From the NCBI GenBank assembly GCA_947305065.1, contig CAMZCT010000007.1, positions 542-64,541 of the forward strand: a stretch of DNA of 64,000 nucleotides, written 5' to 3'. The notes beneath the pieces were generated by a model. It made no database searches. It was not told where the DNA came from and worked only from the letters and a program-made list of their open reading frames with translations. Shown here one piece after another: positions 1-64,000 of this stretch; within the stretch, counting starts at the first letter, position 1, and the number at the start of each line of letters is the position of its first letter. This stretch comes from an uncultured Mycoplasmatota bacterium. Lineage in GTDB: Bacteria > Bacillota_I > Bacilli_A > RF39 > UBA660. The translations under genes and the position numbers were made by a program.

Positions 1-1242
1 ATAGAAGCCATCGAAAAGAAGCTTAACAATAAAAGAAAAGTTATTAAAAAAACATCTAGTTATAATAAATTTAATAAAGATAATAAAAAGATCATAAATT
101 ATAAAGAAAACATCAAAAAAAGTAACACTCTAAAATCAGAAAAAGAAGCTGTTGAAGAAGTAAAACCAAAGATTTATGATCAAGAATTAGAAGATGTTGA
201 AATACCAATAATTAAAAAGACAGTTGAAAAAACATCAAAAAAAATTGAAATAAACAACGAAGAGCCGGAAGAAAAAAAAGAAGAAATAAATCACGAAAAA
301 ATTAAAGAGACAATTAAAGCTAAATTAGACAAAAAACTTGATGAGAAAATAGAAGAGAAAATAAATCAAAAATTAAGTGAAACTGATGAACTAAACGTAC
401 CAGAATTCGTAAACAAAAAAGAAGAAAAGAAACCTTCCAGAAGAATCGCCAAAAAAGAAGACGTATTTTCTAAAATAATGGAATGGTTCGGTAACTTAAC
501 TAGTGATTTAAATTCAAATATAAGAAAAAGAAAAGTAACTAATATTAAGAAAATTACTCCAAAAAAGAAAAAAGCAAAGGATTCTTATATTGAGGAAGAT
601 AAACCTAAAGTATATCCAAAAAATAAATTCCTAAAAGCACTAGTAATAATACACGAAAACCTATATATTCCATTTGATACAATAATAATCTTAGCGTTTA
701 TAATTCTAATTATCGGAATGAATCGTGTTCAAGTAATTCCATCTTCAACTATTAAATATATTGCTTGTATAGTAGGATTCCTATCATTAGTTGCCATATC
801 ACTAAATAAATATCTAAGCGGAAGAATATTTACGATACTGATAACAGCCGGAATGGTGGGGGGAATTTATTACTTAAATTACACTTATGATTTTATTAAT
901 AATCTAAATACCAAATTATATGAATATCAAGAATACTATGTAGTCTCACTTGATAACGGTCGAAATAAATCTATATACAACATTAATAATAAAAAAGTGG
1001 GTCTACTAGATGATAATTCTAAAAATGTAAAACATGTACTCAATACTAAATTAGATCATGTAACGTATATAACTTATAAAAATCAAGATAAACTATATGA
1101 AGAATTTATTGAGAGCAAAACTAGGGCAATTATCGTCAAAGAAAATCAATATAAATATATTCAAAATAACAATATTAAACCGGATATAAAAGTTAAAATA
1201 TTATATAAATTTAATGTTAATACCAAAAAACAAGGAGAATAA
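1..1242 (+). CDS. Lys/Glu-rich membrane protein, 5' end outside window
   Basis: Frame 1 is open from nt 1 and runs in frame into the listed 478..1242 ORF. KE-rich low-complexity N-part, then hydrophobic helices (IIILAFIILIIG, IACIVGFLSLVAISL, ILITAGMVGGIYYL). TAA stop. Confidence 0.6.
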   Translation: MEAIEKKLNNKRKVIKKTSSYNKFNKDNKKIINYKENIKKSNTLKSEKEAVEEVKPKIYDQELEDVEIPIIKKTVEKTSKKIEINNEEPEEKKEEINHEKIKETIKAKLDKKLDEKIEEKINQKLSETDELNVPEFVNKKEEKKPSRRIAKKEDVFSKIMEWFGNLTSDLNSNIRKRKVTNIKKITPKKKKAKDSYIEEDKPKVYPKNKFLKALVIIHENLYIPFDTIIILAFIILIIGMNRVQVIPSSTIKYIACIVGFLSLVAISLNKYLSGRIFTILITAGMVGGIYYLNYTYDFINNLNTKLYEYQEYYVVSLDNGRNKSIYNINNKKVGLLDDNSKNVKHVLNTKLDHVTYITYKNQDKLYEEFIESKTRAIIVKENQYKYIQNNNIKPDIKVKILYKFNVNTKKQGE

Positions 1243-1244
1243 AA

Positions 1245-1853
1245 ATGAAATTAAAGAGATTATCAGCTTACTTAATAGATATATTATTAATCTATTTTAT
1301 TGCTAATACTATATTTATGGTTGTATTTAAGGATGAATACAGCAGATTTGCTAAAAGCTCCGAAGAATATATTGCTACTATACAAAAAGTAGCGGAAAAA
1401 ACTAAAGATACTAAAAGTATTGAAACCATAGCTGAGGAAACAAAAGAATTAAACTATAATTACTTAAAATTGGGAACAACTAGTACGATACTTACCTTAT
1501 CAATCCAGATAATATACTTTGTCTTCGCTCAATACTTTAATAATGGTCAAACACTCGGCAAAAAAATCCTTAAAATTAGAATTAAACAAATAGGCGAAGA
1601 AAGACTTAATGCCGGCCTATTTGTATTAAGAGAATCTCTTTTATTTGTATTACCAATTAAAATAATCGATTTAGTATGTTTACTAACTACTAAAATGAAT
1701 ACTTACTTAACTATAAATGCTCTAACATCTAATATTGAAACGCTAGTAACATTAGCAATAATTGGCTTTATGCTATTTAGAAACGATGGTCGAGGACTAC
1801 ACGAAATAATAAGTAGAACAGAAGTAGTACCAGTAAAGAAGGAGAAAGAATAA
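1245..1853 (+). CDS. RDD-family membrane protein
   Basis: N-terminal KRLSAYLIDILLIYF and C-terminal RNDGRGLHEIISRTEVV resemble the R..D..D signature of RDD domains. Three or four TM helices. Starts 3 nt after the previous stop. Confidence 0.55.
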   Translation: MKLKRLSAYLIDILLIYFIANTIFMVVFKDEYSRFAKSSEEYIATIQKVAEKTKDTKSIETIAEETKELNYNYLKLGTTSTILTLSIQIIYFVFAQYFNNGQTLGKKILKIRIKQIGEERLNAGLFVLRESLLFVLPIKIIDLVCLLTTKMNTYLTINALTSNIETLVTLAIIGFMLFRNDGRGLHEIISRTEVVPVKKEKE

Positions 1854-1868
1854 TTTTCTCCTTTTTTA
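1841..1868 (+). terminator. Intrinsic terminator
   Basis: GGAGAAA..TTTCTCC hairpin followed by a T-run, overlapping the stop of the RDD gene. Confidence 0.6.
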
Positions 1869-1905
1869 TTTATAATGTGATAAAATATATATAATAGGTG
1901 ATAGT

Positions 1906-3231
1906 ATGAATAGTAAAGAGAACTTCATAAAAGTATATGAAGAAAAAATTAAGCCACTAAGAGAGAGTTATTACAAAAATAAAGTTAGAGCGGGATTAGG
2001 GGATAATATATTTAACAAGAGTATGATCATAATTAATTATCTACCTCTTATACTAGCTTTATTACTTTGTTTAGTAGGACAATTCTCCTTAAAAAGTAAA
2101 ATAATAGCTCTATTATTTTTACTAGTTAGTAGCTACGTACTATCTGTAATAAAAAAGAAATATGATATCTATGAATCTAGATATGAAATAGAAATTAGAA
2201 AGTTGGGGTTTTTATCTATCGCTCAATACGAAAAAAATATTAAAAAATTTATAACTGGTAAAGATGGATATTATGCAGAACTTCTACAAGAAATCATCGA
2301 TAAAAATAAGATAGCCAAGGAAAATTCATATTTTTTAACGGATTTAAAAGGTAGAACATATATATTATTTGATAATAAAGAAAAAGACGAAATATTAATA
2401 GTAAATAATGATTTAAAAGAAACACCAAGATTAACCAAACTAAGAAATGGCAACATCAGGTATTACAGAAATGATCAACTAAATAATAGAATCATTTTTA
2501 AAACAGATCTTGATGAATGGTATTATGTTGAAGAAAACGAATCTGTTTTTGAAAAAATAATGCCAGAAAAGAAAGTTGAAGCTAAAAAAGATTTCAATGT
2601 TAATGAGTATATTTCCGACTTTGAAAGATTTATGAAGCAAATAAAAGATAAAGACTTAAGGAAAAAAGAAGAAGGTTTAAAGACAAAAACTAAAAGTAAA
2701 GCCAATTTAACTCTACTACTAGCATTAATGATTATATTAATTATCATATCTCCAATTTACAAAGAGTATACCAGTATAATAAATATTATTTTTGTAGCAA
2801 TAATGACAATTGCAAATATCTATTTACAAAGATATCTCCAAGTAAAAAATATAGTTATAAAAAATGACAATGATTATATTAAATTCCTAAATAATAACAA
2901 AGACTGTCAAGATAAATTTGTAGAACTTAAATTAGCACTAAATATTCCTAAAACCGTTGAGAAAATATATAGTGATGAAGGAGCAGAATTCCTTGTTTGG
3001 GACAATGCTGGTTATTTCCATCTATTTCTAAATCTAATATACTTCGATGTAATTTACATCTCAGTAAAAATTGAAGAAGTAGAATACTATAAAGAAGACG
3101 ATGAATACTGTGAAATAAAAATTAGAAACAATAAATACACATTTAAAAATGATGCTAAAAAGGTATTTGATAAATTACTACCAAATAAAGATTATAACTG
3201 GATAAAAGGACTAAATATTGATAATAAATAA
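1906..3231 (+). CDS. Hypothetical membrane protein (441 aa)
   Basis: Long ORF with AGGTGATAG-type RBS. TM helices near aa 40-85 and 270-310. No family recognised. Confidence 0.6.
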   Translation: MNSKENFIKVYEEKIKPLRESYYKNKVRAGLGDNIFNKSMIIINYLPLILALLLCLVGQFSLKSKIIALLFLLVSSYVLSVIKKKYDIYESRYEIEIRKLGFLSIAQYEKNIKKFITGKDGYYAELLQEIIDKNKIAKENSYFLTDLKGRTYILFDNKEKDEILIVNNDLKETPRLTKLRNGNIRYYRNDQLNNRIIFKTDLDEWYYVEENESVFEKIMPEKKVEAKKDFNVNEYISDFERFMKQIKDKDLRKKEEGLKTKTKSKANLTLLLALMIILIIISPIYKEYTSIINIIFVAIMTIANIYLQRYLQVKNIVIKNDNDYIKFLNNNKDCQDKFVELKLALNIPKTVEKIYSDEGAEFLVWDNAGYFHLFLNLIYFDVIYISVKIEEVEYYKEDDEYCEIKIRNNKYTFKNDAKKVFDKLLPNKDYNWIKGLNIDNK

Positions 3232-3263
3232 ATAAATGATATAATACAAGAGAGGGGATAATT

Positions 3264-5507
3264 ATGAGCAAAACACCAACTATAGACTATATGTTAACAG
3301 ATTTTCGTCATAACTTGGACAGTATGTCTTTTAGTAACTCTAAAAAAGCAGCCATTGGGGAAAAGCTAGATGCTATATTGAACGTTATAGAAGGGACTAA
3401 AGGTGAAAAATTACCTGGTATGGGAGCTTCAGCTGAACCAGAACCAGTTCTTAGCGATGCCGATTCACGTTCAAGTCTTAATATAAACCTATTTAAAATG
3501 TTAGAGCTTTCTTCTGATGATCTAAAAAAGATTAATTTTTCACTGCCAAAATCAAAAATAAATGACATAAATGACATAGTTAAAAAACCACTTATTTTCA
3601 TACGTGGCAAAAAGAAAGAACCGATTGAAACAATTCATGATTATGAAGAATATCTTGAAAGTTTATATAGAGATTATTTATCACCAACAGAGCACACAAT
3701 TGGTACTGGTGCCAGCGAGATAAAAATCAGAGAAAGATATCCTCATGAGGAAGAAAGCGATTCAGATAAATATGAAATAATATATGAAACAGATTCTACC
3801 TATAAAACTGAGGATGAAGTAAAAGAAGCTATAAAATCTCACTACATAGATTATTATGATAAACAGATTAAATCTGATATAGAACCTACTAAAACTTATA
3901 AGAATAAAACTGATTTTATAGAATTACTTGAAAATATAAATAGTTATCAAGTAATTAATAAATCTAATAGTAATGCTATAATTAATGAATTAGTACAAGC
4001 AATAAAAAATGACAATACAGTAACAGAATCAGGAAATATTAAAATAGAAATTCCAGGAACATACATAATGGGACAACATACTACTGTATACACAATAATT
4101 CTTAAACAAGAAACATATGATAGCGTAAAAGATAAACTAAAAGCAATATTTGGTAACAGTACAGGTGATAACCTAACCGTTACCAGAGTTGATGTCGATA
4201 ATTTAACAGTTGAAAGAATAAGACAACGAAACGGTTTTGCTATAAACAAAATAAATAAGAAATTAAATGAAGTAAAAACGATGCAGAACAGTTACACAGC
4301 AACTAAAACTGAAAACGATATGAAAAAACCGTTAGAGAAAATGAATGAAATACTATCATTTGATTCTGCAGATTATTCTGATAGAAGCGAGTTTACAGAG
4401 TTAATAGGAGCATACGTTCCTACCGTTAAGTTAGATGAGTTTTTAGAAGCTGCTAAAGACTTATCCCGCCAAAACTTTGATTTTGATAAAGAATTTAAAT
4501 ATTTTTTACCAGTAGTTATGCCTGAATTACCACCATCTAGCGGAGGCGTTCGTGAAGTACCATCGTATGAAAAGGGATTAATAAAAACATACAAACATTG
4601 CTTTCCAGAATTATTTCATAGAGATGATTATAACTATAAAAAAGACAGGGATAAATATCCTCATGAGAAATTTAAATGGGCTGATGATAACCCGGTAATT
4701 AGTGAAGAAACTAAAAGCGAATATTCTACGTATTACAACAGTCTATATAAAGACTATGTTCATTATAGAAAAAACAATAGACCTGTAAAAAGGATCACTA
4801 AAGCTCCTAGTAAATTAATTAACAAAGTACTAAATTCCAATAATGTTGGCAGAACCTTTAAAGATATTTTACTTGCTATATCAGCAGATTATCATAAACA
4901 CGGTGATGATGGAAGTTGGGCAACTGAACAAAACGAACGTGTTGCAGCATTCTTTGAAAAAGTAAGGCTGAGTGCCATTTTAGCCGCCTGTGGATTAACA
5001 ATAAAGGGCTTAATATCTGGATTTAGTGCTTCAATGCTGGGACCAGCTGCAATAGGTATAGGTGCCGGAACTTTAGTAATGCATACAATAGCTGTTATAA
5101 AAAGAATCTATAATTCATATAGGGAAATTATGGAAGCTAGAGCTTCAATAGCATTTGGTGTTAGAGCAATGAATGAGGCAAACAAATATAAAACTTTACT
5201 AGAAAATCCTAACTTAGATGCGGAAGAGAAGGAAAAATATAAAAAAATTATTAAGGCATACGTTGCATATTATATAGCTAACTTCAACAAGTTTGAAAGA
5301 AGCTATGAAAGATTGACCAAATACGTAAAAGGTTCTTACAAGGAAGAACATGAAGGAATAGTAGACGAAGAAAGAAAATATCGCACAGATCAATTCGCAA
5401 GTTATTGGGCTGAAGCTAAAAGAATAGAAAGTGAATACACCAATTTAAACCCAGATGAACTAGAGAAAAAAATCGATGCAATTAAAAATGGAAGGAAAAT
5501 GTACTAA
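3264..5507 (+). CDS. Hypothetical large protein (747 aa) with central TM hairpin
   Basis: Long ORF with RBS GAGAGGGGA. Gly/Ala-rich TM pair (AAILAACGLTIKGLISGFSASMLGPAAIGIGAGTLVMHTIAVI). No family recognised. Confidence 0.6.
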   Translation: MSKTPTIDYMLTDFRHNLDSMSFSNSKKAAIGEKLDAILNVIEGTKGEKLPGMGASAEPEPVLSDADSRSSLNINLFKMLELSSDDLKKINFSLPKSKINDINDIVKKPLIFIRGKKKEPIETIHDYEEYLESLYRDYLSPTEHTIGTGASEIKIRERYPHEEESDSDKYEIIYETDSTYKTEDEVKEAIKSHYIDYYDKQIKSDIEPTKTYKNKTDFIELLENINSYQVINKSNSNAIINELVQAIKNDNTVTESGNIKIEIPGTYIMGQHTTVYTIILKQETYDSVKDKLKAIFGNSTGDNLTVTRVDVDNLTVERIRQRNGFAINKINKKLNEVKTMQNSYTATKTENDMKKPLEKMNEILSFDSADYSDRSEFTELIGAYVPTVKLDEFLEAAKDLSRQNFDFDKEFKYFLPVVMPELPPSSGGVREVPSYEKGLIKTYKHCFPELFHRDDYNYKKDRDKYPHEKFKWADDNPVISEETKSEYSTYYNSLYKDYVHYRKNNRPVKRITKAPSKLINKVLNSNNVGRTFKDILLAISADYHKHGDDGSWATEQNERVAAFFEKVRLSAILAACGLTIKGLISGFSASMLGPAAIGIGAGTLVMHTIAVIKRIYNSYREIMEARASIAFGVRAMNEANKYKTLLENPNLDAEEKEKYKKIIKAYVAYYIANFNKFERSYERLTKYVKGSYKEEHEGIVDEERKYRTDQFASYWAEAKRIESEYTNLNPDELEKKIDAIKNGRKMY

Positions 5508-5812
5508 TGCAAATTGGGGATATATTAACTTTAGATTACAATGAAAAGTATCTTCTCCTTAATAAAGTTAATTCAAATAAAAAGAATTACTTTCTAGCAG
5601 TTGGTGTATCAGAAGATGAAGAAAAAGTCGATATGGATGACATTACATTCTTTGAAGAAGTAAACGAAAATAATGAAATATATGTTAAAGAAGTATATAA
5701 CAAAGAATTGTTAGACACTCTATCAGATGCTTCAATGTTAAACACTAAAAAAGAAGTAGATGAAATAGAGAAAATACTAGAAGAATATTATAAAAACGAA
5801 AAGAATGATTAA
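5507..5812 (+). CDS. Small acidic protein (101 aa)
   Basis: ATG overlaps the upstream TAA (TAATG), which implies translational coupling. A hairpin and T-run follow the stop. Confidence 0.5.
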   Translation: MQIGDILTLDYNEKYLLLNKVNSNKKNYFLAVGVSEDEEKVDMDDITFFEEVNENNEIYVKEVYNKELLDTLSDASMLNTKKEVDEIEKILEEYYKNEKND

Positions 5813-5904
5813 TACCATTCTTTTTTATTAAATATAAAAAAATAGATATAAGAAGAGAAGATTTATGTTATAATATTTTTATAATAAAATAAGTGGTGAT
5901 ATAC

Positions 5905-6522
5905 ATGGACTTTGAAATGGATCATACAAAAGATATAGACGATATATTTTATGCTACAAAAGAGTCACAAGGTTACGTAAATGCAATAGCAGCTATTAAA
6001 TACGTTTTATTTAATGATGACTCAGTTTTTAAAGATAGAACACCTGATAGAAATAAATATATTTATATTTCTAAAAATAAAAACGCAAGAAAAAAAGCAA
6101 TGTTATTGCAAGATGATGATTTAGCCCAGGTATTAATAAAATATTGTTTACAGAGTTTTGGTTTAAGAGGTCAAAATTTTGTCGTTTCTGATGAAGATTT
6201 TATTATAGATAGAAAGAGAATAGAACACATAGATATAAGTGCTCATGAAATGATAGAAAAGGTAGCGTTTGCAGCAATTGGGGATGTATATGTCGCTTAT
6301 GACTTCCTATATTCTAATCATGATTTATTATTAAAAATAGTCGATTCTTTTATAGAAGAAAGATATTTAAATGATAAAGCTGAATTACTTGATAATTTCG
6401 ACGGAATAATAGTGTCTAAAGATATGGACAAAGACACAAAATTCTTGTATTATAAGACTTACATTCATTTAGATGAGACATTCTCTGAAATCAAGAGAAA
6501 TAATGTCGATTATGTAAAATAG
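5905..6522 (+). CDS. Hypothetical protein
   Basis: The listed ORF starts at 5893. The ATG at 5905 sits behind the RBS-like AAGTGGTGA. Confidence 0.5.
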
Positions 6523-6539
6523 GAAGGGAGGCAAAAGAC

Positions 6540-6977
6540 ATGGACAAGGAAAAAATCAAAGGAGTAGCAGGTAAAGGAAAAGGATTAATTGCAGAATTTA
6601 AAGAATTTATCGCTAAAGGTAACGTACTAGATTTAGCAGTAGGTGTTATCATCGGTGGTGCTTTTTCTAAAATAGTTACAAGTTTAACTGATAATATCTT
6701 AATGCCAATAGTAGGTGTTATTGTTGGTAATTTAGACTTTACTACACTAGCAATTAAAGTTAATCTATGGGGTAGAGTAGTACCTATTAAATATGGTCTA
6801 TTTATCCAAAACGTAGTTGACTTCCTAATCACTGCATTATGTATCTTCATTATGGTTAAAACAATAAATAAATTCATGAGAAAGAAAAAAGAAGAACCAA
6901 AAGAAGAACCTCCAGCTAAGAGAGATGAAGTTAAATTACTAGAAGAAATAAGAGACCTTCTTAAAAAGTCAAAATAA
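6540..6977 (+). CDS. mscL: Large-conductance mechanosensitive channel
   Basis: [40 protein letters not shown] is the canonical MscL N-terminal/TM1 signature. Length 145 aa. Confidence 0.95.
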
Positions 6978-7009
6978 AAAAGTATAATAATTAATTAATT
7001 ATACTTTTT
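6976..7009. terminator. Bidirectional terminator between convergent genes
   Basis: AAAAAGTATAAT..ATTATACTTTTT palindrome between the mscL stop and the stop of the 7008..7247 gene. Confidence 0.6.
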
Positions 7010-7247
7010 ATTTGTTTAAAAATAACAATGGATAAAGTAAAGAAGCAATAACACCAAGTACCATAACAACAGCCATTATAAATGCAGATACTTTAAATAT
7101 CACCATCTTTTTAGCAAATTTTGATTTCTTTGGTTTCAAACTTTGTTTATACTCTTTAAGTTTTTTCTTATATTCTTTTAATTCGTCCTTAGATAACTCC
7201 TCTAACTCCTCATTACTTAAAACCTTAAACTTTTCATTCTTTGCCAT
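7008..7247 (-). CDS. Small tail-anchored membrane protein (79 aa)
   Basis: KE-rich N-part plus a single C-terminal TM helix (VSAFIMAVVMVLGVIASLLYPLLFL). Confidence 0.45.
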   Translation of the reverse strand: MAKNEKFKVLSNEELEELSKDELKEYKKKLKEYKQSLKPKKSKFAKKMVIFKVSAFIMAVVMVLGVIASLLYPLLFLNK

Positions 7248-7371
7248 AATTTCACCTCAAAACTATTTATAATATTAACACAAAAGAGTATAATAGTAAA
7301 TAATGATAATAAATAATCAACATATAGAAATAATAAGTATCATTTGATATAATTATAATAGAGGTGATAGC

Positions 7372-9030
7372 GTGGAAGCATTAACTATATCTCAAGCTAA
7401 TTTAAATGCTATAGCTCAAAACATGGAGAGTGTAGCAAAAGAGCTAAATGGCGTTATAACTCATATAAATGAAGTTAATAGTAAAGTAAACAGCGTTGAA
7501 GATAAAGTATCTGGAATAAACGGAGAAATCAGTGATGTAGTAGAAGAAATAAGAGCTAATACTATTATAAATAACGCAAGACAAAGCATTATCTATAATA
7601 ATAATATAATTGAAAAGAAATTCGGATACTATGATTTACTAAGAAGAAACGTTGAAAGCCTAGTTGAAAACTTGGAAAATAAAACTCTAAATGTAGAAAG
7701 TATTGATAAATTAAAAAATAGCATTACAATGAACAATCCACGTTATTGGTTAGCTAACGCCACATTATCTATTATATATTGGTTACTAGACGATCGAGTA
7801 GATTCTGAAAACGAATTAAAACTGGCTTTAAATAAGAATCAGGAAAAGACTAGTTTATTACTAATGATGCTATATCTAGATTTAGGTCAAAAAGAAACCG
7901 CCTTACACTGGCTTAGATACTATCTAAATCACCAAGATCCAATGAATATTAAAGATGAATTTATAACAATCTTAGACTTAGTTTCATCTGGATATTTAGG
8001 TATCGAAGGCGAAAAGATTTTAATAGATAAAATAAGTGAATGGATAAAAAAAATAAGTAATAATCTCAAAGATACCCAAACAAACAAATGGGTTGATTAC
8101 ATTAATAGTAATAAAAGAAACGAAGCGGTATTTAAATATATTTCAGATTATGCCGTTAATAAAGGAGTTATTAATAATAATTTTTCTATCTTCTCTGCTT
8201 TTCATCAGATGGATAATATGTTAGAAAATATACTAAAACTAGAAAAAGAAGACAAAAACGTTGATAAAGTTATTTATAACTTAATATATGATTATGAAGA
8301 AAGCGAAAAGACCTATCAATTAGACAATCTAAGAAATGAACTTCTAATTCAAACTAACGGTAATAAAGCTGAAGCCGAAAAATTATTTGAGAAGCAAAGC
8401 AAAGCCTATGTTGAAAAAACCGATATTCTAAATTTATTTTTCAATATCATAAATCAAACTGATAAATATAACATTGGTGCTAATTCAATTAAAACAGCTT
8501 TAGTATTCCAGAAAGAATATATTCAAAAAGCTTTAGACATAGTAAGCAAAAATATCAAAGAAACAGAAATTAATTTCCACATCGATGATGTCTATGCTTC
8601 TACTAAAGATGGTCTAAATATTGATAAAGTAAAGAAAGATATAGAAACGACAGCAGAAAGTAAATATGCTGATGATGATAAAACCTTAATCATCTTACCA
8701 TTAATTATAAATATCGTCGGATTAGTTGCAGTATTACTTGCTTCTAACAACTCAATATTTAGTATACTTGCTCTAATAATAATATTAGTAGTAAATTTTG
8801 TAATAATAATTAAATTAAATAAAAGAAGTCGTTTAAGAGATGAACAAAAAAAATCATATATAGATAATATACTATCTATATTTGAAAAGAACTTTGCTGA
8901 GTGTACTGATTATAATAATATAATTCAAAAAGAAAAAGAATTCTTAAATAATATTATTAGAAAACTACAAGAATTAAAATTAGAAAATGTAATAGTTCTT
9001 AAAGAAAGAAATATTAATATAAGTAGGTGA
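7372..9030 (+). CDS. Coiled-coil / helical-repeat membrane protein (552 aa)
   Basis: GTG start behind AGAGGTGATAG. Coiled-coil N-terminus, TPR-like helical middle part, two TM helices near aa 445-490. First gene of a tightly packed 4-gene operon. Confidence 0.6.
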   Translation: MEALTISQANLNAIAQNMESVAKELNGVITHINEVNSKVNSVEDKVSGINGEISDVVEEIRANTIINNARQSIIYNNNIIEKKFGYYDLLRRNVESLVENLENKTLNVESIDKLKNSITMNNPRYWLANATLSIIYWLLDDRVDSENELKLALNKNQEKTSLLLMMLYLDLGQKETALHWLRYYLNHQDPMNIKDEFITILDLVSSGYLGIEGEKILIDKISEWIKKISNNLKDTQTNKWVDYINSNKRNEAVFKYISDYAVNKGVINNNFSIFSAFHQMDNMLENILKLEKEDKNVDKVIYNLIYDYEESEKTYQLDNLRNELLIQTNGNKAEAEKLFEKQSKAYVEKTDILNLFFNIINQTDKYNIGANSIKTALVFQKEYIQKALDIVSKNIKETEINFHIDDVYASTKDGLNIDKVKKDIETTAESKYADDDKTLIILPLIINIVGLVAVLLASNNSIFSILALIIILVVNFVIIIKLNKRSRLRDEQKKSYIDNILSIFEKNFAECTDYNNIIQKEKEFLNNIIRKLQELKLENVIVLKERNINISR

Positions 9031-9034
9031 TAGT

Positions 9035-9223
9035 GTGCCAGAAGAAATAAAATATATTGATAATAATAGTCAAATACCTAAATTAAATGAAAATGTGGTA
9101 TCTAACGAAATAAAGATTATTGAAAATACTGTCCCAGAAGAAAAAAATAAACCAACTCAAAAAGTGGTTATTCCCGCTTGGAATATTGAACCACCAGTAG
9201 AAATTCAGAGGAATATAGAATGA
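9035..9223 (+). CDS. Small protein (62 aa)
   Basis: GTG start behind AGGTGATAG, 4 nt after the previous stop. Its stop overlaps the next ATG (ATGA). Confidence 0.4.
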   Translation: MPEEIKYIDNNSQIPKLNENVVSNEIKIIENTVPEEKNKPTQKVVIPAWNIEPPVEIQRNIE

Positions 9224-9651
9224 ATTACAATGATTGGTTAGATCTAATAAATCAAGTAGAGAAAAGTAATCGAAATACTATCTACTTACAAAAAATGGAA
9301 GATGCCAATAATAATATAAATATAAACGAAATGTTACAACCTAAACTAATAGATTTAATTACTAATAAGCTTGCTAAAGCAATTAGAAGAATAGTAAATA
9401 ATATAAATGAAACATTTCGTAATCCCAATACATTAGAACTTACTATAATTAATTTTGATAAAGATATTCAGTATATTCTAAAAATATGTAATTTAAAACA
9501 AATAGATAATGATGTTAAATCAAAACTAATTACGACAGTAAACGATGAAGCAAATAAAGTATATGATATATTAATAGAAAAATCCCTAGAAGCTGATCGA
9601 ACAGGAATGTATAAAACTATTATAGAAAAGAAAAAGAATTCAAAAAGGTGA
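9220..9651 (+). CDS. Hypothetical protein (143 aa)
   Basis: Translationally coupled on both sides. No family recognised. Confidence 0.5.
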   Translation: MNYNDWLDLINQVEKSNRNTIYLQKMEDANNNININEMLQPKLIDLITNKLAKAIRRIVNNINETFRNPNTLELTIINFDKDIQYILKICNLKQIDNDVKSKLITTVNDEANKVYDILIEKSLEADRTGMYKTIIEKKKNSKR

Positions 9652-9655
9652 TAAT

Positions 9656-11149
9656 ATGAAATATGATGAGTTAAAAGAATATATTACAAGATATTTAAAA
9701 GCAAGAATACCTGTAATAGTTATAGATACAGTTGAAAAGAACAGAGCTATAAGATTGCTTAAAGAAGTTCAAAATGATATCAATTATGATTTTAAACTAT
9801 TTAAAATGTCTGAAGGAATAGTAAACTTAAAAGATAATCAACTAATAACAGATGAAAATACAGTTGCTGGAGCTTTAGATTTTATTGCTGAAGATTTAAA
9901 GACTAAAGAAAACGCTAACTATATATTTGGTGACATTTCTGACGTTGCTGATTCCAATATTCTGTCTAGGTATCTTTGTGAAATAATTGAAAGAAGTGAA
10001 CTAACTTCTAGTTCTATAATACTTATAACAAATGATCCTTTATGGGAAAACATATCTAGATTAGGAGTTACTTTAGCTTTATCTTATCCTAGCGATGAAG
10101 AAATCTATAATATAGTAAACGCTTATATTAATAATTATCGTAGCCAAGTTACAATTGAATGGGACGATAAAGATGTTCATATAGCAGCTAACTACTTGCA
10201 AGGACTAAGCGAAATGGAAATTAAAAACATAATAGCTTCCTACCTTGCTAAAGGTGTAGTAAGTAAAAACGATTTAAATGAGTTAAAAGATATTAAAAAG
10301 ATTCTATTTACGGATGTTGCTGGATTAGAAATGATAGATGTACCAAATGACATGCATATCGCTGGTCTAGATAACTTAAAAGAATGGATTTTCGAAAAAA
10401 AGGATATATTTGATCCTCTAAAAAAAGCTGAATTAGAAGCAAGAGGTATTAATCAACCTCGAGGAATATTGCTAACAGGTGTTCCTGGTTGTGGTAAAAG
10501 TTACTCTTCTAAAGCAATCGCTTCTATCTTTAATTATCCATTATATAGACTAGACTTAGCTACAGTTCAAGGAGAATATGTAGGTCAATCAGAAAGACAG
10601 CTTAAAGCCGCTTTAAATAAAGCAGAATATATGTCTCCATGTGTATTATGGATTGATGAAATTGAAAAAGGTTTAAAAGATACGCAAAGCGGAGTTACAT
10701 CTAAAATGATTGGTCAATTCCTCTTCTGGTTACAAGAATGTCAAAAACCAGTATTCGTAGTAGCATCAGCTAATAATATTGATGAACTACCTCCAGAATT
10801 AACTAGAAAAGGTCGTTTTGATGAAATATTCTTCGTTGACCTACCAAATAAAAACGAAAGAAGAGAATTAATAGATATCTATTCTAAAAAATATCTAAGA
10901 ATCGAATTAGGGCCTAATCTTCTTGATAAACTTGTAGAAATATCAGATGGTTTTGCTAGTGCCGATATTGAAGCAACACTAAGAGATATCGCATATAGAT
11001 TAATAGCTAAACCGGATACTAAGATAAGCGAAGAGTATTTGTTAAATATAATGTCAAGAGTTGTATCAATCAGTAAGAATTATCCTGAAAAAATTAATAA
11101 GATTAGAGAATGGGGTAAAGACAAAGCAGTAAGGGCATCTAAAGAATAA
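9656..11149 (+). CDS. Classical-clade AAA+ ATPase with a non-catalytic N-terminal half
   Basis: Walker A GILLTGVPGCGKS, Walker B VLWIDEIEK, and second region of homology ASANNIDELPPELTRKGRFDEIFFVDLP (FtsH/Cdc48/Vps4-like). No P-loop seen in aa 1-230. Confidence 0.85.
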   Translation: MKYDELKEYITRYLKARIPVIVIDTVEKNRAIRLLKEVQNDINYDFKLFKMSEGIVNLKDNQLITDENTVAGALDFIAEDLKTKENANYIFGDISDVADSNILSRYLCEIIERSELTSSSIILITNDPLWENISRLGVTLALSYPSDEEIYNIVNAYINNYRSQVTIEWDDKDVHIAANYLQGLSEMEIKNIIASYLAKGVVSKNDLNELKDIKKILFTDVAGLEMIDVPNDMHIAGLDNLKEWIFEKKDIFDPLKKAELEARGINQPRGILLTGVPGCGKSYSSKAIASIFNYPLYRLDLATVQGEYVGQSERQLKAALNKAEYMSPCVLWIDEIEKGLKDTQSGVTSKMIGQFLFWLQECQKPVFVVASANNIDELPPELTRKGRFDEIFFVDLPNKNERRELIDIYSKKYLRIELGPNLLDKLVEISDGFASADIEATLRDIAYRLIAKPDTKISEEYLLNIMSRVVSISKNYPEKINKIREWGKDKAVRASKE

Positions 11150-11164
11150 ATAGTTGCTATTTAC

Positions 11165-11193
11165 TTGACATAAAAAGTGTATAATAATATAAT
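11165..11193 (+). promoter_or_regulatory. Consensus sigma-A-type promoter
   Basis: TTGACA, 17-nt spacer, TATAAT, 34 nt upstream of the ATG at 11227. Confidence 0.6.
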
Positions 11194-11226
11194 TAAGTTG
11201 TAAAAATACGAAGGGAATTGGTAAAC

Positions 11227-11994
11227 ATGGACAAACTAAACGATTTATTTCAAGAATTAGGAATATCAAAAGTCAGACTTGCTAAATACTTGGGAGTATC
11301 TAGACAAATGGTATATAATTACTTGGAATTAAAAGATATTAATAAATGGCCAAAAGAAAAGAAATTATTACTATTAAAACTACTAGACATATCAGATTCA
11401 AATGAAATAGGGGATATAAAAGTTACAACTGATTATTTAATGGCAGTAGAAGGGCGCTTGAATCAAGGTGTTAAGAGTAGTGGAGATTTAGATAGTACTT
11501 TTGATTTTAAAGGGCTAAATAAAGAATCTCAGATACTTATAAGTGATATTACATACTTGTTAAAAGAAAAACTAAGTGATGAATCTAATAAAGAAAACTA
11601 TTATGCATTTTTATACTTATACCACTTATTGCAATCTATAGATAATGTACCAGAAATTAAATACATATTTGGTTATATGAGTAAAACAACTGGATTCACA
11701 GAGCCAGATGAATTTAGATTTAATGAAGAAAAACAATTTATTTTTGAAGGAATACTATATTCTGCTTTAAATCTATATCATAATGGTGGTGCTTCTAGAT
11801 CTAGATTAGCTGAAACCCATAGAAGATTTGTTCAAGAAATAGAACAAAAGAAAGAAGAAAAACTTTCAAGGACCCAACAATTAAATACTTTCAGAATTCA
11901 AGCTCTTAGAGAGTTAGGATATAAAGAGATAACTAAAGAAAACGCTGCTGAAGTATTTGAAAAGATGGCAGAAATTGAATCAAGAAAGGCTTAA
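11227..11994 (+). CDS. XRE-family HTH protein with uncharacterised C-terminal domain
   Basis: N-terminal LGISKVRLAKYLGVSRQMVYNYL helix-turn-helix. ATG at 11227 is preferred to the TTG at 11218. Confidence 0.65.
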   Translation: MDKLNDLFQELGISKVRLAKYLGVSRQMVYNYLELKDINKWPKEKKLLLLKLLDISDSNEIGDIKVTTDYLMAVEGRLNQGVKSSGDLDSTFDFKGLNKESQILISDITYLLKEKLSDESNKENYYAFLYLYHLLQSIDNVPEIKYIFGYMSKTTGFTEPDEFRFNEEKQFIFEGILYSALNLYHNGGASRSRLAETHRRFVQEIEQKKEEKLSRTQQLNTFRIQALRELGYKEITKENAAEVFEKMAEIESRKA

Positions 11995-12012
11995 TTAAGT
12001 CTTTTTTATTTT
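11985..12012 (+). terminator. Intrinsic terminator
   Basis: AAGGCTTAATTAAGTCTT palindrome followed by a T-run at the stop of the HTH gene. Confidence 0.5.
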
Positions 12013-12028
12013 TTGTTAAAATAATAGC

Positions 12029-12520
12029 TGTTTTTAAATCCCCTATCGGAATTTTTTGCAAAATAGAGTATAATAAGATTAAAACTAATAAAAAGTATTT
12101 AAATGAGCTTAAAAACACGCAATAAGTCGATATAATTTACCTTAGTTTTCATTTCAATTCCATTTTTCAAGTCCCCTATTCTCTACTTAATAAAAAATAG
12201 GGGAGTGGGGCCCCTTTCAAGCTTATATAATAAAAACTATATATTTAGTTGTAGAATTGAGATATATAATTAATCATCTAATCATATCTCGTTGCCAATT
12301 TTAAAATGATATATAAAGTAAAATATGCAATAAGATGATAATCTAATCAGCTTTTAATATCTCGATTCCAATTTCAAATCCCCTATTTTTTATCTATTTA
12401 GAAGTAGGGGAAGTAAAGTGGTAAATTGTCCATCTTTTTCCATTTCGTTGCCAATTTTCATCTTCCACGAACGATAGATTAATCATTATTTTATAATTCG
12501 ATTCCGATTTTAAAATAAAA
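12029..12520. repeat. Six degenerate dispersed repeat units in a non-coding tract
   Basis: Units near 12029, 12148, 12285, 12355, 12440 and 12494 share a core of about TCTCGATTCCAATTTNAAA. Three continue into TCCCCTAT, and two of those form CCCCTA..TAGGGG hairpins. An AATCTAATCA-like motif precedes several units. Confidence 0.6.
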
Positions 12521-12677
12521 TATTTAAAAATTTTTTTAAAATTTAAAATTTAAATATTAAAATTAAATTAATCTAATCATTATTAAATAATATATAAATA
12601 ATAGAGTATATATTAAATAAAAATTAAAAAAAATAAAGATAGAATAACATTTATTATTATTTATTTCTAATTTTCTA

Positions 12678-12705
12678 TATTCGCATAATATATATTATGT
12701 TAACC
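12678..12705. other. dif: dif-like Xer recombination site
   Basis: TATTCGCATAATATATATTATGTTAACC matches E. coli dif GGTGCGCATAATGTATATTATGTTAAAT at 22 of 28 positions, including both inner arms (GCATAA / TTATGTTAA) and a 6-bp AT spacer. About 650 bp from the xerD-like gene and at a strand-orientation switch. Confidence 0.7.
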
Positions 12706-12734
12706 AAGACTAAAAGAGAAAAGAAGATAATTTA

Positions 12735-13364
12735 TTATCCCCTATTATCTGCAGGTTCTGGAACCTTACATTTAACTATTTCTTTTTTATTTTCTGAATT
12801 AACATATATACAATCACAGAACAAAGTTCTACATTCAGAACACTCAGTAGTTTTACTACATTTTTCTAATCTTAATTCTTCATAATTTCTTGATCTAACA
12901 GAAGCAGGATCATCAATTATTTCTTTTACTTCTTCAGCTTTCATATCTAATTCTGATATAAGAGAAGTAAATTTACTTTGAGATATTAGTTGTTCACGAT
13001 ATATATATACAGTTCTTATATTTGCTTTCATATTTATTAATTCATTATAATATAAACGACATGAATTAACATTGTTACTATCACAAATATATTTATTATT
13101 TAAATAATCAACCCATCCTTTTACTTCATTATAAATTTCATTCTGCATATCTGCAGTTTTTTTCTCATTATTTTCAAAAGTGTCTTTAACTTCTGCTATT
13201 GGCTCTAAATCAGTAGTTTCACTAGATACATAGAACTTTTCTAAAGACTCATGTATTATTCTTGAATAGTTATATATATTATTGTAATAATACCCTCTTC
13301 CAATAAAGAATACCCCTACTCCTAATAATACAACTAGAACTATTGTTATAACTCTATTCTTCAT
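12735..13364 (-). CDS. Membrane-anchored protein with Cys-rich C-terminus
   Basis: Start probably MKNRVITIVLVVLLGVGVFFIG (13364) rather than the listed 13406. C-terminus is CSKTTECSECRTLFCDC..C. Confidence 0.5.
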   Translation of the reverse strand: MKNRVITIVLVVLLGVGVFFIGRGYYYNNIYNYSRIIHESLEKFYVSSETTDLEPIAEVKDTFENNEKKTADMQNEIYNEVKGWVDYLNNKYICDSNNVNSCRLYYNELINMKANIRTVYIYREQLISQSKFTSLISELDMKAEEVKEIIDDPASVRSRNYEELRLEKCSKTTECSECRTLFCDCIYVNSENKKEIVKCKVPEPADNRG

Positions 13365-14259
13365 ATGAATCACCTTTTCTATTCCTTGGATGATAAGAAT
13401 AATCATCTTTTAATTTTTCATTAATTAAATGAGCATATATTTCTGTAGTAGAAATATCCTCATGCCCTAATAATTCTTGAATAATTCTTAAATTAGCCCC
13501 ATGGCTAAGTAAGTGTGTTGCAAAAGAATGTCTAAGTACGTGTGGAGATACCTCTTTATCTATCCCCGATCTTTTTGCTTCACTTTTTAATATCTTGAAA
13601 AAACCTTGTCTTGATATATTCTTTTTACTATTACTAATGAAAATGTAATCGGATAAAGTATCTTTCAATATCAAGCCTCTATAATTGTTCAGATACATTT
13701 TTAAATACTTTAAAGCAACATCAGCAATAGGTACTATCCTTTCTTTTTTACCTTTACCAAATACTCTTACTATACATTCATCAAAATCAATGTCATTTAC
13801 CTTTAAATTAACCAATTCTGATATTCTAAGACCAGTAGCATATAAAAGTTCAAGCATCGCTTTATTCCTATAATCATATTCAGTATTTAAAGGAATATCC
13901 AACAATTTACTAACTTCCTCTTCTGTTAAATAAACTGGTAATTTCTTTGGTAATTTAACATTCATAATATTTTCACAAGGATTTTTTTCTATAATCTTCT
14001 CATCTATCAAAAAATTATAGAATGAAGTAAGAACAGTAATATGATGAGCAACACTTCTAGAACTTAAATCCCTTATCGACTCTAAATACTTATTTATATC
14101 TTCATATTGGAGATTCAGTATCTGTCCTTTAAAAAAGATATCAAATCTTTTTAAATCATAAGCATAACTAGCGATAGTATTTTCACTTAATGCTCGCTCA
14201 TATTGTAAATAGTTAATATACTTTTCAATATAAATATTTTGAGTATATTCCCCATTCAT
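13354..14259 (-). CDS. xerD: Tyrosine recombinase of XerC/XerD type
   Basis: N-terminal YLQYERALSENTIASYAYDLKRF core-binding domain. Catalytic region ATGLRISEL .. PHVLRHSFATHLL .. LGHEDISTTEIYAHL (R, H-x-x-R, H, Y). Length 301 aa. Confidence 0.85.
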   Translation of the reverse strand: MNGEYTQNIYIEKYINYLQYERALSENTIASYAYDLKRFDIFFKGQILNLQYEDINKYLESIRDLSSRSVAHHITVLTSFYNFLIDEKIIEKNPCENIMNVKLPKKLPVYLTEEEVSKLLDIPLNTEYDYRNKAMLELLYATGLRISELVNLKVNDIDFDECIVRVFGKGKKERIVPIADVALKYLKMYLNNYRGLILKDTLSDYIFISNSKKNISRQGFFKILKSEAKRSGIDKEVSPHVLRHSFATHLLSHGANLRIIQELLGHEDISTTEIYAHLINEKLKDDYSYHPRNRKGDSYEE

Positions 14260-14491
14260 GATACATCCCTACCCTATAAGAATTATAATCTTTTTTTTCA
14301 ATAAAAGCAATAAAGGAATTAATAGCAAAAACAAAAATAAATAATATTTAATATATTTCATTTTCTATTCCTCTTATATTATAGATATTATACTAATTAT
14401 GTGGCAAAATAGCAGCAATGTAACATTTAAAATAATTAGAAGAAAGTAATAAAAAATGATATAATCAAAATATAGTTAATGAGGTGAATAT

Positions 14492-15691
14492 ATGGAAGTA
14501 TTAGCAGATAAACTCAGACCTAAAAATTTAGATGAAATAATTGGTCAGCAACACCTAGTAGGAAAAAATAAAATAATAAGAAACCTCGTAACTAATAATC
14601 ACTTAGTAAGTATGATACTTTATGGTAAACCAGGTATTGGTAAAACATCTATAGCTATGGCCATTGCCAATACTTTAGAAAAGCCCTTTCGTTTACTAAA
14701 TGCGACAATTAATAATAAACAAGATTTCGATATCGTAATCGAAGAAGCAAAGATGCAGGGTGAAATGATAGTTATTATGGATGAAATACATCGTTTAAAT
14801 AAAGATAAACAAGACCTACTTCTACCCTACATTGAAAATGGATTAATAATTCTTATTGGTATGACTACTTCAAATCCTTATCATCGTATCAATCCCGCCA
14901 TTAGAAGTCGTTGCCAAATATTCGAATTAAAAGAATTAACCTTAGATGAAATAAAAGAAGGAATAGACCGCGCTATCCCCTATTTAAAAGGTATCAAAGT
15001 TGATGATGAAGTTAAAAATACCATTGCTAAACTATCCTCAGGAGATTTAAGAAATGCTATAAACCTTCTAGAAATAGCTTATTATGGATCAAGTAAAAAA
15101 CATATAACCAAAGAAATAATAGAAAATATAAATCCTAAAGCCATCTTCTTTTCGGATTCCAACGAAGATGGTCACTACGATGTCTTATCCGGTCTTCAAA
15201 AATCAATTCGTGGATCTGATGTAGATGCTTCACTTCACTATCTAGCAAGATTGATAGAAGAAGGAGATTTGGATAGCATCTATCGTCGTTTAAGTGTTAT
15301 AGTATACGAAGATATAGGTTTAGCCAATCCTTCTTTAGGACCTAAATTAATGGCTGCTATTAATGCTGCGGAACTAGTTGGTTTACCTGAAGCTAGAATA
15401 CCTTTAGGTACTATTGTTACTGAAATGGCTCTAAGTCCTAAAAGTAATAGCGCTCATACTGCTTTAGATGCGGCTTTAGAAGATATAGAAAATGGAAATG
15501 TTGGAAATCTTCCAGTTCATTTAAAAACTAACTCTCCTTTATATAAATATCCTCATAATTATCCAAATTCTTGGGTAAAACAACAATACTTACCAGATAA
15601 CATTAAAAACAAAAAATATTATCAAAGTAAAGATAATAAATATGAACAAAGTTTAAATAAATTACATAAAGAAATGACAGGTGGCAAATAA
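14492..15691 (+). CDS. rarA: Replication-associated recombination protein A (MgsA/RarA)
   Basis: LRPKNLDEIIGQQHLVG, Walker A GKPGIGKTS, DEIHRLNK, LLPYIENGLIILIGMTTSNP, SRCQIF. Confidence 0.9.
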   Translation: MEVLADKLRPKNLDEIIGQQHLVGKNKIIRNLVTNNHLVSMILYGKPGIGKTSIAMAIANTLEKPFRLLNATINNKQDFDIVIEEAKMQGEMIVIMDEIHRLNKDKQDLLLPYIENGLIILIGMTTSNPYHRINPAIRSRCQIFELKELTLDEIKEGIDRAIPYLKGIKVDDEVKNTIAKLSSGDLRNAINLLEIAYYGSSKKHITKEIIENINPKAIFFSDSNEDGHYDVLSGLQKSIRGSDVDASLHYLARLIEEGDLDSIYRRLSVIVYEDIGLANPSLGPKLMAAINAAELVGLPEARIPLGTIVTEMALSPKSNSAHTALDAALEDIENGNVGNLPVHLKTNSPLYKYPHNYPNSWVKQQYLPDNIKNKKYYQSKDNKYEQSLNKLHKEMTGGK

Positions 15692-16665
15692 TGAAAATAG
15701 CAATAATTGGAACAGGAGCTTATAGTAGTGCTATAGCTGAACAATTATATAAAAAAAATAAAAATATTATAATGTGGACTGAATCAGAAGAGAAATATAA
15801 TAATTATCTTAAAAATGGTTGTATATCTGGTACAATTGAAAACCATTCTTTACCTAAAGATATAAAACTAACTACTAGTTATGAAGAAGCTATAAAAGGA
15901 GCAGAAATAATCTTTTTAGTACCTGCAGCAGCATATGTTGGAAAAGTATGTCAAGATATTAAAGACATCGTTACTAAAGATCAAATAGTGTGTATAGCTT
16001 CAAAAGGTATAGATAATAATAAATGTGAATTTTTAAGTGATATTGCTTATGATACATTAAAAACTAAGAAATTAGCTAATATGAGTGGCCCTTCTTTTGC
16101 TGTAGACATGCTTAGTAATAATCCTATTGGTTTATCAATTGCAAGTAAAAACAAAAAAGTTCTAAAAACCATTAAAGAAGTATTAGCGAATGACACTCTT
16201 AAATTAAGAGAAACAAATGATTTAATTGGTATACAAATATGTGGAAGTATCAAAAACATTATCGCTGTAGCAGCTGGTATTATGGATGGATTAGGATATC
16301 CTGAATCAACTAGAAGTTTTTTAATAACTGAGAGCTTACATGATATTAAAGAATTAATAACTAAATTAGGAGGAAATCCTAAAACAATTCTATCCTTCGC
16401 AGGAGTTGGTGACCTATTACTAACTTGTACTTCTGTAAAAAGTCGTAATTTTAGCTTTGGTCAAGTACTTGCTTCTAACGATCCAAATAAAATTAATAAG
16501 TATTTAAAAGAAAATACAGTTGAAGGTTATTATACATTAAAAAGTATTTATAAGTTAGTTAGAAAGAAAAAGATCAAAATGCCAATAATAGATTTAATAT
16601 ATGATATTGTAATGAATGGTAAAGATCCTAATCTATTAGGAGAATTCTTGATAAATAAAAAGTAG
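15691..16665 (+). CDS. gpsA: NAD(P)H-dependent glycerol-3-phosphate dehydrogenase
   Basis: MKIAIIGTGAYSSAIA Rossmann motif, SGPSFA, KNIIAVAAGIMDGLG. Start overlaps the rarA stop. Confidence 0.85.
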   Translation: MKIAIIGTGAYSSAIAEQLYKKNKNIIMWTESEEKYNNYLKNGCISGTIENHSLPKDIKLTTSYEEAIKGAEIIFLVPAAAYVGKVCQDIKDIVTKDQIVCIASKGIDNNKCEFLSDIAYDTLKTKKLANMSGPSFAVDMLSNNPIGLSIASKNKKVLKTIKEVLANDTLKLRETNDLIGIQICGSIKNIIAVAAGIMDGLGYPESTRSFLITESLHDIKELITKLGGNPKTILSFAGVGDLLLTCTSVKSRNFSFGQVLASNDPNKINKYLKENTVEGYYTLKSIYKLVRKKKIKMPIIDLIYDIVMNGKDPNLLGEFLINKK

Positions 16666-16691
16666 AATATTAATTATTATTCTACTTTTTT
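16658..16691. terminator. Bidirectional terminator
   Basis: AGTAGAATA..TATTCTACT hairpin flanked by A- and T-runs between convergent genes. Confidence 0.6.
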
Positions 16692-17037
16692 ATTCATCAT
16701 CATCTTCATCTTCATCATCATAAGAAGATTCACTTTCATCAATATATTGTTCTAACTTAGAATCATCTATTTTTTCAATTTCTACTTCATCTTCATTATC
16801 TTTTTCCTCTTCAATAACGACTTCTGTTTCATCTTCTTTGGATAATTCTAAGAAATCATTAATAGTCTTCTTTATTTCATCTTTCTCTTCTTCTGTTTGA
16901 GCATTAGTTAGTAAAAAATCTAAATAAGTAGTCTTCTCACAGAATGTTAAGTCAGGATTGTTTAAAGTACTATCTTTCATTACTTCTTCAAAGTTACTAT
17001 TCTCTACCTTTTCTTCTTCCATAAACACCATTCCCAC
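16690..17037 (-). CDS. Highly acidic small protein
   Basis: 115-aa ORF directly downstream of tcdA, with a D/E-rich tail. Confidence 0.4.
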   Translation of the reverse strand: MGMVFMEEEKVENSNFEEVMKDSTLNNPDLTFCEKTTYLDFLLTNAQTEEEKDEIKKTINDFLELSKEDETEVVIEEEKDNEDEVEIEKIDDSKLEQYIDESESSYDDEDEDDDE

Positions 17038-17715
17038 CTATATTATATCATTAATTACAAAACTTGCCATAAAAAATCCCGCACAATTTGGAACAAATGC
17101 TAAAGAACCTACTCCACTACTAGATTTTCTAGGGTTTTCAGTACTAGTAACAACTTTAACTTTATATTTAACTCCTTTTTTTCTTAATAAAGAACGCATT
17201 TTTTTTGCTAAAGGATCATTATTAGTTTTCCAAATATCTGTAATAATTAATTTAGAAGGATCTAATCTATTACCAGTACCCATAGAAGTAATTAATTTAA
17301 CATTAAATTCATGACACTTTTCAATAAGTAATATCTTAGTATTAACTGAATCACAACAATCTAATACATAATCAAATTGATTAATATTAATTTTATCAAT
17401 ATTAGACTCATCCAGAAACATTTCTTTAGAATCAACTAAAATATCAGGATTAATATTAATTGCTCTTAAACAAGCTTCAAAAGCTTTATTATGACCTATA
17501 TTAGATCTATTAGATAATAACTGTCTATTTAAATTACTTTCATCAAATACATCATTATCTATAACGGTTATATTTTTAACCCCAGTCCTAACTAAAGATT
17601 CAAAAGCAGCACCCCCTACTCCTCCTAAACCAACAATAAGTATATTTAAATTCTTAATCTTATTTAATTCAGTATTTGATAATATTCTTAATATTCTTTC
17701 ATCCATTTCTATCAC
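17038..17715 (-). CDS. tcdA: tRNA threonylcarbamoyladenosine dehydratase (ThiF/E1-like)
   Basis: ILIVGLGGVGGAAFESLVRTGVKNITVIDNDVFDESNLNRQ, characteristic of TcdA/YrvM. Confidence 0.85.
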   Translation of the reverse strand: MIEMDERILRILSNTELNKIKNLNILIVGLGGVGGAAFESLVRTGVKNITVIDNDVFDESNLNRQLLSNRSNIGHNKAFEACLRAININPDILVDSKEMFLDESNIDKININQFDYVLDCCDSVNTKILLIEKCHEFNVKLITSMGTGNRLDPSKLIITDIWKTNNDPLAKKMRSLLRKKGVKYKVKVVTSTENPRKSSSGVGSLAFVPNCAGFFMASFVINDII

Positions 17716-17734
17716 CCACTAAATTATTACAATT

Positions 17735-17924
17735 AAAAACCTAAGAAGGACTTACATGTGATAAAAAACCTGCTCTCCACAGGTGGGCATCACATAACTT
17801 ATATTAGGATCCCTACTTAAATGTCCTTATTTATTAAGGCAAAGGTCTTCAACACAATAAGTTAATTAGATTCCCTTATAAATCACTTACTCGGTTTTTA
17901 TTAAAGTAAGACTTATTCTTAGGT
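17735..17924 (-). ncRNA. ssrS: Candidate 6S RNA
   Basis: About 190 nt non-coding. The 5' end ACCTAAGAATAAGTCTTAC pairs with the 3' end GTAAGTCCTTCTTAGGT, followed by a T-run. A second helix pairs AUAAAAACC with GGUUUUUUAU. The promoter places the TSS on the first paired base. It sits directly upstream of tcdA (yrvM), as bsrA does in B. subtilis. Confidence 0.5.
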
Positions 17925-17930
17925 AATTTC

Positions 17931-17959
17931 ATTATACCATCATAATCTCATTTTGTAAA
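17931..17959 (-). promoter_or_regulatory. Promoter of the candidate 6S RNA
   Basis: On the minus strand: TTTACA, 17-nt spacer, TGgTATAAT (extended -10). Confidence 0.6.
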
Positions 17960-17978
17960 TATAAACCAAGCATATAAG

Positions 17979-18002
17979 AAAAAACAACTATTAAAATAGT
18001 TG
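17979..18002 (-). terminator. Intrinsic terminator of the HerA-like gene
   Basis: CAACTATT..AATAGTTG hairpin plus a T-run on the minus strand, just after the stop at 18006. Confidence 0.6.
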
Positions 18003-18005
18003 CTT

Positions 18006-19997
18006 TTATTGTACTTGATTAACAGCTCCAACAGGTGCCAATCCTACTAAAGCAGGATTAACTGGTTGACTAACTTCCTGTGGAGTTTGATTAGCATAAT
18101 AAACAGGAGCAGGTTGAGTTCCTTGTGGTTCTCCGCCTTCATTATTAGGAGCTTCCTCATCTTCAAAACTACTTGCTTGAGGAGGATTACCACCTTGTCC
18201 ATTAGTACTACTTTCACCAATTACTTGGTTCATATCTTTCATCTTCCAACAATTATTAACATCACAAGAGTTACTATTAGGTGCAGGATTAGGCATTTCC
18301 ATCTTAATAACCATAGGTAACTTAAATGCTCCTCCAAATCCAACACAGTTTCCAGGTTGTAATATTTTTTGTTTCTCAATTACATCTGCAGAAATATTTG
18401 GAAGCATTGTTCTAATATATTCTATATCTCTAGGGTGTGTCATTTTAAATATTAAGAAATTAGAACATTGTGCAATAACAGTTTCAGATATTTCAACTGG
18501 TCTTTGAGAAATAATATTTAATAGAACTCCGTACTTACGACCTTCCTTAGCAATACGATCGAATATATTATATCCAATTAAGAATACGTCTGCATCCTTC
18601 ATAACATATCTATGTGCCTCTTCTAAGAATAGATGGAATGGCATTGTAGCTCTTTTCTTTCTAGTTTTAGCAAAATCAAAGAACATCCTAGCCATTATTT
18701 TAACAATTATCTTAGCTTGAGTATCATCTATATCTTCCAAGTTAATATTAATTACTTGAGCTTTAGTATTTCTATTCATAACTAAATTAGCTATATAGCT
18801 GTCCATTGAAATATATTGATCACTCTTATATACACTAGCAATTTTACTATTCATAATTGCTTGTAATCTAACTTTTAATAACATTGAATCATCATATAAC
18901 TGTTCGTTATCCTGGAATCCTTCACTAATTAACGTAAATTCTAATGCTTGCGCATAATCTTTCATTTGATAGAAAGCATTAACTGGTTCTTCAATCATTT
19001 CTAAATCTTCATTAATATGATTTAGTATATATTCAGTAATAAGTACAGATTCACCAAAATTACCATTACTATCTATTTCAAAGCACTCCGATAAACTTCT
19101 TGTATAACCCAAACCTTGAATAGTACTATCAAAATCAAAATCAGCAGTATGGCATACTTCCAATACTTTAAATATTTGATTTTTCTTATTAGCAGTAATT
19201 TGATTACTATATAATATAGCCATTAATGCTTTAGCGATTAAATGGTTTTTATAATCTTCAGATTGTTTATCGTTTTTACTAAATATTTTAGTTAATTTTA
19301 ATGCTCTTTCCAAAATAGGTATTTGACTATGTTTATCTGCTTGTAACATTATAGTTAAGTCATCTAAATTACATAAATGGAATGGTATATGTAATTCATA
19401 ATCAGATTCATCTTGTAAATTAGTTGTAATAAATTTATAAGAATAATTAGGATTATATTGATTTAGCTTAGCAAAAGCAGTCTTATATTCACCATAAGCA
19501 TCAAAAATAAATATATTAGCATTAAGAGATATAAGTTTAGGATTTGAGAAAATATTTTGAACTATTCTTGCTACACCACATGATTTACCTGAACCAGTAT
19601 TACCAAATACTGCCATATGATTAGCAAATAAGTTATTTATATCCGCACATACTTCATATCCTTTATATATAGAACTAGTTCCAACCTTAAAAGTAGTTTC
19701 ATCATATACACCAACAATTGCTCTCAATTCTTTATCGTTAATCGTTCGTATAACACTCGATAGAACTGGTTTTCTTATAACACCTGATACATATTTACCA
19801 TCGTGAAACTCTCCTAAGAATCTAATTTTAATTACTTGATCATTAACTTCTTCTACTTCTCCTAAAATTAATTGATCTGGAGCTTCAAACACAACGTGTA
19901 CATTCATTAAATCTCCCATTTGTTCAGCCGAAGCTGCAGTTTCTACATGAGCAGTATTCTCTGCAATAAATTTAATTTTTCCAAACATATCGAACAC
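18006..19997 (-). CDS. HerA/FtsK-like (DUF87) P-loop ATPase with disordered P/Q-rich tail
   Basis: N-terminal barrel-like domain, Walker A GNTGSGKSCG, Walker B HLFLEEAHRY, GRKYGVLLNIISQRP. The last ~70 aa are low-complexity (NGQGGNPPQ..PQGTQPAP). Confidence 0.75.
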   Translation of the reverse strand: MFDMFGKIKFIAENTAHVETAASAEQMGDLMNVHVVFEAPDQLILGEVEEVNDQVIKIRFLGEFHDGKYVSGVIRKPVLSSVIRTINDKELRAIVGVYDETTFKVGTSSIYKGYEVCADINNLFANHMAVFGNTGSGKSCGVARIVQNIFSNPKLISLNANIFIFDAYGEYKTAFAKLNQYNPNYSYKFITTNLQDESDYELHIPFHLCNLDDLTIMLQADKHSQIPILERALKLTKIFSKNDKQSEDYKNHLIAKALMAILYSNQITANKKNQIFKVLEVCHTADFDFDSTIQGLGYTRSLSECFEIDSNGNFGESVLITEYILNHINEDLEMIEEPVNAFYQMKDYAQALEFTLISEGFQDNEQLYDDSMLLKVRLQAIMNSKIASVYKSDQYISMDSYIANLVMNRNTKAQVININLEDIDDTQAKIIVKIMARMFFDFAKTRKKRATMPFHLFLEEAHRYVMKDADVFLIGYNIFDRIAKEGRKYGVLLNIISQRPVEISETVIAQCSNFLIFKMTHPRDIEYIRTMLPNISADVIEKQKILQPGNCVGFGGAFKLPMVIKMEMPNPAPNSNSCDVNNCWKMKDMNQVIGESSTNGQGGNPPQASSFEDEEAPNNEGGEPQGTQPAPVYYANQTPQEVSQPVNPALVGLAPVGAVNQVQ

Positions 19998-20111
19998 CTC
20001 TTTATTATTCTTTATAATTATAACATAAAAAAAAGAATAATTATTATTTTTTAATAATTACATTTTATTTTTCTATTTATCAAACCAATTATAAACTTAG
20101 AACATAGTGTA

Positions 20112-20906
20112 TTAACACCTATGTTTATCATATATTTGCCACGGCCTAAATCTTTTACCTTCCATATGACCATTGATAACAAATTCTCTTAAACCTGCTG
20201 AAAGAAACTCTTCTTCCATACCTTCTAATTTTTTTAGAATTTTAAATATATCTACCCATACCAAATCAAGAATATCATTATAGATTTTAGGAATCTTATC
20301 ATCAATGACTTCATATGGTATCTTTAATGAATGTAAAAATTCTATTCTATTATTTCTACTAACAGCATAATCTTCTTGACTAATCTTATAAATTCTATAA
20401 CTTCTAAAATTCTCTATATTAACAGTTCTTAATTCTAACCAAGGAATATAAAAGGCTTCATGTCTATCAAGTCCTTTAGATACTTCTCTACCATCAAAGC
20501 CTTGACCAACCGCTTCAATTAATACCCCTTTACCGGTACTAACACAAATATTAACTCCGGCATATCTATCATATCTTTCACTAGGTTTATCAATTAAATC
20601 AAATAAAACAATCACCCCATCTGGATCATTCTTTTTAACCTCTTTAAAAATAGACAAAATATCCGGTTTAATTCCCCTCCCTTCAATGCTTTTCATAGAA
20701 GGTTTCGTAATCAAAGTATCGTTTCTTTCCCCCGTAAAGTTTTTACAAAATTCATAATTATCTAAATAATCTTCTATAGAAGTAACAATCGTAATATTCC
20801 TAATAGGGCTTACTTCTGGAAAATACAACAAAACCCTAAGCATATCCCTAGTCCTATGATACTTCATCATCTTATTAATATCTTCTTGATTATTTATATT
20901 TAACAT
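20112..20906 (-). CDS. Hypothetical protein (264 aa) upstream of the HerA-like ATPase
   Basis: Clean ORF 114 nt upstream on the same strand. No family recognised with confidence. Confidence 0.55.
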   Translation of the reverse strand: MLNINNQEDINKMMKYHRTRDMLRVLLYFPEVSPIRNITIVTSIEDYLDNYEFCKNFTGERNDTLITKPSMKSIEGRGIKPDILSIFKEVKKNDPDGVIVLFDLIDKPSERYDRYAGVNICVSTGKGVLIEAVGQGFDGREVSKGLDRHEAFYIPWLELRTVNIENFRSYRIYKISQEDYAVSRNNRIEFLHSLKIPYEVIDDKIPKIYNDILDLVWVDIFKILKKLEGMEEEFLSAGLREFVINGHMEGKRFRPWQIYDKHRC

Positions 20907-21026
20907 ATTATCTACCTCTAATTATTTATGAATATTAGTATTTTCAACACCATTAAATAAAGCCTCTAATCTAAATCTTTCTTTCTAACCGAGACAATAA
21001 AAAAATATTTAAACAAACTACTAATA

Positions 21027-21656
21027 TTATTTTCTAGTTAAATCAATAACTTTCATTAATATGTTTCCATATTTACCAATGGCGGTTTCTCCAGGATTAA
21101 CCAAAAAATCATTAAAACAGACCTTATTTTCGATAATAGTAATCTTATTATCAATTTTAACAACCTTAGTTGCATCTATCTCGCCAGCGCCATCTTTCAA
21201 CACCCCCAAGGCGGCCTTAGCGTTAACTCTAACTAGGCCATTAAGTTCATCTTCTCCATAATCAAAATCTAATATATTACCAGTATATTCACAAACATAA
21301 ACACTAGAAAAAGCTCTATCTCTAAACATACTTCCGTCTTTCTTTTTCTTATCAAGTATCCATCTAACTACCTCAACCAATATCGCTTTATCATAATCAA
21401 TATCAACACCAGTTTCTTCTTTAATTTCTCTACCAAATGCTTCCTTAAGGGTTTCTCCAGCCCTTACATGTCCAGATGCCGTAGTATAAAGTTGATTCTC
21501 TTCTTTTCTTATTTGAAAATATACATTACCTTCTTTATCATACAACCAACAATGTACTAACTTATGCCATAGGGCATCTCTATGTACTATATCTCTATCT
21601 TCTTTACCTAAATAATTACCCTCTTCATCATAGATATCTAAATACTCCATAATCAT
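21027..21656 (-). CDS. NUDIX hydrolase
   Basis: Nudix box GHVRAGETLKEAFGREIKEETGV. ATG at 21656 sits behind AAGGAAG. Confidence 0.8.
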   Translation of the reverse strand: MIMEYLDIYDEEGNYLGKEDRDIVHRDALWHKLVHCWLYDKEGNVYFQIRKEENQLYTTASGHVRAGETLKEAFGREIKEETGVDIDYDKAILVEVVRWILDKKKKDGSMFRDRAFSSVYVCEYTGNILDFDYGEDELNGLVRVNAKAALGVLKDGAGEIDATKVVKIDNKITIIENKVCFNDFLVNPGETAIGKYGNILMKVIDLTRK

Positions 21657-21712
21657 CACCAAATCTTCCTTTACAAATTATTATATCATAATATCCAAAC
21701 AAAAAGATAAGA

Positions 21713-23173
21713 TTATCTCTTATCTAATTCTCTATGTAATATTTCTTTTGTCATTACTGGATTAGCTTTACCTCTTGTATTCTTCATAACTTGACCAACA
21801 AAATAATCAAATAAGTTATCTTTACCATTTTTATATAATTCAATTTGACTAGGATTATCATCAAGTATTTTAACAATTAAACTAGTAAGCTCACCCTCAT
21901 CACTTATCTGAGCATTCTCTTTAGATATAAAATTTTTAGGTTCTTTTTTTTCTTCTAAAGCTTTACTGAACACTTCCTTCGCCTGTTTAGAAGAAAGTAT
22001 CCCTGAATTAATACCATCTATTATTTCTTTTAACATCTTAGGAGTTAAATAAAAATCTCTTATATCTGTTCCCTCTTTATTAAGTTCACTTATTATATTA
22101 ACTGTAACCCAGTTACTAGCGCTCTTCGCATCAATACCAAGTTTAACACACTCTTCAAAGTAATCAGATATATTCTTATCTTTTACTAAAACTCCAGCAT
22201 CATAGGCACTAAGTCCATATTCATTAATATATTTCTTCTTCCTATCCATCGCTAACTCAGGTAAAGAAGCCTTTATTTCTTCAATCCATTCCTTAGATAT
22301 CTTAATAGGTGGAATATTAGGTTCTACAAAGTACTTATAATCAACCGCATCAGCCTTACTTCTCATATAGATAGTAGTACCTGTTTCTTCATCCCATCTT
22401 CTTGTCTGCTGAAAAACTTCTTTATCATAAGTGCCATTCTCTTTAGCGTCTATTTGTCTTTGAATCTCATAATCAATTGCTCCTTTAATTCCACCAAAAG
22501 AGTTAACATTCTTCATCTCTACTTTTATTCCCCAGTTCTTAGGGTCACTCTCATCTAAAGAAGCGTCCATTATCGATACATTAACATCAGCCTTTATTTG
22601 CCCTCTTCGACTATCAGCTTCTGAAATACCCGCATATCTATATACAGAACACATATGTTCAAGGAAAGCTACCGCTTCATCAGAAGAATGAAAATCAGGG
22701 GCAGTAACTAACTCTAACAAAGGTACACCAGCTCTATTATAATCAATATTTGAAGTTGAATAGAAATGATCCAAAGAAGCGGCATCTTCTTCTAGGTGAA
22801 TATTATCTATATGACATACTTTTATTTCTCCATTACACTCATATTCAACCTCACCATATATTCCTACTGGATTAGGCTTAGTTTCTTGAGTAATCTGATA
22901 CCCCTTAGGTAAATCAGGATAATAATAGTTTTTACGTTCAAACTTCATATATTCTGGTTGCTTACATCCAAGTAAAATACTTGCTGTTAAGGCTAGTTTA
23001 ACAGCCTCTTTATTAACTACAGGTAATGTGCCAGGAAATCCCATATCCAAGGCTACAACATTACTATTAGGAATTTCTGAATAACTATTACGAGACCTAC
23101 TAAATACTTTAGAATTAGTTTCACTCATCTCACAATGTATTTCCAAACCTATTTTAGCTAAATACTTAGTCAT
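21713..23173 (-). CDS. gatB: Asp/Glu-tRNA amidotransferase subunit B
   Basis: N-terminal KIGLEIHCEM..SKVFS and full-length GatB-like sequence. Overlaps the gatA stop. Confidence 0.95.
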   Translation of the reverse strand: MTKYLAKIGLEIHCEMSETNSKVFSRSRNSYSEIPNSNVVALDMGFPGTLPVVNKEAVKLALTASILLGCKQPEYMKFERKNYYYPDLPKGYQITQETKPNPVGIYGEVEYECNGEIKVCHIDNIHLEEDAASLDHFYSTSNIDYNRAGVPLLELVTAPDFHSSDEAVAFLEHMCSVYRYAGISEADSRRGQIKADVNVSIMDASLDESDPKNWGIKVEMKNVNSFGGIKGAIDYEIQRQIDAKENGTYDKEVFQQTRRWDEETGTTIYMRSKADAVDYKYFVEPNIPPIKISKEWIEEIKASLPELAMDRKKKYINEYGLSAYDAGVLVKDKNISDYFEECVKLGIDAKSASNWVTVNIISELNKEGTDIRDFYLTPKMLKEIIDGINSGILSSKQAKEVFSKALEEKKEPKNFISKENAQISDEGELTSLIVKILDDNPSQIELYKNGKDNLFDYFVGQVMKNTRGKANPVMTKEILHRELDKR

Positions 23174-24629
23174 GTTTAACCTCCTTAGCTATTTGATTCT
23201 TATATTCCATCGCACTTTCTAAAGCATAAGCAATATTAAGTACATTTGCATCATCATAACAATTACCAGTTATATTAATGCCTACAGGTAAACCAGATAC
23301 AAATCCATCAGGAATAGTAATTGAAGGAAAACCACCAAAATTACCAATCTGTAATTGTTCATCTAATGCTTGTGTATTATAATCTAATACTTTATCTAAA
23401 TCCGTAAACTTTTTAGCTGGGCCAATACCTACAGGAGATAAAACTGCATCATAAGTTTTATATAAATTCTTCCAAGCATCTACAATTAATCTTCTACATC
23501 TTTGAGCATTTTTAAAATATCTCTCTTGGTTTTCCTTTTGTAATACATAAGAACCAATTATTAATCGACGTTTAATAAGAGGACTAAATCCCTTAGTACG
23601 ATGATCTTTCATCATCTCCATAAAGGTCTTGCCTTCTCCGCGAGGTCCAAAAACTATACCAGTTAAATTACTTAAGTTACTTGATGACTCCGCGCTATGA
23701 ATTACTACATAGGTACTGTAAATAGCATTAATAAGTTTTCTATCAACTGATACTTCTTCTACATCCATACCAATCTTTTTGCAAATTTCAATTGTCTTTT
23801 TAAAGTTTTCTAAATGTTCTTTTAATTCTTGAGTGGCATTCGGATAATTCTCTATATTACATAATTCTTTTACATAACAAAGTTTCTTTCCCTTTACCTT
23901 ACCATCTAAAGAATCAAGCAGATGAATATCTTTCGAATCCCAACTGGTCATATCATTTATATCTTGCCCCTTCATTGCATCTACTACTATAGCTGCATCT
24001 CTAACACTACGAGTTAAAACACCTAAAGTATCTAGACTTGAAGTATAAGCAAATAACCCATATCTAGATATCATGCCATAAGTAGGTTTATACCCAACTA
24101 TTCCACAATACCCAGCTGGTTTTCTAATTGAGTCTCCTGTATCAGAGCCAGTCGCAAATGGAAGCGCTCCATAAGCTACCGCTGCTGCCGAACCAGATGA
24201 TGATCCAGCACAAGATCTTTCTAAATCCCAAGGATTCTTTTGAACACCAGTATGTCCTGTAGTACCAGTACCCCCCATACCGAATTCATCCATTGCCGTT
24301 TTACCAACATAAATAGCGCCCGCAGCATTTAGCTTTTCTACAGCTGATGCGTTAAAGAAAGGTACATAATCTTTTAAAGTATTAGATCCACCAGTACTTA
24401 ATACATCTTTAGTAGAATAATTATCTTTTAAAGCACAAGGTATACCTGAAAGAAGATTATCAGTAACTTTGCCGCCTTTAGTATCGTCTAATATTGTTAC
24501 AAAAGCATTACATTTATCTTGTACCTCATGACATTTTTCTAAGGCTTCTTTTACTAATTCATCAGAAGTTACTTTTCCACTTTTTAATAACTCATGTAAT
24601 TCTTCTATACTTTTATCCATATAAGTCAT
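23166..24629 (-). CDS. gatA: Glutamyl-tRNA(Gln) amidotransferase subunit A
   Basis: Amidase signature GGTGTTGH..AGSSSGSAAAVAYG. Position between gatC and gatB. Confidence 0.95.
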   Translation of the reverse strand: MTYMDKSIEELHELLKSGKVTSDELVKEALEKCHEVQDKCNAFVTILDDTKGGKVTDNLLSGIPCALKDNYSTKDVLSTGGSNTLKDYVPFFNASAVEKLNAAGAIYVGKTAMDEFGMGGTGTTGHTGVQKNPWDLERSCAGSSSGSAAAVAYGALPFATGSDTGDSIRKPAGYCGIVGYKPTYGMISRYGLFAYTSSLDTLGVLTRSVRDAAIVVDAMKGQDINDMTSWDSKDIHLLDSLDGKVKGKKLCYVKELCNIENYPNATQELKEHLENFKKTIEICKKIGMDVEEVSVDRKLINAIYSTYVVIHSAESSSNLSNLTGIVFGPRGEGKTFMEMMKDHRTKGFSPLIKRRLIIGSYVLQKENQERYFKNAQRCRRLIVDAWKNLYKTYDAVLSPVGIGPAKKFTDLDKVLDYNTQALDEQLQIGNFGGFPSITIPDGFVSGLPVGINITGNCYDDANVLNIAYALESAMEYKNQIAKEVKHD

Positions 24630-24934
24630 TATTCTTCACCTCCTACAACACGAGGAACCACTATTTCTCTATCTTCAGTATCATCACAATTACGTAATAA
24701 CTCTTCAATAGGAATACTTTCAACAGCTATATCTTCTCTAAATGTAACAAAAACCTCATCTAAACAATAAGTCATCGGTTCAGCATCACTAATACCATCT
24801 ATTTCATTAATTAAATCAATATTTGCATCAATTGCTTCAAATTCATCTAATACTAATTTATTTTCTTCGTCAGATAAACCTATTAACAATTTATCAGCTA
24901 AATAATCAACCATTTCCTTAGTAAACTTTTTCAT
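24629..24934 (-). CDS. gatC: Amidotransferase subunit C
   Basis: About 100-aa acidic protein directly upstream of gatA with a TAATG overlap. Confidence 0.8.
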   Translation of the reverse strand: MKKFTKEMVDYLADKLLIGLSDEENKLVLDEFEAIDANIDLINEIDGISDAEPMTYCLDEVFVTFREDIAVESIPIEELLRNCDDTEDREIVVPRVVGGEE

Positions 24935-26684
24935 AACTCACCTCTATTTTAATTCCCAACTCTTTTAATTGTTGGTTAGTTAACTTCGATGGACTTCCCA
25001 TCATATAATCAGCTCCAGATGCACTAGGAGGAAAAGCTTGTACTTCTCTCAAATTTGGTTCATCTTGAATTAACATTAATATTCTATCAATTCCAGGAGC
25101 CATACCTCCATGAGGAGGACAACCATATTGAAAAGCTGTAAAAATAGATTTAAATCTTTCTTTTACTTCATCTAAACTATAACCTACTATTGCAAATCCT
25201 TTAGCTAAAGATTCTAAATCGTGGTTACGAATAGCCCCAGAAGCCATTTCACAGCCATTACAAACAAAATCATATTGATAAGCTATTATATCATCTTTAT
25301 CTTCTTTATCAAAGGCTTTAATACCTTCTTTTGGTAAACTAAATGGATTATGACAAAATTCCCATTTTCTTTTATCTTGATCCCACTCAAACATTGGGAA
25401 ATCATTAATAATACAAAATTCTAATTTATTCTTATCAATTAAATCCAATTTATTACCTAATTCCATTCTTATTAATCCCGCATATTTTTGAACTTGTTTT
25501 AAATCTCTATTAGCTATAAAGAATAAAACACTATTCTTTTTCATTTTAAACTTAGTAATTAAATTATCTCTTTCTTCTTCAGATAAGAATTTATCTATTG
25601 GACCTTTAAAAGTTCCATCATCTAAAAGAGTTAAATAACCTATACCAGGCATACCAATAGATATTGCATACTGAACTACTTCATTAAACCAACTATTAGA
25701 TTTATCACCAATATCAGGAACCATGATAACTTTAATAAAACTCTTCTTAAAAGGGGCAAAAGTTGTCTTTTTTAATATTTCAGTTGCATCTTCTATTATT
25801 AAAGGGTTTCTTAGATCTGGTTTATCTGTCCCATATTTATCCATAGCATCTTTATAAGTAATTCTTTTAAAAGGTTTAGAACTTATTTTTTTATTACTAA
25901 ATTTTTTAAAAGTATCATAGAATATTTCTTCACCTATTTCTAATACTTCATCTTCTGTAACATAGCTCATTTCAAAATCTAATTGATAGAATTCTAAAGT
26001 TCTATCAGCTCTTCCATCTTCATCACGAAAACAAGGAGCAACTTGAAAATATTTATCTATTCCTCCAACCATTAATAATTCTTTATATATTTGTGGAGCT
26101 TGAGGCAAGGCATAAAATAGACCTTTAAAATTACGTGAAGGAACTACAAAGTCTCTTGCTCCTTCAGGTGAAGAAGCAGTAAGAATTGGTGTTTGAACTT
26201 CCGTAAATCCTAAATTATACATTTTATCTCTTAAATAATGTAAAACATCACTTCTTAATTTAATATTTTCTTTTACTTTGCTATTACGCATATCTAAATA
26301 ACGATATTTTAATCTAATATCTTCATTTGCTGATCTACTTCCTTGGATTACAAATGGTAATTCATGTAAGGATGGATTTATAATTTCCATCTCACTAACT
26401 AATAATTCAACTTCGCCAGTTCTTAAATTATTATTTATAGTGTCCTCACTTCTTTCACGAATTATTCCACTAAATCTAACTACTGACTCTTTAGCAAGAC
26501 CAGCAAACAAAGAATCATCATTAGACACAACTTGTAATATTTCTGTATTATCTCTTAAATCTAAGAATAATACTCCACCATGATCTCTAATATTTTGAAC
26601 CCAACCACAAACGGTTACTTCTTGTCCAAGCATGGTTTTATCAATCTCAATACATTGATGAGTTCTATATATATTTGCTTTCAT
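24918..26684 (-). CDS. aspS: Aspartyl-tRNA synthetase (bacterial type)
   Basis: FYQLDFEMSY, GGMAPGIDRILML class II motifs. ATG at 26684 behind AAAGGAGG is preferred to the listed TTG at 26702. Confidence 0.95.
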   Translation of the reverse strand: MKANIYRTHQCIEIDKTMLGQEVTVCGWVQNIRDHGGVLFLDLRDNTEILQVVSNDDSLFAGLAKESVVRFSGIIRERSEDTINNNLRTGEVELLVSEMEIINPSLHELPFVIQGSRSANEDIRLKYRYLDMRNSKVKENIKLRSDVLHYLRDKMYNLGFTEVQTPILTASSPEGARDFVVPSRNFKGLFYALPQAPQIYKELLMVGGIDKYFQVAPCFRDEDGRADRTLEFYQLDFEMSYVTEDEVLEIGEEIFYDTFKKFSNKKISSKPFKRITYKDAMDKYGTDKPDLRNPLIIEDATEILKKTTFAPFKKSFIKVIMVPDIGDKSNSWFNEVVQYAISIGMPGIGYLTLLDDGTFKGPIDKFLSEEERDNLITKFKMKKNSVLFFIANRDLKQVQKYAGLIRMELGNKLDLIDKNKLEFCIINDFPMFEWDQDKRKWEFCHNPFSLPKEGIKAFDKEDKDDIIAYQYDFVCNGCEMASGAIRNHDLESLAKGFAIVGYSLDEVKERFKSIFTAFQYGCPPHGGMAPGIDRILMLIQDEPNLREVQAFPPSASGADYMMGSPSKLTNQQLKELGIKIEVSYEKVY

Positions 26685-26722
26685 AATAAATCCTCCTTTC
26701 AAATATCTATAAAATCTTATCT

Positions 26723-28090
26723 CTAGTATTCACAACTACCAGGTGTTCTTGGATAAGGAATTACATCCCTTATATTTTCTACACCTGTTAGATACATAAT
26801 CAATCTTTCAAATCCCATTCCAAATCCTGAATGGTAGCAGCCTCCATATTTTCTTAAATTAATATACCAATCTACAACATCGGTATCAACCCCATGCTTC
26901 TTAGCAAGTTCCATAATAGTATCGTAATCATCTTCTCTTTGTGATCCACCCATTAATTCTCCTGAAAGTGGAACTTCTAAGTCAACAGCAGCTACAGTTT
27001 TACCATCTGGATTTAATTTCATATACCAAGCTTTAATATCTTTAGGCCAGTTAGTAATAAATACTGGACCATTAAAATACTCAGTAATATATCTTTCATG
27101 TTCTTTAGCTATATCATCTTCATAACTTGGTTCAAATTCCCATTTAACATCAGCTTTTTTAAGAATATCTATTACATCATGATGTGTAATTCTTGTAAAA
27201 TCAGATTTTACCAGTTTTTCTAGCTTTTCTCTTAATCCTTTTTCAACAAATTTATCACATAAATCTATCTCATCATGACATCTATCTAAGACATATTGTA
27301 CCACATATTTAAGCATTTCCTCTTCAATATCCATTAAACCATTTAATTCACAGAATGCTATTTCTGGTTCAATCATCCAGAACTCATTAGCATGAGTCTT
27401 AGTATTAGAATTCTCTGTTCTAAATGTAGGTCCAAAAGTATAGATCTTTTTAAATGCCATCGCAAATGTTTCCCCATGTAATTGTCCACTACCGGTTATA
27501 TAAGCCAATTTATTAAATAAGTCTTTAGACCAATCTACTTTACCTTTAATTTTATCTATATCCAAAGTAGTTACTTTAAACATTTGATTAGAACCTTCAC
27601 AATCAGCTGTCGTTAGTAATGGAGTATGTACATATACATAATTATTACTTTGAAAATATTCATGAATTGCTTGAGCAGCTACACTTCTAACTCTAAATAC
27701 TGCTTGGTATAAATTAGATCTAGGTCTTAAATAAGCAATACTTCTTAAAAACTCATTAGTATGTCTTTTAGGTTGTAAAGGATATTCAGCTGGACAATCT
27801 CCTAATAACTCTACTATAGTAGCTTTAAGTTCAATATCTTGTCCACCGCCTTCACTTTTAACAATTTCTCCAGTTACTTTAAGAGCACAACCTACCAATA
27901 ATTTACTTACTTCTTCAAAATTATATAAACTCTTATCATAAACTACTTGTAAGTGTTCTTGACAAGTACCATCACTAAAATCAATAAACCCAAATTCTTT
28001 TTGTTTACGATGGTTTCTAATCCATCCTTCTAATGTTACCACATTTCCAATTATTTCTTTTCTCTTCTTAAATAAATCAACTACGTCCAT
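26723..28090 (-). CDS. asnS: Asparaginyl-tRNA synthetase
   Basis: FRTENSNTKTHANEFWMIEPE and GFGMGFERLIMYLTG..PYPRTPG. Confidence 0.9.
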   Translation of the reverse strand: MDVVDLFKKRKEIIGNVVTLEGWIRNHRKQKEFGFIDFSDGTCQEHLQVVYDKSLYNFEEVSKLLVGCALKVTGEIVKSEGGGQDIELKATIVELLGDCPAEYPLQPKRHTNEFLRSIAYLRPRSNLYQAVFRVRSVAAQAIHEYFQSNNYVYVHTPLLTTADCEGSNQMFKVTTLDIDKIKGKVDWSKDLFNKLAYITGSGQLHGETFAMAFKKIYTFGPTFRTENSNTKTHANEFWMIEPEIAFCELNGLMDIEEEMLKYVVQYVLDRCHDEIDLCDKFVEKGLREKLEKLVKSDFTRITHHDVIDILKKADVKWEFEPSYEDDIAKEHERYITEYFNGPVFITNWPKDIKAWYMKLNPDGKTVAAVDLEVPLSGELMGGSQREDDYDTIMELAKKHGVDTDVVDWYINLRKYGGCYHSGFGMGFERLIMYLTGVENIRDVIPYPRTPGSCEY

Positions 28091-28094
28091 CTTC

Positions 28095-29372
28095 TCACCT
28101 CAAATTTAAATCTAAGTAATCATCTATTTCTGACTCTTTTACCATTTCTGTATCCTTAGTCAAATTATTTTTAACCTGTATCTCTCCAGCAACTAAATCT
28201 TCACTATTTAAAATAATTAAGTATTTAGCTTTTAATCTATCCGCTTGTTTAAATTGACCTTTTAAATTACGACCAGTCCACTCTGTTTCCACTCTAAATC
28301 CCTGTAATCTTAAATCTTGTGTTAAAGCTACAGCATATTCTTTTTCTGTTTCATTAACATATAAAACAAAAGCATCAATATCGTCGTTAATAGGTAACTT
28401 AATCTCTTCTTTATCTAGAGCCATAACTAATCTTCCAAGTCCACAAGCAAAGCCTATCCCAGGCGTTTCAGGTCCACCTAAATTAGTAACAAGATTATCA
28501 TATCTACCACCGGCAGCAATGACATTATTAGCCCCAAAGTCCTTAACAGTAGCTTCAATTTCAAATACTGTATGACAATAATAATCTAATCCTCTAACTA
28601 TTTTAGGATTAACTTCATAATCGATATCTAAAACATCTAAATAATTTTGAACATCTTCAAATCTATTCTTAGATTCTTCATTTAAATAATCTAACATAAC
28701 TGGAGCATTTTTTAATATTTCATTATCAGCATCAACTTTACAATCTAAAATACGTAAAGGATTCTTCTCTAATCTTTCCTGACAATCTTCACATAAACAT
28801 TTAATGTTAGGTTTAAAATATTTAATTAAAGCTTCACGATAATTATTACGTGATTCCGTATCACCTAAACTATTAATATTTACTTTAACACCTTTTAAAC
28901 CTAATAATTTAAAAATATTAACCGGAATACTAATTACTTCAGCATCAATAGCCGGATCACTACTACCAAGTACTTCTACTCCAAATTGCGTTAATTCTCT
29001 GTCACGTCCAGATTGTGGCCTTTCATACCTATACATAGTTCCATTATAGTATAATTTAACAGGTTGTATAGCATCACCATACATCTTATTTTCAATATAA
29101 CTTCTAACAACCCCAGCAGTTCCTTCTGGTCTTAAAGTCATATTTCTTTTTCCACGATCAACAAAATCATAAGTTTCTTTAGTTACAATATCCGTTGTGT
29201 CTCCAACCCCTCTATGAAATACTTCAGTATTTTCAAATATTGGGGTTCTGATAAAGCTATAATTATACCTAGACATCATCTCATCAACTACAGCAGAAAC
29301 ATAATGCCATTTTTTAGCCTCTTCACCATAAATATCATAAGTTCCTTTTGGTTTAGTAATCATATTATTCAT
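28095..29372 (-). CDS. hisS: Histidyl-tRNA synthetase
   Basis: KGTYDIYG, LRPEGTAGVVR, YRYERPQSGRDRE, GGRYDNL. Confidence 0.95.
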   Translation of the reverse strand: MNNMITKPKGTYDIYGEEAKKWHYVSAVVDEMMSRYNYSFIRTPIFENTEVFHRGVGDTTDIVTKETYDFVDRGKRNMTLRPEGTAGVVRSYIENKMYGDAIQPVKLYYNGTMYRYERPQSGRDRELTQFGVEVLGSSDPAIDAEVISIPVNIFKLLGLKGVKVNINSLGDTESRNNYREALIKYFKPNIKCLCEDCQERLEKNPLRILDCKVDADNEILKNAPVMLDYLNEESKNRFEDVQNYLDVLDIDYEVNPKIVRGLDYYCHTVFEIEATVKDFGANNVIAAGGRYDNLVTNLGGPETPGIGFACGLGRLVMALDKEEIKLPINDDIDAFVLYVNETEKEYAVALTQDLRLQGFRVETEWTGRNLKGQFKQADRLKAKYLIILNSEDLVAGEIQVKNNLTKDTEMVKESEIDDYLDLNLR

Positions 29373-29997
29373 CTCCTTTTATATCTTTTATATTATCTTC
29401 TAATTTTTTGTAAAATGCTCCAATTTGATATCCATCTATAAATCCATGATGGACAAGGATCATAAGATTAGTAGTTATCTTATCATCTTCCTCGATAAAC
29501 TTATCCCAAATAAACTGCGGAATAGTATTATCTTTATTGAATGGAGGAACCAAAGAATTAATTGAATACCATGGAGCACAAGATAACCATATTTCATTCA
29601 AACAGTTAACAACAGTTTTTCTTTCCTTACCATTGTGATATTCTTCCCTAACCTTTTTAAACTCTCTATCAAATTCTTCCATATCATCGACATATTGAAC
29701 GTCAAAATAATATACATCTTTATTCTCAATATTTTCCGTAAAATTAGGAACCAAATCATCAAACAAATAAATATTATCTCCATCTCGACGATATTTAAAT
29801 TCATTAAATTCATTAGCTGTTTTAGTAATCATATATCCCATTGCAGAATACATTGATAATTTCTTTTCCTTTGCATAATTATATAGATTAGTAATATCTA
29901 TTTTCACAGAAATAATAACAAAAGGATTTGTACATATATCATAATGTTTAAACGTTTCATATCTCGACCATTTTTCTAAATCAATTTCCCTTTTCAT
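29365..29997 (-). CDS. Chloramphenicol-acetyltransferase-fold (CAT family) protein
   Basis: About 210 aa. N-terminal W.R...F.HY and C-terminal LMILVHHGFIDGYQIG (the catalytic HH..DG motif of the CAT fold). Overlaps the hisS start by 8 nt. Confidence 0.7.
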   Translation of the reverse strand: MKREIDLEKWSRYETFKHYDICTNPFVIISVKIDITNLYNYAKEKKLSMYSAMGYMITKTANEFNEFKYRRDGDNIYLFDDLVPNFTENIENKDVYYFDVQYVDDMEEFDREFKKVREEYHNGKERKTVVNCLNEIWLSCAPWYSINSLVPPFNKDNTIPQFIWDKFIEEDDKITTNLMILVHHGFIDGYQIGAFYKKLEDNIKDIKGDE

Positions 29998-30009
29998 CTT
30001 AATCCTCCT

Positions 30010-30218
30010 TAAACAAAAAACCTAGATATTGTAAGGACGTATAACTACGCGGTGCCACCTTACTTTACCTAGGTACTCTCATATAATTTATATCGCTATT
30101 AAGCGTCTTGCTATAAATACAAAGTGTTCTTCATATATTATCCCTCAAGAACTCTTTCAGCCGGTGAAGTTCCTCTCTAATTGAGTACCAAATATACTAC
30201 TCCTTCAACAAGAAATCT
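30010..30218 (-). promoter_or_regulatory. T-box leader (tRNA-sensing riboswitch)
   Basis: On the minus strand: AGAGAGG stem-I element, T-box core AAGGTGGCACCGCG (30048-30059), then a long terminator helix ACCTAGGTAAAGTAAGG / CCTTACAATATCTAGGT plus T6. CAC triplets occur in stem I. Confidence 0.8.
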
Positions 30219-30224
30219 AAATGT

Positions 30225-30253
30225 ATCATACTATCTTTTTTGCAAGAAGTCAA
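30225..30253 (-). promoter_or_regulatory. Promoter of the T-box operon
   Basis: On the minus strand: TTGACT, 17-nt spacer, TATGAT. Confidence 0.55.
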
Positions 30254-31561
30254 TTACTTCCACCTATTTGAATTAGCAATATAACGAGAATATCCATATT
30301 TTAATTCTCTAGCTTCATACACCTTAAGAGTGATAATTTTATCTTCATAATCTATCTCATAAGTAAACGCTGGATTAAAATGATTATTCTCGGTATTAAG
30401 ATCTCTAAAGAATAATTTAATTGGTTCTATTCTATCATCTAAAACATAATCTCTAAAATGAAGAGTATTATCATCATATTTCCAATACATAATCAAATAT
30501 TTAGTATGAACTACAGCAGCAACGTTTGGAACATCAAGTAAAGTACCTGCATTCAATTTATGTATCTTAAAGGAATGATAAGTTTCCCCAGTATCAAGTT
30601 TGCTCTTATAACCCGTTTTAAAGTAATAAGACATGTTATTATTCTCCCAGAAATCATATATAACACTATCATAATCTTTAATCAAATATGTATCTTTCTT
30701 TAAATCATAAACGTACCATTTATCATTCTTAGATAAAATATAAAATCCAGTATATTTATTAAAATTAATGGAATCGTATTCGAAGTCTAAAATAATATCA
30801 TAAGTTCCATCTTCTTTAAAGTTTACTAAACCCCATTTCCTATTATCATAATTTCTTACTATATAATTATTACTGCTATCACCTACACCGTAAGAATAAC
30901 TATCAATTATAGAATGTTTAATATCAGCAAATTTATCTAGTATTACATTTCTTGCAATATCATAATAATAAATTGTTCTTACATATTGAGAATCATCTTT
31001 AGAATCTTTCTGTTCTACAGAATCATCTACAAAGCCAAATCTCTCATACAAAACTCCCATATTAGGTTGACTTGGTAGTGCACTAAGAATATCAGAATTT
31101 TCAATATTAAACTCATCAGTACCTGAAGTAGCTAAAGTACACTTATCTTCAGAATTAACACACTTATAAGCACCTAAAAGATTAGTTCTTCTTGTATAAA
31201 AATATACTAAACCACGATAATTAGGTTGATACTTAGGATTCTGTGGAACTGGATAATCCTTATATGTAGAAGGTAAACCATTAGTTATTTCACATTGTTT
31301 AGGTGACATCCAAAATGGTACTAATTCAGTAAAGTGTGTAGAAGTACTATCATACTTACGATAAGTATAACCCAAAGTCATATAACTATGTACTACCCCA
31401 TCATCACATTTCCCTTGAGTATGTATAGATAATATAGGAGGTTCATCTCTTGTATATCTAAAATAATTAACCGTAAATAATAAAACCCAAATAATAACAG
31501 CAATTAATACTATTATTTCTATTAATTTCTTCTTAGTAATCTGAGCCGGTGCATTATACAT
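30254..31561 (-). CDS. Membrane-anchored WG-repeat (KWG-like) protein
   Basis: N-terminal TM helix. NRKWGLVNFKEDGTYDIILDFEYDSI and similar repeats resemble WG-containing beta repeats. Confidence 0.55.
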   Translation of the reverse strand: MYNAPAQITKKKLIEIIVLIAVIIWVLLFTVNYFRYTRDEPPILSIHTQGKCDDGVVHSYMTLGYTYRKYDSTSTHFTELVPFWMSPKQCEITNGLPSTYKDYPVPQNPKYQPNYRGLVYFYTRRTNLLGAYKCVNSEDKCTLATSGTDEFNIENSDILSALPSQPNMGVLYERFGFVDDSVEQKDSKDDSQYVRTIYYYDIARNVILDKFADIKHSIIDSYSYGVGDSSNNYIVRNYDNRKWGLVNFKEDGTYDIILDFEYDSINFNKYTGFYILSKNDKWYVYDLKKDTYLIKDYDSVIYDFWENNNMSYYFKTGYKSKLDTGETYHSFKIHKLNAGTLLDVPNVAAVVHTKYLIMYWKYDDNTLHFRDYVLDDRIEPIKLFFRDLNTENNHFNPAFTYEIDYEDKIITLKVYEARELKYGYSRYIANSNRWK

Positions 31562-31629
31562 TTAACATCACATCCAATCATATTCTATCATAAAATCAAA
31601 GAAGATAAATCCCTTTTATCTTCTTAAAT

Positions 31630-32394
31630 TTACAAAAGTTCAACATCACTTGAATACAAGTAATATTCACCTAAACTATTTTTCTTAAAAATATGTTTAT
31701 AATATACTCCATCTTTTTTTATGAAATCCTGATTAATTTCTGGTAATTCTTTTTTCTTATCTGCACAGAATTCTTCACCATAATATTTAACACAAACTTC
31801 ATCATTACTATAATCCAGATGTAAGTAATATTCATAAACTACTATTTCATCCTTAACTTTATAAGCCTTATCTATTAATGAATAATCCTTAACTAATGGA
31901 TTATAATAAGTTAAGTGGCAATAATACTTTTTGCTGAACTTACAATGATAACCATCAAAAGATATTTCATTAATTTGCAAATCTCTATCAATATCAAATA
32001 ACTTTTTTTCATAACTCTTAACAACTTCATTATCAATGACTCTAATCTTACATGTCTCAGATGATATAAACCATAAGTTACCTTTAACCTGACACATAAT
32101 TTTAGTAGGACGAATATTAATTTCGTTATAATCTTTTTTGTTTAAAGACAATAATATTTGTTTAAATACTGTTTCATCATCTAAAGTATCGGCCTGCATA
32201 TATCCATCTCTTAAATAATCCGAAGTAGATAATACAGAAACCATATTTATAATTTCTTCAGATTTAACATCTACTTTTTCTTGCTTTTCTTCCTTTGTAA
32301 TACCATAAGAATTCTCAGTATATGCTTGGAAGCCAAAAAACAATCCACCAGCAATCAAAAGCCAAAAACTCAAAACAAATATTATCTTTTTCAT
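31630..32394 (-). CDS. Secreted or membrane-anchored hypothetical protein
   Basis: Start probably MKKIIFVLSFWLLIAGGLFFG (32394) behind GGAGGGATGG. Confidence 0.5.
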   Translation of the reverse strand: MKKIIFVLSFWLLIAGGLFFGFQAYTENSYGITKEEKQEKVDVKSEEIINMVSVLSTSDYLRDGYMQADTLDDETVFKQILLSLNKKDYNEINIRPTKIMCQVKGNLWFISSETCKIRVIDNEVVKSYEKKLFDIDRDLQINEISFDGYHCKFSKKYYCHLTYYNPLVKDYSLIDKAYKVKDEIVVYEYYLHLDYSNDEVCVKYYGEEFCADKKKELPEINQDFIKKDGVYYKHIFKKNSLGEYYLYSSDVELL

Positions 32395-32410
32395 CTCTAA
32401 ACCATCCCTC

Positions 32411-32848
32411 CTATTTAGAATCAATAATTATTGTAACAGGACCATCATTATGAATAACAACACTCATATCAGCCCCAAAAACACCTTTATAAGTAGGTAC
32501 TATTTTATTTAATTTGTCTGCCATCTCATCATATAGTGGCAATGCCTTTTCCCCACCAAGCGCTTTAACATAAGAAGGTCTATTACCTTTTGATGCATCA
32601 CCATACAAGGTAAATTGACTAATTAATAAAACGCTTCCTTTTACATCTAAAACACTTTTATTCATTACGTCATTTTCATCTTCAAAAACACGTAAATTAG
32701 CAATTTTATTTACTAAATAATCAATTTCTTTACTAGTATCTCCCTCAGTAAAACCAACTAAAACATTTAATCCTTCTTGAATCTCGTTAATCAGTTTTCC
32801 CCCTACGGAGACACTACTATACTTAACTTTTTGAACTACTACTTTCAT
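32411..32848 (-). CDS. dtd: D-aminoacyl-tRNA deacylase
   Basis: MKVVVQKV..SQFTLYGDASKGNRPSY..GADM. Directly downstream of relA, as in Bacillus. Confidence 0.9.
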   Translation of the reverse strand: MKVVVQKVKYSSVSVGGKLINEIQEGLNVLVGFTEGDTSKEIDYLVNKIANLRVFEDENDVMNKSVLDVKGSVLLISQFTLYGDASKGNRPSYVKALGGEKALPLYDEMADKLNKIVPTYKGVFGADMSVVIHNDGPVTIIIDSK

Positions 32849-32849
32849 T

Positions 32850-35000
32850 TTAATTATTCTTTCTACTTACTTCTTTTACAAAAGGTAAAGATTTAACATC
32901 ACTTATAAAGTTATTTAAGCTTTCAGAATCTTTAGTCTTAACAGTAAGTCTATAAATAGTTTCTAAGCCTTGAATTGATGTACTTACGCCTTCTAGATAA
33001 ACATCTCTTACAGAAGCTTTTGTAACTATATCTAACAATCTATTCTTTTCATCTATAACACTAATTACAATATCCGTATCATAAGAAGTTTCAGAATCAA
33101 AATTCCAAGATACATCGATAAGACGATCAGTATTATGAATATTAGGGCAATCCTTCTTATGTACTAATATACCTTCACCCTTGGTAATATATCCAATAAT
33201 TTCATCACCTTTAACCGGTTTACAACATTTAGCAATATTAACCAAGATATCATCAGTACCAGCTACAATAATATCTCCCTTATTTGTTTTATTACTATTA
33301 AAATAATTAGATACCCTGTCAAGATAAACATCCATAACATCTCGTTTATCCTCATAAACTAAATCAATTATATAACCAGGTGTAAATCTCAATGATCCAA
33401 TAGATAAATATAAATCCTCTAAATTATCTAATTTAACATCTTTTAATATTTTATTAACATTAGTTTCACTTAATACTTCATTGAAAGATAAATGGCGTTT
33501 TCTAATCTCCTTATCCAACATCTCTTTACCAACTTTAATATAGTTAGCTTTATCTATTTTACTAAAATAAGACTTAATCTTATTTTTAGCTTGACTAGTT
33601 TTAACAAAGTTTAACCAGTCCTTATTAGGGTTAGGTTCTTTAGAAGTATTGATTTTAACAATATCACCATCTTCTAAAGTATAATTTAGAGGAACAATTT
33701 GATTATTAACTAATGCCCCAATAGTTCTATCTCCAACTCCACTATGTATTCTATAGGCAAAATCTATTGGTGTTGCCCCTTTAGGTAGCTCTAAAACATC
33801 TCCTTTTGGAGTATAACAATATATAAAATCCGTTAAGAATTCATTATTAAGATTAGAAGCGAATTCCTTATCTGATGTTACATCATTATTAGATTCAATC
33901 ACATTTCTAAACATCTCTAATTTTTGTTCCATTAAAGATTGAATCTTTACAGAACCTTTTTCCTTATAAGACCAGTGTGAAGCAATACCTTTCTCGGCAA
34001 TCTCATCCATTTCATATGTTCTAACTTGAACCTCAAATAGATTACCACCTTCACCAAATATAGTAGTATGTAAGCTTTGATACATGTTTTCTTTAGGATT
34101 AGCAATATAATCTTTAAATCTACCTGGCATAGGTCTATATTTACTATGTATTAAACCAATTGCTAAATAACAATCTTGTTCTGTATTAACAAATACTCTT
34201 AGCGCTAGAATATCATATATATCATTCCAACGTTTACCATTATCCATTTTATTATATAAACTATGTACAGATTTAACTCTTCCTTTAATCTTAAATTCAA
34301 TACCATTCTCCGTTAGTATTTCGGAAATACTAGCTTTCATATCATTTAATAAATCATTTAATTCTTCACGAGAAGACTCTAAACGTTCAACAATATCATT
34401 ATAAATATCAGGTTTAGTATACTTTAAACACAAATCTTCCAACTCGCTTTTAATACTATTAATACCTAACCTATGCGCTATAGGAATTAAAACAGCTTCA
34501 GTTTCATTAGCTTTAGCTTTTCTTTCTTGTGGAGGTAAAGCATCCAAAGTTCTCATATTATGTAATCTATCTGCTAATTTAATGAATAAAACTCTAACAT
34601 CTTCAGATAAACCAACTAATACTTTTCTTAAATAAGCAGCAGAAGAATCCTGATCATCCTTTAATTCTAATCGATTAATTTTAGTAATACTCTTAACAAT
34701 ATTACCTATTTCTTCCCCAAAGTTTTTGTATATATCTTCAATAGTAGCATCAGCATGATTAACAGTCTCATGAAGTAAAGCAGCTGCTACAGTAACATAA
34801 TCACTATTTAAATCTGCTAAAATATTAGCTACTTCTAGTGGGTGAGTAATGTAATCATCACCATTTAATCTCTTACGACCTGCATGTTTTTCTTTTGCAA
34901 ATTCATAAGCTTTGCTAATAATATCTAATTCTTCCTGATTTTTAAAAACTTTTTTAATTTTATTATATAAAACTTCGTAAGTTATGCTATTAGTTTTCAT
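32850..35000 (-). CDS. relA: Bifunctional (p)ppGpp synthetase/hydrolase
   Basis: HD domain (HPLEVANILADL, LLHETV), synthetase motif DYIANPKENMYQSLHTT, plus TGS and ACT regions. Length 716 aa. Confidence 0.95.
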   Translation of the reverse strand: MKTNSITYEVLYNKIKKVFKNQEELDIISKAYEFAKEKHAGRKRLNGDDYITHPLEVANILADLNSDYVTVAAALLHETVNHADATIEDIYKNFGEEIGNIVKSITKINRLELKDDQDSSAAYLRKVLVGLSEDVRVLFIKLADRLHNMRTLDALPPQERKAKANETEAVLIPIAHRLGINSIKSELEDLCLKYTKPDIYNDIVERLESSREELNDLLNDMKASISEILTENGIEFKIKGRVKSVHSLYNKMDNGKRWNDIYDILALRVFVNTEQDCYLAIGLIHSKYRPMPGRFKDYIANPKENMYQSLHTTIFGEGGNLFEVQVRTYEMDEIAEKGIASHWSYKEKGSVKIQSLMEQKLEMFRNVIESNNDVTSDKEFASNLNNEFLTDFIYCYTPKGDVLELPKGATPIDFAYRIHSGVGDRTIGALVNNQIVPLNYTLEDGDIVKINTSKEPNPNKDWLNFVKTSQAKNKIKSYFSKIDKANYIKVGKEMLDKEIRKRHLSFNEVLSETNVNKILKDVKLDNLEDLYLSIGSLRFTPGYIIDLVYEDKRDVMDVYLDRVSNYFNSNKTNKGDIIVAGTDDILVNIAKCCKPVKGDEIIGYITKGEGILVHKKDCPNIHNTDRLIDVSWNFDSETSYDTDIVISVIDEKNRLLDIVTKASVRDVYLEGVSTSIQGLETIYRLTVKTKDSESLNNFISDVKSLPFVKEVSRKNN

Positions 35001-35041
35001 TATGAGACCTCTATCCTATTTTAAGTAATACTTTAGTGCAT

Positions 35042-35284
35042 TCAAGATGCTTTTTTTTCTAAATAAGACTTATATATTATTTCATTATTACAATTCAAAA
35101 TATCATCAACAATATCACAAAGAGCAATATTATTTCCGTTCTTCCAAAAAAGTTCAATTAATAAGTTCCAAATATCATCTTGAGTAATAAAATTATAACC
35201 ACAAGATTTCATTTCCTTTACCTTAGTAGTTAAGGCAGGATAGACAAGATTTTTAAGTTCATTACTATTATTAATTTCCGGCAT
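35042..35284 (-). CDS. Small protein, possibly a ComN-like post-transcriptional regulator
   Basis: 80 aa. VYPALTTKVKEMKSCGYNFITQDDIWNLLIELFWK resembles the ComN/YrzD family. Weak call. Confidence 0.35.
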   Translation of the reverse strand: MPEINNSNELKNLVYPALTTKVKEMKSCGYNFITQDDIWNLLIELFWKNGNNIALCDIVDDILNCNNEIIYKSYLEKKAS

Positions 35285-35394
35285 AAAAAATCACCCGTCT
35301 ATTCCTTTAAAACAATTATATAACAAAACCCTTTTTAAAAAAAGAAAAAAGCCACACTTTTTGTGACTTTTTATATTTTTATACATTTATAATG

Positions 35395-36585
<1,191 letters not shown>

Positions 36586-36660
36586 TTAATTATATCATAT
36601 TTCTTATCATTAAAAAACTAGAATATTCTAGTCATTTCTATAATAAATATATGAATACAT

Positions 36661-37698
36661 TTACATATGATTTGTAATAAACATAGCATCTCCAAAACTA
36701 AAGAATCTATACTTTTCTTTAATAGCTTCATTATAAGCATTAAGTATTATATCCCTACTACTAAAAGCTGATACAAGCATTACTAGAGTAGACTTGGGTA
36801 AGTGAAAATTAGTAATTAAACAATCAATAGCTTTAAATTTATATCCAGGATATATAAATATATCTGTATCTCCACTACAAGCTTTAAACTTGCCTTCATA
36901 TAAAGAAGCAACTGTTTCTAAAGTCCTCGTACTAGTAGTACCAACTGCTACTATTCTTCTTCCCTCATCTTTAGCTTTATTTAGTATATCAGCCGTTTCT
37001 TTATACATAATATAATATTCACTATGCATCTTATGTTCTAATATATTTTCAACCTCAACAGGTCTAAAAGTTCCAAGTCCAACATGCAAAGTAACATAAG
37101 TAATAATTATACCTTTATCCTCAATCCTTTTTAATAACTCTTTAGTAAAATGTAATCCAGCAGTTGGTGCAGCAGCACTACCAGACACCTTAGCATAAAC
37201 AGTTTGATATCTAGATTGATCTTTTAGTTTTTCATGTATATATGGAGGTAATGGCATCGTACCAAGTTTATCTAATATTTCCATTAGTATTCCTTCATAT
37301 ATTAATTTAACATGAATAATACCTTCTTCAAGCTTATTAACTACCTCACATCTTAATGAACCATCACCAAATTTAATAACTGTTCCTATTTTCAATCTTT
37401 TACCTGGTTTACCAAGACATTCCCAAGTATCATCACCAATATCTTTAAGCAATAGTATTTCTATTACAGCTCCAGTATCTTCTTTTTCACCTATTAATCT
37501 AGCAGGAATAACCTTAGTATCATTTAATACTAAAACATCTCCTTTATTTAAATAATCAATAATATTATAAAAATTTTCATGTTTTATATTCCCCGTCATC
37601 TTGTTTAGTATTAGTAATCTAGAAGCACTTCTTTCCTTTAATGGAGTTTGAGCAATCAATTCCTTAGGTAAATCATAATCGAATTCATTTATATTCAT
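36661..37698 (-). CDS. queA: S-adenosylmethionine:tRNA ribosyltransferase-isomerase
   Basis: [41 protein letters not shown]. Confidence 0.95.
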
Positions 37699-37865
37699 AT
37701 AACATCCCTTTTTTCCAAAAATCATTATATATAAAAAGACTCTTTTTGTCGAGTCATTTATCTTATCTTTAATTACAAATATATTATAACATAAATAATA
37801 TAAAAATAAAAGGCTTGTTCCTAATAAATAATATAACTATAATGTGATAAAAGGGAGGGGTTGTC

Positions 37866-39596
37866 ATAAAAGAATTTTTCAAAAATTTTAAATTTGTTTG
37901 GCACTATGCCAAAAACGAGAAGAAAAGAATTGTAATATTTACGATATTAAGTATTATTACAGTAGTAGAAAGTATTGTCTTCCCATTTCTTAGTGCTAAA
38001 ATCATTGTAAATATTACAACCAATAAAATCAATCAATTGCTCATGATGAGTGTCATAATATGTGCACTAGATATGTTTTTCAACTTTATTATGTATTTTC
38101 GGGGAAGACAATATGAAGTAATATTCCGTAACGTCTTTACAAACGTCCAATATGAATTAGGAAAAGAAATACTTACTTTAAGCAACAAATCATTAGAAGA
38201 AAATGGATCTGGCATGTTCATTCAAAGAATAATTGGTGACACTAGAACAATTTCAGCCATTTTTACGGATATTAATCGATATATGAATGGCATATTAAGT
38301 AATATTGGCATCATAGTCTCATTTTTTGTTATAAATAAGCCTATGTTTTTCTTTGTTATATTTTCTTTAATTATCAAAATGACTATCGAAACAAAAAGAA
38401 TAAATACCTATAATAAAAGCGAAAAAGAATTCCGTACCTTAAATGACTCCTTAACAAGTTTCACTGGTGAAATCGTTAAAGGTGCTGAAGATATAAAAAT
38501 GTTAAATAGTGAAGATAGTTTCTTATTAGAATTAAGGAAAAGATTCACTGCTTTAAACGAAAAAAAATTCAAAATGGAAAATACCAAATATAATTACTAC
38601 ATAATTGGTTGGAACTGGTACTCAATAAGTCACTTAATAACAATGTGTATCATCGCTTTTTCAATAAAAAACAACACCTTAACTCTTGCTATGGGAGTAA
38701 CAGTTTATCATTTCAGTAATAGATATTCTAACCTTATCTTCAATATAACCAATTTCCAAGAATTAATAAAAAGATTTAATCTATCAACATCACGAATATT
38801 AGAAATATATGATAATGAAAAGCTCCCTAAAGAAACATTCGGTAAAAAGCATCTAGATAAGGTTAAAGGTAACTTTTATTTCCAAAACGTTACTTTTAAA
38901 TATGGTAAAAATAAAGTTCTTAAAAACTTATCATTTAAAGTAAAAGCTAATGAAACAGTTGCCTTCGTAGGTAAAAGTGGAGCTGGAAAAACTACTATAT
39001 TTAAACTATTATGCAAAATGTATGATGATTATAAAGGTAGTATTACTATAGACAACACAAATATAAAAGAATTAGATAAAGATTCCATAAGAGGTAATAT
39101 AACAATAGTCAGTCAAAACCCTTATATTTTTAATATGAGCATTAAAGATAACTTAAGATTAGTAAAAGCTGATATTACAAATAAAGAAATAAAAGAAGCA
39201 TGCAAAATGGCTTGTTTAGATAACTTTATAGAGAAATTACCTGATAAATACGACACCATTATTGGTGAAGGCGGAGTAAACTTATCGGGTGGTCAAAAAC
39301 AAAGACTAGCTATAGCCCGAGCCTTTGTCCAAAAAACAGAAATCATTCTATTTGACGAAGCTACTAGTGCCTTAGATAACGAAACGCAAACAAAAATTCA
39401 ACAAGCAATAGATAACTTGCAAAAAGATTATACAATACTAATAATTGCTCATCGCTTATCAACTATCAAAAATGCTAATCGTATATTAGTACTAGATGAT
39501 GGCCATATAGTAGCCGAAGGTACACATAAACAATTAATGAGAAATTGTAAAGAATATATTAATTTATATAATACGGAAATACGAAAAAAAGACTAA
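37866..39596 (+). CDS. ABC exporter, fused permease and ATPase
   Basis: Walker A GKSGAGKTT, signature LSGGQKQR, Walker B ILFDEATSALD. The frame is open from 37851 and encodes a typical TM1 region, but has no ATG/GTG/TTG before 38037. AGGGAGGGG is followed by ATA at 37866. Confidence 0.8.
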   Translation: MKEFFKNFKFVWHYAKNEKKRIVIFTILSIITVVESIVFPFLSAKIIVNITTNKINQLLMMSVIICALDMFFNFIMYFRGRQYEVIFRNVFTNVQYELGKEILTLSNKSLEENGSGMFIQRIIGDTRTISAIFTDINRYMNGILSNIGIIVSFFVINKPMFFFVIFSLIIKMTIETKRINTYNKSEKEFRTLNDSLTSFTGEIVKGAEDIKMLNSEDSFLLELRKRFTALNEKKFKMENTKYNYYIIGWNWYSISHLITMCIIAFSIKNNTLTLAMGVTVYHFSNRYSNLIFNITNFQELIKRFNLSTSRILEIYDNEKLPKETFGKKHLDKVKGNFYFQNVTFKYGKNKVLKNLSFKVKANETVAFVGKSGAGKTTIFKLLCKMYDDYKGSITIDNTNIKELDKDSIRGNITIVSQNPYIFNMSIKDNLRLVKADITNKEIKEACKMACLDNFIEKLPDKYDTIIGEGGVNLSGGQKQRLAIARAFVQKTEIILFDEATSALDNETQTKIQQAIDNLQKDYTILIIAHRLSTIKNANRILVLDDGHIVAEGTHKQLMRNCKEYINLYNTEIRKKD

Positions 39597-39610
39597 ACTT
39601 AGTCTTTTTT
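39585..39610. terminator. Bidirectional terminator
   Basis: AAAAAAGACTAA..TTAGTCTTTTTT spans both convergent stop codons. Confidence 0.6.
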
Positions 39611-41374
39611 TTCATCTCTAGCTTCTAAGAACTTCTTTAATTCAATAGCCACATTCTCGGGAATTATTTCTTTTAACTCTTCCATACTAGCTTCTTTCAT
39701 CTTCGTAACACTACCAAACTTTTTAATAAGTTCTTTTTTTCTAACTGTACCTATTCCTTCAATTTCATCCAAGATACTAGCTATACTTCCTTTGCTTCTT
39801 AACTGTCTATGATAATTTATAGTAAATCTATGTACTTCATCTTGCATTCTAGTTAAATAATGAAATACATTACTAGTTCTATCTAAAGGAATTACATTAT
39901 AATCAGCATCAATCAAATCATTAGTCATATGCTTATCATTCTTTTTTAAACCAACTACTTTAACCGGACATTTTAATAAATCTAGTATTTCTTTCGTTAC
40001 AGCCATCTGTTTTTCTCCACCATCAACTATTATTAAATCTGGCAGATTCTGTTTTTCAACTAGAGCCCTTTGGTATCTACGATATATTACTTCTCTCATT
40101 GCGTTATAATCATCATTTTTTTCAAATGATATTTTATATTTTCTATATTCATTTTTTGCTGGCTTGCCATCAATAAAGACAACCATACCCGAAACGGTAA
40201 AAGCCCCAAACAAGTTACTATTATCAAATATATCTATTCTATTAATAGAATCCATGCCTAATAGTTTTGCTAACTCATCATTCGCCCCACTACTTCGATC
40301 TTCTTGAAGCTTTATTTCTTCAAATTTATTATCCAAATTCAATTTAGCATTATCAAAAGCCATCTTAAGTAAAGACTTTTTCGTTCCTTTTAATGGTTGA
40401 ACTATATTAGTAGTTACTACTGACTTAATCTGCGCTAAATCCAACTCTTCTGGAATAATTATTTCCTTAGGTTTTTCATTTTTAGCATAATAATTTGCAA
40501 TATAGTATTCAACCTCATCAATCGGATCGATACTTAAAGGGAAAATCTTATTTTTATGGTTTAATAACTTACCATTTCTTATAAAGAGTATCTCAATTGA
40601 TAAATAACCATTATTAACGTAATAACTAATAACATCTCTATCAACAAAATCATGTAATTCAACCTTCTGCTTAGTAAGAACTACATCTATATAATCAAGT
40701 TCTTTTTTTAATTCTAAAGCCATCTCATAATTAAGATTTTCCGAATAATTATTAATTTTACTAACTATCTTATTTCTTAAAATATCATCATTTCCCCTTA
40801 AAAATGACAATATTTCGTCCTCCATTTCTTTTACTTTCTTTTCATCAACCTTTTTTACACAATACCCCAAACATTCCCCAATATGATAATACAAACATAA
40901 ATCTTTTTTATTACCACTACATTTCTTCAAAGGATACAATCTATTAATAAGATTAACAATTCTTCTAGCAGCATAAGCATTAGGATATGGTCCAAAAAGC
41001 ACCTTCTTTTCTCTCTTTTTTATATTTAAATACCTTGATATTTTTAACATTGGATAAGGTTTGTTTACGTATTCAATATAAGGATAACTTTTATCATCAG
41101 TAAGCATTATATTATATTTAGGATTAAATTCCTTTATTAAATTAATTTCAATAATAAAAGCTTCTAATTCACTATTAGCTACAATATATGTAAAATCATC
41201 TATTAAACTAACCATTTTAGCCGTTTTACCAGTATGTACCCTATTAAAATAAGAAGATACTCTCTTATGTAAATCTTTTGCTTTACCAACATAAATAATA
41301 GTTCCATTTTTGTCCTTCATTTGATAAGAACCTGGTTTATGTGGAACTAAGGCTAATTTATCTTTAAATTTCAT
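39599..41374 (-). CDS. uvrC: Excinuclease ABC subunit C
   Basis: GIY-YIG (GSYQMKDKNGTIIYVGKAKDLHKRVSSYF), UvrBC domain, C-terminal HhH. Length 591 aa. Confidence 0.95.
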   Translation of the reverse strand: MKFKDKLALVPHKPGSYQMKDKNGTIIYVGKAKDLHKRVSSYFNRVHTGKTAKMVSLIDDFTYIVANSELEAFIIEINLIKEFNPKYNIMLTDDKSYPYIEYVNKPYPMLKISRYLNIKKREKKVLFGPYPNAYAARRIVNLINRLYPLKKCSGNKKDLCLYYHIGECLGYCVKKVDEKKVKEMEDEILSFLRGNDDILRNKIVSKINNYSENLNYEMALELKKELDYIDVVLTKQKVELHDFVDRDVISYYVNNGYLSIEILFIRNGKLLNHKNKIFPLSIDPIDEVEYYIANYYAKNEKPKEIIIPEELDLAQIKSVVTTNIVQPLKGTKKSLLKMAFDNAKLNLDNKFEEIKLQEDRSSGANDELAKLLGMDSINRIDIFDNSNLFGAFTVSGMVVFIDGKPAKNEYRKYKISFEKNDDYNAMREVIYRRYQRALVEKQNLPDLIIVDGGEKQMAVTKEILDLLKCPVKVVGLKKNDKHMTNDLIDADYNVIPLDRTSNVFHYLTRMQDEVHRFTINYHRQLRSKGSIASILDEIEGIGTVRKKELIKKFGSVTKMKEASMEELKEIIPENVAIELKKFLEARDEKKD

Positions 41375-41837
41375 CTAAATCACCTAGACTCTCTACATAA
41401 TTATATAGACCTATACACCCTTCTTTAATCTCATTATATACTAAATCAAATCTCCCAGTATACCAAGGATCTTCAATATCTTTGTTATCTTTAACAAATT
41501 CTCTAAGTTTATGAATTTTATTATCTTTATCCTCTCCTGTAATACTAAGGACATCTCTTTTATTTTTCTCTTCCATTACAATAATTAAATTGTAATCATT
41601 ATATTCTTCTTTTGAAAATCTTGTTGCTTTATGTCTTTCTATCTTAACATCATTTTTTAGTAAAACTTCCCTCGCTTGAGGATAGATATCATTCCCAATT
41701 TCTTCAAAAGAAGTTGCTCTACTATTACATGTCATCTTATATCTTTTATTTTTATTAAAAATCATATCTTTAAAGATAAATTCAGCCATTGGACTGCGAC
41801 ATATATTACCATAACAAACAAAACAAATCTTATACAT
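41364..41837 (-). CDS. Low-molecular-weight protein-tyrosine phosphatase
   Basis: CFVCYGNICRSPMAE P-loop and DPWY. Confidence 0.85.
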   Translation of the reverse strand: MYKICFVCYGNICRSPMAEFIFKDMIFNKNKRYKMTCNSRATSFEEIGNDIYPQAREVLLKNDVKIERHKATRFSKEEYNDYNLIIVMEEKNKRDVLSITGEDKDNKIHKLREFVKDNKDIEDPWYTGRFDLVYNEIKEGCIGLYNYVESLGDLDEI

Positions 41838-41838
41838 A

Positions 41839-42330
41839 CTAACCCCTAAAGAAATGAACTAAAGAATACAATAAAAATACTAATAAACTAGATGATAAAA
41901 AGACAGATAAAACAACTCTTCTACCATAATGAATCTTTTTATTTAAATCAAAATTAAATGAGTAATCAAAGTTTTGTAATGAATAAAAAGAAAGAAATAA
42001 TAATAATAAACTACCATGAACACATAAATCTACATTATCAGGTAATTTAATATAAGTACCCGCCAACAATATTGCTAAAATAGCCATTGCAGTATAAAAT
42101 TGTAAACTTTGTAATTTACTATTTTTATATTCTCTTTTATTAATCTTATAACTACCAGGAAGAAAAATTATCTGATTAAGAAAAAATATAAAAGAGAACA
42201 AAAATGAAAATCCTAACTCAAATGTAGTATCCATAAAACAATTAATAATCAATAAAACAATTGTTATAAAAAAGAAAACTATAGTTAAAACACTAAAAAT
42301 TCTCTCTAAATATGCAATTTTCTTGTTCAT
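41839..42330 (-). CDS. Polytopic membrane protein
   Basis: Four or five hydrophobic helices. No family recognised. Confidence 0.5.
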   Translation of the reverse strand: MNKKIAYLERIFSVLTIVFFFITIVLLIINCFMDTTFELGFSFLFSFIFFLNQIIFLPGSYKINKREYKNSKLQSLQFYTAMAILAILLAGTYIKLPDNVDLCVHGSLLLLFLSFYSLQNFDYSFNFDLNKKIHYGRRVVLSVFLSSSLLVFLLYSLVHFFRG

Positions 42331-42397
42331 AGTAAATCACCTATAAATTATTATAATAAATAAATTAAAAAAGTAAAAACATTTTAGTTTTTACTTT

Positions 42398-43027
42398 CTA
42401 TCTTTTACCCTTTTTTCTATTCGTTAAAGCAGCTATATCTATTGATTCGTGACCAAGTTCACTAACATCAATATCTAAATTAACACCAGTATAATTAATA
42501 GTATAAGGTTCTTGATCATACTCATAAGGATCTAATCCATTTATTCTTCCTATACTAGCATGCCCACTAACTGATACAGAGTCAGAACTAATTCTATTAA
42601 AATTACAAGCAAAATTAAATTGAACAAAAGAATCATCATAACTATTCGTCTTTTGAACACGATAATACTCTGATCCTTCATCATTATAATACATTTCGTT
42701 TTCAATATAACAAAATCTATTGTTTTCACATGAACTAAGATTATTAGTTCTACTAGTATTATAAGAAATTCTCTTACTATAACTAACAATATCTAATACA
42801 CCTTTATTCAACATTAAATAATTTGATATTAAATGAGTATGCCCAGAATAAATCATCGAAAGATTATTTACATCAGTTAAATGTAAGCTTCCATCATAAG
42901 AAACAAGTATTAAATTACATGATGAATTAACTAATTCCTTCATATAATTAACTAATTCGTATCTTACCCCAGGTAAAACTTCTCCAATTAATTTATCAAG
43001 AAAATATTCAATTAATATATTCTTCAT
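42398..43027 (-). CDS. Hypothetical protein (209 aa)
   Basis: ORF only. Confidence 0.4.
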   Translation of the reverse strand: MKNILIEYFLDKLIGEVLPGVRYELVNYMKELVNSSCNLILVSYDGSLHLTDVNNLSMIYSGHTHLISNYLMLNKGVLDIVSYSKRISYNTSRTNNLSSCENNRFCYIENEMYYNDEGSEYYRVQKTNSYDDSFVQFNFACNFNRISSDSVSVSGHASIGRINGLDPYEYDQEPYTINYTGVNLDIDVSELGHESIDIAALTNRKKGKR

Positions 43028-43178
43028 TTCGTTTATTAGGAACTCTATTCAATTCTTGTAAAAGCTCTTCCATTTTATTACTTTTAACCATATTAAATTC
43101 CCCCTGAATGGTCATTCTTTTATCATAAATATACATATTTACCAAATAAAAGTGTTATAATAAATATGAGGTATTACT

Positions 43179-43538
43179 ATGAAATTAATAAATAAATACA
43201 CATACGAAGTTAAAAAAAGCAAATTTATCGCTTATTATTATGAAATATCATCGGTAGAAGAAGCCAAGAATGTATTAGAAACCCTAAAAAAAGAACATAA
43301 AAAAGCTCGTCATATTCCCTATGCTTATAAGACAAATAACACAGCATCAAAATCTGATGACAAAGAACCAACCAACACAGCCGGTTTACCACTATATAAC
43401 CTAATAGAAAAGAAGAATCTAGATAATATCCTAATTGCCGTAGTTAGATATTTTGGAGGCACTAAATTAGGGGCCGGGAATTTACTCAGAGCCTACTTGG
43501 AAAGTGCAATAAAAGCAATAGAAAAACCAACACTTTAA
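43179..43538 (+). CDS. IMPACT/YigZ-family N-terminal domain protein
   Basis: KKSKFIAYYY..ARHIPYAYK..TNTAGLPL..VVRYFGGTKLGAGNLLRAY. Confidence 0.8.
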   Translation: MKLINKYTYEVKKSKFIAYYYEISSVEEAKNVLETLKKEHKKARHIPYAYKTNNTASKSDDKEPTNTAGLPLYNLIEKKNLDNILIAVVRYFGGTKLGAGNLLRAYLESAIKAIEKPTL

Positions 43539-44269
43539 ATAGTGTTGGTTTTATCATCTTCTTTTTCTAGTATCATATCACTAGTAATATTAATATCTGC
43601 AGTACTAACAAATTTATTAAATGCTTCAATTCTACTATCCAACCCATCTGATTCTATTAATTTACTACTAAATTGTTCTAATTCATCACATTCTCTAAGA
43701 ATTTCTTCAACATTTACATCTTTTTCCGAATCAAAACCAAGTATAGATAGTTCTCTAAGACACTCTTTAGTAAAAGTAACACAAGAATCAGGCAACAACG
43801 CCGTATACATAAACCTAGTATCTAAAGATGTTTCAAGCATATCTGGTAAATCATCAACTGAAACATCACTAATTAATGATATTTTATTATTTATATTATC
43901 TATAAGATAGTTTAAAAAACCTTTAAAAAAACATCTAAACCTAAAAACTTTTATAAAAACTGTTGAATAAGCAATAATTTCATTATAACAACTTGACTGT
44001 AAATTATTTAAAAAATTTAAAACAATAGGTCTTAAATAACAATTTTCATCGAAAAAATATATTCCTTTTTCTTCAAAAAACATCTCAAATTCCCATATTT
44101 TATTACGATATACCGTTACTAAATTAGGTAATTTTACTCCCGAAGCTCTAAAAATTATATCTACATACTGATCAAAAGTTAATCTATCATTATTACATTT
44201 GCTTTTAAAACCATTTTCCCTTTTTAATATATCCACCGTCTTCTCCATCATATCCGCCGTCTTCTCCAT
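43535..44269 (-). CDS. Hypothetical protein, paralogue of the upstream gene
   Basis: Shares GI.FF(D/G)..YL and L(K/R)E(I/L)..LG(L/F)D motifs with the 44205..44969 product. Confidence 0.45.
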   Translation of the reverse strand: MEKTADMMEKTVDILKRENGFKSKCNNDRLTFDQYVDIIFRASGVKLPNLVTVYRNKIWEFEMFFEEKGIYFFDENCYLRPIVLNFLNNLQSSCYNEIIAYSTVFIKVFRFRCFFKGFLNYLIDNINNKISLISDVSVDDLPDMLETSLDTRFMYTALLPDSCVTFTKECLRELSILGFDSEKDVNVEEILRECDELEQFSSKLIESDGLDSRIEAFNKFVSTADINITSDMILEKEDDKTNTI

Positions 44270-44969
44270 CTAAACTATCCACCTGTACTCTATAATTATT
44301 ATCCAAAGATATAAAATCAACATGATACTTATCCGACATCATCTTTAGCTGTTCATCAAAAGAATCATAATCAATATTATCATTATTTTCTTTCAATGCA
44401 ATTTCAATCTCATTTACAAAATCCCTAATAAAGTCATAATTCTCTTGATCACTAGCATCTAATCCCAGCGATTCAATCTCTTTTAAGATAAATAAAGTAA
44501 ATTTATAATACATTCCTGGCTTGAAAGCATCAAAATAACCATCGGTTAGTAATAATAAACGATAATAAGTAAATATAAAATCTGGATTAAACGCTTTTAA
44601 TAAAATATAATCATCAGTAAATGTTTCAATACTTTCATCTACTAGTTTTTTTTGTTTTAATCTACTAAAAAAGTTACTATTAATATAAGTTACAATATTT
44701 CTAAGACATTCAATCATTTCTTCAATCGTAGCTTCTAGATAAGCGATATATATAAATTTAAGATAAGTATCATCACCAAAAAAATCTATACCCTTATCTT
44801 CACCCTTTTTTCTTAAGGCATAAATAGCATTACGTACACAACCGATAGGATTAGTAAATTTTTTATTAATTAAAGGACTTTTATCAATTACTTTTATAGC
44901 TTCATCAAATGCTTTTTCATATATATTTAAATTTCCAATAATCTCATTAAAATATTCCAACCCACCCAT
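44205..44969 (-). CDS. Hypothetical protein, paralogue of the downstream gene
   Basis: See above. The C-terminus DGEDGGYDGEDGGY is encoded by a 21-bp tandem duplication. Confidence 0.45.
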   Translation of the reverse strand: MGGLEYFNEIIGNLNIYEKAFDEAIKVIDKSPLINKKFTNPIGCVRNAIYALRKKGEDKGIDFFGDDTYLKFIYIAYLEATIEEMIECLRNIVTYINSNFFSRLKQKKLVDESIETFTDDYILLKAFNPDFIFTYYRLLLLTDGYFDAFKPGMYYKFTLFILKEIESLGLDASDQENYDFIRDFVNEIEIALKENNDNIDYDSFDEQLKMMSDKYHVDFISLDNNYRVQVDSLDGEDGGYDGEDGGYIKKGKWF

Positions 44970-45037
44970 AATATCACCTGTTAAATTATAGTAAACTAAT
45001 ATATATAAAAAAGCAAGAAAAAAGACGTATTAACGTC

Positions 45038-45754
45038 TTAATCATATTTGCTTAATAATTCTTTACTACCTTTAAAGCTCAATTTCTTATTATTTATAAC
45101 ATATTCTACATTTTCTTTAGTAACAAAATGATTATCTAAAAGAATCTTAACTGAATCATAATTAATATTATCTGTAGAATCGAAAGATGCCATCCTTTCT
45201 CCTACTTCAATACAAGCATCAAAAGATTTACCAAATACTTGTTTCATAACAGGAATGTTATCATAAATCTTATTAGCTACAGAAGATTCTATTGGACTAT
45301 TAGTAATACTACTAAAGAAAAATACTATGAATATAAATACATACAAGAAGAATGTATATTCTATAAGAGAAACTAAAGCTCCAAGAATATTAGAAGGTAC
45401 ACCAATATGAAGAATAATACCAACTAATCTCTCTACAACATTAATAAACTTATTTAGAATATGAACAATGATAACCAGTAATATTGCCACAGCTACATAA
45501 CTAATAAACTCAAACAATATAAAATTAAAAACTCTATAATCAAAATCTAAAAAAGGTACATATTTATATAAAATAGAACTCATAGGGTTCTTTAAATACA
45601 GTGTTGCAACAATTATTAAACCACCCTCAATTATTCGAACACTCTTGTCATAAAATCCCCTCATAAAGCCTACAATAAACCCTACTATTGGAACAATAAT
45701 ACATATAACATTCATCAAGGATGGTCCAACAGTATCAAGATACCATACTAACAT
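45038..45754 (-). CDS. CvpA-family membrane protein
   Basis: N-terminal IVPIVGFIVGFMRGF and four TM helices. Divergent from rnhC, as yshB is in Bacillus. Confidence 0.5.
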   Translation of the reverse strand: MLVWYLDTVGPSLMNVICIIVPIVGFIVGFMRGFYDKSVRIIEGGLIIVATLYLKNPMSSILYKYVPFLDFDYRVFNFILFEFISYVAVAILLVIIVHILNKFINVVERLVGIILHIGVPSNILGALVSLIEYTFFLYVFIFIVFFFSSITNSPIESSVANKIYDNIPVMKQVFGKSFDACIEVGERMASFDSTDNINYDSVKILLDNHFVTKENVEYVINNKKLSFKGSKELLSKYD

Positions 45755-45851
45755 ATAATCACTCCTAGACTAAGTTAATTATATTACAAAAATAGTGAAT
45801 TTAAAAGGAAAATATGATATATTAAAAAAGAAAAAAAGAGGTGGCTATAAC

Positions 45852-46814
45852 ATGACAATAGTGTTTAAAGTAAGTGATAATATCAAAGAAATGATGATTA
45901 AACATTACAGCAAAATGAATCCTAGCAAACCACAATATACGATCTTCCAAGTTAAAGATTTTGACTGTGTCACTACTCTTTATGAATCTGGAAAAGTAAT
46001 GTTTCAAGGAATTGGAGCAGACATAGAAAGTTCATTCTGGATAGAACAAGAACGAATAAAAAATAATCGTTATATCGATCCTAAAGGAGAAACAAAGAAT
46101 AAAAAAGATAAAAAAGATAATAAAACAACTAACGAGAAAAAAGACTTCTATATAAATGTATCATCAGTTGGTTCTGACGAAGTCGGAACTGGTGATTACT
46201 TCGGTCCCCTAGTTGTAACGGCATCATACGTTCCAAAAGAACAATTTCAATTCTTAGAAGAGTTAGGAGTAAAAGATTCTAAAAAACTTACAGATGATAA
46301 AATAATATCAATCGCACCTACTCTAATAAAAGAAGTAATACATACAACATTCATCTTAGATAATACTTCTTATAACGAATACCATAGTGACGATACTAAT
46401 ATGAATAAAATTAAAGCTATCTTACATAATAAATGCTTACTATCGGTAATCAAAAAAGATAATGTTAAATATAATAAAATAGTAATAGATCAATTTGAAC
46501 CAGAAAAATCTTATTATAACCATATAAAAATGTTACCAGAAAGAGTTATGAATATAATGTTTATCACCAAAGCAGAAGACAAATGTTTATCTGTAGCTTG
46601 TTCATCAATAATAAGTAGATACATATTCCTAAAAGAAATTAAAAAAATGAGTGAAAAATATAAAATTGTTATTCCATTAGGTGCAGGTGATGGAGTAAAT
46701 ACTATCGCTGCTAAACTTGCCAAAAAGCATGGTAAGAATATCTTAAAAGAAGTAACAAAGTTAAACTTCAAAAATACTGAAAAAGTAGAAGAAATATTAA
46801 AAGAGAAAGAATAA
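45852..46814 (+). CDS. rnhC: Ribonuclease HIII
   Basis: GSDEVGTGDYFGPLVVTASYV catalytic motif. N-terminal TBP-like domain. ATG at 45852 behind AGAGGTGG. Confidence 0.9.
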   Translation: MTIVFKVSDNIKEMMIKHYSKMNPSKPQYTIFQVKDFDCVTTLYESGKVMFQGIGADIESSFWIEQERIKNNRYIDPKGETKNKKDKKDNKTTNEKKDFYINVSSVGSDEVGTGDYFGPLVVTASYVPKEQFQFLEELGVKDSKKLTDDKIISIAPTLIKEVIHTTFILDNTSYNEYHSDDTNMNKIKAILHNKCLLSVIKKDNVKYNKIVIDQFEPEKSYYNHIKMLPERVMNIMFITKAEDKCLSVACSSIISRYIFLKEIKKMSEKYKIVIPLGAGDGVNTIAAKLAKKHGKNILKEVTKLNFKNTEKVEEILKEKE

Positions 46815-46827
46815 TCTTTCTCTTTTT
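46800..46827. terminator. Bidirectional terminator
   Basis: AAAGAGAAAGA..TCTTTCTCTTT hairpin between the rnhC and holA stops. Confidence 0.6.
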
Positions 46828-47773
46828 AATCACACACTTTTAATAAAAACAATTCTAACGCTAGTTTATCAACTATTTTTCCTTGTTTTATATCATAATC
46901 TAAATCACATAATTCCAATAAATATTTTTCCAATTCCCTCTCTTTATAAGAATAACTATAATTTATTAATTTATCTAACTGAAAAGAATATCTAATATCT
47001 AATATCTTCATAATATCATTCTTATTATGATTCCTAATTAACTTCTTTATTAAATATACATTCCTATATTCATTAGCTAACATAGCCATTAACATAATTG
47101 GACTATTCTTATTTAATAAAAAATCATCATAATATCTAAATATATTCTTAATATCCTTTTCCATTATATAATCTATAAATTTAAAATTATTATCTAATAC
47201 ATTAGAAGCAATAATAAATTTCAAATCACTAATACTAAGTTCTTTCTTAGGATATAACAATAACTTATCTAATTCATTCATTATCAAATCATAATTATTA
47301 TCTAAAGCATTAATAATATAAGTAACTCCATCATAATCAATTTTAATCTTATTTTTTTTCAAATAACCATTAATTATATCTCTTGTTTCTTTCTGATTAG
47401 GATTACTGATCTCGATATAATTATATTTTTCCTTTACTATTTTAGAAACTTTCTTAGTTCCATTAATTTTGTCCTTTAAAACCAGAATAAGTACAGTGTT
47501 TTGATTTGGTTCATTCAAATAATTTAATAAATACTCATCTTTATTAGATGCCTCACTACCCTTTTTATTAGCAGAAAAAGCAGTAACATTTCTAACAACC
47601 ATATAATTTTTATCACCAAACAAGGTAAAATAAGATGCATCATTTAATACGTCATCTAACTCTACTTCATCAAGATTGTAACTAGTATAATTATTATCTT
47701 TTACAATCTTCTTAATCTCATCTTCTAACAATCTATAAGATGTAGAGAAAATAACATTCACACACTTATTCAT
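46826..47773 (-). CDS. holA: DNA polymerase III delta subunit
   Basis: About 315 aa. Size and overall pattern fit HolA/YqeN. ATG at 47773 behind GGTGGAGG. Confidence 0.6.
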   Translation of the reverse strand: MNKCVNVIFSTSYRLLEDEIKKIVKDNNYTSYNLDEVELDDVLNDASYFTLFGDKNYMVVRNVTAFSANKKGSEASNKDEYLLNYLNEPNQNTVLILVLKDKINGTKKVSKIVKEKYNYIEISNPNQKETRDIINGYLKKNKIKIDYDGVTYIINALDNNYDLIMNELDKLLLYPKKELSISDLKFIIASNVLDNNFKFIDYIMEKDIKNIFRYYDDFLLNKNSPIMLMAMLANEYRNVYLIKKLIRNHNKNDIMKILDIRYSFQLDKLINYSYSYKERELEKYLLELCDLDYDIKQGKIVDKLALELFLLKVCD

Positions 47774-47870
47774 ACTACCTGCCTCCACCTTTATAATAAC
47801 ATAGATTAGCAAAAAGTATTATTAAAACTAAATAATCATGATATAATCTTCATAATAGGAGATAATAAAT

Positions 47871-48362
47871 ATGAAACACTTTTTAACTGCTTTAAAACAT
47901 GTACTATTTTGTCAAATTATATGTTGGAGCATTTTTATGTTATTCGACGAAGAAATACCTTTTCTTCCCTTTTTCGGAGAACCAGACCTTGCATTAATAG
48001 TAGGAATTATAATACTAGTCATATACTTAATCCTTTACTATGCATACTTACCAAAAATAATTAAAAAGAAAGAATTATCATCATTAAAATATAATACATT
48101 TCTATTTATTATTTGGAATATAACTACAATTTTAATAGCATATGCTCTTATTACCCTAGTCGATAATAACCTTCTACACGTTTGCACTGGCGATGGATGG
48201 GCTTGCTTCCTAAACGGATTAGAATACTATATATATCCTATTATACAGGGTGGGTTATCAGCACTAATACTATTTATAAACTTAATAATAATAATCTATA
48301 AAGCAATAAAAAAAAGAATTACAGAAAGTAATTTTAAAAATCAAAATTATGCTCATGAATAA
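47871..48362 (+). CDS. Polytopic membrane protein
   Basis: Four hydrophobic helices. RBS AGGAGA. Confidence 0.5.
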   Translation: MKHFLTALKHVLFCQIICWSIFMLFDEEIPFLPFFGEPDLALIVGIIILVIYLILYYAYLPKIIKKKELSSLKYNTFLFIIWNITTILIAYALITLVDNNLLHVCTGDGWACFLNGLEYYIYPIIQGGLSALILFINLIIIIYKAIKKRITESNFKNQNYAHE

Positions 48363-48522
48363 TATCGAAATCAGCTTCTGGATAACATAAATATCCTTGA
48401 AAAATATGTTCAACATCAAAATCATCCCTAGCTATACATATCACCCCTTCTAATTCTGGTTCATAGTATTCTATAGGATAATCACTATGTGTCCCTACAC
48501 CCAGTTTATATTAGTTTTGCTT

Positions 48523-49035
48523 TCATTCATTTGGATCAACTACTTCTCTATCTTTAATATAACCTATGATTGAGCTTATAAATGCTATTATCATGAATAT
48601 TACACCCATAATAGACATAATTGATATATCATATCCAATCATTAATAAATTAACTGCAACTCCAAATAGTTTATATTTTTTAGTACTCTTTTGCCATAAT
48701 GCATACGTATAAATCATAGTTGCAGTAATGCTTAATAATGAAAAAATATTTTGATAACTAATTACACTTGCTATTAACATAATAATAAAAACTATAATTA
48801 AACTATTTTTACTTTTTGATTTATAAAACCATAAATTTCTTATAATTGAAATAACACACATAGCTATTCCTGTATATGCACCAAGCAACAAATAGGATAA
48901 TGCGCTTATAATAGTAGCAAGTATACCTATTTTTAGTATTTTAGACTTATCTTTTAAATTAAAAGTTGAAGTGTATATTAAATAATATATAATTACTAAT
49001 ATTTGCGAACATACATACCCTATTGATAAATTCAT
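48523..49035 (-). CDS. Polytopic membrane protein (170 aa)
   Basis: Five hydrophobic helices. Ends ..VVDPNE with a TGA stop. Its last ~45 bp are repeated at 49236-49282. Confidence 0.5.
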   Translation of the reverse strand: MNLSIGYVCSQILVIIYYLIYTSTFNLKDKSKILKIGILATIISALSYLLLGAYTGIAMCVISIIRNLWFYKSKSKNSLIIVFIIMLIASVISYQNIFSLLSITATMIYTYALWQKSTKKYKLFGVAVNLLMIGYDISIMSIMGVIFMIIAFISSIIGYIKDREVVDPNE

Positions 49036-49291
49036 AATTTCACCTTTTTTTATTTGGTCTTAACTATTCGTTCTCACCATGTCAGTTCCTAAGCAATTTT
49101 TACTTAAAAACATTCTATTTTAACTATTTTTTACCAATTTTAGCATATTTTTATGCAAAATATGCAAAATCTATTTTTTACTATTTCCTTATTTTATAAG
49201 GTTTTGGAGTTGGTCTTGACTAAATTGTTCTCAACCAGTTGATATTAGTTTTATTTTCATTATTCATTTGGATCAACTCCTTTTATAATTA

Positions 49292-49708
49292 CTAATCTCT
49301 AAAATCTTCTTTCCAATCTTTATTAAACATTACTATGCCATCTATAGTAAAGCCAAATTTATTATAGTATTTTTCTTTATCTAATTCAGTAGATACTATT
49401 CTTCTTCCAAAGCCTTCATATCTTTTACAAAAATCATTCATCATAATTTTTCCAAGTCCTTGTTTTTGATATTCAGGTTTAACCAATAAATATGTTATAA
49501 AAGCATTAATTGCCCCATCATCTATAGCTGATATTAATCCTACTAAATCATCTTTATTCCAAGCTGACATCACATATCAACTATTTTTAATAGCGTTATA
49601 TAATCTATTAGGATATTCTGCTGTCTTCCAACCAACAGAATCAAATAATTCTACAAGTTTATTTTTCCCTATTTCCTTTTCATATTTAAAAGTCAATTCT
49701 TTATTCAT
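49292..49708 (-). pseudogene. GNAT acetyltransferase interrupted by an in-frame TGA
   Basis: MNKELTFKYEKEIG..NAIKNS, then TGA at 49577-49579, then YVMSAWNKDDLVGL..VKPEYQKQGLGKIMM (acetyl-CoA motif). Confidence 0.65.
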
Positions 49709-50257
49709 TTATTTTATTCTCCTTTCTAATTCATATTTTAACAAACTTGCATTATCTGGTAAAAATGGACCAATTTCATCATCAGACATTAATCCATTAA
49801 AATAACATTCAATAGCTTTCTCTACTCCCGCATGACAAACTATTAAAATATTGTTATATTCTTTTGAAGTTATGTCATCTAAAAAGTCATATATTCTTTT
49901 GAAAAAATCTTGAACATTTTCTGCTTTTTCATATTTCATATTCTTTTGATATGACCAAAATTCGTTATAGTCAAATGATGATTTACTTGTTCCTTCAAAT
50001 TCTCCATAATTTCTTTCTCTTAATCTTTCATCAAAAATAATATAAAGACCTCTATCATCATTTATTATTTCAGCAGTTTGTTTAGCTCTTTTTAAAGGTG
50101 AGCAAAAAATTATATCAAACGCTAAGTCTCTTAGCATATCTGCAGTATCACTTGCTTGTGATAAACCATTTTCATTTAATTCTATATCCACTGAACCTTG
50201 CATTTTTTTCAGAACATTCCATTCAGTTTGTCCATGTCTTACAACAAATATATTCAT
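49709..50257 (-). CDS. Histidine phosphatase (phosphoglycerate-mutase-like) family protein
   Basis: MNIFVVRHGQTEWN catalytic RHG motif and a later CHAG histidine. Confidence 0.8.
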   Translation of the reverse strand: MNIFVVRHGQTEWNVLKKMQGSVDIELNENGLSQASDTADMLRDLAFDIIFCSPLKRAKQTAEIINDDRGLYIIFDERLRERNYGEFEGTSKSSFDYNEFWSYQKNMKYEKAENVQDFFKRIYDFLDDITSKEYNNILIVCHAGVEKAIECYFNGLMSDDEIGPFLPDNASLLKYELERRIK

Positions 50258-50673
50258 ATATTATACTTCCTCTCTATTGATATAAAATGCGTTTAAAAAG
50301 TGTCAGAGTGTTACAAGTCAGTATCCTAATTCCTCTCAAAAATGAGTATATTTTAGCCTAATTTTTTAATAGTTTCTTGTTTTTTTACTAAAACTTGCAA
50401 GATCTCATTTGCTAAAAAGTCCCATTTTATAAAGGTTAAAGCGATGTACAGTATAAATACAAGCCACCCACTGTTTGAATCGGATAATTAAAACATTTTA
50501 TTGAATATGAAACTCTGTTTTTTCAGATAAATAATTAGCAACTGTATTTAAAAAATCTCTAACAGTCATATAACATCCTCCATTTGATATACTAATACTA
50601 CTACGTATGAATACAAAGTCAAGTCATCTATTTATTTTTTTATATAATAAAAAAGATTGCTTCCACAATCTTT

Positions 50674-50988
50674 TTACATTTGTCTTTCACCAATCTTTTC
50701 ACTTTGATACATTTCCATGTATCTTAAGAAAGTACTATATGATGATGTCATACTTGGTATTCCAGTTGATTGCCATATACTCATCAAATTTTTTTCTTCT
50801 GAATTCTCTCGCTCTCCAGCTTCATATCTTTTCATATTCTTTAAAAAAGTCTCATATGGTAAAGCTTGAAAAGCGACTCCAGCAGAAGCCATATGCGCTT
50901 TCCACTTTTTTTCTTCCTCATTTAACTCTCAATCTCCAGCTTCATATCTTAGCATACATTCACAAAACAAATCATAATCAGTTTTCAT
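50674..50988 (-). pseudogene. Repeat-containing small gene with an in-frame TGA
   Basis: MKTDYDLFCECMLRYEAGD, then TGA at 50929-50931, then ELNEEEKKWKAH.. The internal motif (M/K)RYEAG(D/E) occurs twice and the DNA is repeated at 50806/50926. Confidence 0.4.
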
Positions 50989-51060
50989 TTTTATCAACTC
51001 CAATTGTATTATAACATACTATATCTATAATTAAAAATTCTTTATTCAAAAAAACGAAAA

Positions 51061-51240
51061 TTATCTATATACTTTCTTCAATATTTTAACATAATCATCT
51101 GGAAGTCCTAAAAAAGCCTCATCTATTTCCATTTCATCTAAATTATAAGTAGTATAAGTATTACCACCAGTTATTTTTTCAATCTCTTCTTCTAACAATC
51201 CAAACGAAGTAGAATATAAAGCAAATATATTATCTTTCAT
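51061..51240 (-). pseudogene. Diverged 5' fragment of holA fused to unrelated sequence
   Basis: IFALYSTSFGLLEEEIEKITGGNTYTTYNLDEMEIDEA aligns with the holA N-terminus VIFSTSYRLLEDEIKKIVKDNNYTSYNLDEVELDDV. It diverges after about 40 codons and stops at codon 60. Confidence 0.65.
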
Positions 51241-51314
51241 AAACCCACCAACTTACAATTACTTTAAAAATCCATAATAATTATACCATCTAAATAAAAA
51301 AACTATAAAAGTCA

Positions 51315-51848
51315 TTATTTAAGTACAAATGAGGAATCATAATCTTCTTGTTCTTCCAAAGCCAAAACATCTGTTAGAGCTTTAATATAATCTTCATAAT
51401 AACCTTTCATCTTAAGATTTATTAAAAATGATAAAGCAGAAAAATATGAAGAAATTTTTGCTTTAGTTTCAAACACAAGTAATGGTTCATCTACAGTTTC
51501 ATAAAGGCCTACAGAAGGAAATGGTATTCCAACCAACACTTTACCATCATCACTATACTCATAGTTCAATTGGAAAAAAGATTTAGAAAAGAATTCATTT
51601 CCTGTTACATAAGGAGCTCCGAAAAAATCAAAAAAGTCTAAAGCACGAAACAAATTTGTACTAATAATAACTTTTCTATACTCTTTAGGAATATTATATT
51701 TATCAAAATATGCTTCTACACCCTTATCATATTGCATCTCATAATCCTTAACAATATCATTAACAACAAGCGAATTTTCATTATAAGTAGCTAACCTTTT
51801 CTTCCCATGATTATAAACACTCTTTTTTATATCACTAGATTCAACCAA
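51315..51848 (-). CDS. Hypothetical protein (177 aa)
   Basis: ORF with a TTG start. An upstream ATG with a good RBS is separated from it by an in-frame TAA, so it may be damaged. Confidence 0.35.
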   Translation of the reverse strand: MVESSDIKKSVYNHGKKRLATYNENSLVVNDIVKDYEMQYDKGVEAYFDKYNIPKEYRKVIISTNLFRALDFFDFFGAPYVTGNEFFSKSFFQLNYEYSDDGKVLVGIPFPSVGLYETVDEPLLVFETKAKISSYFSALSFLINLKMKGYYEDYIKALTDVLALEEQEDYDSSFVLK

Positions 51849-52007
51849 ATAATAGAGAGATTAAAAACTCATAAAATCACCTCATTAAAAAGTATTCTAG
51901 CATAAAAAATATTATAATAAATCCCTAAAAGGTACAACTATTTGTCAATACATTATGTACGTAAAAGCAAAAATATATTATAATATAAAGAACGGAGGTG
52001 AAAAAGA

Positions 52008-52826
52008 ATGATATTAAGTTATAATACAATTAAAAAACTTACAGATAAAAACCTATTAATTGAAAATGCTAATGTTCAAAATATTCATTCCTCATCATAT
52101 GATGTCACCGCCGATAAATATATTTTAAAATTTAAAAAAAGTAAAAAGCCAATATCATTTATAGATGCTGAAGAATTAAATACCATGTACGAAGAAATAA
52201 ATATAACTACGGGATATACAATCAAACCAGGAGAAACTATTTTAGTAGTATTAGAAGATATATTTAATATTCCTAATAATATTTGTGGTTCAATAAGGGG
52301 TAGAACTTCCCTTAATAGACTTGGTTTAACAATAGCTACTCAGCATTTAAACCCTGGATTTAAAGGAAAGCTAAATTTAGTAGTAACTAACAATTCTATT
52401 AATTCCTACATTATTACCCCTAAAATTCAAATAGCTCAAGTACTATTTGAAAAACTAGATAGGAAAGTAAACAAAAAACAATTATATTCAAATAAAAAGA
52501 AATCAACATATCAAAACAAAGACGGCCGCCAAGGCTCAATGATTTACTCAGACTATATTGGAAAAGTAGTTAGACATTTTAAAGGCAATTACTATTTTAT
52601 AGAAGATATATGTATGGATTCTGAAACAAAAGAATACACAATTATCTACAAAAATCTATATAATCGTGAAGATTCTAATATATGGGCAAGACCAGCAAAA
52701 ATGTTTTTTGAAGAAATAGACGAAAATAGAGTTGATAATATAACCAAACAAAAGCATCGTTTTGAACTAGTCGATGATTTAACAATTGATTATACAAAAG
52801 AAAACAAACAAAAACTTGATAATTAA
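52008..52826 (+). CDS. dCTP deaminase / dUTPase-fold domain fused to a DUF1653-like domain
   Basis: N-half: SSSYDV, IKPGETILV, GRTSLNRLGL, NPGFKGKLNLVVTN, IAQVLFEKL (Dcd family). C-half: VRHFKGNYYFIEDICMDSETKEYTIIYKNLY..NIWARPAKMFFEEI (DUF1653 pattern). Own RBS and terminator. Confidence 0.75.
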   Translation: MILSYNTIKKLTDKNLLIENANVQNIHSSSYDVTADKYILKFKKSKKPISFIDAEELNTMYEEINITTGYTIKPGETILVVLEDIFNIPNNICGSIRGRTSLNRLGLTIATQHLNPGFKGKLNLVVTNNSINSYIITPKIQIAQVLFEKLDRKVNKKQLYSNKKKSTYQNKDGRQGSMIYSDYIGKVVRHFKGNYYFIEDICMDSETKEYTIIYKNLYNREDSNIWARPAKMFFEEIDENRVDNITKQKHRFELVDDLTIDYTKENKQKLDN

Positions 52827-52839
52827 ATCAAGTTTTTTT
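52815..52839 (+). terminator. Intrinsic terminator
   Basis: CTTGAT..ATCAAG hairpin plus T7. Confidence 0.6.
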
Positions 52840-52857
52840 GTTACTTCTCATATATTT

Positions 52858-53301
52858 TTACTTATATACTATTCTTAAATTAATCTTAAATTCTTTAAAT
52901 CCCAAACTCTTATATAAATTTAAAGAAGTTTTATTTTCTGCCATCACTCCAACATCAACAAAATAAATATCTCTATCTTTAACCATATTTAAAGATTCTT
53001 TCAAAAGTTTAGTAGCAATACCTCTATTTCTATATTCCTTTTCAACAAATAAGCCATCAATTAAATATCCATTAACATCATCATATACAACTTGCTTCAA
53101 AAAAACATATCCTACTACTAAATTATCCTCCTCATAACAAAGCAATATATTATTATCATCTTTTATTACATTTTTAAAATAATCTTTAACTATAAATTTT
53201 TCATCAATAAACTTATTATATTGTCTTTCATCTTGAATCAATTTAGTTAATAAACCATCACAAACTTCCGCTCTTTTATCATCAAAAACTCTAATTATCA
53301 T
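52858..53301 (-). CDS. GNAT family N-acetyltransferase
   Basis: LFVEKEYRNRGIATKLL acetyl-CoA-binding motif. ATG at 53301 behind GGTGATAGA. Confidence 0.8.
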   Translation of the reverse strand: MIIRVFDDKRAEVCDGLLTKLIQDERQYNKFIDEKFIVKDYFKNVIKDDNNILLCYEEDNLVVGYVFLKQVVYDDVNGYLIDGLFVEKEYRNRGIATKLLKESLNMVKDRDIYFVDVGVMAENKTSLNLYKSLGFKEFKINLRIVYK

Positions 53302-53510
53302 TCTATCACCAGCTATATTATACCAATTAGAAATCAATTAAGAAAGTAATAAAAAACAGTTTATAAAAATTAAAATATCAAAAAATAATTATGAAATTAA
53401 AAACAATCACACTACTCTAAAGAATTCTTATAATCATCATATAAAACATCTAATCAAGATTTTAAATCTGGAAAAGCAGAACAAATACTTATATATGAAG
53501 AGTCAATATA

Positions 53511-53995
53511 TTATTCATGATTCAAATCATATAATTGTCTACTAATTCTTTCTTTAAAAATGTCAATCAAATCATTCGGTTCATAATGATAATCATAATT
53601 AAACTCTTTACCACTACTTGTTTTACTTCCATGATGTCCTACTTTTAATACATCACTAGCAGGTAAATTATATTGATTCGTTATCTCTTTTTCTGTAGTA
53701 CTTGATGCATCTCCCATAAACATAAATTTATAACCATTTAGTTCTGTATAAATAACATTACTATTATCATTTTCGTTATCATATTCTTTGGTTTGTAAAA
53801 AATAGAGTTTGTTATTATCTATATTTAATTCTTTAATACATGAATAATATTTAATCTTCTTTTAATCCAATACTTTGATTAGTTCTTGCTCTAAGTCATT
53901 AAATTCACCACAATTAAATATTACTTTTTTACTTTAAAATTATTTACTAAGTTAATAGCTTCACCCATATGATCATAATCTCCATGTGGTGACAT
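53511..53995 (-). pseudogene. comEC: comEC 3'-end copy A (decayed and truncated)
   Basis: Begins MSPHGDYDHMGEAINLV. Has a frameshift near FKV(K)K and an in-frame TAA (VLD*KK). GDASSTTEKE..LKVGHHGSKTSSGKEF then diverges into unrelated sequence. Confidence 0.75.
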
Positions 53996-54014
53996 ACATT
54001 TATGCATACGGATT
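53993..54014 (-). repeat. Type-1 flank (AATCCGTATGCATAAATGYATG) abutting copy A
   Basis: The same 22 nt abuts copy B at 57254-57275. Sequence beyond it differs. Confidence 0.7.
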
Positions 54015-54149
54015 TTTATGTAAAAAAAAAACTATCTTTTTAGTTTTTTTCATTTATTTGAGTTAAATAGCCTTCTTTTGTAGATATATATCTATAGATT
54101 ATATCTTTATAGTTATTACACTCTTATCATCTACAACTACTCTCGTTTT

Positions 54150-54506
54150 TTAATGTGTCCTTGAAATAGAATATGATATAGTCTCATCTGACATATCTTT
54201 ATCAACATAGACAAGTGAAACTGTATCATCTGTAAAGCAATGCCACTCCATCACAGGAATGCCTCTAGTAGATGCTTGGCATTGTGCCTCTGTATCATTT
54301 TCAGTAGTAAATACTAATTCACAATCTTCATTTTCTTCAAATGCCATGTTATAACCGAATGGTGTATTTACATTATATTCTTTGATAGTAAAGCCATCTT
54401 TCCCCATCTTTTTTAGCACTTCATTTACTTTTTTTCTAAATTCCTCATTTCTTTCTCTTTCACCTGAAAACATTTCACTTCTCATGAACATAACAACTTT
54501 AGCCAT
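54150..54506 (-). CDS. Hypothetical protein (118 aa)
   Basis: ORF with RBS GGAGGT. A hairpin plus T-run lies at 54023-54050. Confidence 0.45.
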   Translation of the reverse strand: MAKVVMFMRSEMFSGERERNEEFRKKVNEVLKKMGKDGFTIKEYNVNTPFGYNMAFEENEDCELVFTTENDTEAQCQASTRGIPVMEWHCFTDDTVSLVYVDKDMSDETISYSISRTH

Positions 54507-54553
54507 ATCATAATACCTCCAAACTTATTATAACATATCTTTTAACATTTGTA

Positions 54554-55124
54554 TCACACAAATTCATATTCTCTAGCAATTATTCTATCATCAGAACAGT
54601 ATTTAATAACACATTCATTATCTTGTTTACAAATAATTATACCTACTGTATCATTCTCTTCTATAGTTTTAATATTCTTATCAATATAATTCATATAAGT
54701 CATAATTTGACCTGTGTGTTCTTTTTTTAATTCAGTTACTTTTAATTCAATTACTACATAACATTTATATTTAATATTATAAAGAAGTAAATCAATATAA
54801 TTATATCTATCATCTAATTTTATCTTATATTCATTACCAACATAATTTTGTACCCAATGGGTACAATTTTTCATCACTAAATATTTCATAAAATTTTCTC
54901 ATTTTATACAAATTACTTACTTTATATTTTTTACCAACTTCTAGGACTAATTTTTCTGAGTATTATTTAATAACATTTTCCCCATACTCTTTTCTAGCTT
55001 GACTCAAAAGTTTACCTATTTCGAAATAAACGCTAACTTTATGTCTGTCCTTTGAATAGTCTTTAGCCTTATCATATATTTCGCTTTTTATCAATTTTTC
55101 TTTTATCTCATTATAATAATTCAT
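54554..55124 (-). pseudogene. Decayed DUF1016/YhcG-type PD-(D/E)xK nuclease
   Basis: N-part MNYYNEIKEKL..YGENVIK, then TAA, then YSEKLVLEVGKKYKVSNLYKMRKFYEIF. Then a frameshift or internal deletion. C-part YIDLLLYNIKYKCYVVIELKV..GQIMTYMNYID..VGIIICK. Confidence 0.7.
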
Positions 55125-55343
55125 ATTAATACTTTAATCATCTTTTTTTCATTAATTCTTTCATATATACCTCCTTTAAATAATTAAAAAAGTATACCCC
55201 CTTAAAGGTATACCCGTATCATACATACTTCTATTTTGCCATTAGAAATATATGCTATCGACCTAATTGTCATATAAAAAGTTGGCAAATTATTTTATAC
55301 AATAATATTATATTAAAAAAGACTAGATAAAATCTAGTCCCTA

Positions 55344-56474
55344 TTATCTTTTAGTTCTTCCCTCACGATTAACATCAAATACTTCCGGTATAGCATTTCT
55401 AAAATCGTGTTTTTCGCTTCTATTATTTAATGCTGGTGGAATAACTTCATCAATCTTTTCCTTATTGTTTTCTTTGATTGCTTTCATAACTTCTAAAACA
55501 ATATCAGCAGCATAATCAGTAGAACACATATTTAAAATGTCAACAAGATCAGCATATAATTCTTCTTCTGATTTTAATGGATTTGCCGATTTTAGATAAC
55601 CCATTAATAATTCTGCTCTTTGAATAGAATTTAATACTGCACCATCCTGCTTTCTATCTCTTCCTCTATAAACATAATAACCACTATCAAGAATAAATGA
55701 ATTTAGTATAAAGTCATATAAACCTTTAGTATCTCTCGTTTTTTTTACAAATTCATCCATTTCTTTTTTATATTTTTTTGTTCTAAATAAATATATTATC
55801 TTTTCAATTAAAATTTTTGGTTTCCTAGCTGCTACAAGTTCTTCTATAATAGAGTCAACACTCTTTCCTCTACCTGTTTCTTCATTTATTTTACTTAAAG
55901 CAGAAAGAGTTTCATTGCTATCAGTAACTATATCTTCTAATATTTTATGATTTAAAACACAATTTTTATCATTTTCATCACTAAATTGTTTTATTGCTCT
56001 TGCAAGTTTTTCTTCAAATTCTCTTGGTTTTGCAAGAACAGAAATTTCTAACACTTTATCCAAGAAACTTTTTTCTTCATTTTTTAATATTGCAATTACG
56101 TTAGCAAAGAATCCGCCATCATTTAATTCTTCGCAAGAGTCAAGTAAGCAATTGCAAGTTTCCATTATTTCCTTAGTTACATAATAAGGATATGAAAGGA
56201 ATGTTCCATAATGTACGCCCTTAGCAGTATTATAGCTACCAATAAATCCTGTTGGAATAGCTGTAAAAGTTTCAATATTGATTCCTAAAAGGCCAAATAA
56301 ATAAGTAATTGCCGCAAAATTAATGATACTTTCCTTATCTGGTGTTAAAGTTGCTGTTGATAGTCCAAACAAATGATTTAAATCATCCATCTTACAGCCT
56401 CGATACTCTAATCTATAAATTCCTTGATTATCTCTTTTAAGGTCACATTCTTGTAATACTTTAAAAAACTCCAT
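55344..56474 (-). CDS. Hypothetical protein (376 aa), cassette cargo
   Basis: Intact ORF. Its start overlaps the stop of the 86-aa membrane ORF. No family recognised. Confidence 0.55.
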   Translation of the reverse strand: MEFFKVLQECDLKRDNQGIYRLEYRGCKMDDLNHLFGLSTATLTPDKESIINFAAITYLFGLLGINIETFTAIPTGFIGSYNTAKGVHYGTFLSYPYYVTKEIMETCNCLLDSCEELNDGGFFANVIAILKNEEKSFLDKVLEISVLAKPREFEEKLARAIKQFSDENDKNCVLNHKILEDIVTDSNETLSALSKINEETGRGKSVDSIIEELVAARKPKILIEKIIYLFRTKKYKKEMDEFVKKTRDTKGLYDFILNSFILDSGYYVYRGRDRKQDGAVLNSIQRAELLMGYLKSANPLKSEEELYADLVDILNMCSTDYAADIVLEVMKAIKENNKEKIDEVIPPALNNRSEKHDFRNAIPEVFDVNREGRTKR

Positions 56475-56721
56475 TTTCCCACCTCAGTTTTTTTATTATA
56501 ACATAATATTCTATTTCTTGTCTATCGCAGCTTGAACTTTTCACTACATCGAAAGAACATACCATTAATAATAATGCGAATATGTATAAAATAATATTAC
56601 TATTTGTAAATGCCATTAATATGAATAAACCACATCTAATTACTCTACCAATTGCTAAAAAGAATTCTAAGCTGACATAATATTCAACTTTGTATTCATT
56701 TTTTATTTTTTCATCATTCAT
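56461..56721 (-). CDS. Small two-TM membrane protein
   Basis: Two hydrophobic helices. An upstream ATG (MNFEDVKK..) is out of frame, so the N-terminus is possibly damaged. Confidence 0.4.
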   Translation of the reverse strand: MNDEKIKNEYKVEYYVSLEFFLAIGRVIRCGLFILMAFTNSNIILYIFALLLMVCSFDVVKSSSCDRQEIEYYVIIKKLRWENGVF

Positions 56722-56799
56722 ATCAAAGTGTTTACTTATAAATTCTTCAAAGTTTTTTTAACATCTTCAAAATTCATATTATCACCCATATAAATTATT

Positions 56800-57268
56800 A
56801 ATATATTGTCTTAATTATTAAAATATTATTTAATTTAAACATAATACTACTATTTATATCTGTTCTATATATTTTAGATTCTTTTTTTTAAATATCATCA
56901 GCTGTTTCACCATTATATAGTCCTTTGTATCCAGCATTATGAAATCTGGCTAAGTCTTTTACTCCGCTATTAACTGCCGTTTTATTTAAATTATAATTAC
57001 CTTTTCTAGCTTGATTTCTTCTATATAGTCTTTTCTCATCTTCAATATCCGTTTGTAAAAAATATAATTTATTTTTATCGATATTTAATTCTTTGATACA
57101 GGAATAATATTTTATTTTCTTTTTATCTAATACTTTAATTAGATCTTGTTCTAGATCATTATATGGTCCACAATTAAAGATTACATTCTCTACTTTAAAA
57201 TTATTAACTAAATTAATAGCTTCTCCCACATGGTCAAAGTCTCCATGTGGTGACATGCATTTATGCAT
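56800..57268 (-). pseudogene. comEC: comEC 3'-end copy B (chimeric)
   Basis: MHKCM-SPHGDFDHVGEAINLVNNFKVENVIFNCGPYNDLEQDLIKVLDKKKIKYYSCIKELNIDKNKLYFLQT, then ~53 unrelated codons and a stop at 56888. A degraded ..SKIYRTD..IMFK.. remnant of the gene end follows at ~56825-56885. Confidence 0.7.
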
Positions 57269-57275
57269 ACGGATT
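57254..57275 (-). repeat. Type-1 flank abutting copy B
   Basis: AATCCGTATGCATAAATGCATG immediately 5' of TCACCACATGGAG. Confidence 0.7.
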
Positions 57276-57307
57276 TGAGCAAAGAAAAAAGATTACATAA
57301 CGTAACC

Positions 57308-59023
57308 TTAATCTAATGTCTGATGTGCATTTTTAATATCAGCATTTGCCATTTCTAGTTGTCTTCTTTTATCTAAAAAGATATTTATTATCTCTTCTGG
57401 CTTTTCCACCGTATATCCTTGTTTTCTAGCATAATCAACCCAATATGGAGATTTTAATATTTTTTCAAATTCACTATCTAAAGTTTTTGTCACTATATCT
57501 ATACAATCTATTGCAGTTTTTGGAGCATTAACTGATATTTCATCAATATGGCTCATGATTCTTCCTAAATACGGAATCAATTTATCTCTATTGAAATGTT
57601 TTTCAAGTAACTCAGGTGCTACATCTATATAACCATTATTTATTGTATAAGCTAATTCTAGAATACTTTTTAATATTTTAGAATCATCATATCTACTTTC
57701 AAATAATTCTAAATTTTTTTCAATTTTTTCTACATTATTTAATAAACATTTTTGACAATCTACTACTACAATAGGAATATTAAAATCTTTTGCTGCTCTT
57801 AAACTTTCAAGCCAAATTTGATCACTACTAAAATCTTCCCTTGTTTTTAAATATACTATATAATCCGGATTAATCCTTTCTAACTTACCATTTATTACTC
57901 TTCTTCTAGAACGATAAACTTCATTATTCGTAAATCTTGTGTTATTTATTAAACTATCAGGTGTCCTAAATTCAACATCAGCAATTAATTTTTTTTGATG
58001 AAATGGATTTGTAATATTCAAATCTTTATATATTCCACCAGTGCCTAGATCATTTGATCCTAATAATGATAAATTATTTTCACCAAATTTTCCAAATCCA
58101 AATAAACAATGTTTTACATGTGTTTTTATACTGCTACTGCTAATAATGGAATTACACATATAATCAGTAGCAATCCTTGGACGATTCCATGCATCTTTAA
58201 AATTTTCAGGTGTTTCGTATTCTGTTGCCATACCATATGAATAAATACACATATAAAAATCTAATCCAGCATCATATATATTAATACCATCAACGTTATC
58301 AATTTGTTTTTCATTTGTTGGTGCATAAAATTTTTCATCATATATTTTTGAGTAAAAATTTCTAAGAATAGAATCTATATTAATTAAAAAACTTATATTC
58401 TCATACACAATTCTATCGCAGCCTTTGCCTTCAATAATATTTTTAATATCAAATAAAAAATCTTTTCCCTCTGATTCAGGTAAATTTTCTATATCCTTAC
58501 AATATCTCATATATAAATTATAAGCTTTATCGTATGACATTCCATATTTGTTTAACAATAATATATTTGGATCATTTGTTTCATTATTATTACTATTCTT
58601 GTTATCTCTAATTATTTGTAAATTATTTAGATCATCAACAGAATTAATATCAAAATAATTACCTCCACTACTAATTACAAATAATAAATTTTTTATTTGA
58701 GACTTGCTTAAGTCATTTTTACTAACATCATCTATTAAATTTGAAAATTGTTTATTTTTTAAAAAATGATAATAATTTGCACATAATGAAATCCAATCTT
58801 GATTTTCATTTTCAGCATAATTAATAATCTTTGATATATTTTTAATATTTTGTTCAGATAAGTTAATTATAATTTCTTGTGCTTCTTTATTTAAAGCAAA
58901 CGTTTCTAAAACATATAAAGGTAAATATTTTATGGTAATTTCATTTATAAAACCACTTATTAGTGTTTTCTCTGTTTCTTTGTTGCTGGTATATAAATAA
59001 TTTATTACACTATTAATATCCAT
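57308..59023 (-). CDS. Hypothetical protein (571 aa), cassette cargo
   Basis: Intact ORF starting 42 nt after the end of copy C. No family recognised. Confidence 0.6.
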   Translation of the reverse strand: MDINSVINYLYTSNKETEKTLISGFINEITIKYLPLYVLETFALNKEAQEIIINLSEQNIKNISKIINYAENENQDWISLCANYYHFLKNKQFSNLIDDVSKNDLSKSQIKNLLFVISSGGNYFDINSVDDLNNLQIIRDNKNSNNNETNDPNILLLNKYGMSYDKAYNLYMRYCKDIENLPESEGKDFLFDIKNIIEGKGCDRIVYENISFLINIDSILRNFYSKIYDEKFYAPTNEKQIDNVDGINIYDAGLDFYMCIYSYGMATEYETPENFKDAWNRPRIATDYMCNSIISSSSIKTHVKHCLFGFGKFGENNLSLLGSNDLGTGGIYKDLNITNPFHQKKLIADVEFRTPDSLINNTRFTNNEVYRSRRRVINGKLERINPDYIVYLKTREDFSSDQIWLESLRAAKDFNIPIVVVDCQKCLLNNVEKIEKNLELFESRYDDSKILKSILELAYTINNGYIDVAPELLEKHFNRDKLIPYLGRIMSHIDEISVNAPKTAIDCIDIVTKTLDSEFEKILKSPYWVDYARKQGYTVEKPEEIINIFLDKRRQLEMANADIKNAHQTLD

Positions 59024-59064
59024 TCTATCACATCCTATATTTATTATATCATGCTAATTTATAA

Positions 59065-59640
59065 TTAAGGCAAACAAGTTCCTATTTTCAACTTATTATC
59101 TTTAATCTTAAACATAATGCTTCCATCCTCGTCTGTTCTATATATTTTAGAATTATCTAAATTTTCTAATTCTTCTTTATTTGGATGACCATACCTATTA
59201 TTCTATCCAACACTAATAATTGAATATTTAGGATTAATTTCATTTATAAATTCTTTGCTGCTACTTGTTCTTGATCCATGACGGCCTACTTTTAACACAT
59301 CTATGTCTGGTAAATTATATTTAGAGAGTATTTCTTTTTCAGTAGTTGTAGATGCATCTCCCATAAACATAAATTTATAACCATTAATCTCTGTATAAAT
59401 AACATTACTATTATCATTTTCGTTAGCATATTCTCTTGTTTGTAAGAAATATAATTTATTCTTATCTATATTTAATTCTTTAATACATGAATAATATTTT
59501 ATCTTCTTTTTATCTAATACTTTAATTAGTTCTTTTTCCAAATCATTGTGAGGTCCACAATTAAAAATTACTTTTTCTACTTTGAAGTTTTCTACTAGAT
59601 TAATAGCTTCTCCCATATGATCAAAATCTCCATGTGGTGA
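59065..59640 (-). pseudogene. comEC: comEC 3'-end copy C (single in-frame TAG)
   Basis: SPHGDFDHMGEAINLVENF..FMFMGDASTTTEKE..LKVGRHGSRTSSSKEF..IISVG, then TAG, then NNRYGHPNKEE..SKIYRTDEDGSIMFKIKDNKLKIGTCLP and stop. Confidence 0.8.
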
Positions 59641-59661
59641 TTGTCAAAAAGTAAGTCGAAT
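59641..59661 (-). repeat. Type-2 flank (ATTCGACTTACTTTTTGACAA) abutting copy C
   Basis: Identical 21 nt precede copies D and E. It contains an in-frame TGA relative to the comEC frame. Confidence 0.75.
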
Positions 59662-59671
59662 AATTATCAAA

Positions 59672-59693
59672 TAAAAAGACTCATATAAGTCTC
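59672..59693 (-). terminator. Intrinsic terminator of the 401-aa cargo gene
   Basis: AGACT..AGTCT hairpin plus TTTTTATTT on the minus strand. Confidence 0.5.
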
Positions 59694-59694
59694 T

Positions 59695-60900
59695 TTATTT
59701 GATACTAGAAGCAGATTTTTCATTTTCATTAGAATCAAGCGTTGATATCTTATTGTCTGTTGTTTCACGTATTTTTTTCTTCATGGCCTGGTATAATTGA
59801 GTTGATAATTCTCCGTCATAATACATTTCTTCAAGTTTTTTATTAAATATTCCCTCTTGTTCTCTTAAATCAACAATAGAGTTAATATCTTCATTAAACA
59901 TAATCCCTGTATACATAATAATTTGATTAATCATTAGTGTAAGATAGATTCTTTGTATTTGTATTAACGACTCAATTCTCTTGTCAAATGAATTTGTATT
60001 TGCCTCATTGCCTAATGCACTTTGTTTTTCTGCAAAACTATTTCTTTTGTCAATCAAATTTTTTATATCATTTAATAAACATTTATCCAAATCCAAAAAA
60101 GTAAAATCTTTGATAGATTGCAATTTATTTAAATATTTAAGCTCATACATAGGCAATGATGAAGTATTGTTTTGATAATAATATGCCATCATCAATTTGA
60201 TACAATCACTACAATCAGATATTTTGAAAGTCTCCAAATTAATTTCATTCAAACCATCTTTTTTATATATTTCTTTGTAGACATCTAATTCATCCGACAT
60301 CATTCTCAACACCTGATTTTGTGGTAGCAACTCAATAAATTCTTCAAATTTTTTTAGTCTTTTTTTTCTTTCTTCTAATTCATCATTAATTTTTATTAGA
60401 ATTTCTTCTTGATTACTAAATTCTATTTCTTTTTTAGGATGTAATATGTCTTCACCAACTATAACTTTCTCAACTACATAATTACCTACTGGAATTCTTT
60501 CAGCTACCCATTCATCGCCCATAAATCCATTATTATAATGTCCCTCTAACGAACTTGTTATCCATGGTTTGTGAACATCTAATCCATCAGTTGATATTTT
60601 GTATACAATTCCAACAGCAGGAACAGCAATTTTTAAAGATCTTTCTCCGATTCGAACATTATTATTTAATGGAGTTCCATCATTCATACTGACTGCAGCA
60701 TATGCATTTGTTGCTACTTCTTTGTAATCACTCATATATACTCCGTATTCATTTCCATCACCAACTGTTTTTCTTCCTTGTTCATCATATTTTGGTGGAT
60801 TTGGAGGAGTTAAATCTATTCCATATATTTGTTTTTCTTTTAATATTTTTTCATTAACAATTACGCCTCTATACAAAAATTCTGGTTTTGCATTTTCCAT
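59695..60900 (-). CDS. Hypothetical protein (about 401 aa), cassette cargo
   Basis: Intact ORF. ATG at 60900 is preferred to the GTG at 60909. Globular N-domain (FLYRGV .. GVYMSDY .. GDEWVAE) plus a helical C-half. Confidence 0.6.
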   Translation of the reverse strand: MENAKPEFLYRGVIVNEKILKEKQIYGIDLTPPNPPKYDEQGRKTVGDGNEYGVYMSDYKEVATNAYAAVSMNDGTPLNNNVRIGERSLKIAVPAVGIVYKISTDGLDVHKPWITSSLEGHYNNGFMGDEWVAERIPVGNYVVEKVIVGEDILHPKKEIEFSNQEEILIKINDELEERKKRLKKFEEFIELLPQNQVLRMMSDELDVYKEIYKKDGLNEINLETFKISDCSDCIKLMMAYYYQNNTSSLPMYELKYLNKLQSIKDFTFLDLDKCLLNDIKNLIDKRNSFAEKQSALGNEANTNSFDKRIESLIQIQRIYLTLMINQIIMYTGIMFNEDINSIVDLREQEGIFNKKLEEMYYDGELSTQLYQAMKKKIRETTDNKISTLDSNENEKSASSIK

Positions 60901-60942
60901 TATTATCACATCCTAAAAATATTATATCAAACTAATTCTTAA

Positions 60943-61519
60943 TTATGGTGAACATGTTTCTATTTTTAATTTATTATTTTTAATTTTAATCATAATACTT
61001 CCATCTTGATCCGTTCTATAAATTTTACTATTTTTTAAAACATCTAATACTTCTTTATTTGGATGTCCATATCTATTATTTTTTCCAACACTAATAACAG
61101 AATATTTAGGCTTTATTTCATTAATAAACTCTTTACTACTACTTGTCTTAGATCCATGATGCCCAACTTTTAACACATCTATATTGGGTAAATTATACTT
61201 ATTTAAGATTTCTTTTTCAGTAATAGTTGATGCATCCTCCCATAAACATGAATTTATAACCATTTAATTCTGTATAAATCACATTGCTATTATCATTTTC
61301 ATTGTCATATTCTTTTGTCTGTAAAAAATATAATTTGTTATTATCTATATTTAATTCTTTAATACATGAATAATATGGTATCCTCTTTTTATCTAATACA
61401 TTGATTAATTCCTTTTCTAAATCATTATAAGGTCCACAATTAAAAATTATCTTTTCTACTTTAGAATTATTTACTAAATTAACTGCTTCTCCCATGTGGT
61501 CGTAGTCTCCATGTGGTGG
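60943..61519 (-). pseudogene. comEC: comEC 3'-end copy D (frameshifted)
   Basis: PPHGDYDHMGEAVNLV..GYKFMFMG, then a +1 insertion (GGAGGATGC versus GGAGATGC), then (D)ASTITEKE..LKVGHHGSKTSSSKEF..GKNNRYGHPNKEVL..YRTDQDGSIMIKIKNNKLKIETCSP. Confidence 0.8.
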
Positions 61520-61580
61520 TTGTCAAAAAGTAAGTCGAATTTAAAACACAAAAAAGAACTATCAATATTGATAATTCTTA
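61520..61580 (-). repeat. Type-2 flank plus conserved terminator hairpin abutting copy D
   Basis: AAGAATTATCAATATTGATAGTTCTT hairpin, T-run, then TTTAAATTCGACTTACTTTTTGACAA. Homologous to 63679-63738. Confidence 0.75.
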
Positions 61581-61740
61581 TTAAATCAAACTATCTTCAT
61601 CAATCAAAGGAACAATATCTATGGCTGGTTCTTCATACGGATGTACCATTCTTAATTCTTCAATTTTTCTATAGGAATAGTAATGAATATCTTAATCTTA
61701 TTTACATTAATACTCATTTTATCTCCTTTTAAAATTAAAT

Positions 61741-62271
61741 TTAATTTTTTCTATTAAGTATGCCGACTCTAACTAAAGCATCTTCAAGATACTCACCTTT
61801 TTGAATAATAATTTTTTCATTTGGTTGTTTCATAAATTCTTCAAAATCAGGCTCTATCTTAGTATCAACTCTTTTAATAAATTCATCATTTGCTCCTCTA
61901 TTTTTTGCACGTATTTTATAGTCTTCTTTACATGCAGGATCTGGATAAGCTAAGATAAAATCTATTCCATAGTTTCTCATCTCCTCAAATGGCATACAAG
62001 GTGCAATAAGAATTATGTCATGTTTTCCACTTTTCTCTTCTTCTAAAATAGCATCATAATAATTTTTTGGCCATTCAGGATTTATCGCTCTTACAGTTGA
62101 TTTTAAGCTTTCTTTATTTTTAACTGCTTTTTGTTCTTCAGTAAGAATATATTTGTAATCTCCACTAGCAAGTTCTGTAATATCATCATATTTAGTTGTT
62201 AAATATGTCTTTCCTGCACAGATCCATGCACTAATTATGATTGGTCTTTTATTAAACTTTGTATTGCTCAT
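61741..62271 (-). CDS. P-loop NTPase / nucleotide-kinase-like protein, cassette cargo
   Basis: Walker A AWICAGKT near the N-terminus. About 176 aa. RBS AAAGGAGA. Confidence 0.55.
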   Translation of the reverse strand: MSNTKFNKRPIIISAWICAGKTYLTTKYDDITELASGDYKYILTEEQKAVKNKESLKSTVRAINPEWPKNYYDAILEEEKSGKHDIILIAPCMPFEEMRNYGIDFILAYPDPACKEDYKIRAKNRGANDEFIKRVDTKIEPDFEEFMKQPNEKIIIQKGEYLEDALVRVGILNRKN

Positions 62272-62282
62272 ATTTTTCTCCT

Positions 62283-62777
62283 TTATTCAATAAAATCTAT
62301 TGGACTTACAATATTAATAAGTGGTAGTTTTTCTTGTGTTCCGAGCAATGTTGTCTCATTATCATCTACCATATATACTATATCATTATCTTTTATATAG
62401 TCTTTTATATACTCAGCTTTTAAATATTGTTTTTCAGCAATTACTTTAACATTATTTTCTCTACGAGGAATAATAATTACTTTATCTTTATCAATAAAAT
62501 AACAATAATCTTCGATCCATCTTAATTTATCTTCCTTTTGATAATTATAACTACAAAAACTAAGAATGTACGTTTTAGCTCCCTTGTCTTGGAGCCTTTT
62601 CATTATTTCAATAATTGTTTTAATTGGTCTTTTAGAATAGAAGAAACCTTCTTCTAATTTATGTTTCTTCTTATGCATTTCCATACTTGCACAGGTACCA
62701 TCCATATCCCAAAATATTTTTACTTCATTTTTTCCTTCTTCTAAATATTTGATAATTCTTTTTTCTATATCAGTCAT
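62283..62777 (-). CDS. HAD-superfamily hydrolase, 5'(3')-deoxyribonucleotidase-like
   Basis: Motif I IFWDMDGT and later MVDDN. Small cap-less size. Start uncertain (ATG 62777 or TTG 62795). Confidence 0.55.
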   Translation of the reverse strand: MTDIEKRIIKYLEEGKNEVKIFWDMDGTCASMEMHKKKHKLEEGFFYSKRPIKTIIEIMKRLQDKGAKTYILSFCSYNYQKEDKLRWIEDYCYFIDKDKVIIIPRRENNVKVIAEKQYLKAEYIKDYIKDNDIVYMVDDNETTLLGTQEKLPLINIVSPIDFIE

Positions 62778-63102
62778 ATAAATCGTCACAAACAAAGTAT
62801 ATCATTGATTATCTTCAATTACAATTAATTAATTATATTTTTCCTTTATATTCTTTACTAAATTCTACTAAAAGAACATTTATTTTTTTTGAACAATTCA
62901 ATATATTTCATGATAATCTACGTATTTGTTTTTTTAGTTAATCTAATATTTAATTTAATAAAATGATCATTATCATTTATTTTAACATCAGTTATTCCTT
63001 TTATACGCAATAAGAAATTTTTAAGTTCTATATTCGCAATATCATCTAGTTTAATTATCATAAAAAAATTTCACCTAATAGAATTTATAATGTTTGAGTT
63101 TT

Positions 63103-63678
63103 TTATGGACTACATGTTTCAATCTTTAATTCATTGTTTTTAATCTTAAACATGATACTACCATCTTAATCTGTTCTATATATTCTAGATTTTTCTAGAT
63201 TGTCTAATACTTCTTTATTTGGGTGACCATAACGATTTTTCTTTCCAACACTTATAATTGAATACTTTGGATTCATTTCGCCAATAAAATCTTTACTACT
63301 ACTTGTCTTAGAACCATGATGTCCTACTTTTAATACATCTATGTCTGGTAAATTATATTTACTTAGTATTTCTTTTTCAGTAGTAGTAGATGCATCACCC
63401 ATAAACATAAATTTATATCCATTTAGTTCTGTATAAATAACATTACTATTATCATTTTCGTTATCATATTCTTTTGTCTGTAAAAAATATAATTTGTTAT
63501 CATCTATATTTAATTCTTTAATACATGAATAATATGGTATCTTCTTTTTATCTAATACTCTTATTAATTCAGTTTCTAATTCGTTAATTTCTCCGCAATT
63601 AAATATTACTTTCTCTACTTTAAAATTATTAACTAAATTAATAGCTTCTCACATATGATTATAATCTCCATGTGGTGA
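63103..63678 (-). pseudogene. comEC: comEC 3'-end copy E (two in-frame stops)
   Basis: SPHGDYNHM, then TGA, then EAINLVNNFKVEKVIFNCGE..FMFMGDASTTTEKE..LKVGHHGSKTSSSKDF..GKKNRYGHPNKEVL..RIYRTD, then TAA, then DGSIMFKIKNNELKIETCSP. Confidence 0.8.
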
Positions 63679-63738
63679 TTGTCAAAAAGTAAGTCGAATT
63701 TAAGGCAAGAAAAAAGAACTATCGAATTGACAATTCTT
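63679..63738 (-). repeat. Type-2 flank plus conserved terminator hairpin abutting copy E
   Basis: AAGAATTGTCAATTCGATAGTTCTT hairpin, T-run, then CTTAAATTCGACTTACTTTTTGACAA. Confidence 0.75.
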
Positions 63739-63741
63739 AGA

Positions 63742-64000
63742 TTATTTTATTCTTTTTGTACTACTCCATTTTCTTGCACCATTTAAAATTTTTTCAGAAT
63801 CATTTAATAGTTTTGTTGGATATTTTACATATTCAAAAATATCATCATGAGAATAATTTTCTAACATATAATTTCCAATTGTGAATGCTATAGGGTAATT
63901 ATAAGGTAATGAATTAAAATCATTTATTTCTTCGTTAGTTGCATTTATCTCTACTTTTGTAAATTCTTCTGGATTTCCTAGGTTAGTAGCTAATGCTTCC
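63742..64000 (-). CDS. 3' end of a further cargo gene (5' part outside window)
   Basis: Open minus-strand frame from the window edge: ..NYPIAFTIGNYMLENYSHDDIFEYVKYPTKLLNDSEKILNGARKWSSTKRIK. TAA at 63742-63744, followed by the conserved hairpin. Confidence 0.55.
   Translation of the reverse strand, partial: EALATNLGNPEEFTKVEINATNEEINDFNSLPYNYPIAFTIGNYMLENYSHDDIFEYVKYPTKLLNDSEKILNGARKWSSTKRIK

Follow-up and report, generated by a model that had tools for sequence, protein, structure and literature searches.

Displaced comEC 3′ ends in uncultured gut Bacilli read as a stack of attR-type scars of temperate-phage serine recombinases

The question raised by this locus is how the last third of a core competence gene can come to stand several times in a row, with different genes between the copies and no recombinase beside them. 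In the 64-kb stretch of DNA from an uncultured Mycoplasmatota bacterium analysed here (the window, 64,000 nucleotides), five copies of the 3′ end of comEC are present on the minus strand. A preliminary description had proposed that a single exact position within comEC repeatedly received cassettes, each of which supplied a new 3′ end and shifted the previous one downstream. This proposal is supported by the present analysis, and the junctions of the copies point to the large serine recombinases (LSRs) of temperate phages, proteins with Resolvase, Recombinase and Zn-ribbon domains.

The five copies, found essentially where they had been placed before, share 66–88% pairwise nucleotide identity (in gap-free registers), and all are broken, by lesions that had already been listed. 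Copy E (63103–63672), a displaced end, carries an in-frame TGA and a TAA, copy D (60943–61513) a +1 frameshift and copy C (59065–59634) a single in-frame TAG. In copy B (56800–57247) a fragment of a Bro-N gene takes the place of the middle (56856–57043), and copy A (53511–53986) is the outermost, truncated and most decayed. The earlier impression that decay grows with distance from the live gene is roughly borne out. The cargo, like all features given here on the minus strand, differs from unit to unit. Between copies E and D (cargo span 61741–62795) there are an NT5C/HAD-like 170-aa gene (62283–62795) and a 176-aa gene matching phrog_4182 (61741–62271). Between D and C lies a 401/404-aa gene without a family match (59695–60909), and between C and B a 571-aa gene (57308–59023), whose cassette recurs in another species (L074) at 94% nucleotide identity. 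The unit between B and A (54150–56721) holds an 86-aa gene, a 376-aa gene, a decayed yhcG/DUF1016 nuclease (54554–55124) and a 118-aa gene. A displaced 5′-end stub of holA of about 45 codons (51061–51240; repeat family D14) is also present, and the conserved, live holA (46826–47773) borders the variable region on its other side. holA had been expected directly downstream of comEC; in this clade yhcG (DUF1016) often intervenes between the two genes.

The live gene is found on a metagenome contig (L001) that is identical to the window over 12,260 nt (0 mismatches) and carries the locus 8.2 kb beyond the window end (window coordinate = 72272 minus L001 coordinate). The cargo gene upstream of copy E, of which the window contains the 3′ part (63742–64000), is completed there to 219 aa (L001 7871–8530). 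In the extension, comEA and an intact 672-aa comEC are followed by two more copies, F and G, and then by the window's five. Copy F is a 196-aa open frame, while copy G consists of the last 153 nt of comEC and nothing more. An intact comEC thus heads the array, and insertion into this gene is not contradicted on that point. Upstream of the array sit ftsW, comEA and comEC, and an integrase is absent there.

The copies had been described as starting at the same nucleotide. They are indeed in register and their boundaries coincide on alignment, but part of the shared start is phage sequence. The live gene reads ...ATTACT|CATGG; it lacks the TCACCA that precedes CATGG in the copies, and the homology of the copies to live comEC begins at CATGG. 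TCACCA is the end of a conserved non-comEC sequence of 27–29 nt that exists in two versions, as conservation reaches 23 nt further upstream into a 29-nt junction of two types. By its match to phage sites, this junction is the P-arm half of an attP belonging to a family of temperate-phage LSRs. The type-1 arm before copy E (63673–63701; AAATTCGACTTACTTTTTGACAATCACCA) is identical to the P half of the attP of phages L084/L086, and with the CA at 63671–63672 and copy E it makes up an attR-type site. Type-1 arms also precede copy D (61514–61542; 1 change compared to the consensus, with a terminator hairpin before it) and copy C (59635–59661; ATTCGACTTACTTTTTGACAATCACCA), so that copies E, D and C all have the L084 arm with 0–1 changes. 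Copies B (57248–57276; AAATCCGTATGCATAAATGCATGTCACCA) and A (53987–54015) are preceded by a type-2 sequence, a related arm of equal length with the same flanks. The window junctions, consisting of P arm, core and comEC B′ arm, thus have the composition of attR.

A unit runs from a comEC 3′ end (~570 nt, 189 codons) through 1–4 accessory genes in the same orientation and a terminator hairpin to a P arm; the arm is preceded by a short conserved spacer resembling that at the phage right end. In 86% of cases the hairpin stands upstream of the P arm and is followed by a T-run, like a terminator. Of the class-1 junctions across loci, 39/42 match type 1 or type 2, and the arm retains 22–29 of its 29 bases even beside copies that are less than 67% identical at the amino acid level. 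Copies of a second class start instead at the NRYGHP codons, with a junction of their own. In total there are three distinct junction types, all on a CCA-NN-TGG core.

The phages provide the counterparts of these junctions. On the related phage contig L084, outside the window, positions 3540–4961 encode a 473-aa LSR, homologues of which have PF00239, PF07508 and PF13408, and attP lies 20 nt downstream. The attP of L084/L086, ATTCGACTTACT-TTTTGACAATCACCA-CA-TGGAGGTATGTGGTT-AGTAAGTCGAAT, has two symmetric 27-nt arms, and its left half equals the type-1 junction. Five phage attPs centre on CCA-CA-TGG, with outer inverted repeats of 10–14 nt; the sites measure about 50–56 bp and consist of two inverted half-sites around a central dinucleotide. 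A prophage with the L084/L086 integrase shows the attL TTAATAATAACT|CATGGAG|P′ at a contig end. The phage with integrase P0031 occurs in a free form, with integrase, attP and lysin, and in an integrated form, with integrase, attL and the comEC 5′ part; comparison of the two places the crossover within CATGGAG. In six or more distinct host backgrounds, a truncated 5′ part of comEC lies beside integrase P0003. In all, attL sites were seen in L085, L092, L094–L099, L117, L119 and L122, and an attR in L102; one prophage right end runs from lysin through hairpin, P arm and CA into a comEC 3′ end. The attB is the CA dinucleotide in ...ACT|CA|TGGAGA..., in the stretch that encodes the H-G-D-x-D-H metal motif of ComEC. 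As phages of this family insert at the H-G-D codons and normally split the gene, displaced copies begin with an attR-type hybrid site. Behind the one live attB of this genome stand seven units with attR-type boundaries. As far as the sites themselves show, the array is a stack of attR-type scars of temperate-phage LSRs.

The family of the recombinase can thus be identified from the P-arm half-site at each copy, although the window encodes none. It had been noted before that no recombinase gene is visible in the window, and a tblastn search with the LSR found none in the 64 kb, in L001 with its 8-kb extension or in 80 array loci; no LSR is known in this genome. The 91 cargo ORFs match 37 Pfam families, and the 25 commonest of these include no recombinase. 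As a recombinase is encoded neither in nor beside the units, these are non-autonomous. No phage site was found that matches the type-2 or the type-3 arm exactly.

The array is not peculiar to this genome. Of the related species-level loci, 55 have 3 kb or more of sequence after comEC, and 42 of these contain one or more extra comEC copies; the arrays differ in cassette number and cargo, in line with the comparison that had been proposed. Cassettes replacing the last 189 codons of comEC are thus seen in most of the related species examined. The 91 cargo ORFs, of which 90 are co-oriented with comEC, form 47 unrelated clusters. Contigs break just after comEC in 22 of 80 cases; assemblies tend to do so because of the repeats, which calls for caution with assemblies of these genomes.

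Units and the comEC 3′ third evidently pass between species, as sequence comparison indicates in several ways. Between species the last third of comEC is about 80% identical, against about 40% for the remainder. Across 77 live comEC genes, amino acid identity jumps at the site from 0.24–0.47 to 0.71–0.86, and identity at third codon positions climbs as well. How similar two 3′ ends are shows no correlation with how similar their 5′ parts are (rho −0.06). A cassette with 94% nucleotide identity is shared by hosts whose comEC 5′ parts, like those of the whole locus set, reach only about 40–50% amino acid identity. The gene is a mosaic, with 5′ two thirds that are inherited vertically and a 3′ third that circulates with mobile units. 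Within one genome, identity between the live and a displaced copy is also mosaic (100/100/100/77/73% along the copy in L053, 81/92/100/100/100% in L037), which shows gene conversion or homologous recombination.

How units without a recombinase enter such an array is most likely explained by phage LSRs moving them in cis through recombination between attL and alternative attR sites. A phage would enter at the live attB and generate attL and a new attR. At excision, integrase and directionality factor could join attL to an attR of matching type anywhere further along the array, and recombination with a distal attR would take the intervening units out within the phage genome; at 1.5–3.3 kb, these are small enough to be packaged. 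In the next host, recombination of attL with the inner attR would leave a unit behind, so that comEC would be whole again with an imported 3′ end and the resident end would be displaced. Units would then be reshuffled, homogenised or deleted as the ~570-nt direct repeats undergo gene conversion and RecA-dependent recombination, and for the first unit a single illegitimate join at the terminator T-run would suffice. Scars of phage LSRs, cassette shuttling through alternative attR sites and homologous reshuffling, taken as one explanation, are given a probability of roughly 0.6. In one locus, L103, an intact comEC is followed by yhcG, a 147-aa gene, a hairpin and a complete attP (P|P′), the sole attP among all chromosomal loci. 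A cassette joined to a complete attP is the joint that cassette shuttling predicts; it is a single example, which may have arisen by other routes. No phage genome with an internal attR, comEC tail and cargo was found, a scan of IMG/VR for the comEC tail returned nothing relevant, and in the free phage forms the lysin directly adjoins attP. Nor was any lysogen seen whose prophage is followed by an array. Moreover, the same cargo and terminator are joined to a type-2 arm in L001 and to a type-1 variant in L074 and L026, a switch that is not explained by shuttling alone.

This switch, which occurs inside conserved flanks, is among the observations that would be accounted for if homologous recombination alone spread the units and the P arms were passive remains of prophages that decayed long ago, in one event or a few. 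Neighbouring tails would then recombine through RecA to release units as circles, and these would enter other genomes by a Campbell-type single crossover or by a double crossover after transformation or transduction, with the 570-nt tail as portable homology. The mosaic identities in L053 and L037 and the lack of a recombinase at array loci fit such a course, and a Campbell insertion could account for L103. However, the complete attP beside a cassette in that locus rather points to integrase chemistry, the P arms are far better conserved than the displaced tails adjoining them, and there are three distinct junction types that each lie on the CCA-NN-TGG core. Besides, boundaries fall exactly at CA also in loci whose live and displaced tails share no more than 55–70% nucleotide identity (L024, L059, L077), a level at which a RecA-dependent crossover is unlikely. 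Homologous recombination as the sole agent is therefore considered unlikely, though it keeps roughly one chance in five.

Less probable still, at something like one chance in eight, is that the units are integron-like satellites, autonomous integrase-less circles with one attR-type site (P arm, CA, comEC tail), inserted in trans by the integrase of a helper phage into the attL of a lysogen, or into attB by non-canonical pairing. Recombination of attL and attR with a directionality factor would repair comEC and leave attP. L103 matches the exact product of a circle's attR with attL (attB, tail, cargo, P|P′), and all units share a uniform backbone of tail, cargo, hairpin, conserved spacer and P arm. 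As with integron cassettes, the cargo consists of small, diverse single genes in one orientation, and circles with one attR would readily be made by homologous recombination between tails. Yet ordinary arrays have P|B′ and not P|P′ after each unit, with 1 chromosomal attP only. For characterised phage LSRs (the phiC31 and Bxb1 integrases), attR and attB are not known to be a permitted pair. Finally, recipients with attL have a split comEC, so that uptake of circles by transformation is impossible.

The displaced tails could also be thought of as silent cassettes, kept like pilS as gene-conversion donors that vary the outward-facing nuclease domain of ComEC, with the cargo incidental. Conversion tracts between live and displaced copies would agree with this, as would the 28 of 43 displaced class-1 copies of other species whose frame stays open for 180 codons or more past the boundary, in most cases as far as the regular stop, and even at 42–66% identity. 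Open frames are, however, also expected in recently displaced ends, and identical tracts in any direct repeats. All five window copies are broken, increasingly so with distance from the live gene, and nothing shows selection on the copies themselves. As the type-1 junction places a stop codon two codons upstream of the copy, the copies are not expressed as such. A reservoir as the reason for the array is therefore very improbable; alongside movement by phage LSRs, open displaced tails might additionally feed gene conversion of this exposed domain. An ordinary tandem segmental duplication of the comEC-proximal block followed by divergence, suggested by the direct and regularly spaced repeats, is refuted by the cargo, unique to each unit as had been claimed, by the foreign phage att sequence before each copy and by the same architecture with other cargo in dozens of species.

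Beyond movement by phage LSRs, a broader view is put forward tentatively, with the odds leaning somewhat against it: an integron-like, phage-driven system in which the choice of alternative attR sites by LSRs moves recombinase-less units with ready-made 189-codon comEC ends. If true, the last third of a core competence gene would be a mobile module across a large clade of uncultured gut Bacilli, temperate phages would pick up and deposit units lacking a recombinase, and the locus would be an expandable store of accessory genes, with candidate defence genes among them. It would then be a concrete case of attR choice by which a serine integrase possibly captures and delivers host-side DNA. Serine integrases are in wide use for genome engineering, and the locus offers natural sets of attP, attB, attL and attR of at least two sequence types, probably three.

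Compared to known systems, the targeting of comEC by serine-recombinase prophages is not new per se. The preliminary description knew of no element family that targets comEC and builds such an array; the targeting is known from the streptococcal prophages Phi1207.3/Tn1207.3 and Phi10394.4, with Tn1207.1 in celB, while no array is described for them (PMC4260502). Their insertion site in comEC is a GA dinucleotide and the gene is simply interrupted (PMC4260502). In both systems a serine recombinase uses one specific dinucleotide inside the coding sequence, here CA, but a replacement 3′ end is not described for the streptococcal prophages (PMC4260502), whereas here a live gene stands before up to seven displaced, cargo-bearing tails. 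A prophage splitting a competence gene is thus familiar, and the new outcome is a growing array of small cassettes that keeps the gene intact.

Stacking of integrase-less, att-bounded elements at one chromosomal att site, termed site-specific tandem accretion, is known from the CIMEs of the ICESt1/ICESt3 family and from the SCCmec composite islands at rlmH. SCC elements are moved by large serine recombinases, and accreted elements without an integrase are mobilised when a related integrase-bearing element uses alternative att partners. The comEC units resemble these in stacking at one site, which they share with integrase-bearing phages. The repeats of CIMEs and SCC elements are att cores of about 15–30 bp at the extreme 3′ end of a gene, and their units are usually many kb long and ICE-derived. 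In contrast, each comEC unit has ~570 nt (189 codons) of replacement coding sequence, 1–4 genes and phage attP half-sites. The islands at ssrA in Dehalococcoides reportedly stack in tandem with a repeated gene 3′ end, and each is said to have its own recombinase, of the serine type, with a short RNA-gene end as repeat. The comEC units carry no recombinase and rebuild a protein-coding gene. The Dehalococcoides study describes site-specific integration of horizontally acquired islands at the single-copy ssrA, a mechanism that its authors call common there (PMC3146451).

Lastly, the array resembles integrons in its length, in its small, mostly single-gene and co-oriented cassettes of diverse and often unknown function, and in the joining of new cassettes at the end beside a fixed site. 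It is no integron: an IntI tyrosine recombinase with attI and Pc is not found, and ftsW, comEA and comEC lie upstream instead. Unlike integron cassettes, each comEC cassette has a gene fragment, and in place of attC sites (R''/L''/L'/R' boxes, GTTRRRY) its boundaries are LSR P arms on CCA-NN-TGG.

On the minus strand of the window, the last ~190 codons of comEC are found five times. Copy A (53511–53986) is frameshifted and truncated, copy B (56800–57247) has its middle swapped for a piece of a Bro-N gene, copy C (59065–59634) contains a single stop codon, copy D (60943–61513) a frameshift and copy E (63103–63672) two stop codons. Their starts are spaced 1.9–3.3 kb apart, their nucleotide identity is 66–88% in a gap-free comparison, and the cargo genes between them bear no relation to one another. 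Both the five broken copies and the unique character of the cargo had been recognized in the preliminary description. An exact-protein look-up identified L001, a metagenome contig that is identical to the window across 12,260 nt and continues for another 8.2 kb. This extension past position 64000, proposed earlier, shows that the array is headed by an intact comEC. Read in the comEC direction, L001 starts with ftsW, comEA and a live comEC of 672 aa, encoding the DUF4131, Competence and Lactamase_B domains. These are followed by two cargo genes, copy F (an open frame of 196 aa), an intact yhcG (DUF1016), a 143-aa gene, copy G, consisting only of the final 153 nt of comEC, a Bro-N gene, a 219-aa gene, and copies E, D, C, B and A. 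Altogether, the locus contains one live comEC and seven displaced tails, over which the suspected increase of decay with distance from the live gene roughly holds. Strain-level polymorphism of the array was not seen, the unit order being the same in other samples. The middle of copy B (56856–57043, minus strand) is 87% identical to L001 7414–7601, part of a Bro-N cargo gene that is intact and located four units upstream of copy B, which points to recombination between units of one array.

Alignment with the live gene indicates that the comEC homology of the copies begins at CATGG. The shared boundary described earlier is thereby retained, but the preceding TCACCA, taken for comEC at that time, is not part of the gene: all copies read TCACCA before CATGG, whereas ATTACT stands at this place in the live gene. 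Each copy is preceded by a non-comEC junction with a constant length of 29 nt, which in turn follows a hairpin and a T-run. There are two versions: type 1, AAATTCGACTTACTTTTTGACAATCACCA, precedes copies C, D and E, and type 2, AAAT(T/C)CGTATGCATAAA(C/T)G(T/C)ATGTCACCA, precedes copies A, B and F. An Rfam search over the whole array gave no match, indicating that the junctions are not a known RNA. A second class of copies (class 2), seen across the related loci described below, starts at GTTGG, within the V-G-K-N-N-R-Y-G-H-P codons and 153 nt short of the stop, and has a junction of its own (type 3), ending in TATGTACTAACTACTYAATACCA-GT-TGG.

The origin of the type-1 junction was revealed by a search of IMG/VR, in which it matches a phage contig 20 nt past the gene of a 473-aa large serine recombinase (LSR). 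The phage site is a symmetric sequence of 56 bp, ATTCGACTTACT TTTTGACAATCACCA CA TGGAGGTATGTGGTT AGTAAGTCGAAT, recognizable as the attP, with the array junction as its left (P) half. Four related integrases (65–73% identical) have attPs that share the core CCACATGG and differ in their outer arms; one of these attPs resembles type 2. A prophage whose integrase has the type-1 attP terminates in TTAATAATAACT, CATGGAG and the P′ arm, i.e., an attL inside comEC. Another phage, with integrase P0031, is found both in a free form, with integrase, attP and lysin, and in an integrated form, with integrase, attL, a 495-aa comEC 5′ part, comEA and ftsW, which together fix the crossover within CATGGAG. At the right end of one prophage, the order is lysin, hairpin, P arm, CA and comEC tail. 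A further integrase, P0003, adjoins a truncated comEC in no fewer than six host backgrounds and is found twice in other, non-comEC genes with a metallo-beta-lactamase fold, exactly after the ITHGH codons (L100 11436–11600 and L101 11436–11606). This integrase seems to recognize the nucleotides encoding the metal motif, which would provide it with secondary sites in paralogous folds. From these integration structures it follows that ordinary lysogeny splits comEC at the H-G-D codons, and every displaced tail of the array opens with a site of the hybrid composition typical of attR. The precise insertion site postulated inside comEC can thus be equated with an LSR attB, and the recombinase family, missing from the preliminary description, was identified through the phage attP.

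Exact type-2 and type-3 arms and a symmetric type-3 attP yielded nothing in IMG/VR scans. An LSR origin of type 3 is suggested by its CCA-GT-TGG core and architecture only, and the corresponding integrase would be expected to have a P′ arm mirroring TATGTACTAAC. Before some class-2 copies there is a compound junction (L026 13260–13346 and 15965–16051, L067 13466–13552), in which ~27 nt of decayed HGDxDHMGE codons separate a P arm of type 1 or 2 from the type-3 arm that follows, with equal spacing in all three cases.

Several other candidates for the junction, namely Xer/dif-like sites, IS200/IS605 ends, group II intron ends and a homing endonuclease with YhcG as driver, were abandoned after the match to the phage attP. 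A role as promoter was rejected as well, as the full TTGACA-16-TATAAT is present in copy E only and type-2 arms lack the −35 element. At the copy E junction (63658–63685, minus strand) this motif is perfect, its −35 being derived from the phage P arm and its −10 due to an Asp-to-Asn change affecting the HGDYDH codons. The common lysin P0160, followed as a route to prophage right ends, gave unrelated tyrosine-integrase phages. The comEC-targeting phages also carry an RVT_1 reverse-transcriptase gene beside tail genes (L102 7755–8813; L116 10565–11758), an arrangement typical of diversity-generating retroelements.

When species-representative genomes were scanned with the full ComEC, 80 loci emerged, their whole-protein identities to the query being 42–59%. 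They belong to uncultured gut and rumen Bacilli, filed under such names as Tenericutes, Erysipelotrichaceae, or CAG-type Clostridium or Mycoplasma. The comparison with related genomes suggested earlier could draw on 55 loci that extend at least 3 kb past comEC: 42 of them have one or more extra tails, and the cargo varies. In 22 of the 80 the contig ends at most 1.3 kb past comEC, as expected when repeats break assemblies. A type-1 or type-2 junction is present on 39 of 42 full-start copies, keeping 22–29 of its 29 bases even beside tails whose amino-acid identity to the query is below 67%. The cargo ORFs, of which 90 out of 91 are co-oriented with comEC, form 47 clusters. Most frequent are yhcG/DUF1016, with 25 ORFs, and Bro-N, with 6 to 8 according to the method used; they match PDC-S02 and PDC-S13, respectively, which are candidate defence families of PADLOC, and most other clusters are singletons. 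Of the 37 Pfam families hit by the 91 cargo ORFs, the 25 most frequent include no recombinase, integrase or transposase, and tblastn with the LSR detected no LSR gene in any array locus, extending to all of them what had been noticed for the window.

The tail of comEC has a history different from that of the rest of the gene. In pairwise comparisons of 77 live genes, amino-acid identity in all 30-residue windows is 0.24–0.47 upstream of the site, vs 0.71–0.86 from the site to the stop; at identical residues, identity at the third codon position goes from 0.56–0.76 (mostly 0.61–0.69) to 0.62–0.78. Similarity of live tails does not track that of the 5′ parts (Spearman −0.06, 325 pairs). While ComEC 5′ parts share a mean of ~40% amino-acid identity across loci, the gene of the 571-aa cargo is 94% identical in nucleotides between this genome and locus L074, and the 153 nt of tail before it 89%. 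As judged from these identities, the comEC tail is horizontally exchanged and units move between species. Within genomes, live and displaced tails have long identical tracts beside diverged ones, a mosaic such as gene conversion or crossover between repeats leaves behind; homologous exchange among tails is thus apparent as well. The idea that the native end is to be found in the outermost displaced copy had no general support (rho 0.05 between displaced-copy and 5′-part similarity), and outermost tails are therefore not claimed as such. In one lysogen without extra copy, a 45%-identical tail lies directly behind attR. The cassette of tail end, 571-aa gene and terminator is found at L001 13055–15024, L074 13041–15013 and L026 17672–19635, with a type-2 arm in this genome and a type-1 variant in the two other species; the change of type falls within the conserved spacer CTTTGCTTAAAT.

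Sequence comparison thus shows the site as an LSR attB, the junctions as P half-sites, and the units as stacked behind one live attB. The earlier proposal of repeated insertion at one site, each time with a replacement 3′ end, was essentially right, with the movement step being inferred. What has to be explained is the entry of a unit that has no integrase and has comEC sequence instead of a P′ arm at its left end. Plain attP × attB recombination is excluded as its source, since the live gene has B′-type sequence after the core. The route that would need canonical LSR reactions only is an alternative choice of partners. In a lysogen of an array-bearing host, attL would pair with a distal attR, skipping the nearest one, and attR, tail and cargo would be exported within the phage genome. 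In the next host, attL × inner attR would deposit tail, cargo and P arm, rebuilding comEC and displacing the resident tail. The unit size of 1.5–3.3 kb fits a packaging limit. A joint as predicted, with a cassette followed by P and P′, is present once: in the chromosomal locus L103, intact comEC, yhcG, a 147-aa gene and a hairpin precede a complete attP (P arm, CA, P′ arm; 5590–5645), after which come an esterase gene, an HTH gene and a decayed attR. No phage genome bearing a cassette was found, an IMG/VR scan for the comEC tail giving one irrelevant match (30% identity), nor was a lysogen seated on an array among the contigs examined.

Counter to this phage shuttle, still the most probable reading, are these two absences and the one cargo with different arm types. 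Spread by homologous recombination only, to which the exchange among tails would correspond, is nevertheless rather unlikely. In L103, the live attB lies 1.4 kb upstream of attP in direct orientation, and excision of the comEC tail and its cargo as a circle should require no more than the integrase. Insertion of cassette circles in trans as the general route is judged more doubtful still. Much less probable again is that the tails, mosaic as they are, serve as a gene-conversion reservoir.

A stub of the holA 5′ end (51061–51240, minus strand; ~45 codons, ~70% nucleotide identity to live holA at 46826–47773) lies 3.3 kb upstream of intact holA, separated from it by unrelated His_Phos, GNAT fragment and membrane protein genes. 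It seems that on this other side of the variable region, too, a gene end was displaced, by a second rearrangement. Just outside copy A, a gene with phage-like domains fuses a dCTP deaminase-like part to DUF1653 (52008–52826, plus strand); within the variable region, only this gene and a 163-aa ORF near holA run on the opposite strand.

In tandem accretion and in cis-mobilizable elements, integrase-less elements are stacked at one att site and moved by a related element via alternative att partners; SCCmec composite islands display a like stacking and mobilization. The array looks similar to an integron but has none of its defining parts. Serine-recombinase prophages are known to insert at one dinucleotide of streptococcal comEC (PMC4260502), where the gene is merely interrupted, in contrast to the cassette arrays described here. 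Dehalococcoides islands at ssrA are likewise reported to enter one gene by site-specific recombination (PMC3146451). In the literature searched on comEC with serine recombinases or attachment sites, nothing closer was found. No description was found of a combination of phage LSR half-sites with mini-cassettes, each restoring 189 codons of a protein gene, and with clade-wide replacement of that gene segment, and we rate the array as a variant of site-specific tandem accretion with a putative cassette-movement step.

Follow-up and report, generated by a model that had tools for sequence, protein, structure and literature searches.

The 64,000-nt stretch of DNA analysed here (the window) contains five decaying comEC 3' fragments, all on the minus strand, and raises the question of what the short sequences that immediately precede them are. 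Only two classes occur, as the original prediction had held: ATTCGACTTACTTTTTGACAA (type 2) precedes copies C, D and E, with exact matches at 59641-59661, 61520-61540 and 63679-63699 on the minus strand, and AATCCGTATGCATAAATGYATG (type 1) precedes copies A and B (53993-54014 and 57254-57275); zero occurrences are expected by chance, as judged from shuffles. Directly after all five flanks stands TCACCACATGGAGA, with a CCACCA variant in copy D, and in a five-copy alignment homology begins at the boundary between flank and fragment. In copies D and E, homology extends about 40 nt further through a hairpin (AAGAATTATCAATATTGATAGTTCTT / AAGAATTGTCAATTCGATAGTTCTT) and a T-run, and the genes upstream of these hairpins are unrelated and fall into different clusters, again in agreement with the prediction. 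The hairpin had been described for D and E only, but a hairpin with T-run precedes all five flanks (Table 1).

Table 1. Features of the array in the window, listed from copy E to copy A
Feature	Coordinates	Strand	Basis or remark
Hairpin and T-run (AAGAATTGTCAATTCGATAGTTCTT TTTT), end of cargo gene upstream of copy E	63714..63738	-	Fold -9.8 kcal/mol; read as intrinsic terminator
Type-2 P arm, copy E, 26 nt, TTCGACTTACT|TTTTGACAATCACCA	63673..63698	-	Identical to left attP half beside large serine recombinase (LSR) gene, viral contig L083
CA, inferred crossover dinucleotide, copy E, first two bases of HGD His codon	63671..63672	-	L105/L089 attL/attR pairs; 26+2+26 attP symmetry
Displaced comEC 3' fragment E, residues 484-672, pseudogene, two in-frame stops	63103..63670	-	
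Cargo after fragment E: 47-aa ORF, 164/170-aa NT5C/HAD-like protein, 176-aa unknown protein; recombinase absent	61741..63061	-	
Hairpin and T-run (AAGAATTATCAATATTGATAGTTCTT) upstream of copy D	61554..61579	-	Fold -10.1 kcal/mol
Type-2 P arm, copy D, inner end CCACCA	61514..61539	-	
CA and displaced comEC 3' fragment D, frameshifted	60943..61513	-	
Cargo: 404-aa protein, without Pfam or PADLOC match	59695..60909	-	
Hairpin and T-run upstream of copy C	59675..59696	-	Fold -19.9 kcal/mol
Type-2 P arm, copy C	59635..59660	-	
CA and displaced comEC 3' fragment C, carrying a single in-frame stop	59065..59634	-	
Cargo: 571-aa protein, without family match; homologue is cargo of L065 array	57308..59023	-	
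Hairpin and T-run upstream of copy B	57289..57309	-	
Type-1 P arm, copy B, 26 nt, TCCGTATGCAT|AAATGCATGTCACCA	57248..57273	-	11+15 geometry as in type 2; related to P arm of P0003-type LSR phage
CA and comEC fragment B, truncated after ~210 nt, deletion-fused to C-terminal remnant of Bro-N-type cargo gene	56888..57247	-	
Cargo and remnants: 86-aa and 376-aa unknown proteins, YhcG/DUF1016 PD-(D/E)XK nuclease gene in two pieces, 118-aa unknown protein	54150..56721	-	
Weak A/T hairpin and T-run upstream of copy A	54025..54050	-	Fold -7.2 kcal/mol
Type-1 P arm, copy A	53987..54012	-	
CA and comEC fragment A, frameshifted, 3' end diverged	53601..53986	-	

All five fragments are pseudogenes, disrupted by stops, frameshifts or a fusion. 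The intact comEC, located 5 kb past the window end in L001, reads ATT ACT CAT GGG GAC, which places the start of homology between fragment and gene at CATGG, and the preceding TCACCA is element sequence rather than comEC. Likewise, the claim that both flanks break the comEC frame applies to type 2, which positions a TGA two codons ahead of S-P-H-G-D, but not to type 1, which adds no stop and contains in-frame ATGs (ORF MHKCMSPHGD...); homology merely ends there.

The nature of the flanks is indicated by viral contigs, in which the type-2 attP comprises 54 bp (26 nt, CA and 26 nt) with 11-nt outer inverted repeats. In contig L083, the type-2 flank and TCACCACATGGAG run on into GTATGTGGTTAGTAAGTCGAA, forming a 26+2+26 site with the inverted repeat TTCGACTTACT / AGTAAGTCGAA. 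A 473-aa LSR containing Resolvase (1e-32), Recombinase and Zn_ribbon_recom domains ends directly against this attP, with a CI-like repressor coming after it. The LSR gene occupies positions 3540-4961 of the contig. The full site consists of an 11-nt outer motif, 15 nt, CA, 15 nt and the inverted outer motif, and it targets comEC at the His codon (residue 484 in this genome) of the metallo-beta-lactamase motif HGDxDH. Recombination of attP with comEC generates attL, in which CA links the comEC 5' part to P', and attR, in which CA links the P arm to the comEC 3' part. Given crossover at the CA of the His codon, the boundary TCACCACATGG is composed of the inner P arm end (TCACCA), the crossover CA and the first comEC bases (TGG), and all flank-plus-fragment units of the window are attR-type junctions. 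Crossover at CA is seen in L105, where an esterase-like cassette lies between ...TTTTA-CA-TGGAGGT and ...AAATTGG-CA-AAGCG, and at the attR of L089, which retains the host-type CAC GGC CAT; the attL of L089, however, has TA in place of the expected CA, which counts against this assignment.

We consider it likely that the flanks are 26-nt element-side (P) arms of LSR attachment sites of temperate phages, marking the ends of cassettes stacked behind comEC, with accretion, cis-mobilisation or cassette circles as the most likely route to the array and with the hairpin as a terminator. The flanks are not coding leftovers. The original prediction of att-like element ends is borne out by the type-2 flank, one half of a 54-bp attP against an LSR gene, and by the reciprocal attL in lysogens. 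A different reason for conservation of the type-2 flank might be promoter function, with TTGACA located 16 nt upstream of a TATGAT/TATAAT contributed by the D-Y-D-H codons, which would re-drive the displaced fragment and downstream cargo past the upstream terminator. While TTGACA is retained in nearly all type-2 arms, it is already present within the phage attP, where no -10 follows it, and types 1 and 5 lack a -35-like hexamer at that spacing. The -10 hangs on synonymous codon choice: copy E provides the only 12/12 sigma-70 consensus match in the region (63685-63658), but copies C and D (TTTGAT, TACGAC) and many other loci are poor matches, and promoter-like matches are no commoner than in shuffles (100 vs 95.6). 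We regard promoter function as a highly improbable main cause of this conservation.

In keeping with an attachment-site origin, attL junctions that join the comEC 5' part to P' (...ACT CA TGGAGGTATGTGG...) were found in L084, L096 and L106. At eight lysogen loci (L106-L113), an LSR gene adjoins a comEC cut to 480-513 aa, followed by comEA; an identical integrase, P0003, is present in six of the eight, and the neighbouring genes of the hosts differ. P0003 is 73% identical to the type-2 LSR, and attP, attL and attR were all recovered for its lineage: the attP reads hairpin-TTTT-ATGTATGTGCATAAAAATAAATCACCA-CA-TGGACATTGAGTGTTATGCACACGAT, the attL is present in L108-L113, and in the attR of L122 the arm is joined to a divergent native comEC 3' end. 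The type-1 arm has TGCATAAA..TA..TCACCA and its geometry in common with the P0003 P arm, and the partner predicted for it, ATGCATATGAA, is found in L033 and L056 with the right 15-nt spacing. Counting against this assignment, the exact type-1 arm is absent from all viral contigs searched, which yielded a relative only. The P arms of types 1 and 2 belong to two integrase lineages, and their outer motifs co-vary with their own P' arms. The idea of two related lineages sharing one target thus stands, the type-1 flank resembling the P arm of another LSR phage lineage with recovered sites, but two classes understate the diversity: there are at least five arm types at the HGD site, and a second site is targeted near residue 622. 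The LSR here is <37% identical to any integrase among 50,697 deposited phage records.

The flanks are neither ordinary intergenic sequence nor absent elsewhere, the outcomes that would have spoken against the prediction. Type-1 or type-2 arms occur 58 times in 42 of 80 related genome loci, all co-oriented and downstream of comEC, and no minus-strand comEC copies were found. More generally, small integrase-less gene cassettes form stacks behind comEC in numerous uncultured bacteria of the gut and rumen. Across 72 intact comEC genes, mean pairwise nucleotide identity is 0.46-0.59 upstream of the boundary versus 0.76-0.90 from the boundary on, and protein identity to this genome is 26-36% in the N-terminal part versus 83-91% in R, a mobile module that copies the final 189 codons of comEC. 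Distal fragments (38-70% identity) look like displaced native ends, and one of them lies directly before the conserved downstream gene.

Homologous recombination within the comEC 3' region, or its duplication, could by itself have made and spread such repeats in a hotspot flanked by core genes, the flanks being hitch-hiking intergenic sequence. The 570-bp R copies, being 76-90% identical, make good RecA substrates, and the array sits between the conserved genes comEC and a holA-like gene. Both would suit such a process, but variable fragment starts and graded identity would then be expected, and neither is seen. The identity step over the 72 genomes is sharp at CA, the junction of divergent native fragments (38-58% aa) with the arms always falls on that very base, a place where exchange driven by homology is implausible, and each arm makes up one half of a symmetric site beside an LSR gene. 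As a sole explanation, homologous recombination is very unlikely.

The window array is made of small co-oriented cassettes in which R is followed by between one and three cargo genes, then by a terminator hairpin and finally by a P arm. This layout is uniform over dozens of species, with the R stop codon followed by an RBS and cargo within 10-40 nt, a terminator and an arm, and 110 of the 119 cargo ORFs share the orientation of comEC. No phage, integrase or LSR homologue was found in the window; L001-L081 likewise contain no LSR homologue except for a weak match in L078 (25% identity, another resolvase), and the cargo contains no recombinase domain. An esterase-like integrase-less cassette of 0.95 kb, bounded by P' and a P arm, is present both in the L090 comEC array and at the unrelated L105 site, which shows that integrase-less cassettes move. 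Most likely, they ride on phage integrases; with the integrase absent from the window and from most arrays, enzyme and cassette are linked by site identity only.

The uniform architecture and the occurrence of this P'- and P-bounded cassette at two unrelated sites are at odds with the notion that each unit is what decay has left of one full-length prophage at its right end, produced by serial integration and near-total deletion, with nothing still mobile. The flanks are indeed genuine phage P arms, the hairpin just before the P arm is found in the L116 phage attP as well, and the window contains only pseudogene fragments and displays internal deletions (the copy B/Bro-N fusion, YhcG in pieces). 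However, no comEC 3' copy is present in any viral contig examined, and plain deletion of prophages without such a copy cannot recreate an intact comEC followed by cargo. The 119 cargo ORFs also include no phage gene remnants and no integrase or repressor fragments. We judge an origin from prophage remnants to be unlikely.

A hairpin and T-run lie within 70 nt of 57 of the 58 arms, with a modal gap of 13-14 nt, compared to 27.5% for random windows. The copy-E hairpin family is also found at cassette ends of many loci with different P arms, and the copy-D hairpin also precedes a complete attP in L022. Of two phage attP sites examined, the one in L116 has a hairpin just upstream and the one in L083 has none. 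Hairpin-like structures occur elsewhere in these AT-rich genomes, away from any arm. Because the hairpin lies outside the symmetric 54-bp site, varies in sequence, carries its T-run at the end of co-oriented cargo genes and has such look-alikes, its best reading is as an intrinsic terminator for the final cargo gene, part of the conserved 3' module and not of the recombination site; on the same grounds, it is probably not the end-hairpin recombination structure that had been proposed. Hairpin and flank together might still form an integron-like, folded single-strand site (attC-like) recognised by structure, in line with the near-universal hairpins at a preferred distance and with a structure kept while sequence varies. 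Yet the recombining site is a double-strand one whose limits, set by homology ends in L022, L083 and metagenome loci, leave the hairpin outside, the L083 attP does without it, and every hairpin stands between a co-oriented gene and a T-run. An integron-type tyrosine recombinase is found near no array, and a folded site of this kind is barely credible.

We infer all steps by which the array of attR-type junctions would have formed. A phage would integrate next to an existing cassette, and excision via a different attR would take the cassette along or leave it behind (accretion, cis-mobilisation). Alternatively, given integrase and a directionality factor, a cassette circle with an attR-type site could recombine with a chromosomal attL. 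The new R would join the resident comEC 5' part, keeping the gene whole, and the earlier 3' end would be displaced downstream and decay. As viral contigs lack a comEC 3' copy, the proposed phage-plus-cassette intermediate is unobserved. Canonical LSR pairings are attP with attB, or attL with attR in the presence of the directionality factor only (PMC3783163), and two P'-type cassettes in a row in L090 are not easily explained by these rules. Homologous recombination between the 570-bp R repeats can reshuffle arrays too, blurring the event history.

A close match in target is Phi1207.3 / Tn1207.3 / Phi10394.4 of Streptococcus pyogenes (with Tn1207.1 in pneumococcal celB), a serine-recombinase prophage whose integration site is a defined dinucleotide within the coding sequence of comEC (PMC4260502). 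That element, however, uses a GA dinucleotide, encodes three resolvase-type genes and disrupts comEC, and no cassette arrays or replacement 3' ends are reported for it. Integron cassettes and tycheposon cargo arrays, the latter with units at a fixed genomic site and a recombinase encoded elsewhere (10.1101/2020.12.28.424599), are similar in that their cargo units are small, promoter-poor or limited to a single gene, have a recombination site at their end, and are stacked with uniform orientation at a fixed site away from the recombinase. Integrons differ in their tyrosine recombinase and folded attC sites, and tycheposons in their tRNA targets and tyrosine recombinases, none of which is found here. 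With the LSR systems of phiC31, Bxb1, A118 (in Listeria comK) and SPbeta, the phages share the Resolvase, Recombinase and zinc-ribbon domains, an attP of ~50 bp whose imperfect inverted half-sites lie on either side of a 2-bp crossover, and lysogens with hybrid attL and attR and a split host gene (PMC3783163, PMC5499577). In contrast to those systems, att half-sites here also bound many integrase-less cassettes, and several P arm types are joined to one P' arm in chromosomal arrays, which is not readily predicted by strict pairing.

SCCmec and ccr-less pseudo-SCC islands at the 3' end of rlmH provide a parallel, with LSR-dependent elements and recombinase-less relatives in tandem, the newest nearest the gene; the target gene is a different one, the direct repeat there is only ~15-18 bp, and SCC elements, not phages, carry the recombinase. 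In phage 21 / e14 at icd, too, an incoming element brings a substitute 3' end that keeps the gene intact and leaves the old end as a pseudo-fragment. There, the substitute end resides on the integrase-bearing phage itself, whereas here it is found on small cassettes only, and the phages were found without a comEC 3' copy. Finally, CIMEs are integrase-less, att-bounded elements in tandem at a target-gene end, moved by a related functional element via alternative att sites (PMC5704250). The accretion and cis-mobilisation of ICESt1/ICESt3 at the 3' end of fda are reminiscent of the arrays in this tandem organisation, but involve tyrosine recombinases, conjugative elements and short att repeats, whereas here serine-integrase phages are the partners and the repeat, 570 bp long, replaces the 3' end of the target gene.

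Both flank classes proposed at the boundary of the comEC copies are real: the flanks recur as exact matches, three of type 2 and two of type 1, where none is expected by chance. Directly after the flanks of all five copies stands TCACCACATGGAGA, represented in copy D by CCACCA. From the flank boundary on, the five minus-strand copies align through the metallo-beta-lactamase (MBL) domain of comEC (Pfam Lactamase_B), and alignment also recovers the additional ~40 nt of homology shared by copies D and E across a hairpin and T-run. All five fragments are pseudogenes. At the same boundary, the intact comEC of L001, a contig carrying the window's sequence, reads ATT ACT CAT GGG GAC; the TCACCA common to the fragments is therefore not comEC sequence. 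An Rfam scan of 53000-64000 returned no family at threshold.

Positions of flanks, genes and junctions in the window and in comparison loci
Feature	Sequence	Position	Strand
Type-1 flank, copy A	window	53993	
Type-1 flank, copy B	window	57254	
Type-2 flank, copy C	window	59641	
Type-2 flank, copy D	window	61520	
Type-2 flank, copy E	window	63679	
Conserved downstream chromosomal gene	window	46826-47812	
Possible extension of accessory region	window	47812-53337	
dCTP-deaminase-like/DUF1653 fusion	window	52008-52826	
GNAT acetyltransferase gene	window	52858-53337	
YhcG nuclease gene, two pieces	window	54554-55124	-
Bro-N/DinD-like C-terminal part fused to fragment B	window	56888-57030	-
Sigma-70 consensus, copy-E junction	window	63658-63685	-
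Residue-622 junction	L001	6834-6858	
Intact Bro-N/DinD-like relative	L001	7021-7842	
473-aa recombinase gene	L083	3540-4961	
Hybrid junction	L033	12214-12270	
Hybrid junction	L056	13008-13063	
Palindrome past P' arm	L090	6601-6640	
RVT_1 gene	L116	10156-11214	
RVT_1 gene	L122	7755-8813	
RVT_1 gene	L117-L121	~7874-8944	

The type-2 flank is also present in two viral contigs. The site in one of these, L083, reads TTCGACTTACT TTTTGACAATCACCA CA TGGAGGTATGTGGTT AGTAAGTCGAA, an arrangement of 26+2+26 with 11-nt outer inverted repeats equidistant from the CA. A 473-aa protein with matches to Resolvase (1e-32), Recombinase (1.6e-6) and Zn_ribbon_recom (2.5e-7) ends against this attP, and a CI-like repressor adjoins. 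Only viral contigs and lysogens yielded a large serine recombinase (LSR) gene beside an attP. Eight lysogen loci (L106-L113) have the integrase gene directly against a comEC cut short at 480-513 aa, with comEA on its far side. Six of these loci share one identical integrase, P0003, which is 73% identical to the L083-type enzyme, and the neighbouring genes of their hosts differ. The P0003 attP is ATGTATGTGCAT AAAAATAAATCACCA CA TGGACATTGAGTGTT ATGCACACGAT, with a hairpin before it; its attL is present in L108-L113, and its attR, in L122, joins the P arm to a divergent native comEC end. This attR was reached through P0123 alone: a 76-aa P-side protein used to reach the attR side of the lysogens gave one match, on a 611-nt contig, and the abundant lysin homologue P0161 comes from phages that use a tyrosine integrase and sit at other sites. 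Hybrid sites were found in both halves, attL in L084, L096 and L106-L113 and attR in L122; in L084, L096 and L106, the comEC 5' sequence is seen joined to the P' arm (...ATAACT CA TGGAGGTATGTGG...).

The type-1 flank has the 11+15 geometry of the P0003 arm, with TGCATAAA..TA..TCACCA common to both, and its predicted inverted partner, ATGCATATGAA, lies 15 nt past the CA in L033 and L056. The outer motifs co-vary between integrase lineages. The form of an attP, ~50 bp with a central dinucleotide between two half-sites that are imperfect inverted copies of each other, is found for type 2, for the P0003 phage, and for type 1 when taken with the right half from L033. Neither the type-1 arm (exact scan) nor its predicted partner (gapped scan) occurs in the viral contigs, and the phage link of this class therefore rests on the related arm. 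The 54-bp attP had no match in deposited phages, and the copy-C junction (P arm plus adjacent comEC) gave one chance-level match only in deposited plasmids. Judged from sequence, the flanks are very probably P arms of serine-integrase attachment sites, and each flank in the window forms, with the comEC fragment after it, an attR-type junction. The original prediction of att-like ends from two lineages is supported in this respect, the two classes being P arms from serine-integrase lineages that are related to each other. As objects, the flanks are of an ordinary kind; what is unusual is their setting, with integrase-less cassettes lying between phage att halves and stacked in comEC.

At two hybrid junctions, in L033 and L056, a type-2 P arm is joined to a type-1-like P' arm (…CA TGGAGACATTGATTT ATGCATATGAA), an arrangement implying that sites belonging to separate integrase lineages have recombined with each other. 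L116, L122 and L117-L121 have an RVT_1 reverse-transcriptase gene immediately before their tail-fibre/holin/lysin block, on its upstream side; this gene may be a diversity-generating or retron-type module, and the phages bearing it include relatives with a tyrosine integrase.

The predicted point of exchange is the CA of the His codon in the HGDxDH motif (comEC residue 484), because of the junctions of two integrase-less cassettes at other targets and the exact 26/26 symmetry. One cassette, in L105, occupies a non-MBL site (...CCTATTTTA CA TGGAGGT... and ...AAAATTGG CA AAGCGATA...); the other, in L089, lies inside a different MBL gene, where its attR retains the host-type CAC GGC CAT. GA or AG as the crossover was considered and dropped, since these junctions and the 26+2+26 symmetry favour CA. 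One attL, that of L089, has TA in place of CA. A resemblance of the P' arm to the start of R, the comEC 3' copy running from residue 484 to the stop, would have made R a mimic of that arm; there is no such similarity, and the idea was dropped. In L114, L115 and L089, the same LSR phage and a P'-type cassette lie inside other short MBL-fold genes at the equivalent (L)ITHG / SHGHYDH motif, which suggests that the sequence coding for MBL motif 2, rather than comEC as such, is the true target.

A second recurrent comEC junction occurs at ~residue 622 (GKNNRYGHP), both in L001, just past the window end, and in L004, L012, L029, L039, L047, L065 (five copies), L068 and L076. Its arm, ACATATGTACT/AACTACTCAATACCA, is followed by GT and then TGGnAArAAyAAy, and has the 11+15 geometry and ACCA-nn-TGG inner motif of the HGD site. 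Composite forms place a full 54-bp first-site junction directly before the residue-622 junction. This second arm had no match in the viral contigs, and the likeness of its TACTAAC string to the yeast branch point was taken as coincidence.

A hairpin with a T-run lies within 70 nt of 57 of the 58 arms, most commonly at a gap of 13-14 nt, compared with 27.5% of random windows. The D/E hairpin family recurs with type-1, type-2 and second-site arms, and look-alikes also occur away from any arm. The consensus terminator scan demands three G-C pairs, and the D and E hairpins were missed on that account. We read the hairpin as terminating the final cargo gene and travelling within the conserved 3' module. 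The suggestion that the hairpins mark element ends was not supported: they are terminator-like and lie outside the 54-bp site, whose limits are set without them, and the L083 attP has no such hairpin. Their position outside a double-strand site and their terminator-like form also speak against folded attC-type sites. An integron was likewise rejected: no tyrosine recombinase was found in the neighbourhood of comEC, either in L001 or in the arrays, and the ends are halves of a double-strand inverted-repeat site.

L001 extends 8.3 kb beyond the window end, through comEA and an intact 672-aa comEC to more cassettes and fragments. An array unit consists of R, then 1-3 co-oriented cargo genes beginning 10-40 nt past the stop of R, a hairpin with T-run, and the conserved flank; every unit starts at the CA and ends in a P arm. 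The cargo comprises 119 ORFs of at least 80 aa in 68 clusters, 110 of them co-oriented with comEC. YhcG/DUF1016 nucleases (19 loci) and Bro-N proteins (12 loci) are the commonest; most of the others occur only once, with Fic, NUDIX-NrtR, MFS, transglutaminase/LRR and radical-SAM proteins among them. PADLOC matched the YhcG remnant alone to a candidate family. No recombinase domain was found in the cargo proteins (the 119 ORFs plus the window), and the window contains no LSR gene. Co-conversion driven by YhcG as a homing nuclease was dropped as an explanation of the arrays, the P arms being left unexplained.

Cassette decay by internal deletion is seen in fragment B, which continues in frame into what is left of a Bro-N/DinD-like gene, its C-terminal part, a gene with an intact relative in L001, and a YhcG nuclease gene was left as two pieces. 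Across the copy-E junction lies a perfect sigma-70 consensus (TTGACA, 16 nt, TATAAT), the sole 12-of-12 match in 11 kb, with its -35 from the P arm and its -10 from mutated D-Y-N-H codons. On the fragment A side, homologues of a GNAT acetyltransferase lie downstream of comEC in six other loci, and the conserved downstream chromosomal gene, with copies ~30-39% identical in 12 loci, is a further 5.8 kb beyond; the accessory region may therefore extend past fragment A, over a stretch that includes a dCTP-deaminase-like/DUF1653 fusion.

A protein-guided scan in which each species was represented by one genome returned at least 495 relatives, and 79 loci were retained; all are from uncultured gut or rumen Bacilli. 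ComEC identity is 26-36% over the first 480 residues versus 83-91% in R, and among 72 intact comEC genes the mean pairwise nucleotide identity steps from 0.46-0.59 upstream to 0.76-0.90 at the boundary. About 48 fragments begin at residue 484, preceded by flanks of the two known classes and rarer ones; 42 of 80 loci together have 36 arms of type 2 and 22 of type 1, all downstream of comEC and co-oriented. Distal fragments are much more divergent (38-70%) in several arrays, and in L025 the conserved downstream gene comes immediately after such a fragment, a pattern consistent with incoming R copies having displaced native 3' ends. Many stacked cassettes carry a portable 3' third of comEC, and this segment has spread through a whole clade.

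A metagenome scan with a P' 19-mer yielded 21 loci. To the left of P' stand comEC 5' parts, P arms (within comEC arrays, and of five types or more), or other targets; the P arm-P' joins inside arrays, and likewise in L022, are complete attP-like junctions. At least four unrelated sequence families lie to the right, and cassettes therefore exist that start with P' rather than R. The L090 array opens with comEC, then YhcG plus 147 aa, a hairpin and P-CA-P'; these are followed by a promoter with an esterase-like gene, a hairpin and P-CA-P', and then by an HTH gene, a hairpin and P-CA-R fragment. The esterase-like cassette recurs in L105 at a different site, and such units are therefore mobile without an integrase of their own. 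One family of P'-type cassette starts, present in L090 and also in L085, L088, L092, L095, L097 and L100, has a palindrome, AGTATTCG(N16)CGAATACT, immediately past the P' arm and ahead of an XRE-type HTH gene; the palindrome looks like an operator.

Under the canonical pairing rules of serine integrases (PMC3783163, PMC5499577), P-CA-R junctions would be products of attP x attB, and P-CA-P' behind an R cassette would be the expected remainder of attL x attR recombination with a cassette circle, a reaction that takes a directionality factor. A phage integrated beside a cassette could excise via the distal or the proximal attR, by which the cassette would be picked up or deposited; a scheme of accretion and cis-mobilisation is known for CIMEs (PMC5704250). 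Strict pairing would not lead one to expect P'-type cassettes in succession. No copy of R was found on phages, in a viral collection where these phages are represented by just three or four contigs, and none of the lysogens recovered has a cassette next to it. We infer the pick-up, deposit and circle steps, and give the specific route of movement an even chance of being correct. R copies surely also recombine by homology, with further deletions and shuffling as a result; the fusion of copy B to a Bro-N remnant is an example.

A bolder proposal, which we make only tentatively and consider rather doubtful, is that these loci constitute a gene-cassette system driven by the serine integrases of phages, in which the cassettes lack an integrase and come in two polarities. 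An attP-type cassette (P' arm, promoter, one gene, terminator, P arm) would insert at the HGD codon and split comEC; an attR-type cassette with a spare comEC 3' end would recombine with the resulting attL, repairing comEC and leaving a complete attP, as observed in L022 and L090. If this proposal is true, repeated two-polarity cycles would build arrays, carry cargo across species boundaries, overwrite the 3' third of comEC clade-wide and make competence switchable.

More generally, traffic of cassettes at one codon accounts for a mosaic in which, across dozens of species, identity at the DNA level is 80-90% over the final 570 nt of comEC and ~50% over the remainder of the gene, and for the pseudo-copies of this segment stacked downstream; such a mosaic would mislead gene trees and annotation. 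For accessory genes (YhcG-type nucleases, Bro-N, Fic, NUDIX and many unknown proteins), the arrays suggest a way of passing between uncultured Bacilli of gut and rumen on elements without their own recombinase. Lysogeny is linked here to natural transformation, as phages and some cassettes split the gene of the DNA-uptake channel and other cassettes restore it. At least two serine integrases now have predicted partner sites at base level, with a 54-bp attP, a CA crossover and an attB in a conserved MBL motif; integrase-site pairs of this kind are reagents sought for genome engineering.

Three known systems bear comparison. Replacement of the 3' end of the target, as at icd, holds for the cassettes and not for the integrase-bearing phages: the intact 672-aa comEC of L001 is followed by cassettes, identity steps at the boundary, and native ends are displaced. 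A published precedent for insertion in comEC at a dinucleotide, GA there and CA here, is the serine-recombinase prophage Phi1207.3 of S. pyogenes (PMC4260502). The cassettes, as integrase-less, att-bounded units, are like CIMEs.
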